DNA of 54,933 bases, from IMG/VR virus record IMGVR_UViG_3300011440_000025, positions 1-54,933 of that record. One strand, given 5' to 3'. The position numbers and the translations under genes were made by a program. The notes under the pieces were generated by a model. The model was not told the DNA's origin. It did not search any database and worked only from the letters and a program-made list of their open reading frames with translations. The stretch is from a virus (Duplodnaviria; Caudoviricetes). How positions within the stretch are numbered: position 1 is the first letter of the stretch; every line of letters begins with the position of its first letter. Of this stretch, positions 1 through 54,933 are shown piece after piece.

Positions 1-10
1 TACAACTAAT

Positions 11-1342
11 ATGGAACTAACCAAGAATCAGAAACAGATCTTTAACCTTACCGAAACTACTAACGATAATGCTTTGGTATTAGGTAAGCCAGGTGTCGGC
101 AAGTCAGTATTAATAAACGAGCTCACGATGATGGGTAACAAGTCCTATACTTTAGGAGCACCAACTGGATTAGCAGCTCTTAATATAGACGGAAGGACAC
201 TGCACTCCATCTTCAAGATTCCTGTAAGCGATGGTATTATACACCCTACCTATAACAAATATCCTACAGAGATGGATAGGGCACATGGGTTTATTAAATT
301 TCAACTCAGGACTCTTATTATAGATGAGATTAGTATGGTCCGTTGCGATATAATGGATTACATAGATCGCTGCTTAAGACATGTTAAAGGAGACGACAGG
401 CCGTTTGGAGGAATCCAAGTTATAGCATTCGGTGACTTCTATCAATTGCCTCCAGTAGTAAAAGGATACTATGACCTGAACGCTTTAAAGTTAGCTGGAT
501 ACAAGTCTCCGTTTATGTTTGACTCTAGAGTATACAGGGAAGGTGGTTTTCAAACTCGTATGCTAAACGAAGTGCTAAGACAGAAGGGTGATCCGGATTT
601 TATTGACTTACTAGATTATGCAAGGGATGGAAACGTACCACAGAAAATGCTTACTAAGTTGAATAAGTTAGTCGGCCAGCCTTACGATATTCGTATAAGG
701 TTATGTGCGACTAATAAGCAAGCGGATATAGTAAATCAAAGTTATCTTGATATGATTCCGGAACCACCAGCTATCTTCTACGCAGAAAAGTTTGGAGAGT
801 GGCCGGCTAACCCAGCTCAAGATCAACTCACGCTTAAGATAGGAGCGCAGGTTATGGTTAAAAAGAATAGGGCAGACAAACCTCCACATCTACGTGGAGA
901 ATTTGAATCTAGGATAGTAAATGGAACGCTGGGCATAGTAACTGAAATCCATGATGCCCCAAGAGACGCTGAAGATTTTGATACAGAGCAGTGGGTGCGT
1001 ATTAAAACAAACGATGGACTTGAAGCTAAGATATATACGTCCAAGTGGGAACGTAAGAAAAAGGAACAGGACATAGATGGTAAGTGGACTGAACGAGTTG
1101 TAGCTTGGTATATTCAAATGCCATTACAATTAGCTTGGGCTATAAGTATTCATAAGAGCCAAGGGCAATCGTTCGATCTTGTCCATATAGACTCTAATAG
1201 GATATTCGCACCTGGTCAACTCTATGTGGCGTTATCAAGATGTAGATCGATGGCAGGTATCTCCTTGGAGACTCCAGTAACCTATAAACAATTCATGACA
1301 GACAGAGACGTAGTAAATTTCTTTAACTTAATAACCGTATAA
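11..1342 (+). CDS. Pif1/RecD-like SF1B DNA helicase
   Basis: GKPGVGKS Walker A, IIDEISM, FGDFYQLPPV, QMPLQLAWAISIHKSQGQS, GQLYVALSR. Confidence 0.93.
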   Translation: MELTKNQKQIFNLTETTNDNALVLGKPGVGKSVLINELTMMGNKSYTLGAPTGLAALNIDGRTLHSIFKIPVSDGIIHPTYNKYPTEMDRAHGFIKFQLRTLIIDEISMVRCDIMDYIDRCLRHVKGDDRPFGGIQVIAFGDFYQLPPVVKGYYDLNALKLAGYKSPFMFDSRVYREGGFQTRMLNEVLRQKGDPDFIDLLDYARDGNVPQKMLTKLNKLVGQPYDIRIRLCATNKQADIVNQSYLDMIPEPPAIFYAEKFGEWPANPAQDQLTLKIGAQVMVKKNRADKPPHLRGEFESRIVNGTLGIVTEIHDAPRDAEDFDTEQWVRIKTNDGLEAKIYTSKWERKKKEQDIDGKWTERVVAWYIQMPLQLAWAISIHKSQGQSFDLVHIDSNRIFAPGQLYVALSRCRSMAGISLETPVTYKQFMTDRDVVNFFNLITV

Positions 1343-1343
1343 T

Positions 1344-1532
1344 ATGGCACGACCTAAAATAAAAAACAGCAAGAATAGTTTTAATAACTATGGACTAAAG
1401 CCTGAAGAAGATAACGAGCTTCAAGCTTTGTTAGAAGAATGCGATCTGAGTGCGGGCCAAGTGGTTCGCGCTCTTTTAAGACAGTGGATAAAAGAAGGTG
1501 GAAGAGGTGTACTTAAATACTCAACAAAATGA
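1344..1532 (+). CDS. Small ribbon-helix-helix-like DNA-binding protein
   Basis: 62 aa; basic N-terminus, then a strand-helix-helix pattern (YGLKPEEDNELQALLEECDLSAGQVVRALLRQW). Confidence 0.55.
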   Translation: MARPKIKNSKNSFNNYGLKPEEDNELQALLEECDLSAGQVVRALLRQWIKEGGRGVLKYSTK

Positions 1533-1738
1533 ACGAACAAGAAATTTTCTTTTTCTCTATGGTTTCCCATAAGCAAGCAAAGGATGATCCAGAGAGATAC
1601 TGCAAACTAAGAATCGAAGCTACAGACTTAGGGGCAGTATCAGCCGTATTCGAAAAGATATTCAGAGCGGATAGGGCAGGGGTTATAACTAAAGCTATTC
1701 GTAAGGCTATACTAAAAGCTGAGCTAAAGGATAACTAA
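1529..1738 (+). CDS. Hypothetical protein
   Basis: ATGA overlap with the upstream gene; 69 aa. Confidence 0.65.
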   Translation: MNEQEIFFFSMVSHKQAKDDPERYCKLRIEATDLGAVSAVFEKIFRADRAGVITKAIRKAILKAELKDN

Positions 1739-1743
1739 AGTTG

Positions 1744-1796
1744 AAAACTAAGAGTTTAGTTATAAGGATCTATTTTAAAACTAAAACCTTAGTTTT
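1744..1796. promoter_or_regulatory. Two copies of the palindrome AAAACTAA-N4-TTAGTTTT (operator-like)
   Basis: 1744-1763 aaaactaa-gagt-ttagttat and 1777-1796 aaaactaa-aacc-ttagtttt; same motif at 54222 and 54472. Confidence 0.7.
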
Positions 1797-1949
1797 CGAG
1801 CCTAAAACCTAGTACGAAAACCTTCGTAATAGAGCCTTTTCGAATACCCCTCTGGCGCTGTCTAAATAGGCCCCCAGACTTTACCAGAAGCCCGTGGTTA
1901 CACGCTAGGCTAAAACCCGTAATACCCTACCTTTAAAAAAAAGTAAGCT

Positions 1950-2159
1950 ATGAAGTTAAAAGACTTAAAACCGTCAAAGGTCGTTCGTCCGTTCGTTACT
2001 ACTCCAAAACTCCTTATATATATAGAGCAAGAAGCTAAAAAGATTCTAGCCTATATAGTAGAAGTAAATGGAACGAAGAAACGATTTGAAATCAAGAACC
2101 ATAATTATTTGTTAACCTTTAAAAAATTAGTATCTTATGTCGAAAAAAATCTCAAGTGA
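1950..2159 (+). CDS. Hypothetical protein
   Basis: First ORF after the intergenic control region; 69 aa. Confidence 0.6.
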   Translation: MKLKDLKPSKVVRPFVTTPKLLIYIEQEAKKILAYIVEVNGTKKRFEIKNHNYLLTFKKLVSYVEKNLK

Positions 2160-2388
2160 AAACGCATACTCCAAACATTGGAAAGACATGCCAGAGTTTA
2201 AACAAAACGATCTTAGACCTATTAAACAAATTCTTGTATCTTTTGCTACACCTGAAAGCATTGTAAAATTTAGTAAGCTGGTTGGACAGAAGGTTCTTAA
2301 GGATACCCAAAGTATATGGTATCCTCAAGTACCTAATGTACCGCTTATGAATAAAAGATGGACAGACTCTAAACCTAAGAAGAAATGA
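2137..2388 (+). CDS. Small protein of the type found beside phage TET-associated glycosyltransferase/ParB clusters
   Basis: W-x-x-MPEF-x-Q...IxVxF...FxKLVGQ...SIWYP pattern, recalled from such clusters. Confidence 0.6.
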   Translation: MSKKISSENAYSKHWKDMPEFKQNDLRPIKQILVSFATPESIVKFSKLVGQKVLKDTQSIWYPQVPNVPLMNKRWTDSKPKKK

Positions 2389-2984
2389 TAACCCACGACC
2401 ACAAGTTAATTTTTATACACATACCCAAGTGTGCTGGTAGAAGTATAAGCGATGCGTTTAACCAAAGATTCGATCACTTTACAGCTCGCCACTACGCTAC
2501 GGAATATCCTGAATGCTTTCACGAATATACTAAGTTTACAGTTGTCCGTAATCCATACGATAGGTTAGTGTCGCTCTTCCATTATATTAAGGAGCACCGC
2601 AGGCATTCCACAGAATCCATCTACTGCGGTATGGATTTTAAAACGTGGTTAATCAGAAATATGATAGCCTATACTAGAGAGGCAAAGAAGGACTCTCCAG
2701 AATTGGAACGCGGAACAGACGGACAAGTAGGTAGTCCATTTCAATTCGCATCCCAGCAAAGTTTTTTAGGTACTTGGGAGAAACAATTTCTGGTATTCTT
2801 TTTTGAAGATATGAAAGCTGTAGCGACCTTCCTAGAAGAAAAAGGGAATGCTAAGCTAGGGCATTTAAATTCTTCTAAGCATCATTTTTGGATGGAGTAT
2901 TACGACTTGGAACTATGTGAGTTATGTCGATACTTCCCACCTATAGTAACTGATTGCAAAGCGTTTAACTATAAGCTACTATGA
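2385..2984 (+). CDS. Sulfotransferase (Sulfotransfer_2-like, PAPS-dependent)
   Basis: 5'-PSB motif FIHIPKCAGRS and 3'-PB motif FTVVRNPYDRLVS. Confidence 0.88.
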   Translation: MITHDHKLIFIHIPKCAGRSISDAFNQRFDHFTARHYATEYPECFHEYTKFTVVRNPYDRLVSLFHYIKEHRRHSTESIYCGMDFKTWLIRNMIAYTREAKKDSPELERGTDGQVGSPFQFASQQSFLGTWEKQFLVFFFEDMKAVATFLEEKGNAKLGHLNSSKHHFWMEYYDLELCELCRYFPPIVTDCKAFNYKLL

Positions 2985-4090
2985 AGTATGATTATCTTAT
3001 AGTAGGAGCTGGAGTATTTGGATGTACTTTCGCACATGAGGTGACTAAGCATGGTTATAAGTGCCTAGTCATAGACCAGCGTAATCACTTAGGTGGTAAT
3101 ACTTACTGCCTAGACATTAATGGTATACCTATCCATAACTATGGAGCACACATCTTCCATACGAATAGTGAGCTCTTATGGAAGTATGTTAATCAGTTTA
3201 CTCGTTTCGAGCCGTTTGTTAACTCTCCATTAGCTATGCGAAACAATAGGTTATACAATCTACCATTTAATATGAATACGTTCTATCAGATATGGGGTAT
3301 CGCTGATCCGGAAAAAGCAAGGCAACAAATAATAAGTGAACTAACGGATTATATAAACCCCATTAACTTAGAACAGCAATCCACTAACTTGGTAGGCACT
3401 ACACTCTATAATTTAATTATCAAAGGCTATACCCAAAAACAATGGGGCAGACCGTGTACGGAATTACCTCCATTTATTATCAAGCGCTTACCTATACGCT
3501 ATACCTTTAATAATAATTACTTTAACGACTACTATCAGGGTATACCAGAACAAGGATACAATCCAATGATTCAAGGGATGCTAAAGGATATTCCATACGA
3601 ACTTGGGACACCCTATACTAAAGGACATGATTATAATTGTAAAAAGATAGTATACACAGGATCGCTGGATGAATACTTCGAATACTGTTACGGTGTACTT
3701 CAATACCGCTCTCTAGAATTTGAGCACCATGAGACGTATACAAAGAACCATCAAGGAACTCCAGTTATAAATTATGGAGATGTGCAGATCCCTTATACCA
3801 GGTCCATTGAACATAAACACTTCTATAGGCAATTCACTAATAATAGTAGTGTAGTTTCAAAGGAGTTTCCGATAGAATGGTCGCTGGGCAAAGAAAGGTA
3901 TTACCCAATCAACGATACCAATAACCAAGTATTGTTTTTAAAGTATACGCAACTTGCGGATAAAGAAACGAACGTAATTTTTGGAGGACGTCTTGCCGAG
4001 TATCACTACTACGATATGCATCAAGTTATTGCCTCAGCTCTCAAAGCAGCCCATAAAGAAACCAACACACGCTATGAAATGCAATACTAA
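2981..4090 (+). CDS. glf: UDP-galactopyranose mutase
   Basis: FAD motif YLIVGAGVFG, YGAHIFHTN, GYTQKQWG, RYYPIN, GRLAEYHYYDMHQVI. Confidence 0.95.
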   Translation: MKYDYLIVGAGVFGCTFAHEVTKHGYKCLVIDQRNHLGGNTYCLDINGIPIHNYGAHIFHTNSELLWKYVNQFTRFEPFVNSPLAMRNNRLYNLPFNMNTFYQIWGIADPEKARQQIISELTDYINPINLEQQSTNLVGTTLYNLIIKGYTQKQWGRPCTELPPFIIKRLPIRYTFNNNYFNDYYQGIPEQGYNPMIQGMLKDIPYELGTPYTKGHDYNCKKIVYTGSLDEYFEYCYGVLQYRSLEFEHHETYTKNHQGTPVINYGDVQIPYTRSIEHKHFYRQFTNNSSVVSKEFPIEWSLGKERYYPINDTNNQVLFLKYTQLADKETNVIFGGRLAEYHYYDMHQVIASALKAAHKETNTRYEMQY

Positions 4091-4298
4091 ATTTGCTGGA
4101 TGTTTTAACCAGGAATGTTTAAAAGATTTTACATGTAAAGATTCTCTAAGAGATGATTTATATAGCTACTCCAACGATGAAATTATATTCAAGGCCTTGC
4201 TAGGTAACAAGAATCCATACGTTGAAGAATTGGCTAAACGATTTAAATCATTTACTAACAGTACTAAGGAAAACAATAAAAAGAAAAAGAAAGTATGA
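4074..4298 (+). CDS. Hypothetical Cys-containing protein
   Basis: Start moved to ATG 4074 (MKCNTK...); fills the gap between glf and the next gene. Confidence 0.5.
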   Translation: MKCNTKFAGCFNQECLKDFTCKDSLRDDLYSYSNDEIIFKALLGNKNPYVEELAKRFKSFTNSTKENNKKKKKV

Positions 4299-5116
4299 AT
4301 CCAAGCTATCCAGTATATATAATAAGTAAGGGCAGGTGGGAGAGTCGGTACACCGCCAAGACATTAGACTATATGAAAGTGCCCTATAGAATTGTTGTTG
4401 AACCGCACGAGTATCTTAAATATGCCGCAGTTATCAATTCCAAAAAGATATTGGTACTACCTTTTAAAAATGTAGGGTGTCCTATACCAGCTAGAAATTG
4501 GGTATGGGAACATAGCATTGCTGAGGGCCATAAGCGCCATTGGATACTCGATGATAACATAAGCTACTTCTTTAGGCTCAACCATAACATGAAGATACCC
4601 GTGGACTCTGGTACCATATTTAAAATATGTGAGGAGTTTACAGATCGCTACACGAACATAGGTCTTAGCGGTATGCAGTATTTTATGTTTGCTAGTCGTA
4701 AGGCAAAACAAAATCCGTTTATATTAAATACACGAATCTATTCTTGTATATTAGTAGACAACTCATTACCTTTAAGATGGAGAGGTACATATAATGCAGA
4801 CACTGATCTAAGCATACGAGTATTACAGTCAGGATTATGTACCGTATTATTCCAAGCCTTCCTATGTGGTAAGATGCAAACGATGACCGTAAAGGGTGGT
4901 ATGACGGACTCCCATCTTAATAATGGTAGATTGAAAATGGCAGAGTCACTTAAGAGGCAGCACCCAAAGCTAGTTACTATAAAAGATAAGTTTGGCCATC
5001 CCCAACATGTAGTTGACTATAGCGCATTTAAGGATAACAAACTTATTTTTAAAAAAGGAATTAATATAAAAGACGGAATAAACAATTATGGACTTGAACT
5101 AATTAAACTACACTAA
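4295..5116 (+). CDS. TET-associated (TAGT/GREB1-like) GT-A glycosyltransferase
   Basis: YPVYIISKGR, IVVEPHEY, ARNWVWEHS, HWILDDNI, RIYSCIL, WRGTYNADTDLS, KGGMT. Confidence 0.85.
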   Translation: MNPSYPVYIISKGRWESRYTAKTLDYMKVPYRIVVEPHEYLKYAAVINSKKILVLPFKNVGCPIPARNWVWEHSIAEGHKRHWILDDNISYFFRLNHNMKIPVDSGTIFKICEEFTDRYTNIGLSGMQYFMFASRKAKQNPFILNTRIYSCILVDNSLPLRWRGTYNADTDLSIRVLQSGLCTVLFQAFLCGKMQTMTVKGGMTDSHLNNGRLKMAESLKRQHPKLVTIKDKFGHPQHVVDYSAFKDNKLIFKKGINIKDGINNYGLELIKLH

Positions 5117-5120
5117 ACCC

Positions 5121-6833
5121 ATGGGAAATTTTATAGCAGTAGACATCGAAACAACCGGACTCCATCCGATACCTGGTAAGTCAAAGATATTTTGCATTAC
5201 TCGTAACGATGGAAAAAGAATGACGCTCCACGAAAACATAAAAGATATACAGCACGAGTTGGAAGATCCATCTATTATTAAAATAATTCATAATGCAAAG
5301 TTTGATTGCCTCTGGTTAAAACGAATGCATGGAATAACAGTAACTAATATATGGGACACGAGAGTAATGGAACAAGTTATACTGGGAGAGAATTTACCAC
5401 GGCGTGAAAAAAACGTCGAAAAATTAAAGGAGCTCAGTTCGTCTCTTCTATGGACACTCCAGCGGTATGGTTTACCAGCACTCGAAAATAAAGAAATGGG
5501 AAAGTCATTTACTGAACGTCCTATAGATAAACCACTTACACAAGCTGAACGAGATTATGCTATAAACGACGTGCGCCATCTTCCTCAATTAATGGTAGCT
5601 CAGATAAGTAGAATACAAAAGCTTGGACTACAGAAGGTAGCTGCCCTTGAAAATAAGTTAGTTGAAGTACTTGTCGATATGGAGGACAGGGGCATTGGCT
5701 TCGATAAGAGTATTTGGTTGGGTATAGCGAGACAATATACACAGGAATCAAAAGACTTATTAAAACGACTACCATCTGATGTTGCTAACTGGGACAGCCC
5801 ATCGCAAGTAAAAAAATACTTTGCTAAGCAAGGGGTGTTAATAGAATCCTATAACGAGCTTGAAGAGTTGGGTCCACGATACAATAATCCTATACTAAAT
5901 AAGTTTATTGAATACCGCGCATACTATAAAAACTTAACAACTTATGGAAGTAGTTGGTTAGTAGATGATGAGAAAGGTAGTACATTAGATCCTGATGGGA
6001 GAGTCAGAACACGTTATGAGCAAGTAATGAATACAGGTAGGTTATCTTCAGCCCATCCCAACCTACAACAAATTCCCGCAAACACTTTACACCGCACCGC
6101 TTTTATACCTAAGAAAGGACACGCGTTTATTATCGCAGATTTTAGTAACCAAGAAATCGGTATAGCAGCTGCCGCATCCAAAGAGAAGATATGGATAGAT
6201 ACTTTATTAAGGAGAGATGATATACATAGTCTTACAGCAAGTATAATATATCCAGAGAGATGGGCAAAGGGAAAAGAAAAAAAGTGCGCCTTTCCTAAAA
6301 AATGTAAATGCCCACATCACTTAGCTCAACGACAAGATGGAAAAGTATTTAATTTTAAAATACTGTATGGCTCTGGACCTAAATCTATTGCCGAGTATTT
6401 ACAGATACCATACTATGACGGGGTGGCTGTACTAAGTAAATTCAAAAGAGTCGTTCCATCCCTCACAAATTGGTTAAACACTAACGTAAAGAATAGCATT
6501 AAAGAAAGGATATCATATAGTGCAGATAAGTATAGACGTAGGCGGACGTTGAGGGATCCAGAAGATTGGATGGTCAGAACAGTAGCCATGAATAACCCTA
6601 TTCAAAGTTGTGGCGCTAACATGATCAAGCTAGCGATGGTATCACTTCCTAAAGGAGCACCTATAGTATTATCAGAACATGACTCGCTTGTTCTAGAGGT
6701 ACCCAAGAAAGATGTGAAGAAGTGGTCGAAGATACTCAAAACGACTATGGAAAAGGCAGCTGACCATTGCACAGATATAGTTGGTTTAATAGAGGCAAAA
6801 CCAAGAGAGGCATATAATTTACTTAAAGACTAA
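5121..6833 (+). CDS. polA: Family A DNA polymerase with 3'-5' exonuclease domain
   Basis: Exo I DIETTG, Exo II HNAKFD, Exo III YAIND; TGRLSSAHPNLQQIP; motif A ADFSNQE, motif B RQDGKVFNFKILYG, motif C EHDSL. Confidence 0.95.
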   Translation: MGNFIAVDIETTGLHPIPGKSKIFCITRNDGKRMTLHENIKDIQHELEDPSIIKIIHNAKFDCLWLKRMHGITVTNIWDTRVMEQVILGENLPRREKNVEKLKELSSSLLWTLQRYGLPALENKEMGKSFTERPIDKPLTQAERDYAINDVRHLPQLMVAQISRIQKLGLQKVAALENKLVEVLVDMEDRGIGFDKSIWLGIARQYTQESKDLLKRLPSDVANWDSPSQVKKYFAKQGVLIESYNELEELGPRYNNPILNKFIEYRAYYKNLTTYGSSWLVDDEKGSTLDPDGRVRTRYEQVMNTGRLSSAHPNLQQIPANTLHRTAFIPKKGHAFIIADFSNQEIGIAAAASKEKIWIDTLLRRDDIHSLTASIIYPERWAKGKEKKCAFPKKCKCPHHLAQRQDGKVFNFKILYGSGPKSIAEYLQIPYYDGVAVLSKFKRVVPSLTNWLNTNVKNSIKERISYSADKYRRRRTLRDPEDWMVRTVAMNNPIQSCGANMIKLAMVSLPKGAPIVLSEHDSLVLEVPKKDVKKWSKILKTTMEKAADHCTDIVGLIEAKPREAYNLLKD

Positions 6834-6835
6834 AT

Positions 6836-7621
6836 ATGAAATATCCAATTTACATTCCATCTAAAGGAAGGGCAGATAACCAAAAAACAGTTAAGCTGCT
6901 CGAAGAAAACAATATCAAGAACTACAAGGTGGTAGTTGAAGAAAACGAGTATAGTAAGTACAACGAGTTTATTAGTGTTCGGAACCTTCTGAGGTTGCCC
7001 AGCTCCAACTATGGAACAGTATCCGTTGCTCGCAATTATGCTATAGAGCATTCAAAAAAGATGGGGTACACAAAGCATTGGCAACTGGATGATGACATAG
7101 GAAAAATATACCTACATGATAAAGGTAAGGTAATCCATGAAGATATAAACAAGGTGCTTTCGGATATAGAAAACACCCTAGAGAAAAAACAATTAAGTCC
7201 TATATTACTTGCTGGACTTACCACATCTGCATCCTTCTTAGCGAGTAAAACAAAGGACTATACGTTGAACACATCCCTAACTTCGTGTGTTCTTATAACT
7301 AATACACCGTTGAGGTTCCGTATAAAGATGCTAGAAGATACAGACTATCAACTACGCATACTTAAACAAGGCGGTTCCATATTAAAATTTAATAACTACG
7401 CATTTGCATACACGACTCAGCTAAAACAAATTGGAGGCTACACTAGCATATATAACGATACGGCTAAACGCATGGAAGGTTTGAAAGAATTTTTAGATCT
7501 GTATCCTGAAGTGTCTCCGGAAATTATTAAAAAGCCAAACGGTATGCTTAAGATTAAAAACATACGATTCGTATGGGCAAAATATAAAAAGAATAATCAA
7601 ATTTTACTTAAACATCTATAA
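6836..7621 (+). CDS. Second TET-associated (TAGT/GREB1-like) glycosyltransferase
   Basis: YPIYIPSKGR, ARNYAIEHS, HWQLDDDI, EDTDY, GG motif; paralogous to 4295-5116. Confidence 0.8.
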   Translation: MKYPIYIPSKGRADNQKTVKLLEENNIKNYKVVVEENEYSKYNEFISVRNLLRLPSSNYGTVSVARNYAIEHSKKMGYTKHWQLDDDIGKIYLHDKGKVIHEDINKVLSDIENTLEKKQLSPILLAGLTTSASFLASKTKDYTLNTSLTSCVLITNTPLRFRIKMLEDTDYQLRILKQGGSILKFNNYAFAYTTQLKQIGGYTSIYNDTAKRMEGLKEFLDLYPEVSPEIIKKPNGMLKIKNIRFVWAKYKKNNQILLKHL

Positions 7622-7623
7622 AC

Positions 7624-8253
7624 ATGAAAAAATCAAACATTATTTGGGACTGCATTAAAGTAAGTGTACCTAAGATTAAACCAACGCCTAACAATTTTAA
7701 ACTCTTCGATGAGGAAGGGGCTGCGGTATTCCGGAACTCACTTGACTCATTTGGTAAGGCAGGTTCAGTTATTATTAATAAGGACTACACATTGATTGAT
7801 GGCAATACTAGGTGGAAGGATGCAGTAGAAAACAAAGAGAAATTTCTTTGGGCTTCTATTCCATCACGACTGCTTACGGCCAAAGAGTTCAACGTCATGT
7901 CGGCCATATTCGATAGGGCACGTGCTGGACAAGTAGATACCCTACGCATAAGTGAAGAGTGGTCAAATCAGAAGGGTAATACGAAGTCTTTTTTCAAAGC
8001 CTGGGGTATACCAATGCCTGAAGAAGTATTAAAGAAACTTGAGGATATGGAGAATGGAGTAATCACCCCGGACAAAAAGAAGATAACCGAAAAAGAAATA
8101 CATGATGTGGACGTGATGCCTATTACATTAATTTTTACACCGGCCGAACACAAGAAGTATATGGAGATAGCAGAATCATTATACAAACGTTTTAAGGTTG
8201 ATAATGTCACCGATCTTACAATGAAAGCGATGATCTATGTCAAAAAAAATTAG
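7624..8253 (+). CDS. ParB/Srx N-terminal domain protein
   Basis: IKPTPNN...SLDSFG...VIINKDYTLIDGNTRW resembles the ParB-N GxxR motif. Confidence 0.75.
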   Translation: MKKSNIIWDCIKVSVPKIKPTPNNFKLFDEEGAAVFRNSLDSFGKAGSVIINKDYTLIDGNTRWKDAVENKEKFLWASIPSRLLTAKEFNVMSAIFDRARAGQVDTLRISEEWSNQKGNTKSFFKAWGIPMPEEVLKKLEDMENGVITPDKKKITEKEIHDVDVMPITLIFTPAEHKKYMEIAESLYKRFKVDNVTDLTMKAMIYVKKN

Positions 8254-8302
8254 TTTTTTAATTCGTCCGTGCTTTATTATATTTATATCCCCTTTAGACT
8301 AA

Positions 8303-8806
8303 ATGATAAAGTTTCATATATTTTTCGCTCTGGGTAAATCGGCTTCACTTACGTATGCATACGATGTTACTTGGCGAGCAATCGTCAACTCTATACTCAA
8401 GGACCCACCTAGAGAAAAACATAAGTGCCCAGCTCTAGTCCTTAATAGGTTCAATACTATCAACGGCTCAATCCGCAACCAGTACATACTCCTCAAACAA
8501 ACTACCGGGTATTATGGTATAGACATTGATGACGTTGATAGTATAAACTTTGTTAAGCGACAACTATTCGAGTTCGTTCCCGAATTAAAAATTGTTTGGA
8601 CCAGCCACAGTGGTCGTGGTATCAAAGCAATAGGATACAATCCAATTTTAAAAAACTTAAACCCTGAAGAGTACAAAGCAAGATACAAGTTAGTATGTAA
8701 TAGTATTAAACAACAATGTGGTATTCGAATACATTTCGACCTAGCACAAGGCAGGTGCCACCAACCAGTCTTTCTCAATAACGATCCAAATGCATATACA
8801 CGATGA
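8303..8806 (+). CDS. BT4734/VirE-N-like primase domain protein
   Basis: GYYGIDIDD and WTSHSGRGIK motifs; directly upstream of a VapE-like ATPase. Confidence 0.7.
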   Translation: MIKFHIFFALGKSASLTYAYDVTWRAIVNSILKDPPREKHKCPALVLNRFNTINGSIRNQYILLKQTTGYYGIDIDDVDSINFVKRQLFEFVPELKIVWTSHSGRGIKAIGYNPILKNLNPEEYKARYKLVCNSIKQQCGIRIHFDLAQGRCHQPVFLNNDPNAYTR

Positions 8807-10383
8807 AGCTACTTAAGAAAGAATTATTCAAAAAACATAGTAAACACCACCCTGACCTAAAACTTATTACGGTTAGGTGTATACAAGAATACGATGATGA
8901 CACACCACAGGCCGTGGTCGATAGGATAATAAAAGAAGAGTGGATGCACCCCGACTCTGGGGACAATGACCGCAAGAAATTAGTGACGGATATTAAGGCA
9001 CTGTGGTCCAAGGCCGCACTAGAAATAGGAGAGCAGGGTACAGCATACTCGAAACAGCGTAGGCTGAGTGGTCCGGAACAAATGGAACAGGCGCTTGCCT
9101 ATCTTAAGGAGCACGTTGTATACGACGTGTTCAAGAAAGCACACATTGATTTATCCACGAATAAGGAGACAAGCGCTATAGACCTATGTTATAAGTATAA
9201 TAAGCTTGGAGACAATAACTCCTATATTCCGGTGTCGATGTTTGATCGTTTTCTAGAGAGCGTTGAGATACCCAGAATTAATCCAGTTAAGATATGGGCA
9301 GAAGCCTTACCTAAGTGGGATAAGAAAGATCATATCAAAACACTTTGCTCATACGTTCCCGCAGAGGACCCAGAGTTGCTTGAACTATTTCTTAAAGCTT
9401 GGCTCATACGAGCATATGTACAGGCGGTAAATCCAGAAGATAAACCAGCCGTATCCGTTGTGAATCGTTTCTTCTTAATGTTATATGGTACCCAAGAAGG
9501 TAGTGGTAAAACTGGTTTCCTTGAATGGCTTTCTCCAAAACCAGAATGGGTAAGTATATCGGGCGTGGATCTGAATTCAAAGGATAGTAAGTCAGACATG
9601 GGCCAGTATATGATTATAGTCGATGATGAGATGAGAGGGCTACAGCATAAGGAGCTGGAACACTATAAGTCCTTGATTAGCATACCTAAAATCGACATAA
9701 GATTACCGTATGCAAGACGTCCCGTTACTATAGATAGAACAGCTAGCTTATGTGGTAGTACTAATAGACAGGACCTATTCTCTGTAGGGGAGCAGAATAC
9801 TCGTTTCCTTTGTGTAACACTTAAGCCAGGAATGTTCGATTGGAAAGTGTATATTAAAAAGATAGACAAAGAAATGCTCTGGTCACAAGTTAAATATCTA
9901 TGTACTACTAATTGGCTTGAAGATAACGATACTAATATACGAGAGGCACGAAACGAAATAAATGTTAGCTTTGAAAAGGAATCCATGGAGCATCATGCAG
10001 TCCGGTCTCATTTTAAAACGTCTAAAGAGGAAGGTGGTAAACAAGCTGTACTTACGTCAAGCGATGCTATAATTCTATTACGATCTTTAGAACAGTATAG
10101 AACTATTAAACTATATGACGTAGGTATAGGAGTTGCCCTTAAAAAGGTATTTGGAGAAAAAGTAAATGGGTACAAAGTAAGGGAGATTGTATACTCAAAC
10201 TCAGATGGAAAACTAACTGCCAGCCCACCCCCATACGATACTACAAAGCATAGAACAAAGGGGTATAAAGTAGTTTTCGATCCACTCGGAGTAAGTGAAA
10301 ACGCTGAGACTGGGACAGTAGAAAGTACCAGTTTAGTCCTAAAAGTTACTAAGGTCAAAAAAGCTAAAAAACGAAAATCATGA
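8803..10383 (+). CDS. VapE/virulence-associated-E-like P-loop ATPase (primase-associated helicase)
   Basis: NPVK, GTQEGSGKT Walker A, IVDDE Walker B, RLPYAR, RTASLCGSTN, NTRF. Confidence 0.85.
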   Translation: MKLLKKELFKKHSKHHPDLKLITVRCIQEYDDDTPQAVVDRIIKEEWMHPDSGDNDRKKLVTDIKALWSKAALEIGEQGTAYSKQRRLSGPEQMEQALAYLKEHVVYDVFKKAHIDLSTNKETSAIDLCYKYNKLGDNNSYIPVSMFDRFLESVEIPRINPVKIWAEALPKWDKKDHIKTLCSYVPAEDPELLELFLKAWLIRAYVQAVNPEDKPAVSVVNRFFLMLYGTQEGSGKTGFLEWLSPKPEWVSISGVDLNSKDSKSDMGQYMIIVDDEMRGLQHKELEHYKSLISIPKIDIRLPYARRPVTIDRTASLCGSTNRQDLFSVGEQNTRFLCVTLKPGMFDWKVYIKKIDKEMLWSQVKYLCTTNWLEDNDTNIREARNEINVSFEKESMEHHAVRSHFKTSKEEGGKQAVLTSSDAIILLRSLEQYRTIKLYDVGIGVALKKVFGEKVNGYKVREIVYSNSDGKLTASPPPYDTTKHRTKGYKVVFDPLGVSENAETGTVESTSLVLKVTKVKKAKKRKS

Positions 10384-10553
10384 AAAATATAGCTTTTGCC
10401 GTCTCAAACGTCTCACAGAAACTTCGTTTCCAGCCTGTTTTATTCGCAGATATACCTGAGACACTGAGACACTATATATATATAATACTAATACTAGGTA
10501 ATACTATAAGTGGTGTATATAAGTGTTTGACTTTTTACCTCTTTACTGTCTCA
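10305..10553. repeat. Cluster of TGAGAC/GTCTCA hexamers around an AT-rich tract (origin-like)
   Basis: TGAGAC at 10305, 10457, 10465; GTCTCA at 10401, 10410, 10548; (TA)n tract from about 10473. Confidence 0.65.
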
Positions 10554-10667
10554 CCCCGATTTTCGACGTTGCGACGACATCGGCGCTGGTGGGGTTTGGG
10601 GAGGGGAAAGCAAAAAAGATACAAAAAAATGCAGGTAGGAAATGATTAAATAAAATTTTAACTTTAC

Positions 10668-10955
10668 ATGAAGAAACAAGAGGTCAGAGGTGAACCTCTT
10701 CCATATAGGAAGATACACCGTCAACGCAAAAAGATTACAGAGATACGTGGAATCTACAAAGTATGGTTACGAGCAAAGAGATACATATTGCGTTTGGAAG
10801 CATCTAACCAGATACGTATGTATGTAACAAGTGATGGCTTACTTGGAGCAAAGGTTGAAGCAAAGGAATTTAGAGAGGGCTTTGACGATCATGAGTTGAA
10901 GCGGAAGTATTGGCAAAATAAGTTAGGGGTAAAATTAATTGTAGAACGCGTATGA
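10668..10955 (+). CDS. Hypothetical basic protein
   Basis: 95 aa; ATGA overlap with the next gene. Confidence 0.65.
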   Translation: MKKQEVRGEPLPYRKIHRQRKKITEIRGIYKVWLRAKRYILRLEASNQIRMYVTSDGLLGAKVEAKEFREGFDDHELKRKYWQNKLGVKLIVERV

Positions 10956-11371
10956 AATGTTCTACTAAGAATTGTAAGAACCCCAGTAAGGGTAGAAAGT
11001 TATGCGCATCATGTAGGTCAAGGAAAGCAAGAAAAAAGAATCCCATAAGGTATGCCTATAATTGTCTTAAGAGTAATGCTAAACGGAGAGGCAGAATATT
11101 TGAGCTTACTTTCAAATTCTTTAAAGAGTTCTGTAAGAAAACTAATTATATTAAGCTAAAGGGAATGGGACCGGATGATATGACTATAGATAGGAAGGTC
11201 AGTCCATTAGGATATATAGATGGTAATATAAGAATGATTTCAAGGAGTGCTAACGCTATGAAGGATAGTCAAATTAGAGATACGTTCTGGGAAGACTATT
11301 ATGCGGAGGTGGGATTTACATATGTACCAGAACCTGAGGAGATTATTGATCCAAATAAAGTACCATTCTAA
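10952..11371 (+). CDS. Zn-finger plus HNH-like endonuclease
   Basis: N-terminal CxxxxC...CxxC; TIDR...GYIDGNIRMI...AN.MK. Confidence 0.7.
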   Translation: MKCSTKNCKNPSKGRKLCASCRSRKARKKNPIRYAYNCLKSNAKRRGRIFELTFKFFKEFCKKTNYIKLKGMGPDDMTIDRKVSPLGYIDGNIRMISRSANAMKDSQIRDTFWEDYYAEVGFTYVPEPEEIIDPNKVPF

Positions 11372-12048
11372 TGGCTGTAAAAGTTAAGAGGAAGAAACGT
11401 AAGTTCAAAGGCAAGAGACCACCCAAGGCAACAGATGGTATAGGAGTTAACTATGGTAAGTTTACTATCAAGGGAGATGATAGGAAGTATTTGGCTAATA
11501 TGCATATGGGACCTGGTAAGCCTAAAGCGTTTGAAACTCCAGAGGCTATGGCTCATGCAGCTGAGGATTATTTTAAGTGGTGTAATGATAATCCATGGAT
11601 ACAGAGAGAATGGAAGAATCGTGGAAAGGGTTATGGACTTGTTGAAGTGCCTTTAGGTAGGCCATTCACATGGTCAGGCCTGTGTTCACATGTTGGTGTT
11701 AGTTCAAGGTACTTTGCATCCTTCAGATCTCAGTTCAAGGCTGGACGTCATGAGGATGAAGAATTTGTAACGGTCATTGACAATATTGACGAGATTATCA
11801 AAACACAAAAATTCGAAGGTGCGAGTATTGGAACGTTTAACAGTAACTTAATTGCATACGACCTTGGTTTGAAGAAAGACGTACCTGCTATGTATGGTAA
11901 TTCGGTATCGCTCACAATAAATGTAATAGAGACAGAACATAAAAATTTAGTAGAACAGGTCAAGGCTGAGCTTGAAGCTATAGACGTAGAACATGAAGTA
12001 TTAACAACTAAACAACTTAGTAACGGTAAGGCTAACGGTAAACATTAG
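11371..12048 (+). CDS. terS: Terminase small subunit (P22 gp3-like)
   Basis: GKPKAFETPE...YFKWC..NP, RPFTWSGLC, TQKFEGA..G.FNSNLIA.DLGL. Confidence 0.85.
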   Translation: MAVKVKRKKRKFKGKRPPKATDGIGVNYGKFTIKGDDRKYLANMHMGPGKPKAFETPEAMAHAAEDYFKWCNDNPWIQREWKNRGKGYGLVEVPLGRPFTWSGLCSHVGVSSRYFASFRSQFKAGRHEDEEFVTVIDNIDEIIKTQKFEGASIGTFNSNLIAYDLGLKKDVPAMYGNSVSLTINVIETEHKNLVEQVKAELEAIDVEHEVLTTKQLSNGKANGKH

Positions 12049-12052
12049 TAAT

Positions 12053-12129
12053 GGTCTATGGGGATGCAGGGTGTGTCCGTCTGCCTGTCACGCAGAAGAT
12101 TCAGATGGGTTCGATTCCCATATAGACCG
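12053..12129 (+). tRNA. tRNA-Asp (GTC)
   Basis: Acceptor GGTCTAT/ATAGACC, D stem GGAT/GTCC, anticodon arm TCTGC-CTGTCAC-GCAGA, T arm ATGGG-TTCGATT-CCCAT, discriminator G; no encoded CCA. Confidence 0.88.
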
Positions 12130-12153
12130 CGAAACATTTTAAACAACTATCCA

Positions 12154-12279
12154 ATGGCAAATCAAACAACGGAAAACATTAAGTACACGAAGGTAGTGTG
12201 CAAGAATGAGCTTACGAGACAGGGCAAGAAAATGATGTACCAAGAAAAAATTAAACGTAACACCAATGGCAAAGGATGA
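12154..12279 (+). CDS. Short hypothetical protein
   Basis: ATG downstream of the tRNA with an A-rich leader. Confidence 0.4.
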   Translation: MANQTTENIKYTKVVCKNELTRQGKKMMYQEKIKRNTNGKG

Positions 12280-12532
12280 ATGGTTCTTTATGGAATTTGA
12301 TCCTACCGTTGATATTGTTGACGGTGGTACACGATCTGGCAAGACAGAAAATATGCGTAAGTCAGTTGAAAAGATGAGAGCACAAAGAGAGCAAAGGCTG
12401 GATGATAACATAACTGATTACTATAAGGTACTTGCGATCAAGATGGCACAGAATAAAAGTGATGCACGTATTGTACATAAGTTAACCGAATGGTGGGCTC
12501 ATAGGGATCCAACAAACATTATATCTATATGA
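12266..12532 (+). CDS. Hypothetical protein with a terminase-like Walker A segment
   Basis: IVDGGTRSGKT within an 88 aa ORF. Confidence 0.6.
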   Translation: MAKDEWFFMEFDPTVDIVDGGTRSGKTENMRKSVEKMRAQREQRLDDNITDYYKVLAIKMAQNKSDARIVHKLTEWWAHRDPTNIISI

Positions 12533-12912
12533 AAAACAATGGACCATATCAACCATCTATAGTTATGAATAGTACAGATGATGAACTCGCTGCGCTCAAG
12601 GCAGAGAACGAGCGACTGAAGAAATTCATTAAGGATAATAATGTAACGCTTAAGATTACTGATGGATTAGTAGAAGAGAATGAACAACTTCAACTTGAGA
12701 ATGAGCGACTGAAGGAACTGTATACAACATACGTTCTTCAATGTGAAAAACTAGCGGCCGACAAAGCGGAACTACTTCAACTATTGAGAGATAAACCAAG
12801 GAAACCAATTACGCCACACTTATCTCCTAACGAAAATCCAGATTACTATTTGGATATAGAAAGATGGGAGCAAGAAAAGAATTCACTTCTCTCCAAACAC
12901 GAAACAAAATGA
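12529..12912 (+). CDS. Coiled-coil hypothetical protein
   Basis: ENERLK repeated; heptad pattern. Confidence 0.7.
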   Translation: MKNNGPYQPSIVMNSTDDELAALKAENERLKKFIKDNNVTLKITDGLVEENEQLQLENERLKELYTTYVLQCEKLAADKAELLQLLRDKPRKPITPHLSPNENPDYYLDIERWEQEKNSLLSKHETK

Positions 12913-13094
12913 AAACTATTATTGTATTACTGGCTCTTATCTTTATGTCATGTAGTGGTCTATCATGGCAAACAACAAGCAATGGTTATACGTATTTCAA
13001 TAATCGTGTTAGTGGATGTGAAGCGCCATACCCTAAGACGCCGATGAAGAAAACAAATTATAATACACAAGCATATTATTGGCAAAGGAGGTAA
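12909..13094 (+). CDS. Small putative lipoprotein
   Basis: MKTIIVLLALIFMSC lipobox-like signal; ATGA overlap. Confidence 0.6.
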   Translation: MKTIIVLLALIFMSCSGLSWQTTSNGYTYFNNRVSGCEAPYPKTPMKKTNYNTQAYYWQRR

Positions 13095-13096
13095 TT

Positions 13097-13339
13097 ATGG
13101 TAAATGTTTTTTGTTCCGATACAACGTCTACTCCATATTGGAGATTAAGTGATACAACAGCAGGATCAAGTTGGTATTATAATAATGGTAGCTATGGAAC
13201 ATTGCCTATACCACGACAAAAAAAGAATCCATTTCTATTACGTCCTATAGTAGCGTTGCGTTTATTTTTTAATGATAGACCAAAGCAAAAGATAGAATCA
13301 TTTAAGCGAACATCACAATTAACAATTAGTAGAGTATAA
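13097..13339 (+). CDS. Hypothetical protein
   Basis: ATG 2 nt after the upstream stop. Confidence 0.5.
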   Translation: MVNVFCSDTTSTPYWRLSDTTAGSSWYYNNGSYGTLPIPRQKKNPFLLRPIVALRLFFNDRPKQKIESFKRTSQLTISRV

Positions 13340-13342
13340 ACT

Positions 13343-13552
13343 ATGAAAAAGATAATATTAGTATATGAGTATTTTGATTGGGCGGATAATGGTGGAGGCG
13401 TTCATTATGAAGAGTTTAAGACAGAAGCTGAGTTAGATAAACGTGTAGAAGAAATTTATAAACTGGACAAACACGAATTGATAGCGTGTGGTATATTAGA
13501 TGTGTTTACTTATAAGGTAATTGAAAGGGTAACTAAAATAGAACGGGAATGA
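13343..13552 (+). CDS. Hypothetical protein
   Basis: 69 aa; tight packing. Confidence 0.65.
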   Translation: MKKIILVYEYFDWADNGGGVHYEEFKTEAELDKRVEEIYKLDKHELIACGILDVFTYKVIERVTKIERE

Positions 13553-13878
13553 ATCGTAAACAATTTTTACGCAAGGCAGCAGTGTCTATAGCAGCCGTCG
13601 CACTCGCACCTGTTATAGTAGATGAATTAATGTATAGCCCAACAGTTGGGCATGCTTATAAGTTCAATACATTCTATAAATTAACTAAAGAAGCAATGGA
13701 AGATATAGATGATATGGCAATTATTATGCGAGACTTTATGGACGAGCATTTGTTAAGAGCAGCAAAGCAGAACATAAAATTAATGGAGAAGGATGTTAAG
13801 ATACATATAGGAACAAGCGATGATGATTTTGCAGAAAATTTATTAACAATGGTATTTGAATCAAAAATTAATTTATAA
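13549..13878 (+). CDS. Miniature HK97 capsid-like protein with a Tat-like N-terminus
   Basis: MNRKQFLR plus hydrophobic helix; two segments align by eye with the MCP P-domain segments. Confidence 0.6.
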   Translation: MNRKQFLRKAAVSIAAVALAPVIVDELMYSPTVGHAYKFNTFYKLTKEAMEDIDDMAIIMRDFMDEHLLRAAKQNIKLMEKDVKIHIGTSDDDFAENLLTMVFESKINL

Positions 13879-13881
13879 ACT

Positions 13882-14595
13882 ATGAAACAGCTTAAACTAA
13901 TTTTAATTTTATCCCTATTCACAATGTCGACGTATGCGCAAGTTGGGTATAAGATTGGAGAGGTAACACGATGGTGGACGCCTAAACATATTCAAGTAAC
14001 GGATGGGCTAACGGTCAAATATAAATTATATAATGGATATGATACAGCGTATCGTTATAACATTGGACCGGACCCGGATACATTTGATGTGGTAGTTACA
14101 TTTAAGAAACGATTACCACCAGCACCCAAGCCTGATTTAGTTTCTGTAATGGATGATTATACTATAGTACCGAACCAAACTTACTTGCCTGCTACTAGGT
14201 TAAGTGATAACGTTTATAGTTCAACAGCGTGGGCGCATATGAAAGGACAAACATGGAATGCAAATCATTATGCAAATACCGTATCTTTTGTAGAGGGCAT
14301 ACAGGTAGGAGCATACGTTGAATTAACTTGCGTTTGTTATAAGGTAGAATGGTGGGGTGAGCGTAGAAATAATCATGGTATAGTTTCTATTACAACGGAT
14401 GGTGGAGCAATAGCAAACGTTGATACATACGGACCCAATACAGATAATCCTTCAACATTATTTTGGACAAGTGCAGCTGCACCAGTTAATGGTACGCATA
14501 AATTTCGGGTAACGTATACGGGCACAAAAAATCCTGCGTCTACTTCATTTAGTATTGTGCATGATAAATGGGTTATCTATACTAAGCAGCCATGA
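13882..14595 (+). CDS. Secreted protein with a carbohydrate-binding-like beta-sandwich
   Basis: Signal peptide ending TYA|Q; C-terminal domain similar to the N-terminal domain of 36812-38905. Confidence 0.7.
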   Translation: MKQLKLILILSLFTMSTYAQVGYKIGEVTRWWTPKHIQVTDGLTVKYKLYNGYDTAYRYNIGPDPDTFDVVVTFKKRLPPAPKPDLVSVMDDYTIVPNQTYLPATRLSDNVYSSTAWAHMKGQTWNANHYANTVSFVEGIQVGAYVELTCVCYKVEWWGERRNNHGIVSITTDGGAIANVDTYGPNTDNPSTLFWTSAAAPVNGTHKFRVTYTGTKNPASTSFSIVHDKWVIYTKQP

Positions 14596-14801
14596 GTGAA
14601 ATTAAAAAACACGGATACGATAAGGCTTGCTATAAAGAAATTCACGGATCGAGAATTTACTTATACAAAGGACGTGATCTAATTCATGGTAGGGGATGGT
14701 TCTGCCATTTGTACACAGATTACACAAAGCCATTGTTTGGATTTGGTAAGAATAAATTTGAAGCATTTAGAAATGTTTTTAAGGAGGGTATTGGAAACTA
14801 A
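14592..14801 (+). CDS. Hypothetical protein
   Basis: ATGA overlap; 69 aa. Confidence 0.6.
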   Translation: MSEIKKHGYDKACYKEIHGSRIYLYKGRDLIHGRGWFCHLYTDYTKPLFGFGKNKFEAFRNVFKEGIGN

Positions 14802-14807
14802 GCAACA

Positions 14808-15122
14808 ATGATGGAGTGGAAGAAGGAGAATGGAGCACCGGCATGGAATACGTGGCCAACAGCAACTAACTATGAAGGATGGAAACTAAGGAAGTTACAT
14901 ATGCTGGAGCACAACATTTATATTGTAATAAAATTTAAACGGCGTGAACGTTGGCTAATGTTAAGAGCAGAACTTGGACAAGAATATTTAGAACGTATTA
15001 AACAAATAAACTATGAAGCAACTACTAATTATTATGGGGATGGTTTTATCAATGGCAGCGCATGCACAAACGTCATACGTACCACCAGCGGAAACGGATA
15101 CACCAAAGAAACCGCAGTATAA
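14808..15122 (+). CDS. Hypothetical protein (3' end overlaps the next gene)
   Basis: Fills the gap but overlaps 15013 by 110 nt. Confidence 0.45.
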   Translation: MMEWKKENGAPAWNTWPTATNYEGWKLRKLHMLEHNIYIVIKFKRRERWLMLRAELGQEYLERIKQINYEATTNYYGDGFINGSACTNVIRTTSGNGYTKETAV

Positions 15123-15321
15123 AAAAGTTGTGACCATCGACCTAGCGGAAGTACAAGTATTATTAAATGCATTGCAACGATGGAAAGAATTGGATGTGTA
15201 TGACCCAAGGAAGTCAGATGCTGATAAGGTTATTACTATAAAGGAGCTGGATACTTTTAGTAAGCAGTTGATGGAGAAAATAAAAATAGACAGTGTACTT
15301 GTTACTCCCAAGAAACCATGA
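15013..15321 (+). CDS. Small secreted protein
   Basis: Signal peptide MKQLLIIMGMVLSMAAHA|Q. Confidence 0.7.
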   Translation: MKQLLIIMGMVLSMAAHAQTSYVPPAETDTPKKPQYKKVVTIDLAEVQVLLNALQRWKELDVYDPRKSDADKVITIKELDTFSKQLMEKIKIDSVLVTPKKP

Positions 15322-15374
15322 GATACACATTCAGTATTATATTATTTGTAATGCTTATCTTATTACTAATGTTT

Positions 15375-15405
15375 GGTTGCTCCTAACAAGGGGCAGCCTT
15401 TTTTT
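15375..15405 (+). terminator. Intrinsic terminator
   Basis: ggttgctcct-aaca-aggggcagcc stem followed by T7. Confidence 0.7.
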
Positions 15406-15411
15406 ATGCCT

Positions 15412-15591
15412 ATGAAAATAACTACCGATACAAAAGAAGTTATATGCGGGTCGTGTATATTCTTTAAACAATACGGATCAATGTGGACATGCTCTAATGA
15501 GGAGAGAATGAAAATATATGGACGTGAGTGGTGGCCAAGAGAAACGAATTGTAAATATTATAGATTAAATATTAAAACTTTAAACAATTAA
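15412..15591 (+). CDS. Small Cys-rich protein
   Basis: CGSC...C...C pattern; start reassigned to ATG. Confidence 0.55.
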   Translation: MKITTDTKEVICGSCIFFKQYGSMWTCSNEERMKIYGREWWPRETNCKYYRLNIKTLNN

Positions 15592-15595
15592 AATT

Positions 15596-15775
15596 ATGTC
15601 ATTACTAATGGTAATTATTATTGTTGCAGTAGTCATTGCATTACTGTATGCGTTCAATAGATTTGTTAATATACCCGGTAAATTAATTATTATCTATGTA
15701 GTAGTTTTTATTTTATGTATATGGTTGCTTGATGTAGCTGGTGTTATTGATTACTTAAGAAGAATTATTTTGTGA
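15596..15775 (+). CDS. Small two-TM membrane protein (not in the ORF track)
   Basis: MSLLMVIIIVAVVIALLYAFNRFVNIPGKLIIIYVVVFILCIWLLDVAG...; GTGA overlap with the terL start. Confidence 0.7.
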   Translation: MSLLMVIIIVAVVIALLYAFNRFVNIPGKLIIIYVVVFILCIWLLDVAGVIDYLRRIIL

Positions 15776-17034
15776 AGCCAACGAAAGTATTCTATGAATT
15801 GTTGAGGGCAGTCAAGGACAGGGTTCCTCTAATAGGCTTTAAGGGTAGTGCCCGTTCTGGTAAGACAGTTGGTATTGTTATGGGTAATGACTTCATAGGT
15901 AATTTCTCCTCGAAGCATAAGAAGATTAGTGTAGTATCGCAATCCTTTCCTCACTTAAGAGATGGTTTTAAATATGAGTATTCGCAGTTCCAAGCACGAG
16001 AGCAAATCCACCGAGAGCATAACAAGAGCGAGCACGAGTTCATAGTAGGCAAGTCTGTAATCAACTACTTCTCATTAGATAAAGATGGAGCCAAGGCAAT
16101 AGGACCTGGACGTGATATACTATATCTTAATGAACCAAATAGAGGAATAACATTTGAAGCGTACAATGATTTAAAAATTCGTACCAAGGATTTGGTTATT
16201 ATGGATTGGAATCCTAGTGGAGAATGGTGGGCAGACGAGCAAAAAATATTCGAAGAACCAGGTGCAAGGATTATACATAGTAAGTGGTATGAGGATAACA
16301 TAGAAAATATAAGTAAGGCGCAGTATAATTATTTTATGCGCGCCAAGAAGTTATCCAAGACGGTGCCTTGGTGGAAGTATTGGTGGGATGTTTATGGAGA
16401 AGGAATAGACGGTGTTCCTGTAGATGAAAGGATCATGCCGTTTTTGTTTCGGGCAAGTAAGGTACCAGACGATGCTATAGAAATTCCCAGCGCTCTAGAC
16501 TTTGGATGGAACCCGTCACCAACTGCCTTCCTTAGAATGTGGATTAAACAAACAGGTGGACTACAAGACGAACTTTATGTGCAGGAAATTGTATACGATA
16601 CTAAGCTAAACATAAATGCTATAGGTGGAAATAATTTAACAGACGTACTGGACCGTAAAGGAATAAATAAAAAACATTTAATTATTGCCGAGTCAGCTGA
16701 TCAGCGTGCTGTTAGAGATTTAAGAATAGCAGGCTATAATATTGTTCGTGTTGATAAGACAGCGGTACAAGTTAGTATAAGACACTTCCATGACTATAAG
16801 ATATTTATTGTTGATGGAGTAAGTGATTCTAGGAATAAGGATAACACATATAAAGAGTTTAATAATTACAGGTATAAGAAAAACAAGAAAGGAGTTATAT
16901 TAGACATACCGGATGAAGGACAGGCAGACCATAGTATTGACGCATGTCGTTATGTACTATTATCCAAAGGCAAGCGGTGGGTACTAAGTAAATCAAAACA
17001 GATACAAGCACTTGAAACTATAACTGCACTATGA
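15772..17034 (+). CDS. terL: Terminase large subunit (PBSX-like)
   Basis: GSARSGKT Walker A, ILYLNE Walker B, DWNPS, nuclease LDFGW and DHSIDACRY. Confidence 0.92.
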   Translation: MKPTKVFYELLRAVKDRVPLIGFKGSARSGKTVGIVMGNDFIGNFSSKHKKISVVSQSFPHLRDGFKYEYSQFQAREQIHREHNKSEHEFIVGKSVINYFSLDKDGAKAIGPGRDILYLNEPNRGITFEAYNDLKIRTKDLVIMDWNPSGEWWADEQKIFEEPGARIIHSKWYEDNIENISKAQYNYFMRAKKLSKTVPWWKYWWDVYGEGIDGVPVDERIMPFLFRASKVPDDAIEIPSALDFGWNPSPTAFLRMWIKQTGGLQDELYVQEIVYDTKLNINAIGGNNLTDVLDRKGINKKHLIIAESADQRAVRDLRIAGYNIVRVDKTAVQVSIRHFHDYKIFIVDGVSDSRNKDNTYKEFNNYRYKKNKKGVILDIPDEGQADHSIDACRYVLLSKGKRWVLSKSKQIQALETITAL

Positions 17035-17231
17035 CAACAACAAAATATGTAATAAGAGAAATTGATAATGGTTATTATACGGAAACAAGTGACGGATTAA
17101 TTAGAACTATTGGAGGCAGGCATGCTCGACATGCGATTCATTATGATTCTTTTGCTGAAGCAAACGCAGTACTTAGAAGTCTTCAAATTGGTGGAACGTT
17201 TGTTATTGAACAAATAACTATAATAGAATGA
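17031..17231 (+). CDS. Hypothetical protein
   Basis: ATGA overlaps on both sides. Confidence 0.65.
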   Translation: MTTTKYVIREIDNGYYTETSDGLIRTIGGRHARHAIHYDSFAEANAVLRSLQIGGTFVIEQITIIE

Positions 17232-17788
17232 ATTTATTTTTTGATATAGAGACCACCGGATTGTTTGCTAAGCATCACAAGTGGGACAAGAATTATAACG
17301 AGTATCCATACATATTATCTATGGCCTGGAGGTTCCGGAACAAATCACATTACTACCATATCTACCAAGAAGGTAGGGAAGTGCCGGCTGATGCAACAAA
17401 AGCGAATGGAATTACAACGGCTATGGCAAATAATAAAGATAAGACTAGGAAGTTTGGGGATGTGTTCCCTTTGTTTATGTCCGATGCATTAACGTGTATG
17501 AATATAATAGGACACAACATATATTTTGATACGAGTATCTTTAAGGCAAATGTATGTAGGGAATATGGAGTTAACTCGAATCAAATAAAACGGGCGGTTG
17601 TTGCATTAGATAAAGACAAACGCATCGATACTATGAGGGCAACCATAAAATTATTTAATAAGTGGCCATCTCTTGTAGCACTGCATTATTATTTATTTGA
17701 AGAATCGTTCCAGGCACATGATGCTCTCGAAGATGCGATGGCTACAGAGAGGTGTTACTACGAACTTGTTAGACGCAAAATAATATGA
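17228..17788 (+). CDS. DnaQ-like DEDDh 3'-5' exonuclease
   Basis: FFDIETTG, GHNIYFD, IDTM, AHDALED. Confidence 0.9.
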   Translation: MNLFFDIETTGLFAKHHKWDKNYNEYPYILSMAWRFRNKSHYYHIYQEGREVPADATKANGITTAMANNKDKTRKFGDVFPLFMSDALTCMNIIGHNIYFDTSIFKANVCREYGVNSNQIKRAVVALDKDKRIDTMRATIKLFNKWPSLVALHYYLFEESFQAHDALEDAMATERCYYELVRRKII

Positions 17789-18024
17789 TACAATTAACAC
17801 ATAGACTACTACGGTATACATTAATTCTACTACAGTATGAGGTAGATGGCAAACAAGAGTATAGATGTAATTTATTAAATCCACTAACATGGATTGCCCT
17901 TGTATTTTTTGGCGTGTACTCTGGGGTTGCAGCCGTCTTACAAGTTCTAAAAGATAGCTTGGAAGGAGAGAGGGTTGCGGCTGGGCTATTTCGAGAGAGA
18001 GCAAAAACGCCTAAAACACCCTAG
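17785..18024 (+). CDS. Small membrane protein
   Basis: One hydrophobic segment (NPLTWIALVFFGVYSGVAAV). Confidence 0.6.
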   Translation: MIQLTHRLLRYTLILLQYEVDGKQEYRCNLLNPLTWIALVFFGVYSGVAAVLQVLKDSLEGERVAAGLFRERAKTPKTP

Positions 18025-18088
18025 AAAAAGTCATTTTTTTATTTCGCACTTTCTTCTTAAATAGCACATAGTTGCTAGAGGAGTAATT

Positions 18089-18128
18089 TTTGGGGACGCT
18101 GTAAGCCAAAGGTACAGTAGTCCCCAAA
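18089..18128. other. Hairpin upstream of the portal gene
   Basis: tttggggac/gtccccaaa outer stem with ctgta/tacag inner stem. Confidence 0.55.
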
Positions 18129-18161
18129 CTTTTGTAATACAAAATTATATTTTTTGCATAG

Positions 18162-19811
18162 ATGGGAAATGCAATAACGCTGTTCAATAGTAGGAGCAAA
18201 GGAGTACAAGCAAATCCGGAAACAGGATTGTGGCCTGAAGCTACCTTCGGTGCAAGACGTGGAACGTTTTCACCTGCAATGAATTTCTTGGTATTTAATA
18301 AGTCTGCTCAATGGCAGAACCTTCGTGGGATGGCGGCATTGTTTGAATGTTTCCATTCTAATCCCATACTCTATTCCGTTATAATGATTAAAGCAAGAGA
18401 GTATGCTAATGCAAAAATATGTGTAGTAGATCGTAAGACAGGTGCGGTTGAAGATCCACTTAAGACACGGCCACGTGAAATCCCTGATCTCCTATACAAA
18501 TTATTTAATCGACCTAACGTATTACAATCTAAGTGGGAATTCCTGCAACAAGGAAAGATAATGGAAGAGGTCGCTGGTAACGCTTTTATATATGGCAACA
18601 GCGCGTCAGGAAAAATAGATGCAAAGAATCTCGCAGCCTTGTGGAACGTATGGCCACAGTGCATGGAATACAAATTATCCGGAAATTATTTTGAAGCTAC
18701 GAGAGTCGAAGATGTTATTGCTGGATGGAAATTCAAAGCAGGAGATTATGAGAAAGCATGGCAGCCTCATGAGATCATGCATAAAAATAAACCAAATACA
18801 GAAATTTACGATGGACTAATTTTTGGTAGGAGTCCAGCGCAGTCCTTGGTTCGGCCATTATCAAACATCGCTTTAGCGTATGAGTCTCGAAATGTGGTAA
18901 TGGCCAACCAAGGAATGTCCGCTATTATATCGGCACAACTTGATAAGGATGGACTATTGCCTTTACTACCTGACGAAGATGATCCAACTGCAAAGGCTCT
19001 TAAGAATTTCGGTAACCTCCACGGACAGAACAGAATGTGGGTCAGTCCCTATCCTGTTAATGTAACTCCTATGAATCAGAACGTTCAGGCGTTAGGATTA
19101 TTCGAAGAGATAAGAGATGATGCAGCTGTAGTCGCTAACGCATATGGCATACCAAAAATATTATTGGAGTTAGCGATTAAAGGAGCCACGTATGAAAATC
19201 AAGAAGCAAGTGTACGTAGGCTATATCAAGGCACTCTCATACCTGAAGCTGAAGATTATTTTATTGCGCTTAACTATTTCCTTAACCTTCATGATACACC
19301 GTGGGTGGTCATCCCGTCATTTGCTCATGTGGCTTGCTTACAAGAGAGCGAAGAACAAAAGGAAGGCACTCGTAAGACACGCGCTGAAAGAATGATGGCA
19401 GAGATTAGTGCACAAGTAAGAACACGTGACGAGTATAGAGCAGATATGGGAATGGAGCCGTTGCCTAAAGTAGAACCTGAAGGTGGAAAACCTGAGGGGC
19501 AAGACACGGCTACCTTACAAGCGCAAGCTCAACTAAGAGGAAGCGTTGGTGGAGTACAGGGCATACTAGGAATACAATCTAGTGTAGCAGCTGGAACAAC
19601 ATCATATGATGCCGCACTTAGTATGTTGGTAATAGTATATGGATTTAACGAACAGGACGCAAAGTCTTTACTCGGCACACCAGAACCTATCGAAGTAGTA
19701 TCAACATCACAGCCAGCTATAGGTACAGGAGAGGAAGTAGATGCTGACGAGACGGACGAACCTATGGAAGCAGAAGAAGATATAACCGAAACGGAAACAG
19801 AAAACAACTAA
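18162..19811 (+). CDS. Portal protein (HK97-like)
   Basis: Position; NRPN..QS..EF, GNAFIY, GRSP, ANAYGIP, ATYEN motifs; TRDEYR. Confidence 0.9.
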   Translation: MGNAITLFNSRSKGVQANPETGLWPEATFGARRGTFSPAMNFLVFNKSAQWQNLRGMAALFECFHSNPILYSVIMIKAREYANAKICVVDRKTGAVEDPLKTRPREIPDLLYKLFNRPNVLQSKWEFLQQGKIMEEVAGNAFIYGNSASGKIDAKNLAALWNVWPQCMEYKLSGNYFEATRVEDVIAGWKFKAGDYEKAWQPHEIMHKNKPNTEIYDGLIFGRSPAQSLVRPLSNIALAYESRNVVMANQGMSAIISAQLDKDGLLPLLPDEDDPTAKALKNFGNLHGQNRMWVSPYPVNVTPMNQNVQALGLFEEIRDDAAVVANAYGIPKILLELAIKGATYENQEASVRRLYQGTLIPEAEDYFIALNYFLNLHDTPWVVIPSFAHVACLQESEEQKEGTRKTRAERMMAEISAQVRTRDEYRADMGMEPLPKVEPEGGKPEGQDTATLQAQAQLRGSVGGVQGILGIQSSVAAGTTSYDAALSMLVIVYGFNEQDAKSLLGTPEPIEVVSTSQPAIGTGEEVDADETDEPMEAEEDITETETENN

Positions 19812-19812
19812 C

Positions 19813-19998
19813 ATGGAGAAAGATGGTTTAACATACGAAGAAAGACAAGCCATGCGAAATGGTGAATTAACGCCTGAACAGTATAAGGCACTTCGTGATA
19901 AGAAACGAGAACAGGTGCGTAAGCAACACGAGCAAGCATTAATAAGTGGTAAGCTAGTATACAAAGATGGCGATAACAATAATACTACTAAGCGTTAG
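19813..19998 (+). CDS. Hypothetical protein
   Basis: 61 aa between portal and protease. Confidence 0.55.
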   Translation: MEKDGLTYEERQAMRNGELTPEQYKALRDKKREQVRKQHEQALISGKLVYKDGDNNNTTKR

Positions 19999-20060
19999 TG
20001 CTGCAACAATTGGAACTATGTTATGGCTAGTACATTGGCAGCCCACTAAAGATAATAAAG

Positions 20061-20936
20061 ATGAAACTACAAAGCATACCAAAGTTCAGGACAAAGAATG
20101 AACTACACAAATTCATTAAGGATAACCAGGACACCTTAATGGCAGAGAAGAGAATGCAAACAAAATTTGCAGACTCGTTTTGTTATAGTCCCTCTATACA
20201 AGCAGAAGCTGTAGCACAAACATCCGAAATGTTTAAGGCTATAAGTAACGGTGAGCCCATCTCTACTAAAGGACAACTCAAAACCTTAGTAGTAATTAAC
20301 TCCACTAATATCATAGACTCCTATCTTGATATGCACGTGCCATCTCTATGGAAGAAAAGTTTGATGGAGAACAAGAATATAAAATTCCTACAAGAGCATG
20401 ATATGAAATTCGATAAGATCATTGCTGATAAGGGTGATCTAAAAGCGATGGCAAAGTCTATGAGATGGAGTGAGCTGGGTCTCCCATATAAAGGAGTAAC
20501 AGAAGCACTTGTCTTTGAAGCGCTTGTAAAACAAGAAAGAAATCCTTATATGTACGAGCAGTATAGTAAAGGTAATGTGGATCAGCATAGCGTGGGTATG
20601 CAATACGTTACTATGGTACAGTGTATTGATAATGAAGATAAATACTTTAAAGAGGAAAAAGAAAATTGGGACGCATACATATCCCTTGCTGTGAATCCGG
20701 AAGCAGCAGAAGAGTATGGATTTTTTTATGCAGTAACCCAAGCAAAGGTTATTGAGGGCAGCGCTGTTGTATTAGGTGCCAACAATGCTACGCCTACGTT
20801 GTTAGTAGATGAGATGGAACCAGCCAAGTCTATTCCAGTTAGCACGCAGGAGCCGAAGAAACTCACTCCAATAATTGATTACGATTACCTAATGGGTCAC
20901 ATTAACTTATTTAAAACTAAAACATTTTACGAATGA
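20061..20936 (+). CDS. Prohead maturation protease (HK97-type)
   Basis: LQEH, HSVGMQY, EGSAVVLGAN..TPT; position before the capsid gene. Confidence 0.8.
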   Translation: MKLQSIPKFRTKNELHKFIKDNQDTLMAEKRMQTKFADSFCYSPSIQAEAVAQTSEMFKAISNGEPISTKGQLKTLVVINSTNIIDSYLDMHVPSLWKKSLMENKNIKFLQEHDMKFDKIIADKGDLKAMAKSMRWSELGLPYKGVTEALVFEALVKQERNPYMYEQYSKGNVDQHSVGMQYVTMVQCIDNEDKYFKEEKENWDAYISLAVNPEAAEEYGFFYAVTQAKVIEGSAVVLGANNATPTLLVDEMEPAKSIPVSTQEPKKLTPIIDYDYLMGHINLFKTKTFYE

Positions 20937-22495
20937 AACTTAAAATTGGATTGCGTTTATTTCTCGCCAGCGTGTTCTTTATACTGGGCATGCTGTCTGG
21001 TAACTGGATTGCCGGTGCGATAGGAGTTGTACTCTGTGGTATGTTCTTGCCTACATGGAAGTTCACACCCGGATACTTGAACAGTGGTACCATGAGTGCT
21101 GAAGACGAGCTTAAGCAAATGAAATTGCTTGAGAAGATGAGCGAACAGACAGTTGCTCTTCTTAACAAAGCAACACAAGGTCACATTAAGAAAGAAGATT
21201 TCGACACTGAGATCAAAAAACTCAATGATTCTTACAAGAAGCTAAGTGATGATTCTATTACTGAACTTAAGAAAAGAGTAGATGAGTATGCTAAAGGAAA
21301 TCAAGATGCTATCGATGCAGCTACTAAAGCACAAGAAGAAGTTAAGGAACTGAAACTTGATCTTAAGAAGTTTCAAGAGAAAGCAATTGATCCGTCTAAT
21401 AAAGATAAGGTTACAAGTTTCAGACAAGCACTTAAGGATGCCTTCAATGAAATGAATACTAAGACAGGCGGAGCAGTTATCAAGACTATTAAAGATAGTA
21501 ATGGTGAGCGTCTCTCTATGTCCGAGTATTTTCAGAACGGTGGTAAGCAAGCAGTTACCCCAGTAATGCAGATCAAAACTCTAGTCGATATGCTGGAGTC
21601 CTCTATCGTTCAGAATCAAGTACAGCTTGTTCGTCTTACTGAGCTTGATCCTAATAGAGTTGGTTTCCCTCTGAATCCATACCAACACGCTGTAGCTATT
21701 TTCCCTATTAAGAATATGGCCAAGCCTGCCATGTCAATTCTCGTTGCTTACGAATACGAAAACGGAGCAGGGGCAAAGACGGAAGGTAGTGCGCCTAGCA
21801 AGTCAAGCTTCAAGTTGAAGACGGTAGAATTCAAAGCTTGCGTTATTGCAACTTACTTCACGCTGTCCGAAGAAACGCTTGACGATCTTGAAGAAGTTAT
21901 GGACGAGATTGCAATCATCGCACCTGATAAGATATTGGATAACTTTGACGACAAGGTTTTCCGTACTACTGGAGCAGATGATAGCACTGATATTCTTGGT
22001 CTATTCTCTTCAAGTAAATCAACGGCGTTTGCTTTCAACACTTATATTGGAGAGTTCGAACTTGGTAACTTGATCGACCTTATCCAAACAATGAAGTTGC
22101 AAGCAGAAGGTAATGGATACCGACCTGATATGGTAGGCTTGCATCCACGTGACCTTAACAAACTTGCTGCCGAAAAGAATACACTCTCTGACGACTTGAA
22201 TACTCGTCGGGTATTCTATGATAATCTTGGCCAGCCTACTTTCGTATGTGGTCTTAAGATCGTGTTGAATGCAGAGATCGCTGCGAACACTTGCTTCGTT
22301 GCTGACTCTCGTATGGTTTGGATTGGTCGTAGGAAGGATATGCAGTTGACTATCGGTTATAACGGTACTGACTTTACAGAAGGACAGCGCACGGTTATGA
22401 TTTCGATTCGTCTTGCGTTTGGTGTAAGAGATCCACTAGCGGTTATTTATTCTGCTAGTAATACTCAGAACATCGCTTGGATTACACATTCTTAA
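20933..22495 (+). CDS. Major capsid protein (HK97 fold) with delta-domain coiled coil and hydrophobic N-terminal extension
   Basis: EGSAPSKS, ATYFTLSEETLDD, LHPRD, GxNGTDFTEGQRT...R.AFGV.DP.A. Confidence 0.88.
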   Translation: MKLKIGLRLFLASVFFILGMLSGNWIAGAIGVVLCGMFLPTWKFTPGYLNSGTMSAEDELKQMKLLEKMSEQTVALLNKATQGHIKKEDFDTEIKKLNDSYKKLSDDSITELKKRVDEYAKGNQDAIDAATKAQEEVKELKLDLKKFQEKAIDPSNKDKVTSFRQALKDAFNEMNTKTGGAVIKTIKDSNGERLSMSEYFQNGGKQAVTPVMQIKTLVDMLESSIVQNQVQLVRLTELDPNRVGFPLNPYQHAVAIFPIKNMAKPAMSILVAYEYENGAGAKTEGSAPSKSSFKLKTVEFKACVIATYFTLSEETLDDLEEVMDEIAIIAPDKILDNFDDKVFRTTGADDSTDILGLFSSSKSTAFAFNTYIGEFELGNLIDLIQTMKLQAEGNGYRPDMVGLHPRDLNKLAAEKNTLSDDLNTRRVFYDNLGQPTFVCGLKIVLNAEIAANTCFVADSRMVWIGRRKDMQLTIGYNGTDFTEGQRTVMISIRLAFGVRDPLAVIYSASNTQNIAWITHS

Positions 22496-22514
22496 TTCCT
22501 AACGGATAAAGGAC

Positions 22515-22721
22515 ATGGCTAAACTAATTTTATATGGTGGTCTGCCGTTTCTTAAAACGATCGTTGCTCTTTATGGAAAGAAGATGCAAAAGATTGAGTT
22601 GACGAACGAAGACTATCAACAACCAGTAGCTGAAGTAGCAGTAGAAGAGCAACCTCAAGGAGAGATTGAAGTTACTACTGAAGCAGAGGCAGAAGTGAAA
22701 CCTAAGAAGAAAAAGAAATGA
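22515..22721 (+). CDS. Small acidic/Lys-tailed head-region protein
   Basis: Typical small ORF after the capsid gene. Confidence 0.6.
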   Translation: MAKLILYGGLPFLKTIVALYGKKMQKIELTNEDYQQPVAEVAVEEQPQGEIEVTTEAEAEVKPKKKKK

Positions 22722-23239
22722 ACTTCGTAACCGTCTCTGACTTTGATAAGATTCCATATAATCTTCCAAACGGTGATACACAAAACACCGACTTTGAAGA
22801 TTTTATGGGAGTAATGGAACAAGAGGTGTTAAGGAAACATCTTGGGCATCTATTATATGACGATCTAATCGCAAATGGATTGGTCGCTCCAGCGCAGAGA
22901 CTTGCGAGTTTAATTAACGGTGCGTATTACGAGTACAGCGATATCACGTATAAGTGGGTAGGGTTAAACAAAATGTTGATACCATATCTATACGTCGTGA
23001 GAACCAATGCTACTCTTGATAGTCACACAGGCACGGGTATAAATGTACCTAGCGTTGAGAATGCAGATAAGATCAGTTTCAGACAGAGGGCATCAAGAGC
23101 GTGGAATGTATTCGCTGATGCTTACGGAGTTTGTAAGAGCCATCGTAATTCGTTATATGGTTTTATACAAGCTAATCTGATCGACTATTCTGAGTTCGTC
23201 TATCGTGATCCTAAACACATGAATCCTTATGGGCTATAG
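22718..23239 (+). CDS. Putative head-tail adaptor
   Basis: Position; size; LG..LY..L and W.GL..ML..Y.Y patterns. Confidence 0.6.
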   Translation: MNFVTVSDFDKIPYNLPNGDTQNTDFEDFMGVMEQEVLRKHLGHLLYDDLIANGLVAPAQRLASLINGAYYEYSDITYKWVGLNKMLIPYLYVVRTNATLDSHTGTGINVPSVENADKISFRQRASRAWNVFADAYGVCKSHRNSLYGFIQANLIDYSEFVYRDPKHMNPYGL

Positions 23240-23783
23240 GTATATCACGGATGACATAGAGACAGTAGTTATAAAGATGAACTACTACATTAAGAAGATG
23301 CAAGACAAGAAACAGAACGTTCCTTGTAGTGAAGTTTATTTTTTATGTGGTACGGCATCGGAGATTAATGTTCAACTCTTAGATAAGAGCGCAGACTCAA
23401 CGCATAAGTATAGGAAGTATCCGCTTGTTATGCTCAGAACTCCGTCACCAGATTCTATATTGACTGGTATGGTAGATGACTCATTGAATATTGCTATAGT
23501 AAATCAAGCAACAAAGCCTGGATTAAAAACCCATGAGAGAATGGAGCTGGTATTCAAGCCAATTCTTTTTCCTCTCTATGATTTATTTGCTAGGGCAATA
23601 CGCAATGTTGGAATCTTTACTTGGGAAGGAGAGCGTGACAGCTTGCCAGGACAACGCATCATTATTCCTTGTTACGGTAATAGCTTGGAAGGTAGTGCAC
23701 AAAATAAGTTTAGCGATCCATTAGATGCTATTGAGTTAGTAGATTTAAAACTTAATCAAACAATTAATAACTGCATAATATAA
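23229..23783 (+). CDS. Putative tail completion/terminator protein
   Basis: Position; KYPLV...R...VFKPILFPLY. Confidence 0.5.
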   Translation: MGYRYITDDIETVVIKMNYYIKKMQDKKQNVPCSEVYFLCGTASEINVQLLDKSADSTHKYRKYPLVMLRTPSPDSILTGMVDDSLNIAIVNQATKPGLKTHERMELVFKPILFPLYDLFARAIRNVGIFTWEGERDSLPGQRIIIPCYGNSLEGSAQNKFSDPLDAIELVDLKLNQTINNCII

Positions 23784-23784
23784 A

Positions 23785-24672
23785 ATGTCATTAAACACTT
23801 GCACAACATTAATTAAAAAGAACATGGGTATTAGCCGGTGCAATAAATTGCCTGGCAAGATCGTAAGTATGATCACTACTCCTGAGTCTTTTGAAATCGA
23901 TGCCGATACGCTAGTTGACCAAGAACTTTTGTTTGCCGCATTGAATGAGGCAATACTTGAGGGGCAGGCAACTCGTATTTACAAATGGCCTGATTTCGTG
24001 AACATGGAGCAGATAAACAAAGAGGCAGCGTATGAAGATACTGCCTATTCGTATTTGCCCATAGATGATGGACAGTACAGATGGAGACCAAGTATTCGTG
24101 AGAATCTTTGTATCCACCGTGCTATGTATACCCATCGTGCGAACAGTGGTAGGATAATCGCAATCGATCATCTTAACCAACTCTTCTTGACTGAAAAGTC
24201 AAACGGAGCAGCGGCCGGATTCAGAATACAAACTTTGAATACGGAGAAACTTTTATTGAACGATGGATCTGTATCCACTAAGTCACCAATCGTTATTGCT
24301 CTTAAGAACAATCTTGAGATTGATAAGACGGGATTGTTAGCGACACTAGATTCTGTAGGTGAACTCTATAGGATTGTGGACGTAGCTATCGAAGTAGTGA
24401 CCGTACTGGCGCAACAGATCGTAGTCATTGTAACAGCAGAATGTGATGGGACAGGTATTGAAGGTTTGGCCCACGCTGACTTTATCCTTAAGGATGCAGC
24501 CGGTGCGGTTCAAACTATTAATGGTTTCTCAGAACAAGGAGATGGACAATATACTCTAGCGAAAACATCTGGCTCTTGGGTCGATGGTACGTTGGAGTTG
24601 AAGCCACCATCCACGCTCTCGTTAACTCCATACGAGTTACCTGAGCCTGTTGATATTGATATACCATCTTAA
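23785..24672 (+). CDS. Putative major tail protein with C-terminal Ig-like domain
   Basis: Position, size, followed by a terminator-like structure. Confidence 0.65.
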   Translation: MSLNTCTTLIKKNMGISRCNKLPGKIVSMITTPESFEIDADTLVDQELLFAALNEAILEGQATRIYKWPDFVNMEQINKEAAYEDTAYSYLPIDDGQYRWRPSIRENLCIHRAMYTHRANSGRIIAIDHLNQLFLTEKSNGAAAGFRIQTLNTEKLLLNDGSVSTKSPIVIALKNNLEIDKTGLLATLDSVGELYRIVDVAIEVVTVLAQQIVVIVTAECDGTGIEGLAHADFILKDAAGAVQTINGFSEQGDGQYTLAKTSGSWVDGTLELKPPSTLSLTPYELPEPVDIDIPS

Positions 24673-24683
24673 ACCTGTAAATT

Positions 24684-24750
24684 AAAAAGGCAGCCGAACA
24701 ACAACTTGTTTCTTGGGTAGTGGTTGGGTTGTATAGTACGCTGCTTTTTT
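24684..24750 (+). terminator. Terminator-like structure
   Basis: aaaaaggcagc ... gctgctttttt arms enclosing about 45 nt. Confidence 0.45.
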
Positions 24751-24760
24751 ATTTTCTATT

Positions 24761-25198
24761 ATGACGTATATTGAAAAAATACAGAACGGTGCTTCGATAA
24801 CGTTGCATCAAATAAATGAAGAGGTGCTTGCTGCAGTTGACGAGAGGGAACCACATATTGTATTACTAAACTTAAAGCAAGTTAATAAGGGAAAAAGATC
24901 AGACGGTAAGGATATTCTACCAAAGTATACACCTGCTACAGTAGCTATTAAAAAGAAAAAGGGACAACCCACAGACAGAGTTACTTTATATGATACAGGA
25001 AGTTTCTACGCAGGATGGCTCATACACTCAGAAGAGTTCCCGATACTCTTTAACAGCGCTGATCCAAAGACTGGTGATCTCGTTAAGAAATATGGGGCAG
25101 CTATCTTTGGACTTGATCGTGAGAGTCAACGAACACTTAATCAAACCTTTCTTAAGGCTGATATACAAAGACGCATCCGCGGTCTATTATACATATAG
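24761..25198 (+). CDS. Virion morphogenesis (neck/tail completion-like) protein
   Basis: Y.P.T...K...GQP.DRVTL.DTG.F motif. Confidence 0.6.
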   Translation: MTYIEKIQNGASITLHQINEEVLAAVDEREPHIVLLNLKQVNKGKRSDGKDILPKYTPATVAIKKKKGQPTDRVTLYDTGSFYAGWLIHSEEFPILFNSADPKTGDLVKKYGAAIFGLDRESQRTLNQTFLKADIQRRIRGLLYI

Positions 25199-25751
25199 CG
25201 ATATAACACTCAAGTTATATATTACTATCTCTGAAACAAATAACTATCTACAGATATGTAAATCTGGTAAGAGCAATTATGATAATTGTCTCGAAGCGTG
25301 GGAAACCATAGTCAAAGAAAACTCTGAGGCAAATGGTGACTACGAATACATGAACTATTTTAATCTCATTAAATCACATAGGAGATTAGTAATAGAACAA
25401 AGTCTAATAACGGCAGCGTTGATTAAATTGCATTTCGCTGTCGATCGTGAACTCGTTTCGTTTGTGAATAAGCGTGGATATAAAATTAGTTTAGTGAATA
25501 CGGCAGAATATGCTGAGAGTCTTGAAGGAGCAATAAGGAAGTTAAAGAATCTCAAGGCTAGGATTACTATGAAGGAGAATGAAATTATAGAATTTCAGAA
25601 GGTTCATAAGAAAGAAGCTGGGACATTCCAGAAGATGATCGCACAACTTACCTACTATAGTAAGGTTGCGATAGCGGATAATATTACTCTTGCTATGTAT
25701 AATGAAATGATGAAGCTAGTTAGGGAACAGTATCAACCTAAAGAAGCATGA
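25092..25751 (+). CDS. Putative tail assembly chaperone (start uncertain)
   Basis: Position before the tape measure; nearest ATG lies inside the upstream gene. Confidence 0.5.
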   Translation: MGQLSLDLIVRVNEHLIKPFLRLIYKDASAVYYTYSDITLKLYITISETNNYLQICKSGKSNYDNCLEAWETIVKENSEANGDYEYMNYFNLIKSHRRLVIEQSLITAALIKLHFAVDRELVSFVNKRGYKISLVNTAEYAESLEGAIRKLKNLKARITMKENEIIEFQKVHKKEAGTFQKMIAQLTYYSKVAIADNITLAMYNEMMKLVREQYQPKEA

Positions 25752-25954
25752 AGAATAAAAAGAAAAAGCTGAGTAAAGAAGAAACGATGCGTGGTAAGTT
25801 ACATAACTTTTACGATGTTCATCGTGAGATACCTATTGAAGAACAAGACCCTACTGGAATACATAGAGCATTTAGTAAATTTATGGGTGAGGCATACCAA
25901 AGAAAAATAGCAAAGGCAGCTAAGAATAAATTGAAAGAAGAGAATGGCAAGTGA
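25748..25954 (+). CDS. Hypothetical basic protein
   Basis: ATGA overlap; 68 aa. Confidence 0.55.
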   Translation: MKNKKKKLSKEETMRGKLHNFYDVHREIPIEEQDPTGIHRAFSKFMGEAYQRKIAKAAKNKLKEENGK

Positions 25955-28448
25955 TGGAACCATAAAACGTTCGGATATAATTGAAGAGGCAGCCGTCAAG
26001 GCACCTTATGAATTAGCTCAGAACTATAAGTACTTGGAGAAAGAACTTAATAAATCCTTGAATACGTTCAAGAGTTACGAGACAAAAGTGTCTGGTTCTA
26101 AGAGCACTACTTCACTTACTAAGAATACGAAAGACCTTACAGCAGCTCAAGTTGAACTCGCTAAAATACAGAAACAAATAAGTACTGTTCAAGTCCAGTC
26201 TACTGATCAGGTTATTAAGGCAACGGCTTGGTTAGACAAAAACAAACGAGTATTAAAAGAACGTACTGAACTTGGTAAGCAAGATGCTAAATCGGTAACA
26301 GCAGAAACGGCAAGTTATAAACAACTTGAAGCAGCACTAAAAATAAATACCGATGCATATAAACGCATGAGTGCAGCTGAGCGGGATAATACAGAGGAAG
26401 GTAAAGACTTGGCAACCATAATCAGTAAGCAAAGACAAGAACTAAATGGATTTAAAGAAGCTACTGGAAGTTCAACTGTTACCTTAAAAGATCTTAAGCT
26501 TGAGTTAAAGGCAATACAAAATGAGTTAATAGGATTAGAGGAAGGATCACAAGCGTATATAGTAGCGAGCAAGAAAGCTGGTGAATTAAAAGATCAGATA
26601 GTAGATATTAATGATAACATAAAAGCTAGTTCAGGAGACACGGCATTTGAGAATCTTGGTTCACGTGTGGGTATCTTAGGTGACAAACTTAAGACTGCAG
26701 ATTTCAAAGGGGCAGCGAACCAATTAAATAACATAGCTTCATTGAGTAAGCAAATTACTTTTAAAGAAATGACCAGTGGTATTGGGTCATTCGGTAAAGC
26801 TATCTTCAATGTATTAAAAGCCAATCCTATATTTGCCATAGCGGCTGCGGTGTTAGCGGTTGGCGCTGCTCTCTTTGCCATGAAAGATAAGATTAAAATT
26901 GTCGGCGCAGCCTTTGATGCTATAGGAGATGCTTGGGATTGGCTGGTAGATCAAGGTGGAAAATTAACTGATGCAATTGGTCTTACTACTATAGCGTTTG
27001 ATAAACAGACTGAAGCTATTGTTAAGAATACAACGGCTATTCGTGAAGGAGCGGTACAAGCACTTGAAGATCAAATCAAGTTAGCTAAAGCAGCGGGCGA
27101 ATCTACAGAGCAACTTGAATTAAAAAAGCAACGAGCTATTATTGAAACTACTAGAATTGTTATTGATCGTTTAGAGTTACAAAGAAAGGAAGGAAGTAAA
27201 TTATCTGATGAGCAAGATAAAGAATTAGCTGAGAATAAGAAGTTAAACCATGATGCGCTAATAGAAAAGAAAGTATTAATTATACAAAGCATAACAGATG
27301 CACGTGAAGCAGCAGCTGAAGGAATACAGATTGCAAAGGATGAAGAGGCAGAAAAATTAAAGGTAAGAATAGACGCATCCAATAAAGCATGGGAAGAAAG
27401 GAGAAAGATACTTGAGAAAGAAGCGGATGCATTTAAGTTAGGACTTGCTAAGATACGTGAGATTGCAAATAAAAATACGGATAAGGAAACTGAAGAATCC
27501 AATAAAGCAATTAAGAAAAGATTTGAAGGACTGATTAAAGGTACAGCTGATGCAGCAAAAGAAGTTGAAGATAAATTAAATCTACAAACAGCTAGGGAAA
27601 AGTTTGTATCGGGATGGACAGACGCATTAACTAAAGTTCAAAAGGCTTTAGCTGTATGGGGAAATGCTATAGGAGATTTGTTTGCGTCCATCACTGCTCG
27701 TAGATTACAGAATATAGATACTGAAGAAAGGGCAAGTAATACAGCTAATAAGAAAAGACTACAAGACGAAAAAGACAATCTTGCTAAATCTTTAGATAAT
27801 GAAAAGCTAACACAAGAACAGCGTGATCAACTTAAAGTAGAAAGCGATGTACGAGTGCGGTTACTTGAGGCACAACAAGAACGTAGGCAATTAGATTTTG
27901 AAGCAAGACGCCGAAAGGAGTTACGTAAGCAAGCGATATTTGAAAAAGCGTTGGCAGTAACTCAAGCAATTATTGCTGGAGCCGTTGCTGTTATATCTCA
28001 ACTTAAAGTTGTTGGTGCTGGTATAGGTTTAGCTATAGCAGTTGGAGCGTTAGCAGCAGTTAAAGTAGGAGCAATATTAGCAGCACCAATTCCAGCAGCA
28101 GCAAAAGGTATAAGGAACTTCTTTGGTGGTAAGATACTTGCCGGTGAGGAAGGTCCAGAGTTAGCACATCAACCTGGGAAGGGATGGTCGTTGTTAACTG
28201 AACCGTCTATATACGATATGAAAAAGGGAACCAACATTTATTCACATAAGGAAACTATGAGGATGCTAGCTACTGGATCTTTCAAAGCTAGTAGCAATTC
28301 GGATCGTCAAGGCTTCGATAATAAAGGAATCAAGTATGAACTGCGTGGAATAAAGAAAGCAATACAAGGACAACGTATACCAACGAGAGATGGATATATA
28401 GAGAATGGTACACGAGTTAAATACTTGAACAGTTTAAGGAATAGATGA
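25944..28448 (+). CDS. Tape measure protein
   Basis: Long Ala/Lys/Glu-rich helical protein with hydrophobic segments and a C-terminal GEEGPE motif. Confidence 0.85.
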   Translation: MASDGTIKRSDIIEEAAVKAPYELAQNYKYLEKELNKSLNTFKSYETKVSGSKSTTSLTKNTKDLTAAQVELAKIQKQISTVQVQSTDQVIKATAWLDKNKRVLKERTELGKQDAKSVTAETASYKQLEAALKINTDAYKRMSAAERDNTEEGKDLATIISKQRQELNGFKEATGSSTVTLKDLKLELKAIQNELIGLEEGSQAYIVASKKAGELKDQIVDINDNIKASSGDTAFENLGSRVGILGDKLKTADFKGAANQLNNIASLSKQITFKEMTSGIGSFGKAIFNVLKANPIFAIAAAVLAVGAALFAMKDKIKIVGAAFDAIGDAWDWLVDQGGKLTDAIGLTTIAFDKQTEAIVKNTTAIREGAVQALEDQIKLAKAAGESTEQLELKKQRAIIETTRIVIDRLELQRKEGSKLSDEQDKELAENKKLNHDALIEKKVLIIQSITDAREAAAEGIQIAKDEEAEKLKVRIDASNKAWEERRKILEKEADAFKLGLAKIREIANKNTDKETEESNKAIKKRFEGLIKGTADAAKEVEDKLNLQTAREKFVSGWTDALTKVQKALAVWGNAIGDLFASITARRLQNIDTEERASNTANKKRLQDEKDNLAKSLDNEKLTQEQRDQLKVESDVRVRLLEAQQERRQLDFEARRRKELRKQAIFEKALAVTQAIIAGAVAVISQLKVVGAGIGLAIAVGALAAVKVGAILAAPIPAAAKGIRNFFGGKILAGEEGPELAHQPGKGWSLLTEPSIYDMKKGTNIYSHKETMRMLATGSFKASSNSDRQGFDNKGIKYELRGIKKAIQGQRIPTRDGYIENGTRVKYLNSLRNR

Positions 28449-31042
28449 CCGGCCACGCAGATAAATATTATCTACTAAGTAACGATACAGGCGAGAGTCT
28501 GATGCTTGATAATGCACCAGTAGGATGGGATGCAACTCGTTTTAATATATTAAGAGATGCGATTTATCTTGGTGTTATAAAAACAATTAGCGTTGAATTT
28601 AATTTTGTAGGAGAGGGATTTGACTTTCTTCAAAGGCACCGTCTATTATATGGGATGGATGCAAGTATTTTATTTCGTGTCTATAGAAAAAATGTATACT
28701 TGGTTGGTGGTAAAGTTAACTTTGAAAACTTCTATGAAGATAGGAAGTTCAATAAGTTCCGAGTTGATATTGTACAAGGAACGTTCCATCAAAAGTTTAC
28801 TAACAATGAAGATGTAAGATTAAATATTCTTAATGATATATCACTTGATCGTTTAGGTATCACACCAGCTGAATTAAGGTTGGCTACATTTAGAGGTAAG
28901 GAGATTCAATATGTATCAACAGGGCTAAGAGAAAATTCGGATGTTGTATATAATTACCACCATACTATTCCATTTTTCTTTGATGTTAATGGTAACCCTG
29001 GAGTACAGCAACCATCATCTATACAGGCAGACTTTAATCCAGATGAAGGAGCAGGTACTTTAATTCCTAACCTTGCACCTATACTACCAAAGGATATAAG
29101 GAATGATCCAGCTGGGCACCTCTATAAAAATACTTTAAACTCTCCTCAGACTTTAACTATTGATTATGATATAGTAGGCAATGCGAATTATGTAGGTAGT
29201 GTTCCAGGCTTTGATGATTGGGAGTTTGATCAGATATGGCCAGAGCGCAGAATAAGATTAGTGCACGTTGATTCAGTAGGAACAGTTAAAGCAACTTTAT
29301 TTGAATCGGTGGTGCAGGGCTTTAAAGAATTTGGTAACTCTCCTTATGGATGCTATGGACCATTTGCATATTCAAGTATAATTATTGTTACACTTCAACC
29401 AGGAGAAAGACTTTTCTTTTTAAATGAACAAACAATACTTAACATAGTTGATGGTAATATTCTTGTACCATCTGGTACATTATCCGCGGACAGTCCTATG
29501 GATAATATATTTAAAGTGGACTATACCTATAGCGTATTAAGAATATCCATTACTCAACCAAGTACTATATTAGACGATCAACATTCTGTTATTCTACCAC
29601 ACGAAATATTTCAAACGCTTATATCACAAATTAATGGAGGCAGGTTTATATCAAATTATTTCGGTCGTTTAGATTTAGGATATTATGAAGATGGAGAAGG
29701 AGCATACATTGCGATCACTACAGGTGAGATACTACGTGGCATTGATCCAACTACTGTCCAGGTCAATACTTCATTTAGAGATGCATTCAAAAGCTACAAT
29801 GCGATTCGGTGTTTGGGTGCAATTATTGGAGAGGACTATATTAGGATTGAGCCGTTGGATGATTTATTTAATTACGAAATTGCTGCGGACATAGGAGAGG
29901 TAAGAGAGTTTGCTATTACTCCAGCAAAAGATTTTATATTCAATTCTATTAAGGCTGGATTCCCTAACAATGAATACGAACAAGAAAACGGACGTGATGA
30001 ATTTAATACTACCTATCAATATACGAATGGGTTTCAATCTGTTAAACGTGAACTTGATTTAGTTAGCGTATATAATGGGGATGGATATGGAATAGAGTTT
30101 GCAAGACGAGCAAACATAATGTTCACTGGAACAGCCGACTCAAGATATGATGCAAAGATATTTTTAATCTGTCTTAAGCTAGATGATGAAGGAGAGTTGG
30201 TTACTAAAAGAGATGAGGACGTATTATCTGTATCTGGAATTTTTAGTCCAACGACAGCGTATAATTTGGATATCGCAGTAGGACAAAATATGTTAAGGTG
30301 GAAACGCTACCTTAACATTCCATTATATAGAAAGGCAGAACGTAAATTATTTTTTCAAGGCAAGGATAAGAAATCATCTATGCAACTTGTTACTGACTTA
30401 GGTATCAGTAATGATGGTCAAGATATATCCTTAGGTGGATCATATTATTTTCTTCCTGAGGAAAGGAGATTTCAATGCCCTATACATATAGATATTTTAT
30501 TTCAGATACTTGCTAATCCATTAGGGTTAGTTAAGTATACATATAAAGATGAAACGTTTTATGATTTAATCTACGAGCTAGATAGCGAAGTTGAAAAGGC
30601 AGCAACACAATGGAGAGTACTTGGAACTAAAGCAAGTCCTATTGAAGAAACAGATGAACCTACTTATCCTACTGGACCGATCTTAAAGTATGGTTCAAGG
30701 TTAGCGGATTATGTGAAGTATAATATTGATGAGGAAGGTTTTGTATTATATGCTGGTGGTAGCGCAGATGATGGTAGTATTCCTATAGGGGAATTATTGT
30801 TTAGGGGATTTGTTCCAACCATTACCATAGCCAATACGGTGAACATTACGCCTAGCGTTGGAGTTGGATTATTTACTGGCTATGCTCCTAGTGTATTTGG
30901 TGCAGGTGGAGTAGGGGTTGCGTTGTGGACTGGACTTGCTCCTACTGTAGTAATAGACGTACCTGGAGGTGAAGGGTTAGCAACATTAGGTGGAGATTTC
31001 TTACAAACATTAGATGACGAATATATTATAGAATTACCATGA
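28445..31042 (+). CDS. Tail tip/baseplate structural protein
   Basis: Follows the tape measure; P.GWD N-terminus; C-terminal GF/YxPTV repeats. Confidence 0.65.
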   Translation: MTGHADKYYLLSNDTGESLMLDNAPVGWDATRFNILRDAIYLGVIKTISVEFNFVGEGFDFLQRHRLLYGMDASILFRVYRKNVYLVGGKVNFENFYEDRKFNKFRVDIVQGTFHQKFTNNEDVRLNILNDISLDRLGITPAELRLATFRGKEIQYVSTGLRENSDVVYNYHHTIPFFFDVNGNPGVQQPSSIQADFNPDEGAGTLIPNLAPILPKDIRNDPAGHLYKNTLNSPQTLTIDYDIVGNANYVGSVPGFDDWEFDQIWPERRIRLVHVDSVGTVKATLFESVVQGFKEFGNSPYGCYGPFAYSSIIIVTLQPGERLFFLNEQTILNIVDGNILVPSGTLSADSPMDNIFKVDYTYSVLRISITQPSTILDDQHSVILPHEIFQTLISQINGGRFISNYFGRLDLGYYEDGEGAYIAITTGEILRGIDPTTVQVNTSFRDAFKSYNAIRCLGAIIGEDYIRIEPLDDLFNYEIAADIGEVREFAITPAKDFIFNSIKAGFPNNEYEQENGRDEFNTTYQYTNGFQSVKRELDLVSVYNGDGYGIEFARRANIMFTGTADSRYDAKIFLICLKLDDEGELVTKRDEDVLSVSGIFSPTTAYNLDIAVGQNMLRWKRYLNIPLYRKAERKLFFQGKDKKSSMQLVTDLGISNDGQDISLGGSYYFLPEERRFQCPIHIDILFQILANPLGLVKYTYKDETFYDLIYELDSEVEKAATQWRVLGTKASPIEETDEPTYPTGPILKYGSRLADYVKYNIDEEGFVLYAGGSADDGSIPIGELLFRGFVPTITIANTVNITPSVGVGLFTGYAPSVFGAGGVGVALWTGLAPTVVIDVPGGEGLATLGGDFLQTLDDEYIIELP

Positions 31043-33072
31043 CAGCAGTATCTTTTTTAGTTGAGTATGCAGTAGCGAACGTTCTTAAGTTTACACTTGA
31101 CGGTGTAGATACAAGTCAACGTGCGAACTTTGATCAACGCAGGGTCGCTGATTCATTGGCTGCAACTGTTAATAGACAGCAAGAATTTTCTTTACCATTT
31201 GAGAACAATGATCCATTGAAGATACAATTCCTTACCAACTATTCTTATAAGAGAGTTAGGATAATAGATTGTGATGGATTGCAATATGATCCTACTACTG
31301 GATTTCAAAATGCTTTCTACTATACGCCGACTATAATTCATAGCTATACTAATTTATATTATAGAGCGGATTGCAAATTCTCCTCTATAAATGGTAAGAT
31401 GTTTATTTACTTTGAGTCGGGTAATGAATATAGCACTTCGGATTTTACAACCCCTACTGGACAAATTGCACTTGAAGGTAGGCTACCTGCGATCAATGCA
31501 GCAATAGGAGATACAATCAGATATAGACTTGAAGGAGGTGACTTTGCCGATACAATAATTGCGTCTATCGCATGGGATCCAACGTTGCAAGCACAAGGAT
31601 ATTTGACGGATGTGGATATGGTATTATTGTCTCCAGTAATAGGAGTAGTTGAAGTTATATACGATGAAAAAGAAGCAGACCTATACGAGCAAGAAATTGA
31701 TTTAAGTAATTTACTTGAAGGACATTATAGAATAGTAGTAGAGTTGGGATTGGTATCTGCTCTTCGAATATACACTAGCGAAAAAATATTTGTTAAGGAA
31801 GTCCATGAAGATAGTTTGGCAATTGATTATTCGCATCTTGGAACTTATAATGATGCAGACCTTTGGAATTACCTATATGAAAATGGGTGGCAAAATAGAA
31901 TACGCTTGGCGATGGACTTCTATAAAGTTACACCAGCTGGTGAAGTGGAAGCGGATGTGAATGATTCAGGAGTTCAACGTTTGTTAAGAGCAGTACCATT
32001 TAGACAATTAACTTTAGCAGCATATAATTTACCTGATTGGGTAATAGACAAACTAGGCGTAATTTTTAGTCACGATACAAAGATCATTAATGAATACGAG
32101 TGGGAGATTGAAAATCTAGGAGCAGTAGAGAATGTGGAGATGGCTAACGTTGGTACCTTCACCATTAATCTTAGACAGAAAAATGATAGAACAAAACGCT
32201 CAGATATATTTAGTGAGGAGTTAACAGCATACTTTGAACCAGCTTCGTATTCTCCTATAGCATATGGTGGAGGTAGTCCATTGGTATCCACATTTCATAC
32301 TAATAGCGGTGGAGACTTTTATTTTGTTTCATTACCGAGTTGGATATCTGCGGACGTAGCTGTATTTCAAGATGGAGATGTAGTTACCTTTACTATTTCT
32401 GCCAACGCTACATACTTTGAAAGGAGTATAACATTAACAGCGATCAGTGATGCGTTTGATGGATTAACTGCTACTATAGAATTTGAACAAGAGTATGATA
32501 CGAGCGTTCCATTATTTATAGATGTGGATCAAGACCCAGTTCAGATAGCAGGACTTGCTGGTTCAAACATTGTAATTAATGTAAGTAGTAGTGGAGATTA
32601 TGATATAACATATAGCGGTTCCCATACCTTTACTGCTGTTAAAGAAAACGGATTTACACAAGTAAGAATAAGTGAGCCTACAGAAAATGTTGGTCCGGGT
32701 AATCGTACTGGTATTGTTAAACTCGCATTGCAAGCAAACCCATCTATATTTGTTGAGATAGATGTGGAACAATTATTAACAGAAGTATTACTTGGGTTAT
32801 TACAAATTACACCGTCATCTCTTATATATCCAGATAATGGTGGAACACAGTATGTAGATATAGACGCATTAGTTGATTGCCAATGGCAGGCTAACAGTAG
32901 TCAGACTTGGTGTATAGTAAATACCGATGTGCATGTTGGTCCTTATCTTAATTTCAATGTTTTCTTAAACGGTCGTGACCTATATGTATTTGCACCAAGA
33001 TTTGCAGTAGTAACATTGGTAAATATTTTGAATCCATCTAATACTTTAATTATTAACGTTCAACAAAACTAA
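31039..33072 (+). CDS. Tail protein with C-terminal BACON-like Ig domains
   Basis: Roughly three repeats with W...N....R...(I/V)T(L/I) pattern. Confidence 0.6.
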   Translation: MTAVSFLVEYAVANVLKFTLDGVDTSQRANFDQRRVADSLAATVNRQQEFSLPFENNDPLKIQFLTNYSYKRVRIIDCDGLQYDPTTGFQNAFYYTPTIIHSYTNLYYRADCKFSSINGKMFIYFESGNEYSTSDFTTPTGQIALEGRLPAINAAIGDTIRYRLEGGDFADTIIASIAWDPTLQAQGYLTDVDMVLLSPVIGVVEVIYDEKEADLYEQEIDLSNLLEGHYRIVVELGLVSALRIYTSEKIFVKEVHEDSLAIDYSHLGTYNDADLWNYLYENGWQNRIRLAMDFYKVTPAGEVEADVNDSGVQRLLRAVPFRQLTLAAYNLPDWVIDKLGVIFSHDTKIINEYEWEIENLGAVENVEMANVGTFTINLRQKNDRTKRSDIFSEELTAYFEPASYSPIAYGGGSPLVSTFHTNSGGDFYFVSLPSWISADVAVFQDGDVVTFTISANATYFERSITLTAISDAFDGLTATIEFEQEYDTSVPLFIDVDQDPVQIAGLAGSNIVINVSSSGDYDITYSGSHTFTAVKENGFTQVRISEPTENVGPGNRTGIVKLALQANPSIFVEIDVEQLLTEVLLGLLQITPSSLIYPDNGGTQYVDIDALVDCQWQANSSQTWCIVNTDVHVGPYLNFNVFLNGRDLYVFAPRFAVVTLVNILNPSNTLIINVQQN

Positions 33073-33504
33073 ATGAGCATGACATTACAAGACTTACAAT
33101 TAGATAGTTTAACCAACCCTCTTTTATTAGAGGTGGTTTTTGCCTCTGTTATAGGAGCGTTGTTACACGTATTTATAAAAGCAAGGGATTTAAAACTAAC
33201 TACAACAAAACACAATATTGAATTTAAGTTCAGAGAATATTTTGTTGGAGATTGGTTGAGCCATATTATATCCGTGTTAGTAATTATGTTATATGTTTTA
33301 TTTATTAATAGGAGATTAGATCATATAACTGTAAACTTATATGAAGCCTTGTTAGCTACGTCAGCTACTGTAGGATATTCAGGTGATCATTTAGCAAGTA
33401 AATTTTTCTCAGCTACTACTAAGAAAATTGAATCCGCTATAGATTATAAAACAAGTTTAGCTGATAAGGCAAGTGGAACAACGGACGCACCTACACCAAA
33501 ATAA
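33073..33504 (+). CDS. Holin-like membrane protein
   Basis: Two to three TM segments, charged C-terminus. Confidence 0.5.
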   Translation: MSMTLQDLQLDSLTNPLLLEVVFASVIGALLHVFIKARDLKLTTTKHNIEFKFREYFVGDWLSHIISVLVIMLYVLFINRRLDHITVNLYEALLATSATVGYSGDHLASKFFSATTKKIESAIDYKTSLADKASGTTDAPTPK

Positions 33505-33516
33505 ATTTTAAATAAA

Positions 33517-34014
33517 ATGGCACAAGGCTTTCCCGCTCAATTAAACAATCCAGTAATTCCATATGCCACACCGTTGGTAACGGACTTATTTTTCTTTGCT
33601 GATCCTGCATTGGGTAATGGAAAGAAGAATACACTGTCTTCATTGTTGTCTATACTTTCATCTTTTAATATAGTTCAAAGTGTACAAGTAGATACAACGG
33701 GAGACATTATATTACCTTTTGCAAGCAAAGTATTCGGACATTTTTATGGCAGTACAACTATATCCGCTAATGCGGAAATATCTGTAACGGATGATAGTAC
33801 AGCAATTGAATTACATTTTATTTTTCAAGTAGCTGAAGTATCCGCTGGTGTATTTCCAGAATTAGAATGGCCAAGTAATTTTTATATGGGCGATTCAAGA
33901 TGGATATCAGGAACAAAAAAATGGACAGCACTTGAGGTAGGAATATATTTAGGCAAGGCATATAAAACTGCAACAAGTTGGTATTTAGAAATTTCAACAT
34001 TACCATTCATATGA
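33517..34014 (+). CDS. Tail fibre-associated protein
   Basis: Position; beta-rich. Confidence 0.5.
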   Translation: MAQGFPAQLNNPVIPYATPLVTDLFFFADPALGNGKKNTLSSLLSILSSFNIVQSVQVDTTGDIILPFASKVFGHFYGSTTISANAEISVTDDSTAIELHFIFQVAEVSAGVFPELEWPSNFYMGDSRWISGTKKWTALEVGIYLGKAYKTATSWYLEISTLPFI

Positions 34015-36806
34015 AAAAAATATTTTTATTATTATTTCTTTTTGTACTCTTCACTACAATAGCTTGGAGTCAGAGTACTGTACGTATGGCAACGGCTACC
34101 GGAACAGCGGTATATGTAGCTACATTTAATCCACCGTTAACATCATTGAATAGTCAAACGATGTATACGGTAACTTTTACTGGTGCAAATGTTGTTACTA
34201 ATCCAACCCTTGATCCAGACGGTGCAATACCTGCTACCGATATAAAACAAAATGATGGAACCAATCTTGAGATAGGAACGCTAGTTGCTGGTGGTACATA
34301 TAATTTAAAATATGATCCGACTAGTGGAGATTTTAAAATTATCGGTGCTACTGGTAGTGGCGGAGGTGGTCCATCGACAAACATTTATAATTCAGATGGA
34401 ACGTTAACGAGCAATCGTATATTAGACGGTGCGGGATTTAATCTAACATTAGATGATATTGTAAATTACAATGTAGTTTCTACAGGGTATATAGGAATGC
34501 AAAGTGGAGATGGCGGTATAGCTGTAACTTCTAATGGGAATATTACGCTTGCAACAGCTGGTGGTTCTGCTAATATAATTGCTGAATCAATAGAGTTCCA
34601 ATCTGAAGTTGGAAGTATAAATTTATTATCTGATCTTGCTTCTATATCTTTAACATCTACAGTACAAGATATACAAATTATAGCAGGGGATGATATAGAT
34701 TTAAATCCAGCAGATGATATTTTATTGAAAGGTATTGCAGCTGGTAGTCCAACAACACAATTTTTTAGAGGGGATGGAACGTGGGCTGTAGTTGGTCCGG
34801 GTACTCCTGATTTAACTTGGGTAACAAAGACAAGCAACTATACACCGATAGCAGCAGATTCGTCATTGGTTCAACCTGCATTTAATATGCGATCTGCTTC
34901 TGCAATTTCATTTACTGTTCCACCGTTTTCAGGAGTTAACTTTGCAGCAGGTCAAACGTTTTTAATATACAATGATAGTACAGGTATCGTATCGATACTT
35001 GAAGGATCAGGCGTAGATTTTGAAACTACTGCTGAAGGTGGTACAGGTCCGTGGACATTAGAAGAAAATGAATACGCGGTAGTTTCAAAATCAAATGCAA
35101 CTAATACATGGAAGTTAATGATGGGTGTAGGTGGTGGAGGTGGAGGGGATAACATTTATAATACAAACGGAACCCTTACCGCGGCACGAACATTGACTGG
35201 TGCAAATTTTGATTTAACTTTTACAGGGGTTCAAGATTTATTTTTAGAGTCTACATCCTTTACGGGTCAAGCCCAAGATAATATTGATTTCTTTACATGG
35301 GATGGTAATATAACTTTTGAAGCTAATGAAGCAACTACTGGAAATGTAACAATGATTGCAGGTAACTCGGTATCGTTAGTTTCTGATGATGTTGACTTAG
35401 ATATATTAGATGATTTACAAATCAATGGTGTATCAGGTACAACGGGTCAAGTGATTGGTAATACAAACGGTCATGCCGCATGGATTACACCGTCAGGTTC
35501 ATTTACTAATACAGCAGCAAATAATGAGATACCAAAAAGCGATGGAACAAATCTTGATCCATCAGGTATAGAATCTACTACTGCTGGTAATCTTAAATTA
35601 GGATTATCAAGTACAGTAGGAGCACTTAGAATTTTAGAAGCAAGTGGATCAGAAGTTAATGTTGGTTTACAAATAAACTCTAAAGGAGTCGGCACAATTC
35701 ATATTGCACCCAGTACAATGTCGGGTTCTTTTATAACGATGCTTGCAGGTAGTTTAGCTTTTACAGCAGGTAATGGATCAGCCCAACTTATAGGAACCAC
35801 AGTTGACCTAGCTTCTGGTACAACGGTTAGACTAGGCAAAGATGATTTATCAGGTACTAATAGAACTCTTATAGCAGCAGGGTCAGGATCAAATTTAGAT
35901 ATGACGTTAACAACAAAAGGTGCAAGTTCATTTTATTTTACGCAAGCTATTAACGCTTATTTTCAAAATGTAAATAGTTTTCATATTCAAGGTAATACAA
36001 GCCCAACAATATTTCTTGGCGCTGACGGATACGCAGGTAGTGTTTACCAAAAAGCAGCATCGGGTACAGCTGGTCAGGTCAATGGAGCGACAATAGAGTT
36101 TATCGGTGGTCAAGCATATCAAGCATCAGGCAATGGTAACGGTGGCAATTTAGCTTTTGTATCTGGTGCAAGACGTTCGGCAGGTAGCGGTACCGATGGA
36201 AAAATTTATTTCAATGCTTTAGGTACTTGGACAGAATGGATCAATGGTAATGCAACACCTACAGGTTTATCAAATTCAGTAGGTGTTTATTCACAAGATG
36301 TTTCAAGTAGTGCTGAATGGTTTGTAAAAAATGAATTAGGATATGTACATCAAATTTCCGGATACCATTGGAAAAAATTAACATACGATCTTACTTCTAC
36401 ACCTAGTTCTGGTTCAGGTGAAACAACTTTATTTTCATATTCTTTACCAGCGGGTACATTAGCAGTCAACGGTCAGGCTATACATATAAGAGCAGCTGGA
36501 TCAACTGCTTTAAATGGTAATACGAAAACACTTAAGATGAAGTTTGGTGCAGTTACTTTTTCTACTATACTTTTAGGAAGCAATACAATAAATAATATTT
36601 GGGCAGCGGATTGTTATATTACACGAAATACTGCTACTACACAAAAATGTAATTGCATATTAAATACAACGGATGGATTGATGGTAGCACAGGTATCTTC
36701 GGCAGGAGAAACTTTATCTGGTGCAGTAACATTTTCTATTACTGGACAAGGTTCAGCTACCAACGATATTTTAAGAGACCAAGTTTCCATATTTTACGAA
36801 CCTTAA
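34011..36806 (+). CDS. Fibre-like Gly/Thr/Ser-rich protein with Sec signal peptide
   Basis: True start 34011 (ATGA overlap), MKKIFLLLFLFVLFTTIAWS|Q; duplicated GGGG..NIYN.xGTLT..R motif. Confidence 0.75.
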   Translation: MKKIFLLLFLFVLFTTIAWSQSTVRMATATGTAVYVATFNPPLTSLNSQTMYTVTFTGANVVTNPTLDPDGAIPATDIKQNDGTNLEIGTLVAGGTYNLKYDPTSGDFKIIGATGSGGGGPSTNIYNSDGTLTSNRILDGAGFNLTLDDIVNYNVVSTGYIGMQSGDGGIAVTSNGNITLATAGGSANIIAESIEFQSEVGSINLLSDLASISLTSTVQDIQIIAGDDIDLNPADDILLKGIAAGSPTTQFFRGDGTWAVVGPGTPDLTWVTKTSNYTPIAADSSLVQPAFNMRSASAISFTVPPFSGVNFAAGQTFLIYNDSTGIVSILEGSGVDFETTAEGGTGPWTLEENEYAVVSKSNATNTWKLMMGVGGGGGGDNIYNTNGTLTAARTLTGANFDLTFTGVQDLFLESTSFTGQAQDNIDFFTWDGNITFEANEATTGNVTMIAGNSVSLVSDDVDLDILDDLQINGVSGTTGQVIGNTNGHAAWITPSGSFTNTAANNEIPKSDGTNLDPSGIESTTAGNLKLGLSSTVGALRILEASGSEVNVGLQINSKGVGTIHIAPSTMSGSFITMLAGSLAFTAGNGSAQLIGTTVDLASGTTVRLGKDDLSGTNRTLIAAGSGSNLDMTLTTKGASSFYFTQAINAYFQNVNSFHIQGNTSPTIFLGADGYAGSVYQKAASGTAGQVNGATIEFIGGQAYQASGNGNGGNLAFVSGARRSAGSGTDGKIYFNALGTWTEWINGNATPTGLSNSVGVYSQDVSSSAEWFVKNELGYVHQISGYHWKKLTYDLTSTPSSGSGETTLFSYSLPAGTLAVNGQAIHIRAAGSTALNGNTKTLKMKFGAVTFSTILLGSNTINNIWAADCYITRNTATTQKCNCILNTTDGLMVAQVSSAGETLSGAVTFSITGQGSATNDILRDQVSIFYEP

Positions 36807-36811
36807 CATAT

Positions 36812-38905
36812 ATGAAAAAACTAATTCTATTATTTTTTATTCTATTTTCTTTTGCGTCTAATGCGCAGATACGTGCTATTGCTACAATGCGTAGCGATAC
36901 GGATGCGCCTACACCACCAACGCCTGAAGATCCATTTGTAATTACGGATGATCATATACTTGGTACGCAAGGTTATCAATTTAACTATGCCGTTGGTACT
37001 TGGATTGGGGGTACAGGAATTGCCGGATGGTATAACACAACTTTATATTATACGGGAACAACTAATGGCTATGTAGAATTTACTTTCAATGGTACTAGCA
37101 TTCATTTGTTTACGGAGAAAAAAGATACGCATGGTATCATGGCCATATCTATTGATGGTGGTGCAGAAACCAATGTTGATTTATATTCTGCTTCACCATT
37201 ACTACAGCAAGATGTTTGGAATAGCGGAACAATATCACAAGCTGTTCATACTGTTAAGATAAGATGTACAGGTACAAAGAATGCAAGTTCATCTAATTAC
37301 TATGCTATTGTAGATTATCTTAAAGTTTATAATCCATTACCAGTAGAAGAGACACCGGACCCTGATCCAACATTTACCCACTACGTTAAAACTACTGGAA
37401 GTAATACGGCAAACAATTGTACTAACTCGGCAGCACCGTGTTTAACAATAGGCTATGCGTTAACGCAAATGAGTTCCGGTCATGTGCTATCTGTTGGACC
37501 TGGAACATTTGTTGAACCAGCTTACTTAGCGCCAACTCCCGGTGAATCTATACATGGAAGTGGAGTAGATGTTACAATAGTAAAACTAAACTCATCATTG
37601 AATTGGGACGTTACTGCTGGAGCAATTCAAGCAAGTAAAACAATGTTCCAATATAATACGGCAGGATCAACGGCACATTTTCTTAGCGATCTTACTATAG
37701 AGGGTAATGGAAAGTTGGTTCATGCTGGAATCTATATAGCGAACGGAAGAAATAATGTTACTGTAGAAGATGTTAAGATAACTAACTTTGATTATTTCGG
37801 AGCATACGTAGCAGCCAATAATATAACTTTTCATAACGTCCAAATAATAAACAGCGCTGAAGCCCATACATCTTTTTCTACTGGTAACTTAATGGTTGGC
37901 GGTCTTAATACTTTTACTTGCGACAATGTAGATATAAGTGATAACCTTGAAGGCTATGGAGTTAAATCTTTTGGTGCAGGGGTTATTATTGAATCAATGC
38001 TCTTTGAAAATAGTGAAGTAAGAGTCGTACCGTATTCACCTTATGGTGGTAGTACTGTTCCAAACATTGCATTTGAATTTGAAAGTGCAAAGCCACGTAA
38101 TTGTATAATAAGAAATAGTTATTTTGATAATAATATTTCAATAGTTCGTGCGATAGGTAGTGTCAATGAAGGGTTTAATACAGTACACATAACAAATAAT
38201 ATAATTGATACAATCACAAAAGGTGCCGGTGGAACTACTTCGATGAATGCGTCTATAGAGTTTTCATCGCATAACGGTGAGATAAGTCATAACCATATTG
38301 TTGGCGGTCGCTTTGCTTATATCGTTAGTTGGAATACTGGTGAAACTACACAACAACAAAATTTAAGAGTGCACCATAATACCGTCTATATGACGGGGCA
38401 TGTAAATTCACCAACAGGATTAGTACGAGCAAGTTATCATGGTTGGAATGGTCTATACATTTATAATAACACCGTTCATATTCCACCAACACAAAATTAT
38501 AATGTTGCTATAGTATATAATGGTGCCAATGGTGTAACCTATAATAGCACAAACGTTCAAGTAAAAAATAATATTATATATGATCAGTCAACAAGCGATG
38601 GTGGAGTAGGTGGTGCAAATGCTATAGTAAGGATGGAAGGTAGCGGTGGAAGTTTCACCTCTTCTAACTTCTCTTATAATTTAATCAACGGTATGTCTAC
38701 TACACTTCCGGGTGGATGGACATCCTCAGATAACTTAACATCATCGCCACAGCTTCAAGGAGGTGGTGGAGTAAATCCATCTCCATTTACTTATACTCCT
38801 TTTTATAAACCAGCACTTGGCTCTCCAGTAATTAATACGGGGATCAATGTTGGGTTACCGTTTACAGGAGCAGCACCAACTAGAGGCAGACTAGAGTATC
38901 CATAA
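36812..38905 (+). CDS. Signal peptide + CBM-like domain + right-handed beta-helix (pectin lyase-like) protein
   Basis: MKKLILLFFILFSFASNA|Q; YVKTTGSN...PCLTIGYA; Asn-rich repeats (HNT, YNNT, KNNI); C-terminal SPVINTG...GAAPTRGRLEY. Confidence 0.78.
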   Translation: MKKLILLFFILFSFASNAQIRAIATMRSDTDAPTPPTPEDPFVITDDHILGTQGYQFNYAVGTWIGGTGIAGWYNTTLYYTGTTNGYVEFTFNGTSIHLFTEKKDTHGIMAISIDGGAETNVDLYSASPLLQQDVWNSGTISQAVHTVKIRCTGTKNASSSNYYAIVDYLKVYNPLPVEETPDPDPTFTHYVKTTGSNTANNCTNSAAPCLTIGYALTQMSSGHVLSVGPGTFVEPAYLAPTPGESIHGSGVDVTIVKLNSSLNWDVTAGAIQASKTMFQYNTAGSTAHFLSDLTIEGNGKLVHAGIYIANGRNNVTVEDVKITNFDYFGAYVAANNITFHNVQIINSAEAHTSFSTGNLMVGGLNTFTCDNVDISDNLEGYGVKSFGAGVIIESMLFENSEVRVVPYSPYGGSTVPNIAFEFESAKPRNCIIRNSYFDNNISIVRAIGSVNEGFNTVHITNNIIDTITKGAGGTTSMNASIEFSSHNGEISHNHIVGGRFAYIVSWNTGETTQQQNLRVHHNTVYMTGHVNSPTGLVRASYHGWNGLYIYNNTVHIPPTQNYNVAIVYNGANGVTYNSTNVQVKNNIIYDQSTSDGGVGGANAIVRMEGSGGSFTSSNFSYNLINGMSTTLPGGWTSSDNLTSSPQLQGGGGVNPSPFTYTPFYKPALGSPVINTGINVGLPFTGAAPTRGRLEYP

Positions 38906-38916
38906 CTAATTATAAT

Positions 38917-39264
38917 ATGAGTAGCTTAAGAAAAATTTATAAGGGGAATAACGGAACAGTCGAATGGCCATTCAATGACAATGAGGGGAACCCATTAAAC
39001 TTGGATCAGATGGTAACGGTTACTGCACAAGTCATTCAAAAAGATCGTGTAGTAGAAACTTATGTAATGGCAGATGGTACAGAGTTTAGACGTAAAGATG
39101 TAGCAAGCGATACGGTTGTATTCGAATATACAACGGCTCTTACCAATACGTTAGCAAAGATGGTTACTGCATTACGAGTAACAATTGTGGGACCAGAAAT
39201 TTATTTGGTTGTAGATGATAATAGAATATGGACAAAGCAAGAAGATATTTTTGAGGTAGTATAA
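38917..39264 (+). CDS. BppU-like Ig-fold baseplate protein
   Basis: KG......F.D.EG.PLNL pattern; position. Confidence 0.45.
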   Translation: MSSLRKIYKGNNGTVEWPFNDNEGNPLNLDQMVTVTAQVIQKDRVVETYVMADGTEFRRKDVASDTVVFEYTTALTNTLAKMVTALRVTIVGPEIYLVVDDNRIWTKQEDIFEVV

Positions 39265-39288
39265 TTTAACTTTTAAACTTTTAATAAA

Positions 39289-39750
39289 ATGGCAGCAGCA
39301 GGAAAATGGAAAATGTACGCAAAGGCTAAACTAGCAATTGCAAATGGTGACATAGATTTTAATGGTCACTCGTTCAAGATTAATTTGTATTTAAGTACAT
39401 CGAATTGTGATACGCTTACAGCCCACGATGCACTAGCAGATTTAACTAACCAAGTAGCAACGGCATTTGGTTATACGCAAAACACAAAAGCAGTAACGAT
39501 TACTACAGCGGATGCAAGTGGTACGATCACAATTGATGAAACTACTAACCCAGTATGGACAGCATCGGGTGGTGCGATCACTGCAAGGTTCGCGGTTATT
39601 TACGATGATACGCACGCGGATGATATGCCGATTTGTGTTTGTCTATTAGATACGGCACCAGCAGATGTGACCGCAACGGATGGTAATACCTTTACTATTA
39701 CAATGAATGCGAGCGGCATCTTAACATTGAGCGGTGCGGATAGTAACTAA
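39289..39750 (+). CDS. Minor tail protein
   Basis: GDIDF....K..L, WTASGGAITARFAVIY, DVTATDGNTFTI; a widespread phage structural family. Confidence 0.65.
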   Translation: MAAAGKWKMYAKAKLAIANGDIDFNGHSFKINLYLSTSNCDTLTAHDALADLTNQVATAFGYTQNTKAVTITTADASGTITIDETTNPVWTASGGAITARFAVIYDDTHADDMPICVCLLDTAPADVTATDGNTFTITMNASGILTLSGADSN

Positions 39751-39760
39751 TTAAAATGAA

Positions 39761-42154
39761 ATGGCTGTAGTATTAGGAGTAAGTTCCGGATTTGTTATAA
39801 CAGCGCCAACGGCTGACCCTGCTGGTGCTGTTAATACTACTATTGATGGTTCATCGGTAGTAACAAAAGATACTGCTCCAAAAGGTGCCACCATTACCAT
39901 AACAGAAATTGGTTGGTATCGTGGTGCCGGAACTAACGCGGCCAATTTTGAAATTGCATTATATTCTGAGTCGGCTGGTATTGCGTCTACTAGGGTACAA
40001 GTTGATGCAACTAATTCAAGTACGTCCGGTGGCTGGACCGTTGTAACAGGATTAAGCTGGGCAGTAACTGAAAACACCGCGTATTGGTTAGCGGTGCAAA
40101 TGGATGCCCATAGCGGATCAAGTACAATAGATGGTGAAGCGTCTGGTGGTGCCGGTGTTGATGTTCTAACTTCCCAAACAACTCTTAACAATCCGTATGG
40201 AGGTGGTACGGTATCCGATGCAGATGGTTTATATGCTATCTATGCAAAGATAAGTATTGTTCAAAATCTTGCTCCAGCAGTAGGCGCAGCAACATGGGAA
40301 GGGTTTGCACCTACTGTAGTTGGTGGTAGTGGCTCACCTGTTAATGTTACCCCAAGCGTTGGAGCAATGGTGGCAACGGGGTTTGCTCCTATCGTTGCAG
40401 CAAGTAATGAATATCAAGTATTGTTAGATAGGGCAACTACACTTACTTATGGACATCCTACAGCTGGACAAAAGATAAAACAAAATACACTTTTTTCTAG
40501 GATAAAATCCGCTGGTTTATTAGATGATATAGAAGCCATGTGGATATTTGCAACGGATAGTAATTCAGATTTCGCTACATTGAATTGGATAACACCAGCT
40601 AGTTATCAATGTACAAAAGTTAACTCCCCTGTCCATACACTTAATCAAGGATTTAATGGTAACGATTCAAACTCTTATTTAAATACTAATTTAGCCACAA
40701 ATCAACTTGTTAAAGCAACAGTAAGTTCAGTATCTTTTTTAATAGATATAAAGTATTGGCCGCTTACAAATGGTTTTCAAATTGGATCAGGAAGTGATTC
40801 TATATCTTTTTCGTTATATAATACAGTTGCTAAACTTATTGGTGGTGACTCCAACTTTGATATGGGGGAAACCCCACCTGTTGGAACATGGTTCGCTGAT
40901 AGAAGTGGAACGGATGTTAACATTTACAACAGTAATAGCTTATATAAAAATGTTACCACAGCTACTGGAACTGCTCATGAGTACCCTATTTGGATAGATG
41001 CTATGAATGAGGGTGCGGGATCAAATTATAATGACGCACTCATAAGAGTTTTAATAATAGCAAAGCATCTTGACAGCACTAAGCGAACAGCATTATACGA
41101 TGCGGTTACTGCTTATATAAATTCAATTACTGAAGCGTTTCCAAATGTTGGTGCAGGTACCTTTAATGGATTCGCACCTACTGTTTCCGTAACTACTAAT
41201 CAAAATATTACTACGGATGTTGGTGCAGGAACATTAATTGGATTTGCTCCTACTGTTGAAACACCATTAAATATAACGGCTGACCTAGGGGTTGCTACCT
41301 TCGTTGGATTTGAACCTACAGTAACAGCTGGATCAGGCTTAACTATTTTACCAGATGTTGGAGTAGGGATACTTACAGGTTTTGGTCCTACTGTAGTTGC
41401 AACAGATCATAAAAATATAATCGCTGACTTAGGGGTTGCGGTATATACTGGGTTTGCTCCAGTAGTATTTGCATCAGACCATAAGAATATAATAACGGAT
41501 ATAGGAGCAGCAACCTATAATGGATTTGTTCCTACCATTACTACTCCAATAAATTTAAATGCTGGTGTAGGAGTATTAACTGCTACAGGATTTGCTCCAT
41601 CCGTTGCCACTCCAAGAGAAGTGTCTCCGGGGATTGGAGTATGTATTTATAATGGATTTGCACCAACATTAGTATTGCCAAGGAATATAACGGTTGATCT
41701 AGGGGTTGCATTATATAATGGATTCGCACCGTCAGTAGCGGCTGGATCAGGGGTACTACCAGATGTTGGTAGTATATTAGCTACAGGATTTGCGCCAACC
41801 GTATCCGTAACTAACCATATAAATATAACGCTTGATGTTGGAGCAGCAACGTATACAGGTTTTGCACCTACAGTATTTGCAAGTGATTCTAAAAATATAT
41901 TAATAGGATTAGGTGAAGCAACTTTAAATGGATTTGAACCAACAGTATTTGCTAGCGACAATAAGAATATCGCTATAGGATTAGGTGAGATGGTAATGGT
42001 TGGATATAATCCAGCTATAGGTACACAACCTACAACAGTTTTTCCAGATATAGGAGCAGCCATATTCTTAGGATATGAACCTACTGTAGTTGCCTCAACC
42101 ACTCCAGTAAATGTTCCGGAACCAAAACGTATGAGGGTAATTTACTTAGATTAA
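39761..42154 (+). CDS. Tail fibre-like protein with about 16 G-x5-G(F/Y)xPT(V/I) repeats and a lectin-like insert
   Basis: 22-24 aa repeats counted by eye; central globular domain. Confidence 0.7.
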   Translation: MAVVLGVSSGFVITAPTADPAGAVNTTIDGSSVVTKDTAPKGATITITEIGWYRGAGTNAANFEIALYSESAGIASTRVQVDATNSSTSGGWTVVTGLSWAVTENTAYWLAVQMDAHSGSSTIDGEASGGAGVDVLTSQTTLNNPYGGGTVSDADGLYAIYAKISIVQNLAPAVGAATWEGFAPTVVGGSGSPVNVTPSVGAMVATGFAPIVAASNEYQVLLDRATTLTYGHPTAGQKIKQNTLFSRIKSAGLLDDIEAMWIFATDSNSDFATLNWITPASYQCTKVNSPVHTLNQGFNGNDSNSYLNTNLATNQLVKATVSSVSFLIDIKYWPLTNGFQIGSGSDSISFSLYNTVAKLIGGDSNFDMGETPPVGTWFADRSGTDVNIYNSNSLYKNVTTATGTAHEYPIWIDAMNEGAGSNYNDALIRVLIIAKHLDSTKRTALYDAVTAYINSITEAFPNVGAGTFNGFAPTVSVTTNQNITTDVGAGTLIGFAPTVETPLNITADLGVATFVGFEPTVTAGSGLTILPDVGVGILTGFGPTVVATDHKNIIADLGVAVYTGFAPVVFASDHKNIITDIGAATYNGFVPTITTPINLNAGVGVLTATGFAPSVATPREVSPGIGVCIYNGFAPTLVLPRNITVDLGVALYNGFAPSVAAGSGVLPDVGSILATGFAPTVSVTNHINITLDVGAATYTGFAPTVFASDSKNILIGLGEATLNGFEPTVFASDNKNIAIGLGEMVMVGYNPAIGTQPTTVFPDIGAAIFLGYEPTVVASTTPVNVPEPKRMRVIYLD

Positions 42155-42156
42155 TT

Positions 42157-42372
42157 ATGGCACAGATAGATGGACCAATTTATATTACGCGCACAACATT
42201 AGAAGATGAAATAAATCTTGCGCGAAAAGAACTTGATGGAATAGTTTTTATGACTCGCACACGAACTACTATTATAGTAGAGGGTGCGGAAGATGAAAGT
42301 GAAGGAGCAATGGCAACACAAGGCAATACGCTTATAATAACTTATAATGAAGAGTTTATATTACCTAACTAA
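42157..42372 (+). CDS. Small hypothetical structural protein
   Basis: 71 aa; tight packing. Confidence 0.55.
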   Translation: MAQIDGPIYITRTTLEDEINLARKELDGIVFMTRTRTTIIVEGAEDESEGAMATQGNTLIITYNEEFILPN

Positions 42373-42386
42373 AAAATAAAAACAAA

Positions 42387-43640
42387 ATGGCAGTAACGTA
42401 CATTTCTGATTTACCAGCAGCAAGCGCATTGGCTGGGACTGAAGTTTTTCCAGGGGATCAATCCGCAGCTACGAAAAAGATTACCGCTAATCAACTTCGA
42501 CAATATATAAATAAATCTAATGGTTTATTTAATATTTTAGACTATGGTGCAGTACAAGATAGCACAACAGATAATGCAGCATCAATACAAGCAGCGATAG
42601 ATGATGCTATTTTATTTAGAGGAAAAGTTATTGTTCCTTGTGGCGTTTCGAATTTCAATTATTTTAGAATTGATAGTGGCTTGGAAATTTTAGCAACCGC
42701 ATTTCCAAACGATCAACACTATTTGTCTATTGAAGGTTATGGCCGTACTGTTCAAATACAATACCATGGTGCAAATAATGGTTCAGTAATAGCGATAGCA
42801 GGAATGAGAGGCGGTCAAATACATAACCTAAAATTAAGTATAGCAACTGGAATTACTGGATGCACAGGTTTTGATATAGGGACAAACGAGTTTGGAACTA
42901 CTGGTAATTTTTCTTTTTATGATTGTCATGTTGGACTTAATAACGGTGTAGATAATACAGGTTTTAGAACAGGTATATATTCTGTAGGAGGCAATGGAGA
43001 TGTTTCTTTTGTAAACTTTTATAGCTGTCAAGTATGGGGGGGACAAAGTTACGGTTATAGCGGACAGTATGGTTGGGAGATTGGTGGTCAGAACGCTCTT
43101 CAATTTGGTTTTCATAGCTGTGGAATATTTTTATGTGATCGTGGTTTATTTATTAACGATGGTGGGATTGCTTGTTATCTATACGGTACGGGCGGATCAG
43201 GAAATAATATTGATGTCTATGTTGCTTTCGTTGGGTCGCTTACTATTGATGGTGGTAGATGGGAAGGTGGTCATAGATTTTTAGATATCACGTGGGCTGG
43301 AAGACCTTCATGTGTGAGGCTAGCAAATATTGAATTTGGAGGGTATACTTTTAGTGAAGGTAGTACGTTAATTCAGTCTGGTCAAAATTGTACTCTTATA
43401 ATAGACAGCTTAATGGTTTATAGAGGAGCAGGTCTTACGTATACTGATCCTATGATTATTTTGTATGCCGATCACGATAGCATTGGTAATTGTCATATAA
43501 GAGGCGGTCAATATCAGACTTCAAGTTCTACACTTGTAACTGTTACATATCCTTCTAAGTGGCACATAAATTTGAAAAGGGTTGGTAAGTATAATACTAA
43601 CTTGGAGACAACCACTTACTTTGCCGATATAGATAATTAA
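42387..43640 (+). CDS. Tailspike/depolymerase (pectate lyase 3-like beta-helix)
   Basis: N-terminal ISDLPAA...TKKIT anchor; NILDYGAV.D..TDNAASIQAAID. Confidence 0.8.
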   Translation: MAVTYISDLPAASALAGTEVFPGDQSAATKKITANQLRQYINKSNGLFNILDYGAVQDSTTDNAASIQAAIDDAILFRGKVIVPCGVSNFNYFRIDSGLEILATAFPNDQHYLSIEGYGRTVQIQYHGANNGSVIAIAGMRGGQIHNLKLSIATGITGCTGFDIGTNEFGTTGNFSFYDCHVGLNNGVDNTGFRTGIYSVGGNGDVSFVNFYSCQVWGGQSYGYSGQYGWEIGGQNALQFGFHSCGIFLCDRGLFINDGGIACYLYGTGGSGNNIDVYVAFVGSLTIDGGRWEGGHRFLDITWAGRPSCVRLANIEFGGYTFSEGSTLIQSGQNCTLIIDSLMVYRGAGLTYTDPMIILYADHDSIGNCHIRGGQYQTSSSTLVTVTYPSKWHINLKRVGKYNTNLETTTYFADIDN

Positions 43641-43644
43641 TAAT

Positions 43645-44088
43645 ATGAAAAAATTACTTTTAATTTTTGGATGCTTAGTTGCTTTGCCATGCATAGTAAT
43701 CTGCTCTCCATTAGATACGACTATCCATAAATATGATAGCGTTGATATGATCGTACGAGATTCTATAGGTGGTAAAGTATTGCGCCACGTAGTTGATTTA
43801 ATTGTTATTGATCCTAAAGGGACTCCACCTCCACAAGAATGTGCTTGCCCTATGCCTTCTATAGAGATCAAGGAAACCATTACTATAGCAGCTGGACTAC
43901 CAGCAAAAGTAGTAAGTGAATCAACACCGACAGGAATTAAGTTAACATTCTATATTCCACAGGGCGCTAACGGTGCAACTGGACCTATAGGCGCAACAGG
44001 TCCACCCGGACCAGTAGGACCACAAGGACCAGTATGGATACCATGTACTAATCCACCTTGTAAATTTTTTATAACGCCTACTAACTAA
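43645..44088 (+). CDS. Signal-peptide protein with a short collagen-like repeat
   Basis: Hydrophobic N-terminus; (G-X-Y)8 GANGATGPIGATGPPGPVGPQGPV. Confidence 0.7.
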   Translation: MKKLLLIFGCLVALPCIVICSPLDTTIHKYDSVDMIVRDSIGGKVLRHVVDLIVIDPKGTPPPQECACPMPSIEIKETITIAAGLPAKVVSESTPTGIKLTFYIPQGANGATGPIGATGPPGPVGPQGPVWIPCTNPPCKFFITPTN

Positions 44089-44091
44089 TTT

Positions 44092-44397
44092 ATGAAATCG
44101 CCGATGTTCTTACCTGATGACTTTGATAAAATTTATAACCACCATAGAGATATAACAGAAGTTTTTAAATGGTCTTTACTCTTATTACTTGGACTTGTAA
44201 ATATTGAAACATTACTATTATGGGTACGATTTATTGCTGGCATACTTTCTATTCCAGCTGGTGTATTACTTATCTTAAGGTTATTTTGGGAAGCAAGGGT
44301 AAAGCGTAGGGAACACGAACTAAAGAAAAAAGAACTGGAGAAAAAGGATCAAGATATGTGGAGAGCAATTGAAGAAAAAGAAAACGGAACTAATTAA
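44092..44397 (+). CDS. Putative holin
   Basis: Two TM segments, highly charged C-terminus, directly upstream of the lysin. Confidence 0.6.
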   Translation: MKSPMFLPDDFDKIYNHHRDITEVFKWSLLLLLGLVNIETLLLWVRFIAGILSIPAGVLLILRLFWEARVKRREHELKKKELEKKDQDMWRAIEEKENGTN

Positions 44398-44828
44398 TGG
44401 AAAAATTTTTATTAGAAAGAGTTTACTTGCCAACAGAAACGTTAGGTAGTATCTATGCACCGGATAAAGAAATTGTTTGTAAGACAATGGAGTTACCTTG
44501 GAAAGAAAATAGAAGTAATATAAGTTGTATACCTGAAGGTGAACACTTAGTTAGGAAGATGGTACCGGATCAGTTCCGCAAGTATCCATACTTTAGATTC
44601 GTAAAAGTTGAAGGCAGGGGTATAAATAAATTTTATAACATGAGCACTATACTTATCCATCCGGCAACGTTCGTCCATCATCTTAAAGGATGCATAGGAG
44701 TAGGATCAAAGCATACCGATATTAATAAAGATGGGATACCAGATATCGTTGATTCAAAACTTACTCTTAAGCATATGACAGATACAATGCCTGACGAGTT
44801 TATACTTGATATAAAAAGAAAAGAATGA
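44397..44828 (+). CDS. DUF5675-family putative endolysin
   Basis: TMELPW..N..NISCIPEG, ILIHPA......GCIGVG. Confidence 0.8.
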   Translation: MEKFLLERVYLPTETLGSIYAPDKEIVCKTMELPWKENRSNISCIPEGEHLVRKMVPDQFRKYPYFRFVKVEGRGINKFYNMSTILIHPATFVHHLKGCIGVGSKHTDINKDGIPDIVDSKLTLKHMTDTMPDEFILDIKRKE

Positions 44829-45394
44829 AAAATGTATTCCCTTGGATGATTGTTGCAGCACTATTATTATGGGTAGGATATGAATACTATGATAAAAAAT
44901 CTCCTATTGAAGTTACGCAACATATAGATTCTGTTAGAGCATTAAAAGAAATCCAACGCGTATCAGCAGTACGAATTGATTCTATAGATCGCGCATATAG
45001 AATTAAAATTGAAAAGGATAGCATAGCTAGTGTCAAGTATGAAGCACGTATTAAATATTGGACAGCAAAGGCAAAGCAAATAAAAATAAAGGTAGATACT
45101 ATTATAAAATATCCAGACCTTGATACGTTGCTTCATATTTATGATTCTATAATCTATGTTCAAGCACAGCGTATACATAATTTAAATTTAGAAAAAGGAT
45201 TTATAATTGAAAGCTATGAAGCAAAAATAAAAGAGAAAGATGAAATTATTAAAACCGGATTTGAAATCAATTCCCATATGGATGCCGTTGTTGCAGAACT
45301 CAATAAAGATTTGGCTAAGCAAAAGAAATATAAAATTGGCGGCACAATAGTAGGAGGTGTACTAGGATTTTTTGTTGGTCGTGGAACTAAATAA
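44825..45394 (+). CDS. Spanin-like protein
   Basis: N-terminal TM, coiled coil, C-terminal hydrophobic Gly-rich segment; follows the lysin. Confidence 0.6.
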   Translation: MKNVFPWMIVAALLLWVGYEYYDKKSPIEVTQHIDSVRALKEIQRVSAVRIDSIDRAYRIKIEKDSIASVKYEARIKYWTAKAKQIKIKVDTIIKYPDLDTLLHIYDSIIYVQAQRIHNLNLEKGFIIESYEAKIKEKDEIIKTGFEINSHMDAVVAELNKDLAKQKKYKIGGTIVGGVLGFFVGRGTK

Positions 45395-45402
45395 AATACT
45401 AT

Positions 45403-45648
45403 ATGAAAAAATTTATGGAGATGCTTAATATGCGCAACCTAATTATCGCAAGTATGATTTGTCTAGGAGTATCTATGTTGGATGCAATCTTTGTTAGCGA
45501 CATTGCGTGGGATGGATTCAAGAACTTAACTTGGTGGGGAAAATTATTCGTGTTACCAGCTCTCGTTACTTTAGTATACATCTTTGGCTATGTGTTTCTT
45601 TATGGTATGATCTACCTTAACTTAAAGAAATGGTTTATAAAATCCTAA
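45403..45648 (+). CDS. Two-TM membrane protein
   Basis: Hydrophobicity pattern. Confidence 0.6.
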   Translation: MKKFMEMLNMRNLIIASMICLGVSMLDAIFVSDIAWDGFKNLTWWGKLFVLPALVTLVYIFGYVFLYGMIYLNLKKWFIKS

Positions 45649-46055
45649 CACTGCTGCCGACACTTATTGAATCTTGGCTAGATCGTAAAGGAGAAAAGAA
45701 GCAAGGAAAAATAAAGGACACTATCTGGTTAACAGTTGGTAGTGTCCTTTATATTATGGTTACTTGGAAAATTTTTAATCAGAATCCATTTATCATACTT
45801 GCTTATATCCTTATGTGGCGAGTAACCTTGTTTGATTACCTGACGAATTTTATGTTGAAGAAGTTTAGCGATGGGCATAAGCAAATTAATATTTGGAAGT
45901 ATACTGGTACGACTACATTTTGGTGGGACCAGCTAACGAGTAAGATAGATTGGAGATGGAGATTGATTTTTAGAATAGTGATCCTTGCCGCAGGTGTGAG
46001 TCATCTGATACTTCCTTTCCCATACGATATATATGGAATACATATAAACCATTAA
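45630..46055 (+). CDS. Membrane protein
   Basis: About three TM segments; FDY..N...W.Y.G. Confidence 0.6.
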   Translation: MVYKILTLLPTLIESWLDRKGEKKQGKIKDTIWLTVGSVLYIMVTWKIFNQNPFIILAYILMWRVTLFDYLTNFMLKKFSDGHKQINIWKYTGTTTFWWDQLTSKIDWRWRLIFRIVILAAGVSHLILPFPYDIYGIHINH

Positions 46056-46527
46056 TGATCCGCATGGTCTTTGCTCCTTTACAAAACATCTTATCAAATG
46101 TTTTCTTTCCATCAATAACTTTCTCTTGAAACTTATTCTTTTCCCAATAAGATTTTTTAAAGAGCATGTAGAATCCTGCAACCATAGGAATATCCGCACA
46201 TAGTTGTTTACTACATAAATGTTTAGCGTGAACAATCTGGTCCCATATATCCCCACTCCTAAAAAGATCAGGGGCAGTTGTTTCCCATCTCTCTTCTATC
46301 TGCCATAGGTATCCTGACCGATTAGTATATGCACCAAAGATATCCGTATCTGGATAATTTATAATAGCATTTTCAATAACACGATTACTATCTTTGCAAA
46401 GTATCATTGCGTCCTGATCTAAAAGTTGTATCCATTCATATGGACTCGCAGCGCAGTGATCATTAAGCACACGACCAAATTGATTTGGATCTGTACAGAA
46501 AGGTTGTATTCTAAAAATGTCTATCAT
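45970..46527 (-). CDS. GT-A-like glycosyltransferase
   Basis: WIQLLDQDAM (DxD), AGFYMLFKK..W, GLYVFH.YR; start reassigned. Confidence 0.65.
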   Translation of the reverse strand: MIDIFRIQPFCTDPNQFGRVLNDHCAASPYEWIQLLDQDAMILCKDSNRVIENAIINYPDTDIFGAYTNRSGYLWQIEERWETTAPDLFRSGDIWDQIVHAKHLCSKQLCADIPMVAGFYMLFKKSYWEKNKFQEKVIDGKKTFDKMFCKGAKTMRIINGLYVFHIYRMGKEVSDDSHLRQGSLF

Positions 46528-46528
46528 A

Positions 46529-46723
46529 TTATTTTTTCTTTCTTTTAGTTTTAGATTTAAGTTTGGGTTCACCGTCTGGCTTTGCCCAATTCATCCTAGC
46601 CAATTCTTCTATTGGTTGATTAAACATATAAAGAACATCTAACTTAGCAAGTTCCTCTATGGATTGTGGGGACAATGATGCAATCCATTTGTCTCGTTTA
46701 ATTTTAAATTCTTCTGGTGTCAT
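46529..46723 (-). CDS. Hypothetical protein
   Basis: Start MTPEEFK with ATGA overlap. Confidence 0.55.
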   Translation of the reverse strand: MTPEEFKIKRDKWIASLSPQSIEELAKLDVLYMFNQPIEELARMNWAKPDGEPKLKSKTKRKKK

Positions 46724-46821
46724 ACTACAATAATTAATATAATTAACAATAATACTATTACCCAAAGCACCGCATTGATATTCTTAAGCATCGTTGCGAT
46801 TGTTTTCATATCCTCTTCCAT
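46720..46821 (-). CDS. 33 aa single-TM peptide
   Basis: MEEDMKTIATMLKNINAVLWVIVLLLIILIIVV; fills the gap. Confidence 0.45.
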   Translation of the reverse strand: MEEDMKTIATMLKNINAVLWVIVLLLIILIIVV

Positions 46822-46822
46822 A

Positions 46823-47842
46823 TTATAGTTTTTTAATTTCGTGTTTATACGCCTTGAATGCCGACTCTCTATGGATACCGACCACATATGTTTCCTCTTC
46901 ACAACGATCAGACTCTGGCCATATCTCAAATACCTTAAGGACAATTCCTTTCGAGTTAATTACGATGTCCCCTTTATTAATTTCTCGAATAGGTTCCGGG
47001 TTGCTATTACTATCCAAGAACCCTATCTCATTAGCAGGTGTCATACAGTAGTTTAAGAATACGTATGGGTGCATAAGATTTATGGACCTGATTAACATAG
47101 GTTGATAAGCGTTCATAAGTAAGCCTAGTATGGATTGATCATGACGGTGCCCCATCTTCTTATCTTCTTCAGCTTGCCAGAAACTAAAGTCACCCTCTAT
47201 CTTACTATTTGCTGGACCCATAGCACAACACTTGTCAATACTATTCCAATATAACCACTCGTTAACAAGTAACTGGCTCTTAGCATTCTTTCTTATTATA
47301 AACATACCTGAGGCGCACTGAAATGATCTTCGATACTTTTCCATATGCATAGTATTGATGCAAAGTTCAGTAGTAAAGTTTTCGTGGGTATGGATACCAA
47401 GAGCATGAGTTGACTTAGTACGGTTATCCCAATTAACAAATGGTGCTATGATACCTCCACAATTATCCAGTAGCGTATCTAGGTTATGGATATCTGGTCG
47501 CTTCAAGTGATTACGGTCACCTCCTATAAAATCCATAGTCCACATTTCCGGAGAGCAGTCTTGATATATAAGTATATCTCCTTCATCGATCTTCTTAAGT
47601 GCTTCAGAGATTGCGAACGGTTTATATGCTCTGCCGTTTCTTGCTGGATCAACATGGTCAAGGAGAGTTCTATTTTGTTTATAGAAGTCCGTGTCTATTA
47701 TATCATCCCAGCAAGGCATATAAAATTCGTCTATAAGCTGGAACGGTCGTAAGAGTTCTATCATATTCAATTGTGTCTTACGATAGATTCCACCTTTTCT
47801 ACCCATACGATCATCTGATACTGTTACTAATATTGTCTTCAT
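46823..47842 (-). CDS. Putative glycosyltransferase (HRHDQS type)
   Basis: YKPFAI..AL, GDILIYQD, W...W, HRHDQSIL. Confidence 0.65.
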   Translation of the reverse strand: MKTILVTVSDDRMGRKGGIYRKTQLNMIELLRPFQLIDEFYMPCWDDIIDTDFYKQNRTLLDHVDPARNGRAYKPFAISEALKKIDEGDILIYQDCSPEMWTMDFIGGDRNHLKRPDIHNLDTLLDNCGGIIAPFVNWDNRTKSTHALGIHTHENFTTELCINTMHMEKYRRSFQCASGMFIIRKNAKSQLLVNEWLYWNSIDKCCAMGPANSKIEGDFSFWQAEEDKKMGHRHDQSILGLLMNAYQPMLIRSINLMHPYVFLNYCMTPANEIGFLDSNSNPEPIREINKGDIVINSKGIVLKVFEIWPESDRCEEETYVVGIHRESAFKAYKHEIKKL

Positions 47843-48525
47843 ATACTTCCTTTTCTCCTCATATAATAAACTGTTTCTTGCTTAGTTTGTTTTGCCTTAT
47901 CCAGCATCGATTCTCCTGGTGCATGCTTTCTATAATAAAATAATATCTCTGGTATGGTATGAATCTTATATCCATACTTTGTTGCTCTTAACCAGAACTC
48001 CCAATCCTCATACCCTTGTCTCATTAGTTCATCGTATCCACCTAAGTTCCACCACATCTTACGAGAAAACAACGAGCAACAATTAAGACGGTTTGTTATA
48101 CGTAAGTCTTCCCATGTAGGAGATGGATGTGGCTTACTTACTCTAGTATATTGTCCAAAGGTTTCAAGATACGTTGATATAATATCACGCTCTCTATACT
48201 TATATTGTGCTACCATCTTTTCTATACAGGTAGGATGGATTTTATCATCGGCGTCCAGCGGTAACACTAAACCATCATCTTCTGGTATTGCACATATTCC
48301 GGTGTTACGAGTTGCGGCAAGTCCCCTATTACGTGGATGATGGATTATGGGTATGTCCAAATAATTCACGTACTCAGAAATAAACTTACCTTCAAGTAAT
48401 TCTGTAGAGCAGTCATCTACTATAATAATTTCTATGTTCTTATAGGTTTGTGCTCTTACAGAATCTATAGCTTCAGCTATATATTTGTAATGGTTATAAC
48501 AGGGTATAACTACTGTTACTTTCAT
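47839..48525 (-). CDS. GT2-family glycosyltransferase
   Basis: VVIPCYN, EIIIVDDCS, NRGLAATRN, LDADD, GGYDE...YEDWEFWLR. Confidence 0.92.
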   Translation of the reverse strand: MKVTVVIPCYNHYKYIAEAIDSVRAQTYKNIEIIIVDDCSTELLEGKFISEYVNYLDIPIIHHPRNRGLAATRNTGICAIPEDDGLVLPLDADDKIHPTCIEKMVAQYKYRERDIISTYLETFGQYTRVSKPHPSPTWEDLRITNRLNCCSLFSRKMWWNLGGYDELMRQGYEDWEFWLRATKYGYKIHTIPEILFYYRKHAPGESMLDKAKQTKQETVYYMRRKGSI

Positions 48526-48686
48526 ACATAGATAAATGTTAAGGTTACTTGATTATCATACTGCCCTTGACTCTGAGTTGTAAAAAGTATTTGGATACTA
48601 TTTAAACTTTCAAACCATTCGGTAACATCCCTTTCTATTTGATATGCACTACCTGCAAATGTTTTTACTCTTATTGTTTTTTCCAT
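48522..48686 (-). CDS. 54 aa hypothetical protein (not in the ORF track)
   Basis: MEKTIRVKTFAGSAYQIERDVTEWF...; fills the gap and has an ATGA overlap with the GT2 gene. Confidence 0.55.
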   Translation of the reverse strand: MEKTIRVKTFAGSAYQIERDVTEWFESLNSIQILFTTQSQGQYDNQVTLTFIYV

Positions 48687-50278
48687 GGCCATGTATTTAT
48701 TTCTTGTCTAAGTTCGTCTTTTGTAAGTGCTTTGATTCTACGTAGCTCTTGATCATTTGCCTTAAAGTGTCTATGGGTATTAAGACTATTAGGACCAGTC
48801 CAGTGATTAAGATGATACATATTATTCCCAAGAACTCTTTCAATGCGATAACCCAATTTTTCAAACCGATACATACGTTCAACATCTTCTGCACCATAGC
48901 TAATAAAGTTTTCATTTTCCATTCCTCCATCTATAAACGATTCTTTGTTAAAGCCTACTGCTCCACCAAGACTTACTACGTCACTAGTATTCATTCCATT
49001 AAATCTTGTATCGCCAACTAGTCCAACGTCCCCGTCATAGTCTCTTATCTTTTCAAACCATGTGTTACGTGGCATACGAGCGAACGCCCACTTATAAGGA
49101 TAGACCATATCCGCACCACTACGTAACATCTCTACTGCCTGTAGTATTTGTAATGGAGCAATAAAAACATCTACGTCCCAATTAAAGATATATCTGCGAC
49201 TTGTATTACGAGCCATATTGTTTAATGCTTTCGTCCTATGCATTACTGGAGTGTACATAAGATCATAGCGATGGCAATAGAAGTGTCCCTTATCTTGTAG
49301 GTAAGTCAGCTTTGGTTCATGGTCATACATCTCAGTTACATACACCTCAGCATCTTCAAAGTACCTGTGGAAAAATCGTAGGAGTATTTTAAGATTTTCT
49401 TCACGGTCTTGGTGGTCGTAGTATACTGGAATTTGAAAACTAACATCGATTAATTTTATTTTTTTGTCCTGTCTATCGGTATCCCGTTGGTGATTAAACT
49501 TATAGTAGTTGGGTGGATAATAATCCTTGATATCATTTTTACGCAACAACTGTCCATTGAAATGATGGACAGGTCTTATAATTGTTTTATGTAGTGCGGT
49601 TGAAAGATATGAACCCCACCAAGAGAAAGTAGAATTACCAATAATAAAATCATCACACTGAGACATAAGGCAGATATCTTCAATATCAGAATTGTTTTCT
49701 GAGAAGGTAACATTAGGCAGACAACCGAAATGGTTACGGCAATAAGGTATGTCGTCTGAGAAGATAATAATGTCCCGTTCTTTCCAGTCATCAAAAAATT
49801 CAATAAGCGCCCTGTAATAGTAACCAATAACTGGAAGCAAATGATAGTTAGGATTCCCCACGTAATCCCCACGGCGTATGGATAACGCAATTGGATTGAG
49901 CTTAGTATCAAACTTAATTGTTTGCTTAACACGCTCCACGAACTCTTTCTTAAAGGTAAGCGCACTACGTACTTCTTTTTCATAGTCTTGCCAATATTTA
50001 TATGATTGCAAATATCCGTATACATCTACTTGATCGTTATCACGAATCGCTGGCCAATCAGGTACGTAACTAAAAGTTGTTTCCTTTACTTCACGTCCCC
50101 ATAGATCATCTTCGTTACCTACTGGAAACTCTCCTTCAAAATACTCTGCACATTTCCATGCAGGTAACTTAAGATGGGCACCGAATTTTTTACTGATTCC
50201 TATCATACTTGCATATTGAAACAACTGGTTGCCTAGCCTACCATTGTTTCCAAATGATGTCATTGTTATTTGTTTCAT
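48671..50278 (-). CDS. Fusion of GT11 alpha-1,2-fucosyltransferase-like and GT2/GT7-C galactosyltransferase-like domains
   Basis: GRLGNQLFQYA, IRRGDY, FSDD, NSTFSWWG; then DREENL, WDVD, GGA, GMENENF.SYGAED.ER. Confidence 0.85.
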   Translation of the reverse strand: MKQITMTSFGNNGRLGNQLFQYASMIGISKKFGAHLKLPAWKCAEYFEGEFPVGNEDDLWGREVKETTFSYVPDWPAIRDNDQVDVYGYLQSYKYWQDYEKEVRSALTFKKEFVERVKQTIKFDTKLNPIALSIRRGDYVGNPNYHLLPVIGYYYRALIEFFDDWKERDIIIFSDDIPYCRNHFGCLPNVTFSENNSDIEDICLMSQCDDFIIGNSTFSWWGSYLSTALHKTIIRPVHHFNGQLLRKNDIKDYYPPNYYKFNHQRDTDRQDKKIKLIDVSFQIPVYYDHQDREENLKILLRFFHRYFEDAEVYVTEMYDHEPKLTYLQDKGHFYCHRYDLMYTPVMHRTKALNNMARNTSRRYIFNWDVDVFIAPLQILQAVEMLRSGADMVYPYKWAFARMPRNTWFEKIRDYDGDVGLVGDTRFNGMNTSDVVSLGGAVGFNKESFIDGGMENENFISYGAEDVERMYRFEKLGYRIERVLGNNMYHLNHWTGPNSLNTHRHFKANDQELRRIKALTKDELRQEINTWPWKKQ

Positions 50279-50610
50279 GTTATAGAAAACTTTTTTAAGT
50301 TCTGTGCTTTAGCAAATGTTACTTCATCTAACTTACTAAGGTATACTGGACCTAGTATTAGTATAGGATTATTTTCATCATCCCATTGGCAAGTAAATCC
50401 TGCTTTACATTCTTTAAATGCTTGTAACGTAATCGTTTCTTTATCTCCTATTATTGCGCTATCAACAATATTATTTTTTGTTGGGTATCCATCGTGTAGA
50501 CATACAGTTGTTATTTTAAGTGTAGCTAAAATAGAAGTGTCTTTATTAAGACGTTCTATAAAGTCATCATGACCCCTTGGTTTATCTCCGTAGTTTAACA
50601 TGGTTCGCAA
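50275..50610 (-). CDS. Hypothetical protein
   Basis: 111 aa; in operon. Confidence 0.6.
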   Translation of the reverse strand: MRTMLNYGDKPRGHDDFIERLNKDTSILATLKITTVCLHDGYPTKNNIVDSAIIGDKETITLQAFKECKAGFTCQWDDENNPILILGPVYLSKLDEVTFAKAQNLKKFSIT

Positions 50611-51227
50611 ACTAAAATTTTATCCTTATACAATATTCCATCTTCAAGCTGTTCATTCCAAAGACTAAACTTATAATCGAATGGGAAAGCATAATTAATA
50701 AAGCCAGCAAACTTAAGAGCGCTGTTTATATCCTGGTCATCAATAATAATAAGATGGCGATGGATTGTCTTATAGGTAATATCACTAATCACTTTTAATT
50801 CTCTCTCCAATATATTGTCCTGAGAAAATTCCATGTTACCTTGCATAAGTTCAGCGTGACCACCAGTATTGGGTCCGGCAGGATGTGCGTCCAGAAATAT
50901 TACGGAGTTTTTATTTGCTCGCTCCAGCATTAATGGTAACATATCGTATGACTTACCTAAATGAATTTCGGCCATAGTATATTTTAATCGCATAGCCACT
51001 ACGAATGGTTCATAAATATCCACACTATAAATATGTTTATACCCAGCGAGTAGTGCTCTCCTTATAGACTCACCCATAGCAGTTCCAGTTTCTACATAGG
51101 TATCACTGAACTCTAAGTAGTCTAAGATATTAAATAGTTTTCCTGTTTTAGTTATCATATCTTCTTTAGTTGGTTCTGGTAAATTTTCTTCAAGATTTCC
51201 TGTTACTCTTGTCTTTGGTATTTTCAT
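50595..51227 (-). CDS. Class I SAM-dependent methyltransferase-like protein
   Basis: YVETGT..G, GKS...L, IFLDAH, IIIDD. Confidence 0.7.
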   Translation of the reverse strand: MKIPKTRVTGNLEENLPEPTKEDMITKTGKLFNILDYLEFSDTYVETGTAMGESIRRALLAGYKHIYSVDIYEPFVVAMRLKYTMAEIHLGKSYDMLPLMLERANKNSVIFLDAHPAGPNTGGHAELMQGNMEFSQDNILERELKVISDITYKTIHRHLIIIDDQDINSALKFAGFINYAFPFDYKFSLWNEQLEDGILYKDKILVCEPC

Positions 51228-51658
51228 TTTGTTTCTTGTTTAAATCGTTTCATAATTTTTTTCTTAAGATCATCTCTATCTTTACACCATACAAACTCGT
51301 ATCTAGTTTCCATAGTAGCTACAATTTTATCTAAAGTCTCTGGTCGCATTTTTCTTTCGTTGCCTTTCGGGAACTTGAGCTGGACAAAGTTCTTTCGTAT
51401 GCATTCAACATAGATAGCAATTTTAATACGCCTACTTTTAGCCAAGCACAGCATGTTAACAAACCTAAAATGATTCTGTATAATGCTTTGATATAAATCT
51501 TGCGGTGACTTTCTTTCAATGTGAAACTTGTTTAGTAGTAACTCCGTTGTGTAATCTCCTACATCTAGTTTATGTTTCTTCCATCCTAAAAAAGATATAG
51601 GTAACTGTTCCCTGGTATCAACCAGTACTATACTCCTATTCGACTTTTTCTGCTTCAT
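51224..51658 (-). CDS. ERCC4-domain nuclease (resolvase-like)
   Basis: VDTREQ, LDVGDY, IERKS..DL. Confidence 0.88.
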   Translation of the reverse strand: MKQKKSNRSIVLVDTREQLPISFLGWKKHKLDVGDYTTELLLNKFHIERKSPQDLYQSIIQNHFRFVNMLCLAKSRRIKIAIYVECIRKNFVQLKFPKGNERKMRPETLDKIVATMETRYEFVWCKDRDDLKKKIMKRFKQETK

Positions 51659-51968
51659 AGACAGCGTCCATTAAATCATCCTTATCTCCGGACATAACAA
51701 ACTTCTTAATACCTTTCTTGAGTAGGTTATTAATCCGTTGGACCTTACCATTATTTACATATTGTCTATGCCATTCTTTTTCCATATCGGATACACGACT
51801 ATTGATTTCTCGTGCTTCGCTAGGAGTTATTGATGGTTCAACTAAATAATGATAGAGGCATCCTACTATAAAACCATACCAGTGCGCTGAGTACCATTGT
51901 AATCCTAGTATGTAGGAGATGGCTAATGAGCCGAAATAAAAAGCGAGTAATACAAATAGTTTTTTCAT
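51636..51968 (-). CDS. Membrane protein
   Basis: Two N-terminal TM segments. Confidence 0.6.
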   Translation of the reverse strand: MKKLFVLLAFYFGSLAISYILGLQWYSAHWYGFIVGCLYHYLVEPSITPSEAREINSRVSDMEKEWHRQYVNNGKVQRINNLLKKGIKKFVMSGDKDDLMDAVYEAEKVE

Positions 51969-52573
51969 ATAGCTATAGAATTTATTTTTGTTAACTCTGC
52001 TCCTGGGACTTTAATACCATCCTTTAAATCTTGTTCGATCATAGGTACATTTAACATCCAGTATTTGTGAGGTACTTTACTTGGATCCGTCACCAGTGCT
52101 TTTGATAGCCTGCGTCTACTGGCTCCATCTTTGCTTCCTGCAATTTGTGTTTCGCTTATCTTATTTGTATAGGTCTCAACCTTTTTAATTTTACCGGCCG
52201 CAAAATCAGCTTCGATCTTTGCTTCTAAGCGATCTTGCTCGTCATAGAAATCTTTTATAAGTATAGTTATCTTGTCGTTATATTCCTTGATCCTTACTGC
52301 AAAAGGTATGAATAGATTTTCAACCTTAGCTATAGAGGAATACATTCCAGAAGTTATGTCGTCCATCTGTCGCTTTGCTTCTTTACCAATTTCTTTTAAG
52401 AGTTTCATTTGTGTTCCAGCAAACTCTAAATCTTTTTTGGTTTTAACCTCTTCAATCTTCTTTAGCTTATTGAATAGCGGGGCTGCCTGACTTTGTAGTG
52501 ACGCTAATATTACAGCAGTGGTAACAGCGTCTTTGTCTTTTGCTCTATGAGCTAATTTGTTTTTTGTTGCCAT
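51965..52573 (-). CDS. Gp157/Gam-like coiled-coil protein
   Basis: Coiled coil plus C-terminal DPSKVP..Y...I...LK.G..VPGAE. Confidence 0.55.
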   Translation of the reverse strand: MATKNKLAHRAKDKDAVTTAVILASLQSQAAPLFNKLKKIEEVKTKKDLEFAGTQMKLLKEIGKEAKRQMDDITSGMYSSIAKVENLFIPFAVRIKEYNDKITILIKDFYDEQDRLEAKIEADFAAGKIKKVETYTNKISETQIAGSKDGASRRRLSKALVTDPSKVPHKYWMLNVPMIEQDLKDGIKVPGAELTKINSIAI

Positions 52574-52739
52574 ACATTATCTTGGTTAGTTTCTCTTTGT
52601 ATAATTCATATTCATACCGTGGAATAGTCTTCAATATTTTTTTAATACGCTTCACAATCGGTGCCTTATCTTTTGGTTTAGCGGACTTGCGCATTCCAGT
52701 AAGGTTTTTAATTCGATCAACCTTTTGTCTTGTTGTCAT
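52545..52739 (-). CDS. Small basic hypothetical protein
   Basis: 64 aa; in operon. Confidence 0.5.
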   Translation of the reverse strand: MTTRQKVDRIKNLTGMRKSAKPKDKAPIVKRIKKILKTIPRYEYELYKEKLTKIMYGNKKQISS

Positions 52740-53407
52740 AATCCTTTTTCTTTTTGTTTTACCCAGTAATCTTCTATGGACATAAGCTCTCCATAGTTCT
52801 TATACCACCACAATAGGAACTCAAGTTCTTTTGCCGCTGCTTTCTCCTGCTCCTTAAATTCATTCGAAGATATAATATATATGCTATGGGGTGGAAACTT
52901 ATCAACAAAGATAAAGTAAAACTCTTTTAGCTTTTCCATTTGCTTATATACAAAACTTTGCTTTGGGTATCCATATGCTAATGCTCTATTCTTACAGTCG
53001 AGAAACGTCTTGGCAGTAGTGGTCTTTATATCGGAACCTATACGTGGTGCTGGCTGATAAATATCTAATATGTAACTCATCTCCACTCCAAATAATTCTC
53101 CATACTTCTTATCTTCACATACTGAATTTACCATCAATCGTTTTACTACGCTATTCGAATTCATTTTCTTAAGCATGGATTCAATCCGTTTCTTTTCCTC
53201 TTCTGATAATAATGCATAGCTTTCATACTTATCTTCTAGGAAACGTTCATGCAATGCTTTACCAAAGATAAAATGTTTCTCTTCTGGATCTGATGCTGGA
53301 ATACATAGAAGATCGTTTTTAATTTTATTACAGTGCGAGTAACTACTATTCTTTGGTACTGGTCCAGTAATTATATTATGTTTTTTAAGATAGTCTACAA
53401 GTTTCAT
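52736..53407 (-). CDS. PD-(D/E)XK exonuclease (RecE/ExoVIII-like)
   Basis: SSYS, FGKALH, LD...DIKTT, Y..Q...Y, F.FIFVDK.PP; start reassigned to MKLV. Confidence 0.75.
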   Translation of the reverse strand: MKLVDYLKKHNIITGPVPKNSSYSHCNKIKNDLLCIPASDPEEKHFIFGKALHERFLEDKYESYALLSEEEKKRIESMLKKMNSNSVVKRLMVNSVCEDKKYGELFGVEMSYILDIYQPAPRIGSDIKTTTAKTFLDCKNRALAYGYPKQSFVYKQMEKLKEFYFIFVDKFPPHSIYIISSNEFKEQEKAAAKELEFLLWWYKNYGELMSIEDYWVKQKEKGL

Positions 53408-53426
53408 TATACTTTGTTTAAACAGT

Positions 53427-53455
53427 AAAAGAGGTCGGCTACCACACCGACCTCT
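53427..53455 (-). terminator. Intrinsic terminator-like hairpin after the SSB-like gene
   Basis: agaggtcgg/ccgacctct 9 bp stem followed by a short T run on the - strand. Confidence 0.55.
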
Positions 53456-53489
53456 ATAACTAACCAAATAATAAGTAACGGATCAACCC

Positions 53490-54077
53490 TTACTTCTTGC
53501 CCTTTCCTTTTGCTGCTGTCTTTGCTTTCTTACCACCATCTGCTCCTGCTTTCCAATCTGGATACTCTTCAGAAGATGAGATTTTGTTTTTGTCGTAATC
53601 TCCTAGTGCATTAAAGTCATCCATAGTATATGCTTCGTCCAAGAAGAAACTACGAGTTGGAAGTGTTCCCTTGAGTATCTTAGTTCCTTTAGGTAGGGCA
53701 GATATGTTTGTTATATTCGAATAAGTAGCGGAACCATCTTCTGCTTCTTTCTCCGATATAGTTACAAACGCTGGCTTACCAGCCAGTCCTTCGAAATCAA
53801 AGTCCTCTAAATTTTTAATACCTAACCAAGCTTTAATATCTTTTGCTAGGTTTGCTTTCTTACCTACGCTGAACGTATAGGTTTTGTAATTTACGAATGC
53901 GTCCCCGTTTTCTTTCTTAACTCCAAGAATTTCAAACGCTACATTAAGCGTGTTTCTTTTTGTAGGCTTACCCTTGTATGAACCTGATTGCGTGCCCCAA
54001 TGAATTGGTCCTAAACAAATTGATTGGTACACTCCTTCTGGGGTTTGTTCTGCGGGTGCTGCTTTTGGTGCTTTCAT
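53490..54077 (-). CDS. Putative phage ssDNA-binding protein (OB-fold)
   Basis: PEG.Y...C......GTQ, YT.S...KANL...I..W.G, YSNI..I..LPKG; next to the exonuclease. Confidence 0.6.
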   Translation of the reverse strand: MKAPKAAPAEQTPEGVYQSICLGPIHWGTQSGSYKGKPTKRNTLNVAFEILGVKKENGDAFVNYKTYTFSVGKKANLAKDIKAWLGIKNLEDFDFEGLAGKPAFVTISEKEAEDGSATYSNITNISALPKGTKILKGTLPTRSFFLDEAYTMDDFNALGDYDKNKISSSEEYPDWKAGADGGKKAKTAAKGKGKK

Positions 54078-54933
54078 TTTTTGTAAAGTTTAAATTAAGT
54101 TTATGTCCTACCTTATAGACTCTCTATAAAGTGACGGTATAAATTTACCTCTATTATATAGGGTATAGAATAGGCTATCTAAGGAAGGTCTAAAACTCCT
54201 TATAATTCCTTAAAGGAATTTAAAACTAAAACCTTAGTTTTCAGGCCGTTTTTAGGACTCCTAAACTAGCCTATATATAGAGTCCCTAAAGCTATTAGAG
54301 GACTCTAGGGGAAACGTAGGCTTTTAGCCGACTCTATATATAGGCTAATTTTCGCTATCGCCTAGAGTCCTTATATAGAGTCCTCGAAACGTTTAAAATT
54401 CCTTATAATTCCTTTTAGACTCTAAAAAGACTCTTTATATTTGTCCTACCGTTTAGGGCGTAAACGATTCGAAAACTAAAGATTTAGTTTTCAGCTTTGA
54501 AAGTCTTAAGTTTAATAACTCCGAAATCTAGGAGACACCGAAACTCGTTGCGAAACTATCTTAATAGTCACGTCGTTAGACGTCTCTCAAACCGGCCCCT
54601 AGCTTAGTAGTTAAAACCGATAGACATTTAATTAGTCCCTTTTAGGATAAAGTCTTTCCTGCTACCTTAAATCTTTAGGTAACAATTAATTTCTTCCTTT
54701 ATAGTCTTTATTAGTATAGCGGTAATATCTAGTTATAAGAAACTATACTATTTAAAGTTAAAAGAATCGCGTGAAGCGAATAACTATAGAACGTAAGTCA
54801 ATACGCTAAGAAGAAATTAAATAGCGGTGAAGTTTAAAGACTATCTTAAAAAACTAGCGGTGAGAATTCCGCAACTCCTGCTCGCGAAAATCCGATAAAC
54901 AGAATTTTATAAACTCTTTAGTCGTAGATAGAA
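54078..54933. promoter_or_regulatory. Long non-coding control region (operators, GACTC array, inverted and direct repeats)
   Basis: No ORF of 60 aa or more; palindromes at 54222 and 54472; 18 bp perfect inverted repeat 54267-54284/54330-54347; 21 nt direct repeat 54191/54394. Confidence 0.75.
54436..54443 (+). promoter_or_regulatory. Bacteroidota primary-sigma -7 box TAnnTTTG
   Basis: TATATTTG in the non-coding region; -33 element not convincing. Confidence 0.55.

Follow-up and report, generated by a model that had tools for sequence, protein, structure and literature searches.

A mobile phage cassette of TAGT glycosyltransferases, the s83 partner domain and ParB-N proteins as a candidate DNA glycosylation module without a recognisable base-preparing enzyme

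Members of the TAGT family of glycosyltransferases that act on DNA include the kinetoplastid base-J glucosyltransferase. Another is the T2/T6 enzyme that transfers a second glucose onto glucosyl-5hmC (available sections of PMC13216743 and PMC13390438), and 'solitary' TAGTs, the function of which is undefined, are described in 288 of 753 phage genomes (PMC13216743, 2026). In the excerpted survey of O'Toole et al. 2026, glycosyltransferases and ParBs are the commonest neighbours of 5mYOX genes, and a phage ParB homologue devoid of a DNA-binding domain activates its cognate 5mYOX, solely on double-stranded DNA (PMC13229309). The accessible text of Pyle et al. describes phage MT/5mYOX/GT clusters that place mono- to trisaccharides on 5hmC, and judges the approximately 65% of GT contigs that lack a neighbouring 5mYOX or ThyS to be less likely DNA-modifying (bioRxiv 10.1101/2023.12.21.572611). 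In Rhizobium phage RL38JI and other Pootjesviridae, UDP-galactofuranose made by a phage Glf is the proposed sugar source of a DNA glycan (Lee et al. 2026, PMC13326640, in part). Finally, the TAGT-related glycosyltransferase domain of the animal protein GREB1 O-GlcNAcylates ER-alpha (PMC7968844, in part).

The window analysed here (54,933 nucleotides) is an entire virus record, a tailed phage of about 55 kb with completeness rated 100%. The phage is uncultured. Positions 2137-8253 of the plus strand hold an uninterrupted gene string running from s83 through the sulfotransferase, Glf, a 74-aa ORF, TAGT1, PolA and TAGT2 to a ParB-N-fold protein (Table 1), with junctions that are either 4-nt overlaps or spacers of 2-4 nt; the s83/sulfotransferase and sulfotransferase/Glf overlaps are 4 nt each, and the string runs on into TAGT1. 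The sole apparent gap is filled by the putative 74-aa ORF, the stop of which overlaps the TAGT1 start, and the longer TTG form of this ORF yields no family match. Terminator-like sites are absent from the plus strand in positions 1-12500 because all seven detected there lie on the minus strand, and their number is no higher than in shuffled sequences. PolA is 41-56% identical to its counterparts in relatives L006-L011. The tightly packed operon described in an earlier note on this DNA is real: all seven genes named there are on the plus strand as in Table 1, and their identities hold in Pfam, PHROG, NCBIfam and Foldseek matches. The 74-aa ORF and a glycosyltransferase cluster on the minus strand (45970-51227) had been overlooked.

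Table 1. Features of the plus-strand gene string and of the minus-strand glycosyltransferase cluster in the window
Feature	Position	Strand	Description and matches
s83	2137..2388	+	83 aa; small TAGT-partner protein; s83-family HMM E 1.7e-32
Sulfotransferase	2385..2984	+	199 aa; Sulfotransfer_2 family; PF03567 E 5.1e-11
Glf, UDP-galactopyranose mutase	2981..4090	+	PF03275 E 2.7e-69; TIGR00031
Putative 74-aa ORF, no assigned function	4074..4298	+	ATG start; bridges Glf and TAGT1
TAGT1, GT-A glycosyltransferase	4295..5116	+	PF20691 E 7.3e-42
PolA, family A DNA polymerase with 3'-5' exonuclease	5121..6833	+	PF00476 E 2.3e-47; PF01612 E 9.7e-14
TAGT2, second diverged TAGT	6836..7621	+	PF20691 E 2.5e-31
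ParB-N (ParB/Srx CTPase-fold) protein	7624..8253	+	Foldseek; no Pfam match
Glycosyltransferase, PHROG family only	45970..46572	-	phrog_14179 E 5.4e-27; no Pfam match at E <= 0.01
339-aa protein, GT-A-like at lead level only	46823..47842	-	weak PF03407 Nucleotid_trans E 0.088
Family 2 glycosyltransferase, 228 aa, soluble size	47839..48525	-	PF00535 E 3.9e-29
Two-domain GT: GT11 (alpha-1,2-fucosyltransferase family) + GT7-C-like	48671..50278	-	PF01531 E 1.9e-26; PF02709 E 9.6e-6
210-aa protein, possible SAM-dependent (sugar?) methyltransferase	50595..51227	-	PF13578 Methyltransf_24 E 0.25

Both TAGTs score far above the PF20691 cut-off, and PHROG 842, which is matched here, bears the name of the T2/T6 beta-glucosyl-HMC-alpha-glucosyltransferase. 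With at least 7895 homologues, the best 120 of which are 61-69% identical to it (its own cluster, at 100%, excepted), and with its acidic motifs LDD and NxDTD on invariant columns of the family alignment (A2), TAGT1 is, judging by sequence, a member of a very widespread, highly conserved viral subfamily. TAGT2 is 33% identical to TAGT1 (BLASTP, E 1e-31), 50% identical to the copy in relative G001 and about 30% identical to the TAGT that lies next to TET in Nonlabens phage P12024L. Like the T2/T6 enzyme, the two proteins combine PF20691, a GT-A fold and conserved acidic motifs, and are encoded beside DNA replication genes; unlike that enzyme, they come with s83 as a separate partner and with a ParB-N protein. 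Furthermore, the T-even phages obtain 5hmC through a ThyA homologue and attach the first glucose by means of an alpha- or beta-glucosyltransferase, whereas the window genome lacks these enzymes. The genes around 80 TAGT1-type loci include a TerL family (27 loci, with TerL 300-600 bp downstream of the TAGT in 19 of these), a second TerL family (6), a TerS-like HTH protein (10), portal (10), clamp loader (7), sliding clamp (6), an N6/N4 DNA methylase (6) and an NAD sugar epimerase (8), supporting the view that TAGT genes occupy DNA-handling contexts.

The first gene of the string represents a viral family without a name, denoted s83 here, with a motif around W-x-x-M-P-E-F; s83 matches no Pfam family, and every one of its atlas neighbours is an unnamed viral cluster. 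The s83-family HMM locates this domain directly upstream of or fused to the TAGT in 77 of the 80 TAGT1-type and 61 of 80 TAGT2-type loci, which strongly upholds the earlier label of a small TAGT-associated protein; s83 is a true TAGT partner domain. Across loci, s83 typically overlaps the TAGT start by 10 nt, and it is fused at the TAGT N-terminus in Vibrio phages 1.076.O, 1.124.O and Kuja and in Aeromonas phages Aeh1 and 65. The s83-TAGT unit also occurs in phages with ThyA-family genes (Kuja, henriette, Aeh1 and 65), where DNA glycosylation would be its expected role. The s83 and TAGT families are the only ones common to all eight diverse complete or near-complete phage genomes compared; no hydroxylase travels together with the cassette.

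The link between TAGTs and ParB-like proteins, also part of the original claim, holds: ParB-N adjoins or is fused with s83 in 30 of the 80 TAGT1-type and 47 of the 80 TAGT2-type loci. When only ORFs on the TAGT strand are counted, the TAGT1-type loci comprise 32 with separate s83 and TAGT genes, 29 with a ParBN-s83 fusion followed by the TAGT, 11 with fused s83-TAGT and one triple fusion, ParBN-s83-TAGT; the TAGT2-type loci have an upstream ParBN-s83 fusion in 38 cases and any ParB-N in 47. Pfam ParB_N matches one ParBN-s83 fusion at E 9.8e-13. The ParB-N/s83/glycosyltransferase architecture was not found in a ParB-fold survey preprint (10.1101/2025.10.10.680097; 'glycosyltransferase' has 0 occurrences in it).

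The ParB-like protein of the window matches phrog_620 weakly (E 1.2e-6) and is recognised at E 4.7e-14 by a profile of the ParB-N domain that was seeded with a ParB-N/s83 fusion lying next to a TAGT. In Foldseek, its AF2 model (mean pLDDT 71) resembles experimental structures of ParB-N, Noc, PadC and ParB-CDP, with 17 matches at E <= 0.001, the best being pNOB8 ParB-N (5k5d, E 5.6e-6). The C-terminal part is helical, with no HTH detected, and this half is not s83-like (hhalign probability 0.2). The ParBs of the ParB-dependent thymine dioxygenases, as presented in the available sections of PMC13229309, are likewise short: the nucleotide-binding fold lies at the N-terminus, the C-terminal part is helical and a DNA-binding domain is not obvious; they too are encoded beside a DNA-modifying enzyme. 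In contrast to those systems, the window has no 5mYOX, ParB-N is linked to a glycosyltransferase through s83 across TAGT loci, and the ParB-like gene of the window persists in TAGT-less relatives. Indeed, this gene follows PolA in relatives with and without s83/TAGT and so may serve replication instead; this conserved neighbourhood weakens its assignment to the system.

The earlier premise that these TAGTs glycosylate hydroxymethyl-pyrimidines finds no visible source of such bases. In the window, the TET/JBP (PF12851) and thymidylate synthase (PF00303) profiles give no match, tblastn with the P12024L TET protein reaches a best E value of only 3.5, and Pfam scans of the remaining ORFs detect no oxygenase; as a control, the PF12851 search recovered the P12024L gene at E 2.8e-29. 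Neither TET/JBP nor ThyA was found in any of the five relatives, including the 93%-complete G001, or, above the cut-off, in any of 32 TAGT1-type viral records of at least 20 kb, 9 of which are at least 90% complete. Among 37 TAGT2-type records, TET is present in one (P12024L itself), thymidylate synthase in two and neither in 34, the corresponding figure for records at least 90% complete being 17 of 18 with neither. A DNA acceptor would not, then, come from any recognisable TET/JBP dioxygenase or thymidylate synthase homologue. Despite its packed glycosyltransferase module, the genome encodes no known enzyme that would make DNA bases ready to receive a sugar.

Matches to the NCBIfam equivalog TIGR00031, at 378.5 bits (cut-off 303.75), and to NAD_binding_8 (E 5.2e-20) make the identity of Glf clear. 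The sulfotransferase matches PF03567 at 43.6 bits (cut-off 22) and phrog_3347, 'galactose-3-O-sulfotransferase', at E 1.6e-14; it has 277 homologues of about 200 aa, with PF03567 on all but one among the matches listed. Its PKCAGRS and RNPYDRLVS stretches, which we take to be the 5'-PSB and 3'-PB motifs for PAPS, vary little or not at all across the family alignment, and this compact enzyme is probably PAPS-dependent and sugar-directed. Of 79 viral sulfotransferase loci, 16 have Glf at a distance of at most 8 kb and none of the 79 has a TAGT; Glf and the sulfotransferase are both absent from all 160 TAGT loci. The two genes are a separate, recurring phage pair. Of the 16 paired loci, 15 have a common layout, [823 aa][246 aa]-SulfoT-SulfoT-GT2-like-Glf, seen in up to 12, with amidase, sugar kinase and cupin genes each in 7-8 loci; in this usual context, the GT2-like gene is beside the unannotated 823-aa protein, sometimes with the amidase gene. 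In the window, the pair is inserted exactly between s83 and TAGT1, elsewhere translationally coupled neighbours, and the insertion lies inside the cassette since s83 directly abuts TAGT1 in relatives G001 and L007. The inclusion of Glf and the sulfotransferase in the TAGT system is thus favoured by the site of insertion but opposed by the neighbourhood survey, according to which their coupling to TAGTs is unique to this locus and may be positional only.

The best explanation of these observations is that s83, TAGT and ParB-N make up a widespread, self-contained mobile module, found here in a replication operon and with two diverged TAGTs, and that another mobile unit, the pair of Glf and compact sulfotransferase genes, has entered this module between s83 and TAGT1. 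We assign a probability of roughly 0.45 to the reading that the module performs ParB/s83-assisted glycosylation of DNA on an acceptor with no recognisable TET/JBP or thymidylate synthase source. In the likeliest mechanism, the TAGTs would act after replication, moving sugar units from UDP-sugar donors to the DNA of the phage itself, with s83 docked on the TAGT and the ParB-N protein giving access to duplex DNA, by analogy with the ParB-dependent phage thymine dioxygenases; the modification could serve as protection from host nucleases. About half as likely is the further scheme in which UDP-galactofuranose made by Glf serves TAGT1 as donor, the transferred sugar is O-sulfated by the sulfotransferase and is lengthened by the glycosyltransferases of the minus strand, so that galactofuranose or sulfate on the phage DNA is less certain. 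The overall interpretation in the earlier note stands in its gene identities and TAGT/ParB link, and is weakened in its hydroxymethyl-pyrimidine premise and in the coupling to Glf and the sulfotransferase. Of the undescribed base modification suggested there, the galactofuranose route has a precedent in the Pootjesviridae proposal (PMC13326640, in part), whereas no sulfated DNA glycan was found in the literature. RL38JI and its relatives similarly encode Glf with DNA glycosyltransferases, but their acceptor is 5hoC, made via a ThyA homologue that the window genome lacks, the glycosyltransferases of Table 1 in that paper match non-TAGT structures, and no sulfotransferase, present in the window, is mentioned in its available sections (PMC13326640). 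The clusters of Pyle et al. are comparable in combining several GT-A/GT-B enzymes with sugar-tailoring genes in phage operons beside polymerase, ParB-like and terminase genes, and the accessible text mentions neither furanose nor any sulfo group ('sulfo' does not occur); in contrast to their contigs, here entire complete genomes, not just neighbourhoods, lack both 5mYOX and ThyS, and the ParB-N fusion argues for DNA (10.1101/2023.12.21.572611).

Several other readings of the locus have to be weighed. Two adjacent but independent modules could be involved, with s83, TAGT and ParB-N acting on DNA, and Glf, the sulfotransferase and the minus-strand glycosyltransferases, together with a possible methyltransferase, building or remodelling a non-DNA glycan, for example one on virion proteins or a host envelope polysaccharide. 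Chloroviruses and mycobacteriophages glycosylate their capsids with virus-encoded sets of glycosyltransferases and methyltransferases. The recurrence of Glf with the sulfotransferase in a common layout free of TAGTs, the lack of both in TAGT loci and the resemblance of the GT11/GT7C protein to marine cyanophage glycosyltransferases all fit such a division; however, the insertion falls precisely between s83 and TAGT1, which are otherwise coupled, and is itself coupled in translation to s83, the window lacks the flippase, polymerase or priming transferase needed for a surface-polysaccharide route, and the minus-strand glycosyltransferases follow on from recombination genes (SSB-like, PDDEXK, Gp157 and ERCC4) in one operon, so that we regard it as unlikely. 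Still more doubtful is that no enzyme touches DNA, the TAGTs and s83 instead glycosylating a virion, DNA-bound or host protein or another cellular acceptor, and the full set producing one protein- or envelope-linked sulfated glycan. This would agree with the missing source of hydroxylated bases in the window and most TAGT-bearing genomes sampled, with the movement of the cassette alone among unrelated phages and with the s83-TAGT fusion of Vibrio phage 1.076.O, which is encoded between portal and head-morphogenesis genes in a record without an annotated polymerase. GREB1 has a related catalytic domain that works on protein, without a hydroxymethyl-pyrimidine, but it is a eukaryotic, cytoplasmic enzyme with no s83/ParB-N partner and no phage context (PMC7968844, in part). 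Against a purely non-DNA role stand the frequent fusion or adjacency of the ParB-N fold, the nearby clamp, clamp loader, DNA methylase and terminase genes, the s83-TAGT unit in T4-like Aeromonas phages with ThyA-family genes, and DNA as the substrate of the characterised phage TAGTs (PMC13216743, in part).

The chemistry might also be classical with a hidden first step: 5hmU, 5hmC or 5hoC for the TAGTs would come from a highly divergent dioxygenase or other hydroxylase concealed among the proteins that lack annotation, or else from an enzyme of the host. To our knowledge, the acceptor of every characterised TAGT relative is a hydroxyl carried by a modified pyrimidine or by its sugar, and several window ORFs are still unannotated. 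Thousands of contigs recovered with phage-specific 5mYOX profiles carry no Pfam TET/JBP annotation, but the ParB-dependent 5mYOXs overlap the Pfam model at 94.6%, so that an enzyme of this kind should have been detected (O'Toole et al., PMC13229309, in part). Moreover, the eight compared genomes have no further protein family in common besides s83 and TAGT, the genes of the window and G001 that are absent from TAGT-less relatives are only s83, both TAGTs, an ORF of 62 aa and another that runs antisense to TAGT1, and the larger unknowns resemble secreted (o237, with a signal peptide), membrane, GT-A-like or methyltransferase-like proteins; a hidden hydroxylase therefore appears improbable, and we favour DNA glycosylation by the ParB/s83-assisted module.

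The minus-strand cluster contains four or five glycosyltransferase domains. The protein at 45970-46572 may act in the same glycan pathway or in a second one. The 339-aa protein has atlas structure and feature neighbours that include Glyco_transf_34, GT2 and Nucleotid_trans clusters, all but one row being below the naming bar. In the 210-aa protein, which has no match in PHROG, NCBIfam and PDB searches, the weak PF13578 match and a glycine-rich VETGTAMG stretch suggest that it is possibly a SAM-dependent methyltransferase. The family 2 enzyme has sub-threshold NCBIfam matches to TuaG- and EpsE-type polysaccharide glycosyltransferases, and tblastn with the GT11/GT7C protein retrieves 103 phage records, of which 84 belong to Synechococcus phages, with 27-33% identity among the 15 matches listed.

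The record is an entire IMG/VR virus genome of 54,933 bp (100% complete according to CheckV), which consists of a plus-strand block (1-45.4 kb), in which replication genes are followed by packaging and then by structural genes, and a minus-strand block (46-54 kb) of recombination genes. The operon described in the earlier note was recovered in full at 2137-8253: genes for an 83-aa TAGT-partner protein (hereinafter s83), a sulfotransferase (Sulfotransfer_2), UDP-galactopyranose mutase (Glf), two TAGT glycosyltransferases (TAGT1 and TAGT2), a family A DNA polymerase with a proofreading domain (PolA) and a ParB-like protein. These genes are packed as tightly as claimed, with 4-nt overlaps or 2-4 nt spacing at the junctions, and the sole gap in the string is closed by a 74-aa ORF. 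Seven terminator-like sites were found in 1-12.5 kb, all of them on the minus and none on the plus strand, in a promoter and terminator scan the signal of which was no better than that from shuffled sequences. Searched as DNA, 2137-8253 had no match among cultured phages. Weak hints in the sequence suggest that the host could belong to Bacteroidota: the window encodes a BT4734-like primase domain, and the nearest cellular sulfotransferases come from Chitinophagaceae and Ilyomonas MAGs (43-45% identity), with flanks that are otherwise unlike the window.

Features of the virus genome discussed in the text
Feature	Coordinates	Strand	Location or support
s83	2137-2388	+	
Sulfotransferase	2385-2984	+	
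Glf	2981-4090	+	
TAGT1	4295-5116	+	
PolA	5121-6833	+	
TAGT2	6836-7621	+	
ParB-like protein	7624-8253	+	
HNH/endonuclease VII-like gene	10952-11371		directly upstream of small terminase; phrog_3322, E 1.8e-14
Small terminase	11371-12048		
tRNA-Asp	12053-12130		
Large terminase	15772-17034		
RNase_T-type exonuclease	17228-17788		between large terminase and portal genes; PF00929, E 3.2e-9
Glycosyltransferase		-	minus-strand operon, distal end; PHROG match only
339-aa protein		-	minus-strand operon, distal end; GT-A-like, lead level only
GT2 glycosyltransferase		-	minus-strand operon, distal end
GT11 + GT7C two-domain glycosyltransferase	48671-50278	-	
210-aa protein		-	minus-strand operon, distal end; weak methyltransferase signal
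Candidate origin or early regulatory region	54100-54900		

The TAGT family was reportedly defined by Iyer and colleagues in 2013. TAGT1 and TAGT2, which share 33% identity, are both members of PF20691 (144.1 and 109.7 bits, respectively, against the curated cut-off of 27.5 bits), and both are recognized by the HMM built from the TAGT1 family alignment (E 2.2e-154 and 7.8e-41, respectively). The invariant columns of this alignment (D86, D87, D169, T170 and D171 in the numbering of the window protein) and the WQLDDD and EDxD blocks, which are kept in TAGT2, its copy in the relative G001 and the homolog from Nonlabens phage P12024L, include what we take to be the GT-A DxD-like catalytic motifs. 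A sequence search of solved structures with the TAGT profile gave no match. Longer TAGTs in cultured Vibrio and Aeromonas phages have an N-terminal extension that is homologous to s83, and the s83 ORF and the TAGT start usually overlap by 10 nt. In Vibrio phage 1.076.O (MG592452.1, 6534-7703), a 389-aa s83-TAGT fusion is encoded between the portal and head-morphogenesis genes; this phage has lambdoid features (NinX, DnaB-like helicase), its record contains no annotated polymerase, and it would make a tractable model in which to seek the TAGT acceptor.

To our knowledge, every characterized TAGT-type reaction depends on a hydroxyl group carried by a modified pyrimidine or by its sugar, and in the current model, a ThyA homolog or a TET/JBP dioxygenase first makes the hydroxyl that takes the sugar. 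For the hydroxymethyl-pyrimidines that TAGTs glycosylate according to the earlier note, no source was found here: TET/JBP and thymidylate synthase (TS) are both missing from the window, its relatives and most of the sampled TAGT records. Across the complete window genome, there were no matches to PF12851 (TET/JBP) or PF00303 (TS), tblastn with a real phage TET, from P12024L, found nothing (best E 3.5), and Pfam scans of the remaining ORFs detected no oxygenases; as a positive control, the PF12851 search retrieves the P12024L gene (E 2.8e-29). None of the five relatives (G001-G005) encodes either family. Among the TAGT loci whose contigs are 20 kb or longer, for which whole records were searched, the 32 TAGT1-type records, 9 of them at least 90% complete, contained neither TET nor TS over the cut-off (0/32 each), with a single sub-threshold TET match that includes an internal stop. 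The 37 TAGT2-type records yielded TET once (P12024L itself) and TS twice, and 17 of the 18 that are at least 90% complete had neither over the cut-off. Among cultured phages, ThyA-family genes are present in Kuja, henriette, Aeh1 and 65, and Vibrio phages 1.076.O and 1.124.O carry neither TET nor the ThyA family. Our survey agrees with two published ones, which put the fraction of GT contigs without a neighboring 5-methylpyrimidine-type dioxygenase (5mYOX) or ThyS at about 65% (bioRxiv 2023.12.21.572611) and count 'solitary' TAGTs, found without an alpha- or beta-GT and undefined in function, in 288 of 753 phage genomes (PMC13216743). By sequence, TAGT1 and TAGT2 thus belong to the Pfam family, yet they stand apart from the association with TET that gave this family its name.

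The closest relative that carries the s83/TAGT module, G001 (93% complete, covered here except for its last 480 bases), has the gene order PolA-TAGT2-s83-TAGT1-ParB. The window, G001 and the TAGT-less relatives G002 and G003 share a core of PolA, the ParB-like protein, PIF1 helicase, ERCC4, Gp157 and a PDDEXK nuclease; the only genes that the window and G001 have in common but G002 and G003 lack are s83, TAGT1, TAGT2, one ORF of 62 aa and one antisense to TAGT1. Locus scans with TAGT2 or the ParB-like protein as single queries found nothing, and the scan with PolA found only two distant loci.

For a broader survey, we analyzed the best 80 of 590 confirmed IMG/VR stretches for the TAGT1 type (54-65% identity) and the best 80 of 336 for the TAGT2 type (29-37% identity, the G001 copy being at 50%), with HMMs for s83, TAGT and ParB-N used to assign architectures from those ORFs that share the strand of TAGT and reach 50 aa, some loci being cut by contig ends. 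Among these best 80 TAGT1-type loci, s83 and TAGT are separate ORFs in 32, a ParBN-s83 fusion precedes TAGT in 29, s83 is fused to TAGT in 11 and all three domains are fused in one; four loci show other s83 arrangements and three lack s83. The best 80 TAGT2-type loci include 61 with s83 and 19 without it, a ParBN-s83 fusion in 38 and ParB-N in any form in 47. The Pfam ParB_N model itself recognizes the ParBN-s83 fusion (E 9.8e-13). The neighbors of the 80 TAGT1-type genes include TerL (27 loci, in 19 of which it is located 300-600 bp downstream), a second TerL family (6), TerS-like HTH proteins (10), portal (10), an NAD sugar epimerase (8), clamp loader (7), sliding clamp (6) and N6/N4 DNA methylase (6), with no recurrent oxygenase family at these loci. 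In eight diverse complete or nearly complete genomes (GC content 32-55%), s83 and TAGT are the only families common to all, which implies that the cassette moves alone. The co-occurrence of TAGTs with ParB-like proteins put forward in the earlier note is therefore a recurrent one; the link to Glf and the sulfotransferase is not, neither gene being found in any of the 160 surveyed TAGT loci.

The ParB-like protein of the window has no Pfam hits. It is recognized by the ParB-N profile of the TAGT-locus fusions (E 4.7e-14), and its AlphaFold model, obtained with 24 homologs (mean pLDDT 71), matches solved structures of ParB-N, Noc, PadC and CDP-bound ParB (Foldseek, E 5.6e-6 to 1e-4). In the family alignment, G60 and N61 of the DGNTR box are invariant, and D59 and R63 are present in at least 90% of the rows. 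An N-terminal ParB/Srx nucleotide-binding fold is accordingly predicted by both the profile and the model. The two C-terminal helices (173-208) are modelled with pLDDT above 90, and a search for an HTH family in the protein detected none. Identity of the C-terminal half with the s83 domain was rejected (hhalign probability 0.2), and tblastn against cultured phages gave no match. Four loci without TAGT have the ParB-like gene after PolA. In the relatives that lack both s83 and TAGT (L008-L011 and L014-L018), a ParB-N-fold gene is located directly after PolA. Because the gene stays beside PolA in relatives devoid of s83 and TAGT, a replication-linked role of this family, independent of glycosylation, is suggested. 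The protein shares the fold of the ParB activators of phage 5mYOX but is not encoded with a cognate 5mYOX, given that PF12851 has no match in the window or G001-G005.

Glf is assigned to the TIGR00031 equivalog family (378.5 bits, cut-off 303.75) and matches PF03275 (E 2.7e-69), with an FAD-binding Rossmann N-terminus (PF13450, E 5.2e-20). The 199-aa sulfotransferase scores 43.6 bits against PF03567 (cut-off 22), an alignment limited to residues 2-89, and belongs to a family of proteins of about 200 aa with 277 detected homologs. The PKCAGRS and RNPYDRLVS motifs, presumably the 5'-PSB and 3'-PB motifs that bind PAPS, are conserved across 22 homologs, and a sequence search of solved structures with the family profile found no relative. 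Only the PHROG name and the recurrent pairing with Glf point to a sugar as the putative substrate. A true Glf is encoded within 8 kb in 16 of the 79 viral sulfotransferase loci and a TAGT in none; given these counts and the converse lack of both genes at TAGT loci, Glf and the sulfotransferase are a recurring pair of their own. In the closest sulfotransferase locus (L184), the two genes adjoin each other next to TerL and portal, and the other 15 Glf-bearing loci (among L194-L239) have a SulfoT-SulfoT-GT2-like-Glf layout. The recurring phage cassette (L184; L194-L239) comprises between one and four compact sulfotransferases together with Glf and a GT2-like gene. Nearby genes in the 15-locus group encode a sugar kinase, a cupin isomerase-like protein and a lysis amidase, each in 7-8 loci. 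The suggestion that TAGT-bearing T4-like Aeromonas phages encode Glf was rejected (PF03275 in 0/5 records tested, including Aeh1 and 65). Among the 239 sampled loci, Glf and the sulfotransferase lie within an s83-TAGT1 unit in the window only. As the one sampled locus that unites the cassette with both enzymes, the window is a natural test case for DNA that carries galactofuranose or sulfate.

We favor DNA as the substrate of the TAGTs, with a probability of roughly 0.6 to 0.65: characterized phage members of the family act on DNA, the ParB-N nucleotide-switch fold is repeatedly fused to the s83 partner domain, TAGT neighborhoods are rich in DNA-handling functions, and the s83-TAGT unit also occurs in phages with ThyA-family genes. 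The ParB nucleotide-switch fold activates a different DNA-modifying enzyme of phages on double-stranded DNA (PMC13229309). All the enzymes could instead act on a protein or envelope target, for which GREB1 offers a precedent (PMC7968844); the same DNA-related features weigh against this possibility. If DNA is glycosylated, the acceptor could be made by a hydroxylase that escaped detection. PDB sequence searches with the 237-, 339- and 210-aa window proteins and the ParB alignment gave matches at chance level only, Pfam searches relaxed to E 10 gave weak matches only, none of them to an oxygenase, and scans for simple HxD/E patterns were uninformative.

The TAGT module and the Glf-sulfotransferase module might also be unrelated and merely adjacent, as the separate recurrence of the latter would have it. 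The sole evidence that Glf and the sulfotransferase feed TAGT is their placement inside the s83-TAGT1 unit with 4-nt overlaps. Given DNA glycosylation, we consider it about an even bet that the two enzymes act on the same product; because this bet comes on top of that for the DNA target, galactofuranose on the DNA of this phage would be somewhat unlikely, and sulfate on DNA less likely still. It is improbable that the cassette glycosylates a canonical base or another nucleophile on all DNA without 5-hydroxy(methyl) groups, with the window glycan containing O-sulfated galactofuranose, the first sulfated nucleic-acid modification, although such a self-sufficient cassette would explain its lone hopping between unrelated phages. 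Categorically new chemistry appears just as improbable.

Phage DNA glycosylation is a main escape route from restriction and CRISPR and a source of DNA-labelling enzymes. Here, a very common viral TAGT family with its own partner domain, often accompanied by ParB-N, occurs in complete genomes without either first enzyme. If DNA is the target, this would imply a new acceptor chemistry and a new role in which the ParB fold loads a transferase onto DNA; otherwise, the Pfam label 'TET-associated' misleads the annotation of thousands of phage genes. In Pootjesviridae, a phage Glf has been proposed to feed a DNA glycan, but the acceptor there is 5-hydroxycytosine produced by a ThyA homolog (PMC13326640). 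Sulfated DNA glycans did not turn up in our literature search of main texts, and the string 'sulfo' is absent from the text of the Pyle preprint (bioRxiv 2023.12.21.572611). The preprint surveying ParB folds does not contain the word 'glycosyltransferase', so the ParB-N/s83/TAGT architecture is not described there.

A set of sugar enzymes that the earlier note had missed is encoded distally in the minus-strand operon, bringing the genome-wide tally to six or seven glycosyltransferase domains, Glf, the sulfotransferase and possibly one methyltransferase. The GT11 + GT7C protein matches 103 cultured-phage records, 84 from Synechococcus and 6 from Prochlorococcus phages; the marine cyanophage counterparts are usually two adjacent genes.

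The small and large terminase genes are 3.7 kb apart, and the intervening region (12048-15772) carries tRNA-Asp and several small unannotated ORFs, including one of 237 aa with a signal-peptide-like N-terminus and one of 109 aa with a Tat-like N-terminus. An HNH gene beside the small terminase is an arrangement common in HNH-assisted packaging. At the right end of the genome, about 800 bp contain no ORF of at least 40 aa after 54118 and are rich in direct repeats and in inverted repeats, the latter including 30-31-nt pairs and a 22-nt arm pair whose complementarity is 95%. On a circularly permuted genome, this candidate origin or early regulatory region would fall between the divergent minus-strand recombination and plus-strand replication operons.

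Follow-up and report, generated by a model that had tools for sequence, protein, structure and literature searches.

The window analyzed here is a 54,933-nucleotide stretch of Caudoviricetes phage DNA (IMG/VR record IMGVR_UViG_3300011440_000025, positions 1 to 54,933), and the gene of interest, ORF109 (13549..13878, + strand), encodes a protein of 109 amino acid residues followed by a stop. The ATG of ORF109 overlaps the stop codon of an upstream 69-residue ORF (ORF69, 13343..13552, + strand) in the tetranucleotide ATGA, and the two are likely to be translationally coupled. Downstream lies ORF237 (13882..14595, + strand), a 237-residue protein with a signal peptide which stands alone but is paralogous to the N-terminal domain of a tail-module protein (36812..38905; BLASTP E=1e-10, 31/98 residues identical). 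ORF69 has kept its synteny in all related contigs and ORF237 is syntenic in relatives, each with a dN/dS of 0.08-0.10. The island holding ORF109 is flanked by terS and terL and encodes proteins with export signals; ORF88 found no support as a terL fragment (best BLASTP E=0.47). One RNA-library run yielded a single 226-nt contig, which falls within ORF237, and none on ORF109, a result that says nothing about transcription of ORF109.

ORF109 is a real gene under purifying selection. Its frame is intact and in synteny in 4 related contigs (L001, L002/L005, and L004), the related loci making up 2 of 63 pattern matches in IMG/VR and 2 of 510 among metagenome contigs; none of the 101 pattern matches among genome contigs was a locus related to that of ORF109. 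A search for homologues of nearly the same length yielded 3 proteins among 9 candidates, and the 3 distinct relatives of the ORF109 protein (75%, 73%, and 99% identical) are all intact, with start overlap and length conserved and an overall dN/dS of 0.23-0.27. A decaying relic of a duplicated major capsid protein (MCP) gene would also be short and resemble only part of an MCP, but the intact frames, the conserved length and overlap, the dN/dS, and a strongly conserved added leader (see below) make such a relic scarcely credible, in agreement with the earlier note on this DNA, which had argued against decay.

The resident MCP (20933..22495, + strand; 520 residues) has the HK97 fold and is readily recognized by Pfam Phage_capsid (E=6.3e-16, 59 bits) and as a PHROG major head protein (E=3.9e-20). 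The earlier note had aligned ORF109 by eye with two separate parts of this MCP, and both matches exist as described. Segment 1 (ORF109 residues 35-56; 13651..13716, + strand) aligns with MCP residues 301-322 (21833-21898, + strand), 5/22 residues being identical and 15/22 positive; segment 2 (residues 81-109; 13789..13875, + strand) aligns with MCP residues 468-496 (22334-22420, + strand), with 8/29 identical and 16/29 positive. Between the segments there are 145 residues in the MCP vs 24 in ORF109 (residues 57-80; 13717..13788, + strand), so that ~121 are missing, close to the ~120 first estimated; ORF109 also lacks everything N-terminal of segment 1, and some 75 residues align in all.

Judged against its own MCP alone, the evidence that ORF109 is related to it is marginal (p ~0.01-0.03). 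Specifically, i) BLASTP between the two gave E=0.033 for segment 2 and E=15 for segment 1; ii) ORF109 was outscored by 19/2000 shuffles with a 56-sequence MCP HMM, and by 26/1000 with a 21-sequence HMM of long-form MCPs; iii) single-sequence hhalign gave the MCP 18.7, no better than other proteins of the window (19.4 and 18.9); and iv) with local scores chained across a long gap that cost nothing, ORF109 was beaten by 0/300 shuffles and by 0/142 real 265-residue windows.

With a broadened profile comprising 56 resident-type MCPs, L012, and HK97 gp5, the two best hhalign alignments of the ORF109 family (A1) are segments 1 and 2, in collinear order, with P=8.1e-4 and 1.5e-3 respectively, vs P=0.39 for the third alignment. 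None of 120 column shuffles reached either score (maximum 23.9 vs 30.1 and 28.5), and the collinear pair sums to 58.6 vs a shuffle maximum of 38.6. Segment 1, which corresponds to an MCP strand together with the first part of the spine helix (HK97 gp5 ~182-203), takes up the homologous position in alignments with the A2 family, family B, and L012. Segment 2 is the counterpart of the P-loop hairpin: BLASTP aligned it with HK97 gp5 340-368 at E=0.005, and the same stretch of HK97 gp5 is what segment 2 of the resident MCP matches. With an independent HMM, built from 66 distinct L012-type MCPs (family B, founded by L012), the three ORF109 family members scored 12.6, 11.6, and 11.5 bits (hmmsearch --max), values reached by 0/2000 shuffles of each, and both domains fell at homologous places. 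For segment 2, hhalign against family B gave P=4.1e-4 and HMMER domains scored 9.2-10.8 bits, as against 2.0-4.1 bits with the resident-family profile; the family-B p-values carry a ~6-fold selection factor, because the family was expanded after L012 had looked best of the six divergent PF05065 MCP lineages tested, three of which (L009, L011, L013) gave no signal.

Two further comparisons point the same way. First, in a null set of 420 real 109-residue chunks and their 420 reversals, every non-MCP chunk scored 7.7 bits or less with the family-B HMM, and the reversed ORF109 family scored ~0; the ORF109 family outscored all ~800 non-MCP real and reversed chunks, genuine divergent MCP chunks reached 9.6-10.1 bits (L009, L011), and the resident MCP 10.3-23.6. 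Second, in the reciprocal direction, an HMM built from the 3 mature mini-proteins was run against 122 MCPs and 210 decoys, and the best decoy (6.1 bits) was exceeded by 66/66 family-B MCPs (11.2-21.6 bits) and 55/56 resident-type MCPs, or 121/122 in total; the resident MCP scored 9.5 bits, and the top MCP, at 21.6 bits, had a nominal P=9.6e-9. With the resident-type HMM, moreover, the two relatives of ORF109, which had not been available to the earlier note, scored 11.5 and 9.2 bits vs 4.6 for the window protein, the opposite of what would be expected of a chance resemblance chosen by eye.

Were the resemblance due to chance, ORF109 would be an ordinary membrane ORFan of small size, with an acidic amphipathic helix and a single hairpin that happen to look like parts of a capsid protein. 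The marginal comparison with the resident MCP, and the failure of single-sequence hhalign to distinguish it, fit this reading, as do several other observations: one reversed-sequence control scored 28.1 against family B (true top 31.6), two others giving 18.3 and 18.0; a profile search of the PDB found 6 chains, all unrelated and none of them a capsid, and some of these match a single segment no less well than the MCP; and Pfam Phage_capsid (PF05065) matched none of the 3 family members at E<=10. The hhalign probabilities were low (24%, 17%, 35%, and 2%). We nevertheless consider chance improbable, since the segments are collinear and lie at homologous places in two MCP families and, in part, in HK97 gp5, and since neither the shuffles, the non-MCP chunks, nor the decoys behave as the ORF109 family and the MCPs do. 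A 15-residue insert in one family member (P0003) does not match the MCP strand expected upstream (595/2000 shuffles do as well).

According to PMC5701804, the P-domain of HK97 consists of the spine helix and a three-stranded sheet that includes the P-loop, in which N356 is found. The profile signal and the reciprocal HMM therefore indicate that the C-terminal ~75 residues of ORF109 are very probably a remote homologue of the HK97-fold P-domain, comprising a strand, the spine helix, and the hairpin of the P-loop. A long helix is predicted at residues 47-80, and its part beyond segment 1 (residues 57-80) may represent the remainder of the spine helix. What ORF109 shares with HK97-fold proteins is collinear homology at the level of one domain, covering the strand, the beginning of the spine helix, and the P-loop hairpin; of a complete HK97 fold it lacks the N-arm, E-loop, and A-domain. 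A stand-alone mini P-domain, as the earlier note had proposed, is thus the best reading of the hhalign, family-B HMM, chunk, and reciprocal HMM comparisons.

Structure prediction, which along with profile searches the earlier note had suggested as a check, lent no support to the capsid fold. Two AlphaFold2 runs, one with a full-length family alignment and one with the mature parts, had mean pLDDT of 51.7 and 55.1, and both models are all-helical without strands, another point in favor of chance; so low a confidence leaves the fold unconfirmed. The predicted helix spans residues 47-80 (equivalent to 36-69 of the P0003 mature part, pLDDT 63-76). Residues 57-80 have a hydrophobic moment of 0.96 at the helix angle vs 0.29 at the strand angle, and residues 82-88 have a strong strand-type moment (3.30 vs 0.70). 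Foldseek with the second model found, at E<=10, nothing in the PDB and 4 entries in BFVD, of which none was a capsid protein or reached E<=0.001. A complex prediction for MCP residues 195-520 with ORF109 residues 30-109, run with no controls, scored 0.00 and is evidence neither way.

Sequence databases had little to add. Pfam, PHROGs, and NCBIfam held nothing meaningful for ORF109: the best matches were phrog_21126 (of unknown function; E=0.004) and FIN1 (E=0.19), the few NCBIfam matches were all due to chance, and PF08967, the A-domain encapsulin family, did not match, the aligned parts of the MCP lying outside the A-domain. Among 1.84 billion representatives we found only the protein's own cluster and P0004, and no MCP; P0004 is a repeated kinase-like protein and was judged spurious. 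A search of longer proteins gave 2505 candidates, none at E<=10 and no MCP. A phage collection gave no DNA match, no MCP match, and one chance match to ORF109 (E=4), and a protein atlas had nothing at >=0.85 for the whole protein and nothing for residues 30-109.

Two residues of segment 2 bear on the origin of the domain. Asn97 (codon 13837..13839, + strand) aligns with N356 of HK97 gp5, the chainmail acceptor; it is Asn in 2/3 family members and Asp in P0002, and the equivalent Asn is invariant in 66/66 family-B MCPs, the resident MCP having an invariant Gly484. Glu104 (codon 13858..13860, + strand) aligns with E363 and is found in 3/3 family members and 66/66 family-B MCPs, the resident MCP having Ser491. 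E363 has a role in the K169-N356 chainmail of HK97. The part played by N356 in this covalent chainmail is described in PMC5701804; ORF109 itself has neither an E-loop nor a Lys donor. Sequence comparison places ORF109 no farther from HK97-type MCPs than from the resident MCP, and because segment 2 is nearer the HK97-type proteins, and identity with the resident MCP is only 23-28% in the two segments, the suggestion that ORF109 was cleanly excised from the phage's own MCP, at least recently, is not supported. The genome in which L012 lies was drawn from a bacterial family that also includes the MAG with a relative of the resident MCP.

The other half of ORF109 is its leader, which is more strongly constrained than the gene as a whole (codons 1-27: dN 0.034-0.069 vs dS 0.37-0.57). 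A basic n-region (residues 1-9; 13549..13575, + strand) with a net charge of +4 is followed by an Ala-rich hydrophobic core (residues 10-24; 13576..13620, + strand), a predicted signal anchor with a mean Kyte-Doolittle value of 2.5 over 15 residues, 7 of them small, and then by Asp-Glu. Residues 1-11 are invariant among the 3 family members, as is the motif N-R-K-Q-F-L-R-K with its single Arg-Lys; [VI]-D-E after the hydrophobic stretch is likewise conserved in 3/3, and residues 25-109 have a net charge of -7.

The leader had been described as Tat-like, and indeed it resembles Tat signals and signal anchors in having a basic n-region with x-F-L-[RK]-K, an Ala-rich h-region, and then an acidic stretch. 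The Tat consensus, however, is S/T-R-R-x-F-L-K with twin arginines, whereas ORF109 has Arg-Lys, and as read from the sequence the leader has no usable A-x-A cleavage site because Pro follows A-L-A. Nor did any Tat-signal HMM (PF10518 or the NCBIfam Tat model) match at E<=10, a result in which HMMER filters may hide weak matches, and no export-signal model of Pfam or NCBIfam matched ORF109. Protein-atlas neighbors bearing Tat signals scored 0.80-0.81, under the threshold for a lead. The 30-residue leader had no match in genomes G001, G186, and G191 and did not align with the N-terminus of long-form MCPs; TatC was found in G001, the MAG carrying a relative of the resident MCP, to which the host link is weak. 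The pattern is instead that of a type II signal anchor: a basic n-region, one hydrophobic helix, no signal-peptidase site, and an acidic C-flank. With +4 before the core and an acidic stretch after it, an N-in/C-out topology is predicted, and on this pattern of charge and hydrophobicity the leader is likely to be a signal anchor that places the C-terminal domain outside the cytoplasm.

The explanation that we favor overall, with belief and doubt in even balance, is that ORF109 is a bitopic protein in which a signal anchor is joined to an exapted P-domain acting at the envelope. ORF109 would then be a functional accessory gene of an uncultured freshwater-sediment phage, its product consisting of a highly conserved signal anchor (four basic residues, a 15-residue Ala-rich helix, and Asp-Glu) and an acidic domain of ~80 residues, the putative P-domain homologue (strand, long helix, and P-loop beta-hairpin). 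This domain would still fold as strand, helix, and hairpin and be displayed at the periplasmic face of the inner membrane, or be released there; such a location would direct the exapted capsid domain to the envelope rather than the cytoplasm. Phage exclusion, masking, or lysis timing, perhaps through self-association of the P-loop type, are possible roles, and we would give an envelope-level role of ORF109 neither more nor less than even weight.

Alternatively, the leader could be a tether only, and the domain a cytoplasm-facing, membrane-tethered capsid mimic that meets capsid proteins or their sensors; it might poison or cap competing HK97-type lattices, influence at the membrane how the phage's own capsids are assembled, or serve as a decoy for capsid-triggered defenses. 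A domain that makes lattice contacts would most simply still bind capsid proteins; Asn and Glu are kept at the N356 and E363 positions, as in every family-B MCP and unlike the resident MCP; and the L012 genome comes from the same bacterial family as the MAG with the resident-MCP relative. The resident MCP, for its part, begins with a hydrophobic hairpin that is conserved in 21/56 homologues and suggests membrane-associated assembly. Yet by its charge pattern the C-terminal domain is predicted to lie on the opposite side of the membrane to capsids and cytoplasmic sensors, which speaks against a decoy in the cytoplasm and so weakens the earlier note's proposal of one; Asn97 is replaced by Asp in P0002; and the neighboring proteins have export signals. 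On balance we think such a mimic unlikely. A further reading, in which ORF109 is a membrane-tethered "half capsid protein", reduced to a P-domain with the acceptor Asn and nearby Glu that the resident MCP lacks, and traps or caps the capsid proteins of HK97-type phages or prophages competing for the same hosts, or a capsid-sensing host system, strikes us as decidedly improbable; it would offer a dead-end P-loop partner to the E-loops of competitors' capsid proteins.

Two other readings take the anchor and the gene's location as their starting points. ORF109 could be a lysis-timing regulator of the antiholin/holin kind, with the Ala-rich anchor acting like a signal-anchor-release domain and the capsid-derived domain as a periplasmic interaction module. 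By analogy, the size, the one anchor with 7/15 small residues, and the acidic periplasmic domain would suit such a regulator, features that presumably recall T4 RI-type antiholins. The gene is, however, not close to the candidate lysis genes at ~44.4-46.1 kb (assigned by eye), the anchor is fairly hydrophobic, and no family matches, so that we regard this as quite improbable. Or ORF109 could be a minor procapsid or virion component, its leader being a peptide for targeting or anchoring that the prohead protease cuts off behind V/I-D-E, with the mini P-domain lodged in or on the shell. P-domain homology, the [VI]-D-E conserved throughout the family, and a place in a late, packaging-side operon are consistent with this, but the gene is not located in the interval from the protease gene to the MCP gene, the usual place for decoration or scaffold proteins; the cleavage idea leans on a T4-type motif, whereas the protease is only weakly S78-like (E=0.08); and the leader resembles a membrane anchor. 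This we consider very improbable.

Tailed phages, herpesviruses, and encapsulins all build their shells from the HK97 fold. ORF109 resembles HK97-fold MCPs (PF05065; HK97 gp5 and family B) in two collinear stretches and in Asn and Glu at the N356 and E363 positions, but it has 109 residues vs ~385-520, lacks a delta domain as well as the N-arm, E-loop, and A-domain, carries a membrane-anchor-like leader, falls below the Pfam threshold, and has an unconfirmed fold. The triggers of CapRel and Lit, which sense capsids as a defense, are MCPs or MCP peptides, so a fragment of an MCP could in principle engage them; these sensors work in the cytoplasm, but the predicted location of the ORF109 domain is outside it. 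Satellites also interfere with capsids by means of proteins homologous to them, such as Ccm of cos-SaPIs. Like these small or homologous proteins, ORF109 would act on another phage's lattice if it were a capsid mimic, but the satellite factors are cytoplasmic full-length MCP homologues or external scaffolds, whereas ORF109 is a phage-encoded one-domain fragment predicted to face outward. In the PLE satellite, as described in PMC10002752, TcaP remodels the hijacked coat protein.

The closest precedent, and the sole one-domain derivative of which we found a description, is the A-domain encapsulins (Family 4, PF08967 DUF1884), which PMC8346489 presents as stand-alone proteins of ~100 residues with one HK97-fold domain, cellular, encoded beside enzymes in Euryarchaeota and a few Bacteroidetes, and without a leader. 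ORF109 likewise would be a single HK97-fold domain with the rest missing, but the encapsulins, on that account, keep the A-domain, whereas ORF109 keeps the complementary P-domain and is phage-encoded and membrane-anchored. In the literature searched, no description of an MCP-fragment decoy or a P-domain-only protein turned up. If our reading is correct, a conserved phage-encoded P-domain-only derivative with an anchor would complement the A-domain case, and pieces of capsid proteins would have been recruited for jobs other than building shells. Should capsid proteins still be recognized by the domain, ORF109 would offer a compact, naturally occurring means of interfering with capsid assembly or sensing; should they not, ORF109 would be a clean example of fold exaptation.

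ORF109 directly precedes ORF237, another stand-alone copy of a virion-module domain and one with a signal peptide, a hint that "excerpts" of structural proteins are gathered in the island between terS and terL. At least half of the sampled words from this DNA are contained in 23 sequencing runs, 5 of which could be its source; the runs are labeled as freshwater sediment or groundwater.

The earlier note described two stretches of the 109 amino acid ORF109 (13549-13878, plus strand) that align by eye with the phage's own HK97-fold major capsid protein (MCP; 20933-22495). Both matches are present as noted, with identities of 5/22 in segment 1 (ORF109 residues 35-56, MCP 301-322) and 8/29 in segment 2 (ORF109 81-109, MCP 468-496), and a net ~121 intervening MCP residues are absent from ORF109. 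Judged on the resident MCP alone, the resemblance is weak. Specifically, i) BLASTP of ORF109 against the resident MCP gives E=0.033 and E=15 for the two matches; ii) ORF109 is outscored by 19 of 2000 shuffles against an HMM of 56 resident-type MCPs, and by 26 of 1000 against a long-form MCP HMM; and iii) single-sequence hhalign scores the MCP at 18.7, not distinct from other proteins of the window (19.4 and 18.9). A chained local score in which the long gap is free reaches 80 (shuffles 40.8 +/- 7.2, 0/300 as high), a value equalled by 0 of 142 real windows.

Three lines of family-level tests raise homology from a possibility to a probability. Against the resident-type MCP HMM, two relatives of ORF109 that were never seen when the matches were noticed by eye, P0002 (75% identity, 109 aa) and P0003 (73%, 124 aa, 15 residues of which are inserted behind the leader), score 11.5 and 9.2 bits, above the 4.6 bits of the window protein, and each matches with two domains at the same HMM positions. 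When the MCP profile was broadened to combine the resident-type set with HK97 gp5 (sequence from GenBank) and L012, a divergent MCP from a Pfam search over 201 genomes of one bacterial family (3 genomes with matches), the hhalign P-values went from 1.9e-3 and 4.4e-2 to 8.1e-4 and 1.5e-3; a third alignment was noise (P=0.39), and 0 of 120 column shuffles equalled either score. An independent profile of family B (66 distinct L012-type MCPs from IMG/VR) gives the three ORF109 family members 12.6, 11.6, and 11.5 bits (0/2000 shuffles as high for each), and aligns both ORF109 segments at homologous places. When 420 real chunks of 109 residues were scored both forwards and reversed, nothing but MCP fragments or the ORF109 family exceeded 9 bits; the top non-MCP chunk reached 7.7 bits, and the ORF109 family in reverse ~0. 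The cleanest of the controls is the reciprocal test: with an HMM of the three mature mini-proteins, 66/66 family-B and 55/56 resident-type MCPs outscore all 210 decoys (top decoy 6.1 bits, top MCP 21.6, resident MCP 9.5).

These scores are to be read with several cautions. The hhalign probabilities for ORF109 and MCPs are at most 35% throughout, and the relationship is invisible to Pfam and PDB sequence search; shuffles alone underestimate chance for acidic amphipathic helices, since the reversed ORF109 family alignment gives one hhalign match at 28.1 against the family-B profile, and 150 column shuffles reach a maximum of 24.5; family B was picked after L012 gave the strongest result of six divergent MCPs, and three of the six (L009, L011, and L013) lack the ORF109 signal; the MCPs of one family are non-independent observations; and the insert in P0003 does not extend the MCP match. 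With these allowed for, we consider it very likely from the sequence comparisons that ORF109 is homologous to MCPs.

ORF109 residues 82-107 align with HK97 gp5 340-366 by both BLASTP and HMMER, a stretch that segment 2 of the resident MCP matches too, and segment 1 corresponds approximately (via a MAFFT alignment) to gp5 182-203. The HK97 P-domain (PMC5701804) consists of the spine helix and a three-stranded sheet including the P-loop, in which N356 lies. Both AlphaFold runs predict a helix at ORF109 residues 47-80, and the moment over residues 82-88 is strongly of the strand type. The parsimonious reading is that the ORF109 domain comprises a strand, the spine helix, and the P-loop hairpin, as a proposed fold; that the A-domain and G-loop region were deleted; and that the N-arm and E-loop were replaced by the leader. 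We infer that the deletion coincides with domain boundaries. The closest described counterpart is the family of A-domain-only encapsulins (~100 aa, PF08967; PMC8346489), to which ORF109 would be the P-domain-only complement, encoded by a phage and predicted to be membrane-anchored; no P-domain-only protein or MCP-fragment decoy was found in the literature searched.

The proposal of a clean excision from the phage's own MCP was not supported, and ORF109 is no recent copy: segment 2 resembles HK97-type MCPs more than it does the resident family, and Asn97 and Glu104 of ORF109 align with HK97 N356 and E363, where Asn and Glu are invariant in family B (66/66), whereas the resident family has an invariant Gly484 at the first position and the window phage Ser491 at the second. 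P0002 has Asp in place of Asn97. Because of the Gly and Ser491 at these positions, which fall within 22334-22420, the resident MCP family is presumably non-chainmail-forming.

The collections searched hold only three relatives of ORF109: a cluster mate (99% identical), P0002, and P0003. Four contigs share the gene order 69-aa ORF, ORF109, 237-aa signal-peptide protein. By the Nei-Gojobori method, dN/dS comes to 0.23 and 0.27 in ORF109 and to 0.08-0.10 in the 69-aa and 237-aa neighbours; the first 27 codons of ORF109 are far more constrained (dN 0.034-0.069, dS 0.37-0.57) than the remainder (dN 0.156-0.219). Judged by conservation, synteny, and dN/dS, ORF109 is translated, under selection, and evolving fairly fast, and is not a relic. 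DNA near-identical to 12900-15400 occurs in 23 public runs that each contain at least half of the words sampled and whose labels are freshwater sediment or groundwater. The runs date from 2017-2018, possibly represent one campaign, and include five potential sources. From one RNA-library run, the only contig is one of 226 nt that lies within ORF237.

Within this complete virus record of 54,933 bp, ORF109 belongs to a 3.7-kb island of small genes without annotation between the genes for the small (11371-12048; PHROG E=1.1e-30, Pfam GP3_package E=4.1e-20) and large (15772-17034) terminase subunits, starting with a tRNA-Asp (GTC; 12053-12130) directly past the former. Its ATG overlaps the stop of the upstream 69-aa ORF, and the next gene begins 3 bases past its own stop. 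The C-terminal ~95 residues of ORF237 (13882-14595), the signal-peptide protein downstream, match the domain at the N-terminus of a tail-module protein of 697 aa (36812-38905; BLASTP E=1e-10, 31/98 identical) that likewise bears a signal peptide, and are a genuine paralogue of that domain; the island thus holds one verified stand-alone, signal-peptide-bearing copy of a structural-module domain. For the 88-aa ORF (12266-12532), which had been taken for a terminase-like Walker A fragment or "mimic", similarity to the large terminase is unsupported (BLASTP best E=0.47). Also upstream in the island is a short lipoprotein-like ORF (12909-13094) with a hydrophobic leader ending in Cys; on the related contig L004 (204-719), the lipoprotein-like sequence and the coiled-coil ORF before it form a single reading frame of 171 aa.

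The ORF109 leader has four basic residues in positions 1-9 and an Ala-rich, hydrophobic stretch in 10-24 (mean hydrophobicity 2.5), with Asp-Glu next; the domain past it has a net charge of -7. The suggestion that it is Tat-like is not supported: it has Arg-Lys in place of the twin arginine and no Tat-signal HMM match. Its sole A-x-A precedes Pro. The pattern of charge and hydrophobicity predicts an uncleaved N-in/C-out signal anchor, which would display the domain outside the cytoplasm. The gene is under selection, its domain very likely descends from a capsid P-domain, its leader resembles an anchor, and the proteins encoded next to it carry export signals. The favoured reading is that the capsid-derived domain has been exapted for a role at the envelope, which could be exclusion, masking, or the timing of lysis. 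In the rival reading, ORF109 would be a capsid decoy or capsid poison: it is suggestive that a domain for lattice contacts has the chainmail Asn and Glu, and the resident MCP itself opens with a hydrophobic hairpin conserved in 21/56 homologues, but a decoy or poison requires the predicted N-in/C-out topology to be wrong.

The MCP frame (20933-21100) opens with ~50 hydrophobic residues that precede the delta domain and resemble a pair of membrane-type helices; this extension is alignable in those 21 members of the resident-type alignment, and the other 35 begin at the delta domain. Elsewhere, 44397-46055 is by eye a possible lysis cassette encoding three proteins: an enzyme-like one of 143 aa, one of 189 aa in which a coiled coil is flanked on either side by a hydrophobic stretch, and a membrane protein of 141 aa with multiple helices.

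Follow-up and report, generated by a model that had tools for sequence, protein, structure and literature searches.

Selection keeps the control regions of a phage genome nearly free of the TpG/CpA dinucleotide step

The described systems closest to the locus reported here come from thymine hypermodification in phages. The ParB-dependent phage T-dioxygenase of the 5mYOX176/ParB176 system is reported to prefer NTG and to take TpA as its second choice, and its authors suggest site-selective, epigenetic-like roles (PMC13229309). The phage analyzed here resembles that system in carrying TET-associated-family DNA glycosyltransferases (TAGTs) together with a ParB-like protein, and TG, the context preferred by 5mYOX176, is the same dinucleotide that is depleted here (PMC13229309). 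It differs in that no dioxygenase was found and in that the ParB-like gene is tied to PolA and not to TAGT. In base J, thymine is oxidized and then glycosylated, which is the order we put forward for this phage. Other likenesses concern missing words. Phage restriction-site avoidance, as in phiX174, which is devoid of GATC, is a case of selection removing a short word read by a DNA-acting enzyme (PMC5014478), but the words avoided are 4-6 bp long and avoided genome-wide, whereas here a dinucleotide is avoided in control DNA only. Bacteroidetes show a sense-strand deficit of AUG within 21 nt of start codons, with values of about 0.6 (PMC6847099). The divergent early and immunity control regions of phages are similar to our locus in their divergent operons, palindromic operators shared by two regions and strain mosaicism but no such region is known to lack a dinucleotide. 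Vertebrate CpG islands are local dinucleotide islands that coincide with regulatory DNA. They too differ sharply in dinucleotide content from the bulk (CG and TA are in excess in our locus), but the logic here is inverse: our island is where the dinucleotide is missing, and the bulk genome retains it.

The window, 54,933 nucleotides in length, comprises a whole 54.9-kb phage record that is listed as linear. Its main control region, R, runs from 54078 to 54933 and continues through bases 1 to 10, directly before the start codon of a PIF1/RecD-like helicase at base 11. These 866 bp separate two divergent operons. Minus-strand genes run from 54077 downward, led by a gene for a 195-aa protein without family match (53490 to 54077), and plus-strand genes run from 11 onward, led by the helicase (11 to 1342). 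R is therefore an internal divergent intergenic region, divided by the cut point of the record. A contig of run X16 extends 212 letters beyond base 54933; circular closure of the genome is something we only infer, because contig evidence spans one record end and no joint across the ends was seen. A sequence-only reading had described R as a terminal control region, possibly among the first DNA to be injected. "Control region" was apt, as R lies between divergent genes and contains operator-like palindromes and a promoter box. "Terminal" and "first-injected" were not: R runs on to the helicase start and is no molecular end, and the packaging genes TerS, HNH and TerL, at about 11-17 kb, lie ~11 kb away.

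Program counts gave 10 CA and 10 TG in 54101-54933, where 93.6 are expected from local base composition (o/e 0.21), and 3 CA/TG in the most depleted core (54121 to 54480), where 40.5 are expected and CA/TG-free runs reach 200 nt and 110 nt. Both are identical to the approximate hand count of the sequence-only reading, about 20 in 833 nt and 3 in the core. With the record treated as a circle, the 866 nt of R hold 22 CA/TG against 96.3 expected. All 20,000 shuffles gave at least 68 (z = -9.75), so that the deficit holds after correction for base composition, and the lowest count among 5,084 windows of the same length elsewhere in the genome was 81. CA/TG is not avoided genome-wide (o/e 1.02-1.05), and coding regions do use it freely, as had been claimed (1.04). 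In sliding windows of 400 nt (genome mean 1.03, sd 0.15), the sole low zones of the genome were R, with a minimum of 0.13, and 1601-2100, with 0.32. Of the ten strand-symmetric dinucleotide classes, none has a local deficit anywhere in the genome as strong as that of CA/TG in R. A transition turns CA/TG into CG or TA, and R has an excess of both (1.42 and 1.26, respectively) and of AG/CT (1.47).

The second low zone contains a second control region, R2 (1739 to 1949; 7 CA/TG vs 25.6 expected), upstream of the TAGT/glycan/replication operon. Low density continues beyond R2 to about 2136 (16 vs 46.0), through a doubtful ORF at 1950-2159. R and R2 have the depletion and a 20-bp palindrome in common, and the exclusion reaches no farther than about 1.1-1.3 kb of control DNA.

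We compared 240 other loci, viral or metagenomic (~2.2 Mb), and none of their 21,363 windows contained a comparable zone. The minimum was 0.64 in 80 unrelated viral loci (703 kb, 6,754 windows) and 0.54 in 80 helicase loci (536 kb, 5,079 windows). Among 80 TAGT-bearing loci (981 kb, 9,530 windows), values below 0.5 occurred only in two GC-rich phages, L153 (28 windows, the lowest about 0.31; global o/e 0.66) and L179 (1 window; global 0.77), neither with a local hole. These sets include 213 long non-coding regions, all at or above 0.50, versus 0.21 in R, and non-coding CA/TG pooled over the TAGT loci was 1.04 (69 regions). What looked like holes for other dinucleotides (L164, L149 and L158 of the TAGT loci) was compositionally skewed coding sequence. 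In G001, the nearest relative with both TAGT and ParB (93% complete), the divergent intergenic region measures only 177 nt and shows no hole (o/e 0.76). A comparison with other TAGT-bearing phages, proposed beforehand as a check on a link to DNA modification, went against that link, with no CA/TG hole in G001 or in any of the 80 other TAGT loci. Close relatives were found neither by megablast against annotated phages nor by tblastn (best match 35%), nor among viral contigs using the helicase and its 195-aa neighbor gene. Among metagenome contigs, the last 34 bases of the window found no close relative and a helicase profile reached only 33-38% identity; a ParB-like profile search of genome contigs yielded no close relative or prophage.

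We considered whether mutation could account for the depletion. Mutation-driven dinucleotide decay was not seen at synonymous sites: the values across the synonymous 3-1 codon junction are 0.92 for CA and 1.01 for TG, and each of the four NCN four-fold families favors its NCA codon. A second line of evidence comes from a hypervariable patch (54198 to 54304) in which the strain of run X16, represented by a single contig of depth 3.9, carries 16 substitutions and 3 indels. This version holds 1 CA/TG, compared with 4.4 (P = 0.014), 6.9 (P = 0.0009) and 7.2 (P = 0.0004) under three nulls. A 30-nt loose contig end with 7 mismatches holds none. Because synonymous CA/TG is normal and the diverged strain has only 1 CA/TG, the depletion is selected rather than mutational: purifying selection holds the double-stranded TpG/CpA step almost entirely out of R and R2. 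The earlier proposal that the regulatory DNA is selected is borne out by the same evidence and by shuffles that never match R. Local CpA-to-TpA mutation, offered as an alternative, fails as a genome-wide pressure given the normal synonymous sites, and a mutational process limited to these regions is improbable though conceivable. For the same reason, the contrast with CpG islands extends to the cause, which here is selection and not methylation-driven mutation. Short-word avoidance across whole phage genomes is known; a near-complete, selected exclusion of a single dinucleotide limited to control DNA is absent from the ~2.2 Mb of comparison sequence and from the literature searched.

That the deficit is a by-product of a few repeated CA/TG-free modules, or of mutational bias, is already largely refuted and hardly credible. 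R does contain several repeat families, and masking all recurring 8-mers weakens the deficit to o/e 0.45. The unmasked remainder is nevertheless still depleted (15 vs 33.3, P = 3e-4), and the 8-mer recurrence of 62% is near that of composition-matched surrogates (mean 53%, maximum 66%). The diverged strain is CA/TG-poor without having copied other modules, from which 0 of its 65 new 10-mers derive, and the unbiased synonymous sites count against mutational bias.

R is the main early control region of the phage, with palindromes, a dyad core, a -7 box and an RNA-covered right half. The palindrome, AAAACTAA-N4-TTAGTTTT, is operator-like, and by pattern count its copies lie at 54222-54241 and 54472-54491 in R and at 1744-1763 (1 mismatch) and 1777-1796 in R2. 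These four are the only copies genome-wide; 0.14 are expected and none of 100 shuffles reached four. In viral contigs the pattern matched 85 stretches with a single site each, taken as chance matches; 80 of them, those listed, were used solely as a background set. A 22-nt dyad pairs a left arm at 54263-54284, which holds a TATAGAGTC-type element, with a right arm at 54330-54351 (95% complementary). The only perfect Bacteroidota-type -7 match in R is a predicted box, TATATTTG, on the plus strand at 54436-54443, and it includes one of the three CA/TG steps remaining in the core. These steps (54132, 54242, 54442) and the adjacent one at 54492 all lie in repeated elements. Scans for sigma-70-type promoters (4 found vs 2.2 expected) and terminators (2 vs 0.8) were uninformative. 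As a regulator, ORF 1344-1532 is the one candidate, with a weak RHH-like match below the cut-off (E 0.0066).

This architecture raises the question of a physical constraint. No dinucleotide step deforms more easily than CA/TG, and hinge-free DNA may be needed by an origin or a looped repressor complex. The dyad-symmetric core, the four palindromes and the AT-rich sequence would suit such a structure, as would a GC skew that flips sign within R, as at an origin or divergent promoter, and an AT step that is also low (0.70 in R, 0.37 in R2). On the other hand, the flexible TA step is enriched, the depletion extends over 866 bp including the RNA-covered half without obvious binding-site arrays, and the literature searched offers no precedent. 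We consider this explanation very unlikely.

Parts of R were recovered in RNA libraries. Contigs from two of them cover 54463-54721 (X22) and 54588-54896 (X21), that is, only 54463-54896 of the 1,634 nt compared, at a depth of 2.4-3.1, with DNA carry-over possible and without strand or end information. They start 20 nt downstream of the -7 box; 53300-54462 has no cover, which is no evidence of silence. An abundant leader or non-coding RNA avoiding UG or CA, for instance owing to an RNase preference, could in principle impose the pattern, mirrored onto the other strand by base-pairing. The restricted coverage is consistent with such an RNA, and the minus strand of the covered part (z = -3.14) and R2 (z = -3.42) fold better than shuffles. 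Selection at the RNA level is nonetheless highly improbable, as the most depleted half (54078-54462) is the one without RNA-library cover, and on the plus strand, which lies downstream of the -7 box, folding does not exceed that of shuffles (z = -1.26). Rfam searches at gathering and permissive thresholds returned a tRNA elsewhere and sub-threshold noise, with no credible match in the control DNA.

In R and extended R2, both strands taken together, all four NTG trinucleotides are depleted: ATG 5/46.3 observed/expected, TTG 16/47.5, GTG 8/24.4 and CTG 9/23.8, with CTG significantly so on its own (P = 5e-4). Because this holds on both strands and includes CTG, which is neither a start nor a promoter signal, the constraint acts on the dinucleotide. 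The four differ only weakly from one another (chi-square 6.67, p = 0.08). The lowest value, that of ATG (0.11), departs from uniform depletion (P = 0.016) and hints at an added translational component. These counts bear on the idea that the region is insulated from the signals of an SD-less, Bacteroidota-type host, TG being purged on both strands against stray promoters and starts. TG is part of all starts (ATG/GTG/TTG) and of both promoter boxes, TTTG and TANNTTTG, the published Bacteroidota -7 consensus being TANNTTTG/TAHHTTTG with G at -5 (PMC6847099). An SD-like motif occurs in 3 of 72 genes and leaders are A-rich; ATG is the most depleted trinucleotide, as in the published under-representation of AUG near Bacteroidetes starts (PMC6847099). 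In addition, TAG (2.19x) and TAA (1.33x) are enriched in control DNA, and the sole perfect -7 box stands just upstream of the RNA-covered part. Insulation is still rather unlikely. CTG/CAG are as depleted as GTG and TTG, the effect is the same on both strands, and RNA-library cover is missing from the most depleted half. The ordinary initiation regions of the phage (-30..-1, 69 genes) show ATG at only 0.59 and TTG at 1.13, no more than the mild effect in print, the same holds in G001 and G002, relatives that are likewise SD-less, and the pattern of R occurs in none of the 213 long non-coding regions elsewhere. R also falls outside the class of Bacteroidota-type AUG avoidance, for the published effect is mild and short-ranged (PMC6847099), whereas in R ATG is at 0.06-0.11 and TTG, GTG and CTG at about 0.3-0.4, on both strands and over 866 bp.

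A dinucleotide could also be avoided if a host defence, be it a nuclease or a CRISPR system with its PAM, read a very short TG/CA motif in an exposed early region. Many short restriction palindromes include CA or TG, and DNA free of both cannot hold any recognition site that contains them. The zone is hypervariable between strains, as targets in an arms race often are, and TGG/CCA is missing altogether from R (0 vs 16 expected). Against evasion, R is no molecular end, it has plenty of other short palindromes, CTAG among them, and searches for relatives and prophages turned up no host or defence system. Moreover, CA/TG is common elsewhere (o/e 1.04), and therefore the rest of the genome would stay exposed to such a defence. 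We regard evasion as decidedly unlikely.

Our preferred reading, held tentatively as a possibility among several, is that TpG/CpA is excluded as the target context of a putative TpG-directed DNA-modifying enzyme, likeliest one of context-specific base hypermodification. The T of TpG would become a hydroxymethyl base, to which the two TAGTs and the other glycosyltransferases would add sugars. Thousands of bulky adducts would then sit in coding DNA, and the stretches that RNA polymerase, regulators and replication proteins have to read would remain bare. As the few TpG steps kept there lie within repeated elements, they might work as switch points sensitive to the modification. In favor of TpG modification, the deficit is local, selected and at the dinucleotide level, with equal CA and TG counts, CG and TA are in excess in R, the steps left in the core fall in repeated elements, and oxidation of T in a TG context by a ParB-dependent dioxygenase has been published (PMC13229309). 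The gene set also fits sugar-decorated DNA. PF20691, a family that includes a T2/T6 DNA-sugar transferase (PMC13216743), is present twice, as expected of the TAGT part of a 5mYOX(TET/JBP)-TAGT system, at 4295-5116 (E 7e-42) and 6836-7621 (E 2.5e-31), both on the plus strand. Directly after the second TAGT gene, a ParB-like N-terminal-domain protein of 209 aa is encoded on the same strand (7624 to 8253), its dioxygenase partner not being found in the genome. Further genes of the set encode Glf, a sulfotransferase, GT11/GT7C, GT2, one more GT, a GT-A-like protein and a SAM methyltransferase-like protein.

Against TpG modification, other TAGT phages have no hole, TpA is enriched in R although it is the second choice of the published enzyme (PMC13229309), and no first-step enzyme was found. 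The ParB-like gene, moreover, follows PolA in G001, G002 and G003, two of which are without TAGT. TET/JBP, other 2OG-oxygenase, ThyA-like and C5-methyltransferase domains were found neither in 60 ORFs (hmmscan) nor in six frames, where the TET/JBP search (PF12851) ran without a positive control on a linear record from which a piece may be missing. In five further TAGT records, six-frame searches were negative for TET/JBP, again without a positive control and therefore given no weight, and for ThyA, with controls that worked; no dioxygenase was detectable in the relatives of this phage. With no such enzyme found, nothing known in the genome makes a hydroxymethyl base or sets a TG context. The literature searched holds no description of motif-free control DNA.

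A more specific version is doubtful: the phage would attach a bulky sugar to T in TpG, or to C in CpA, after a first step by an enzyme of an unknown family, and would leave its control DNA clean. The leftover TpG steps, one of which ends the -7 box while others border the operator palindromes or belong to GTGA elements, would be modification-sensitive switches by which the phage distinguishes modified DNA, as packaged, from bare DNA that has just been replicated. Phages would then have their own form of epigenetic control of the base-J type, legible as a dinucleotide-free island. If hypermodification is the cause, modification contexts could be read from sequence alone through such islands, regulation in phages could be modification-sensitive, and a first-step enzyme would await discovery for the "solitary" TAGT phages, which make up 288 of 753 TAGT phages (PMC13216743); TAGT homologs number >7,800. 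If the cause is another, a strongly selected, unexplained constraint on regulatory DNA stands all the same.

The sequence-only reading had reported an extreme local depletion of CA/TG dinucleotides, and its hand count proved exact. We found 10 CA and 10 TG steps in 54101-54933, a total of 20 where local base composition predicts 93.6, and 3 against 40.5 in the core at 54121-54480. The reading had also described the region as terminal. It is actually an 866-bp intergenic region (54078-54933 plus 1-10) between divergent operons, flanked on the left by the start of a minus-strand operon at 54077 and on the right by a plus-strand operon that opens with a PIF1-like helicase gene (start at base 11). 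All 866 nt together hold 22 CA/TG steps against 96.3 expected. The deficit survives control for composition: none of 20,000 shuffles of the 866 nt contained fewer than 68 steps (z = -9.75), and same-length windows elsewhere in the genome (n = 5,084) had a minimum of 81. In a 400-nt sliding scan the observed/expected ratio (o/e) of CA/TG averaged 1.03 (sd 0.15) across the genome and only two low zones appeared, the main region (minimum 0.13) and 1601-2100 (0.32). When all ten strand-symmetric dinucleotide classes were compared, no local deficit anywhere in the genome exceeded that of CA/TG in the main region. CA/TG-free runs of 200, 110 and 89 nt lie in the main region and one of 111 nt in the second. 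The CA/TG deficit of the control region is real and extreme.

The same scan was applied to three comparison sets comprising 240 loci. The lowest o/e was 0.64 in 80 unrelated viral loci (703 kb, 6,754 windows), about 0.31 in 80 viral loci bearing TAGT (PF20691) glycosyltransferase genes (981 kb, 9,530 windows) and 0.54 in 80 metagenomic helicase loci (536 kb, 5,079 windows). Values below 0.5 in the TAGT set came solely from two GC-rich phages, L153 (0.66 globally, 28 windows) and L179 (0.77 globally, 1 window); as the deficit is global in both, we rejected these windows as local holes. L153, a TAGT phage of 66% GC, has this ratio of 0.66 genome-wide. The longest CA/TG-free run across all 240 loci was 111 nt, and none of the 213 long non-coding regions of the three sets had an o/e below 0.50. 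Pooled non-coding o/e was 1.01, 1.04 and 1.02 in the three sets versus 0.21 in the control region. No precedent for CA/TG-free control DNA was found in the literature search listings. The distant relative G003 (L017, L018) has an odd global composition, with CA/TG at 0.73, GA/TC at 0.73, AG/CT at 0.78 and CG at 1.49.

The window spans an entire virus record (54,933 bp), which has a CheckV completeness of 100% and is classed as 'linear' by IMG/VR. A contig from X16, a sequencing run with a diverged strain, extends 212 letters beyond base 54933; the record end is therefore not a molecular end, and we infer circular closure of the genome. The sign of the GC skew flips at the main region and again near 46 kb. 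Avoidance of defence motifs in first-injected DNA had been proposed as a cause. Packaging genes map to about 11-17 kb (HNH-like endonuclease, gp3-like small terminase and large terminase); the notion of first-injected DNA is therefore without support, and we regard defence-motif avoidance as distinctly unlikely. A tRNA-Asp gene (anticodon GTC, 12053-12130) directly follows the small-terminase gene, and a 237-aa protein without a family match is encoded among the packaging genes (13882-14595), its N-terminus appearing by eye hydrophobic and signal-peptide-like.

The depleted stretches mark the phage's two early control regions. The second, intergenic 1739-1949, holds 7 CA/TG steps against 25.6 expected, and low density extends to about 2136 (16 against 46.0). 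This extension crosses a doubtful 69-codon ORF (1950-2159) which bears the same TATA-rich control-region motifs, has no match in the relatives G001-G003 and is perhaps not a gene; CA/TG is sparse in its first half. Directly downstream lies the TAGT/polymerase operon, encoding a conserved 83-aa protein, a sulfotransferase-like protein, UDP-galactopyranose mutase, TAGT1, DNA polymerase A, TAGT2, a ParB-like protein and primase.

Four copies of a 20-bp palindrome, AAAACTAA-N4-TTAGTTTT, are present in the genome, two per depleted region (0.14 expected; 0 of 100 shuffles reach four). The main-region core shows dyad symmetry (22-nt arms at 54263-84 and 54330-51, 95% complementary) and carries four TATAGAGTC-type elements, two CCTTATAATTCC and two GTCCTACC. 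All three CA/TG steps of 54121-54480, plus the next at 54492, fall inside repeated elements: those at 54132 and 54442 are the closing steps of a repeated AGACTCT-y-TATA...TG element, and those at 54242 and 54492 form the outer edge of palindromes. About 130 nt of the core (54255-54383) contain 5 of the 14 GAGTCC copies found genome-wide, and the control region contains 3 of the 9 AGACTCT copies; these repeats could be iterons or operator half-sites. Three of the plus-strand TG steps in the right half (the three at 54770-54865) lie in GTGA within short GC-flanked elements, which might be tetraloop hairpins or binding sites. Two of these GTGA belong to the TAGCGGTrA copies at 54822 and 54855; the remaining copy, at 54717, lacks TG. 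The Bacteroidota-type -7 promoter box is described as TANNTTTG, with G at -5 (PMC6847099), and the only perfect one in the main region is TATATTTG (54436-54443, plus strand). Within the 1,634 nt at 53300-54933, contigs of two RNA libraries are confined to 54463-54721 and 54588-54896, at a depth of 2.4-3.1. This fits a transcript start near 54448, the contigs being without strand or ends and DNA carry-over being possible. We give selection at the RNA level a slim chance of explaining the deficit.

Over both depleted regions and both strands, all four NTG trinucleotides were depleted: ATG (5 observed, 46.3 expected, o/e 0.11), TTG (16, 47.5, 0.34), GTG (8, 24.4, 0.33) and CTG (9, 23.8, 0.38). 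Heterogeneity among them was weak (chi-square 6.67, p = 0.08), and CTG, which is not a signal, was depleted in its own right (P = 5e-4); insulation from spurious signals is an unlikely cause. SD-less Bacteroidetes are reported to avoid AUG around start sites, the AUG/GAU ratio there (within 21 nt) being about 0.6 (PMC6847099). The ordinary initiation regions of the phage show just that mild pattern (ATG 0.59, TTG 1.13, TG 0.81, CA 0.78), as do those of the SD-less relatives G001 and G002. Because all NTG are depleted, CA is as rare as TG in the control region and ordinary initiation regions are only mildly affected, the constraint falls on the double-stranded TpG/CpA step as such, with perhaps an extra penalty for ATG (P = 0.016 versus uniform depletion). 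Steps in excess were CG (1.42), TA (1.26) and AG/CT (1.47), and TAG was enriched 2.19-fold; mechanical demands on the DNA are a quite improbable cause, if slightly less so than RNA-level selection.

The deficit is maintained by selection, not by mutation or repeats. Synonymous 3-1 codon junctions use CA (0.92) and TG (1.01) normally, and NCA is the preferred codon in all 4 NCN four-fold families, so no pressure against CA/TG acts genome-wide. Within 54198-54304 the X16 strain differs by 16 substitutions and 3 indels (one contig, depth 3.9). Rebuilt by script, it has 1 CA/TG versus 2 in the reference, compared with means of 4.4 for random bases at the same positions (P = 0.014), 6.9 for random positions (P = 0.0009) and 7.2 for the same change types at random positions (P = 0.0004). 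A second variant piece, a 30-nt end with 7 mismatches, holds 0 CA/TG. With every recurring 8-mer masked, 15 CA/TG remain against 33.3 expected (P = 3e-4); 8-mer recurrence was 62%, versus a mean of 53% and a maximum of 66% in composition-matched surrogates. A by-product of repeats or mutational bias is accordingly a scarcely credible cause. Gene conversion as the source of the X16 variant was rejected, since 0 of 65 new 10-mers copy other modules. The stretch 53300-54933 is present in 20 DNA runs among X1-X24, their labels being freshwater sediment or groundwater metagenome; assemblies break repeatedly within the control region, suggesting that strains differ on a fine scale there (microdiversity).

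The sequence-only reading had proposed CA/TG as a hypermodified context excluded from regulatory DNA. In favour of this, the sugar toolkit is unusually large for a 55-kb phage: genes at 2385-8253 and 45970-51227 encode two TAGTs, Glf (UDP-galactopyranose mutase), a sulfotransferase-like protein, a GT11/GT7C fusion, a GT2 and another GT, with a GT-A-like and a SAM-methyltransferase-like protein as leads only. According to PMC13216743, PF20691 includes the T2/T6 enzyme by which glucosyl-hmC gains a second glucose, and in 288 of 753 TAGT phages the TAGTs are 'solitary' and of unknown role. Also in favour, PMC13229309 describes phage T-dioxygenases that act after replication and prefer certain sequences; one, dependent on ParB, prefers NTG, then NTA. 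TpA, the step of that second preference, is enriched rather than depleted in the control region, which counts against modification. No TET/JBP, other 2OG-oxygenase, ThyA-like enzyme or C5-methyltransferase was found in 60 ORFs or six frames (the six-frame TET/JBP search having no positive control), nor any known maker of hydroxymethyl or hydroxy pyrimidine in this phage. Exclusion of a hypermodified context is the best single candidate, but it lacks the key enzyme and is not general across TAGT phages, and we hold it as possible at well short of an even chance. The other proposed causes are weaker, and those not yet thought of keep about a quarter of the probability.

The ParB-like protein (7624-8253, 209 aa) belongs to a tight family, with 68 homologs (39-67% identity). 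In G001, G002 and G003 alike its gene comes after PolA, directly in the latter two and behind the two TAGT genes in G001. TAGT is missing from two of these three relatives, which counts against a link to modification. In G001, the nearest relative with both TAGT and ParB, the 177-nt divergent intergenic region has a CA/TG o/e of 0.76 and no hole. TET/JBP was absent from the ten recurrent TAGT-neighbour clusters annotated by Pfam, among the 25 largest in the 80 TAGT loci. Members of the TAGT subfamily are usually paired (137 in 79 loci), and their recurrent neighbours in the 80 loci are large terminase (26 loci), epimerase (9), a clamp-loader-type ATPase and portal.
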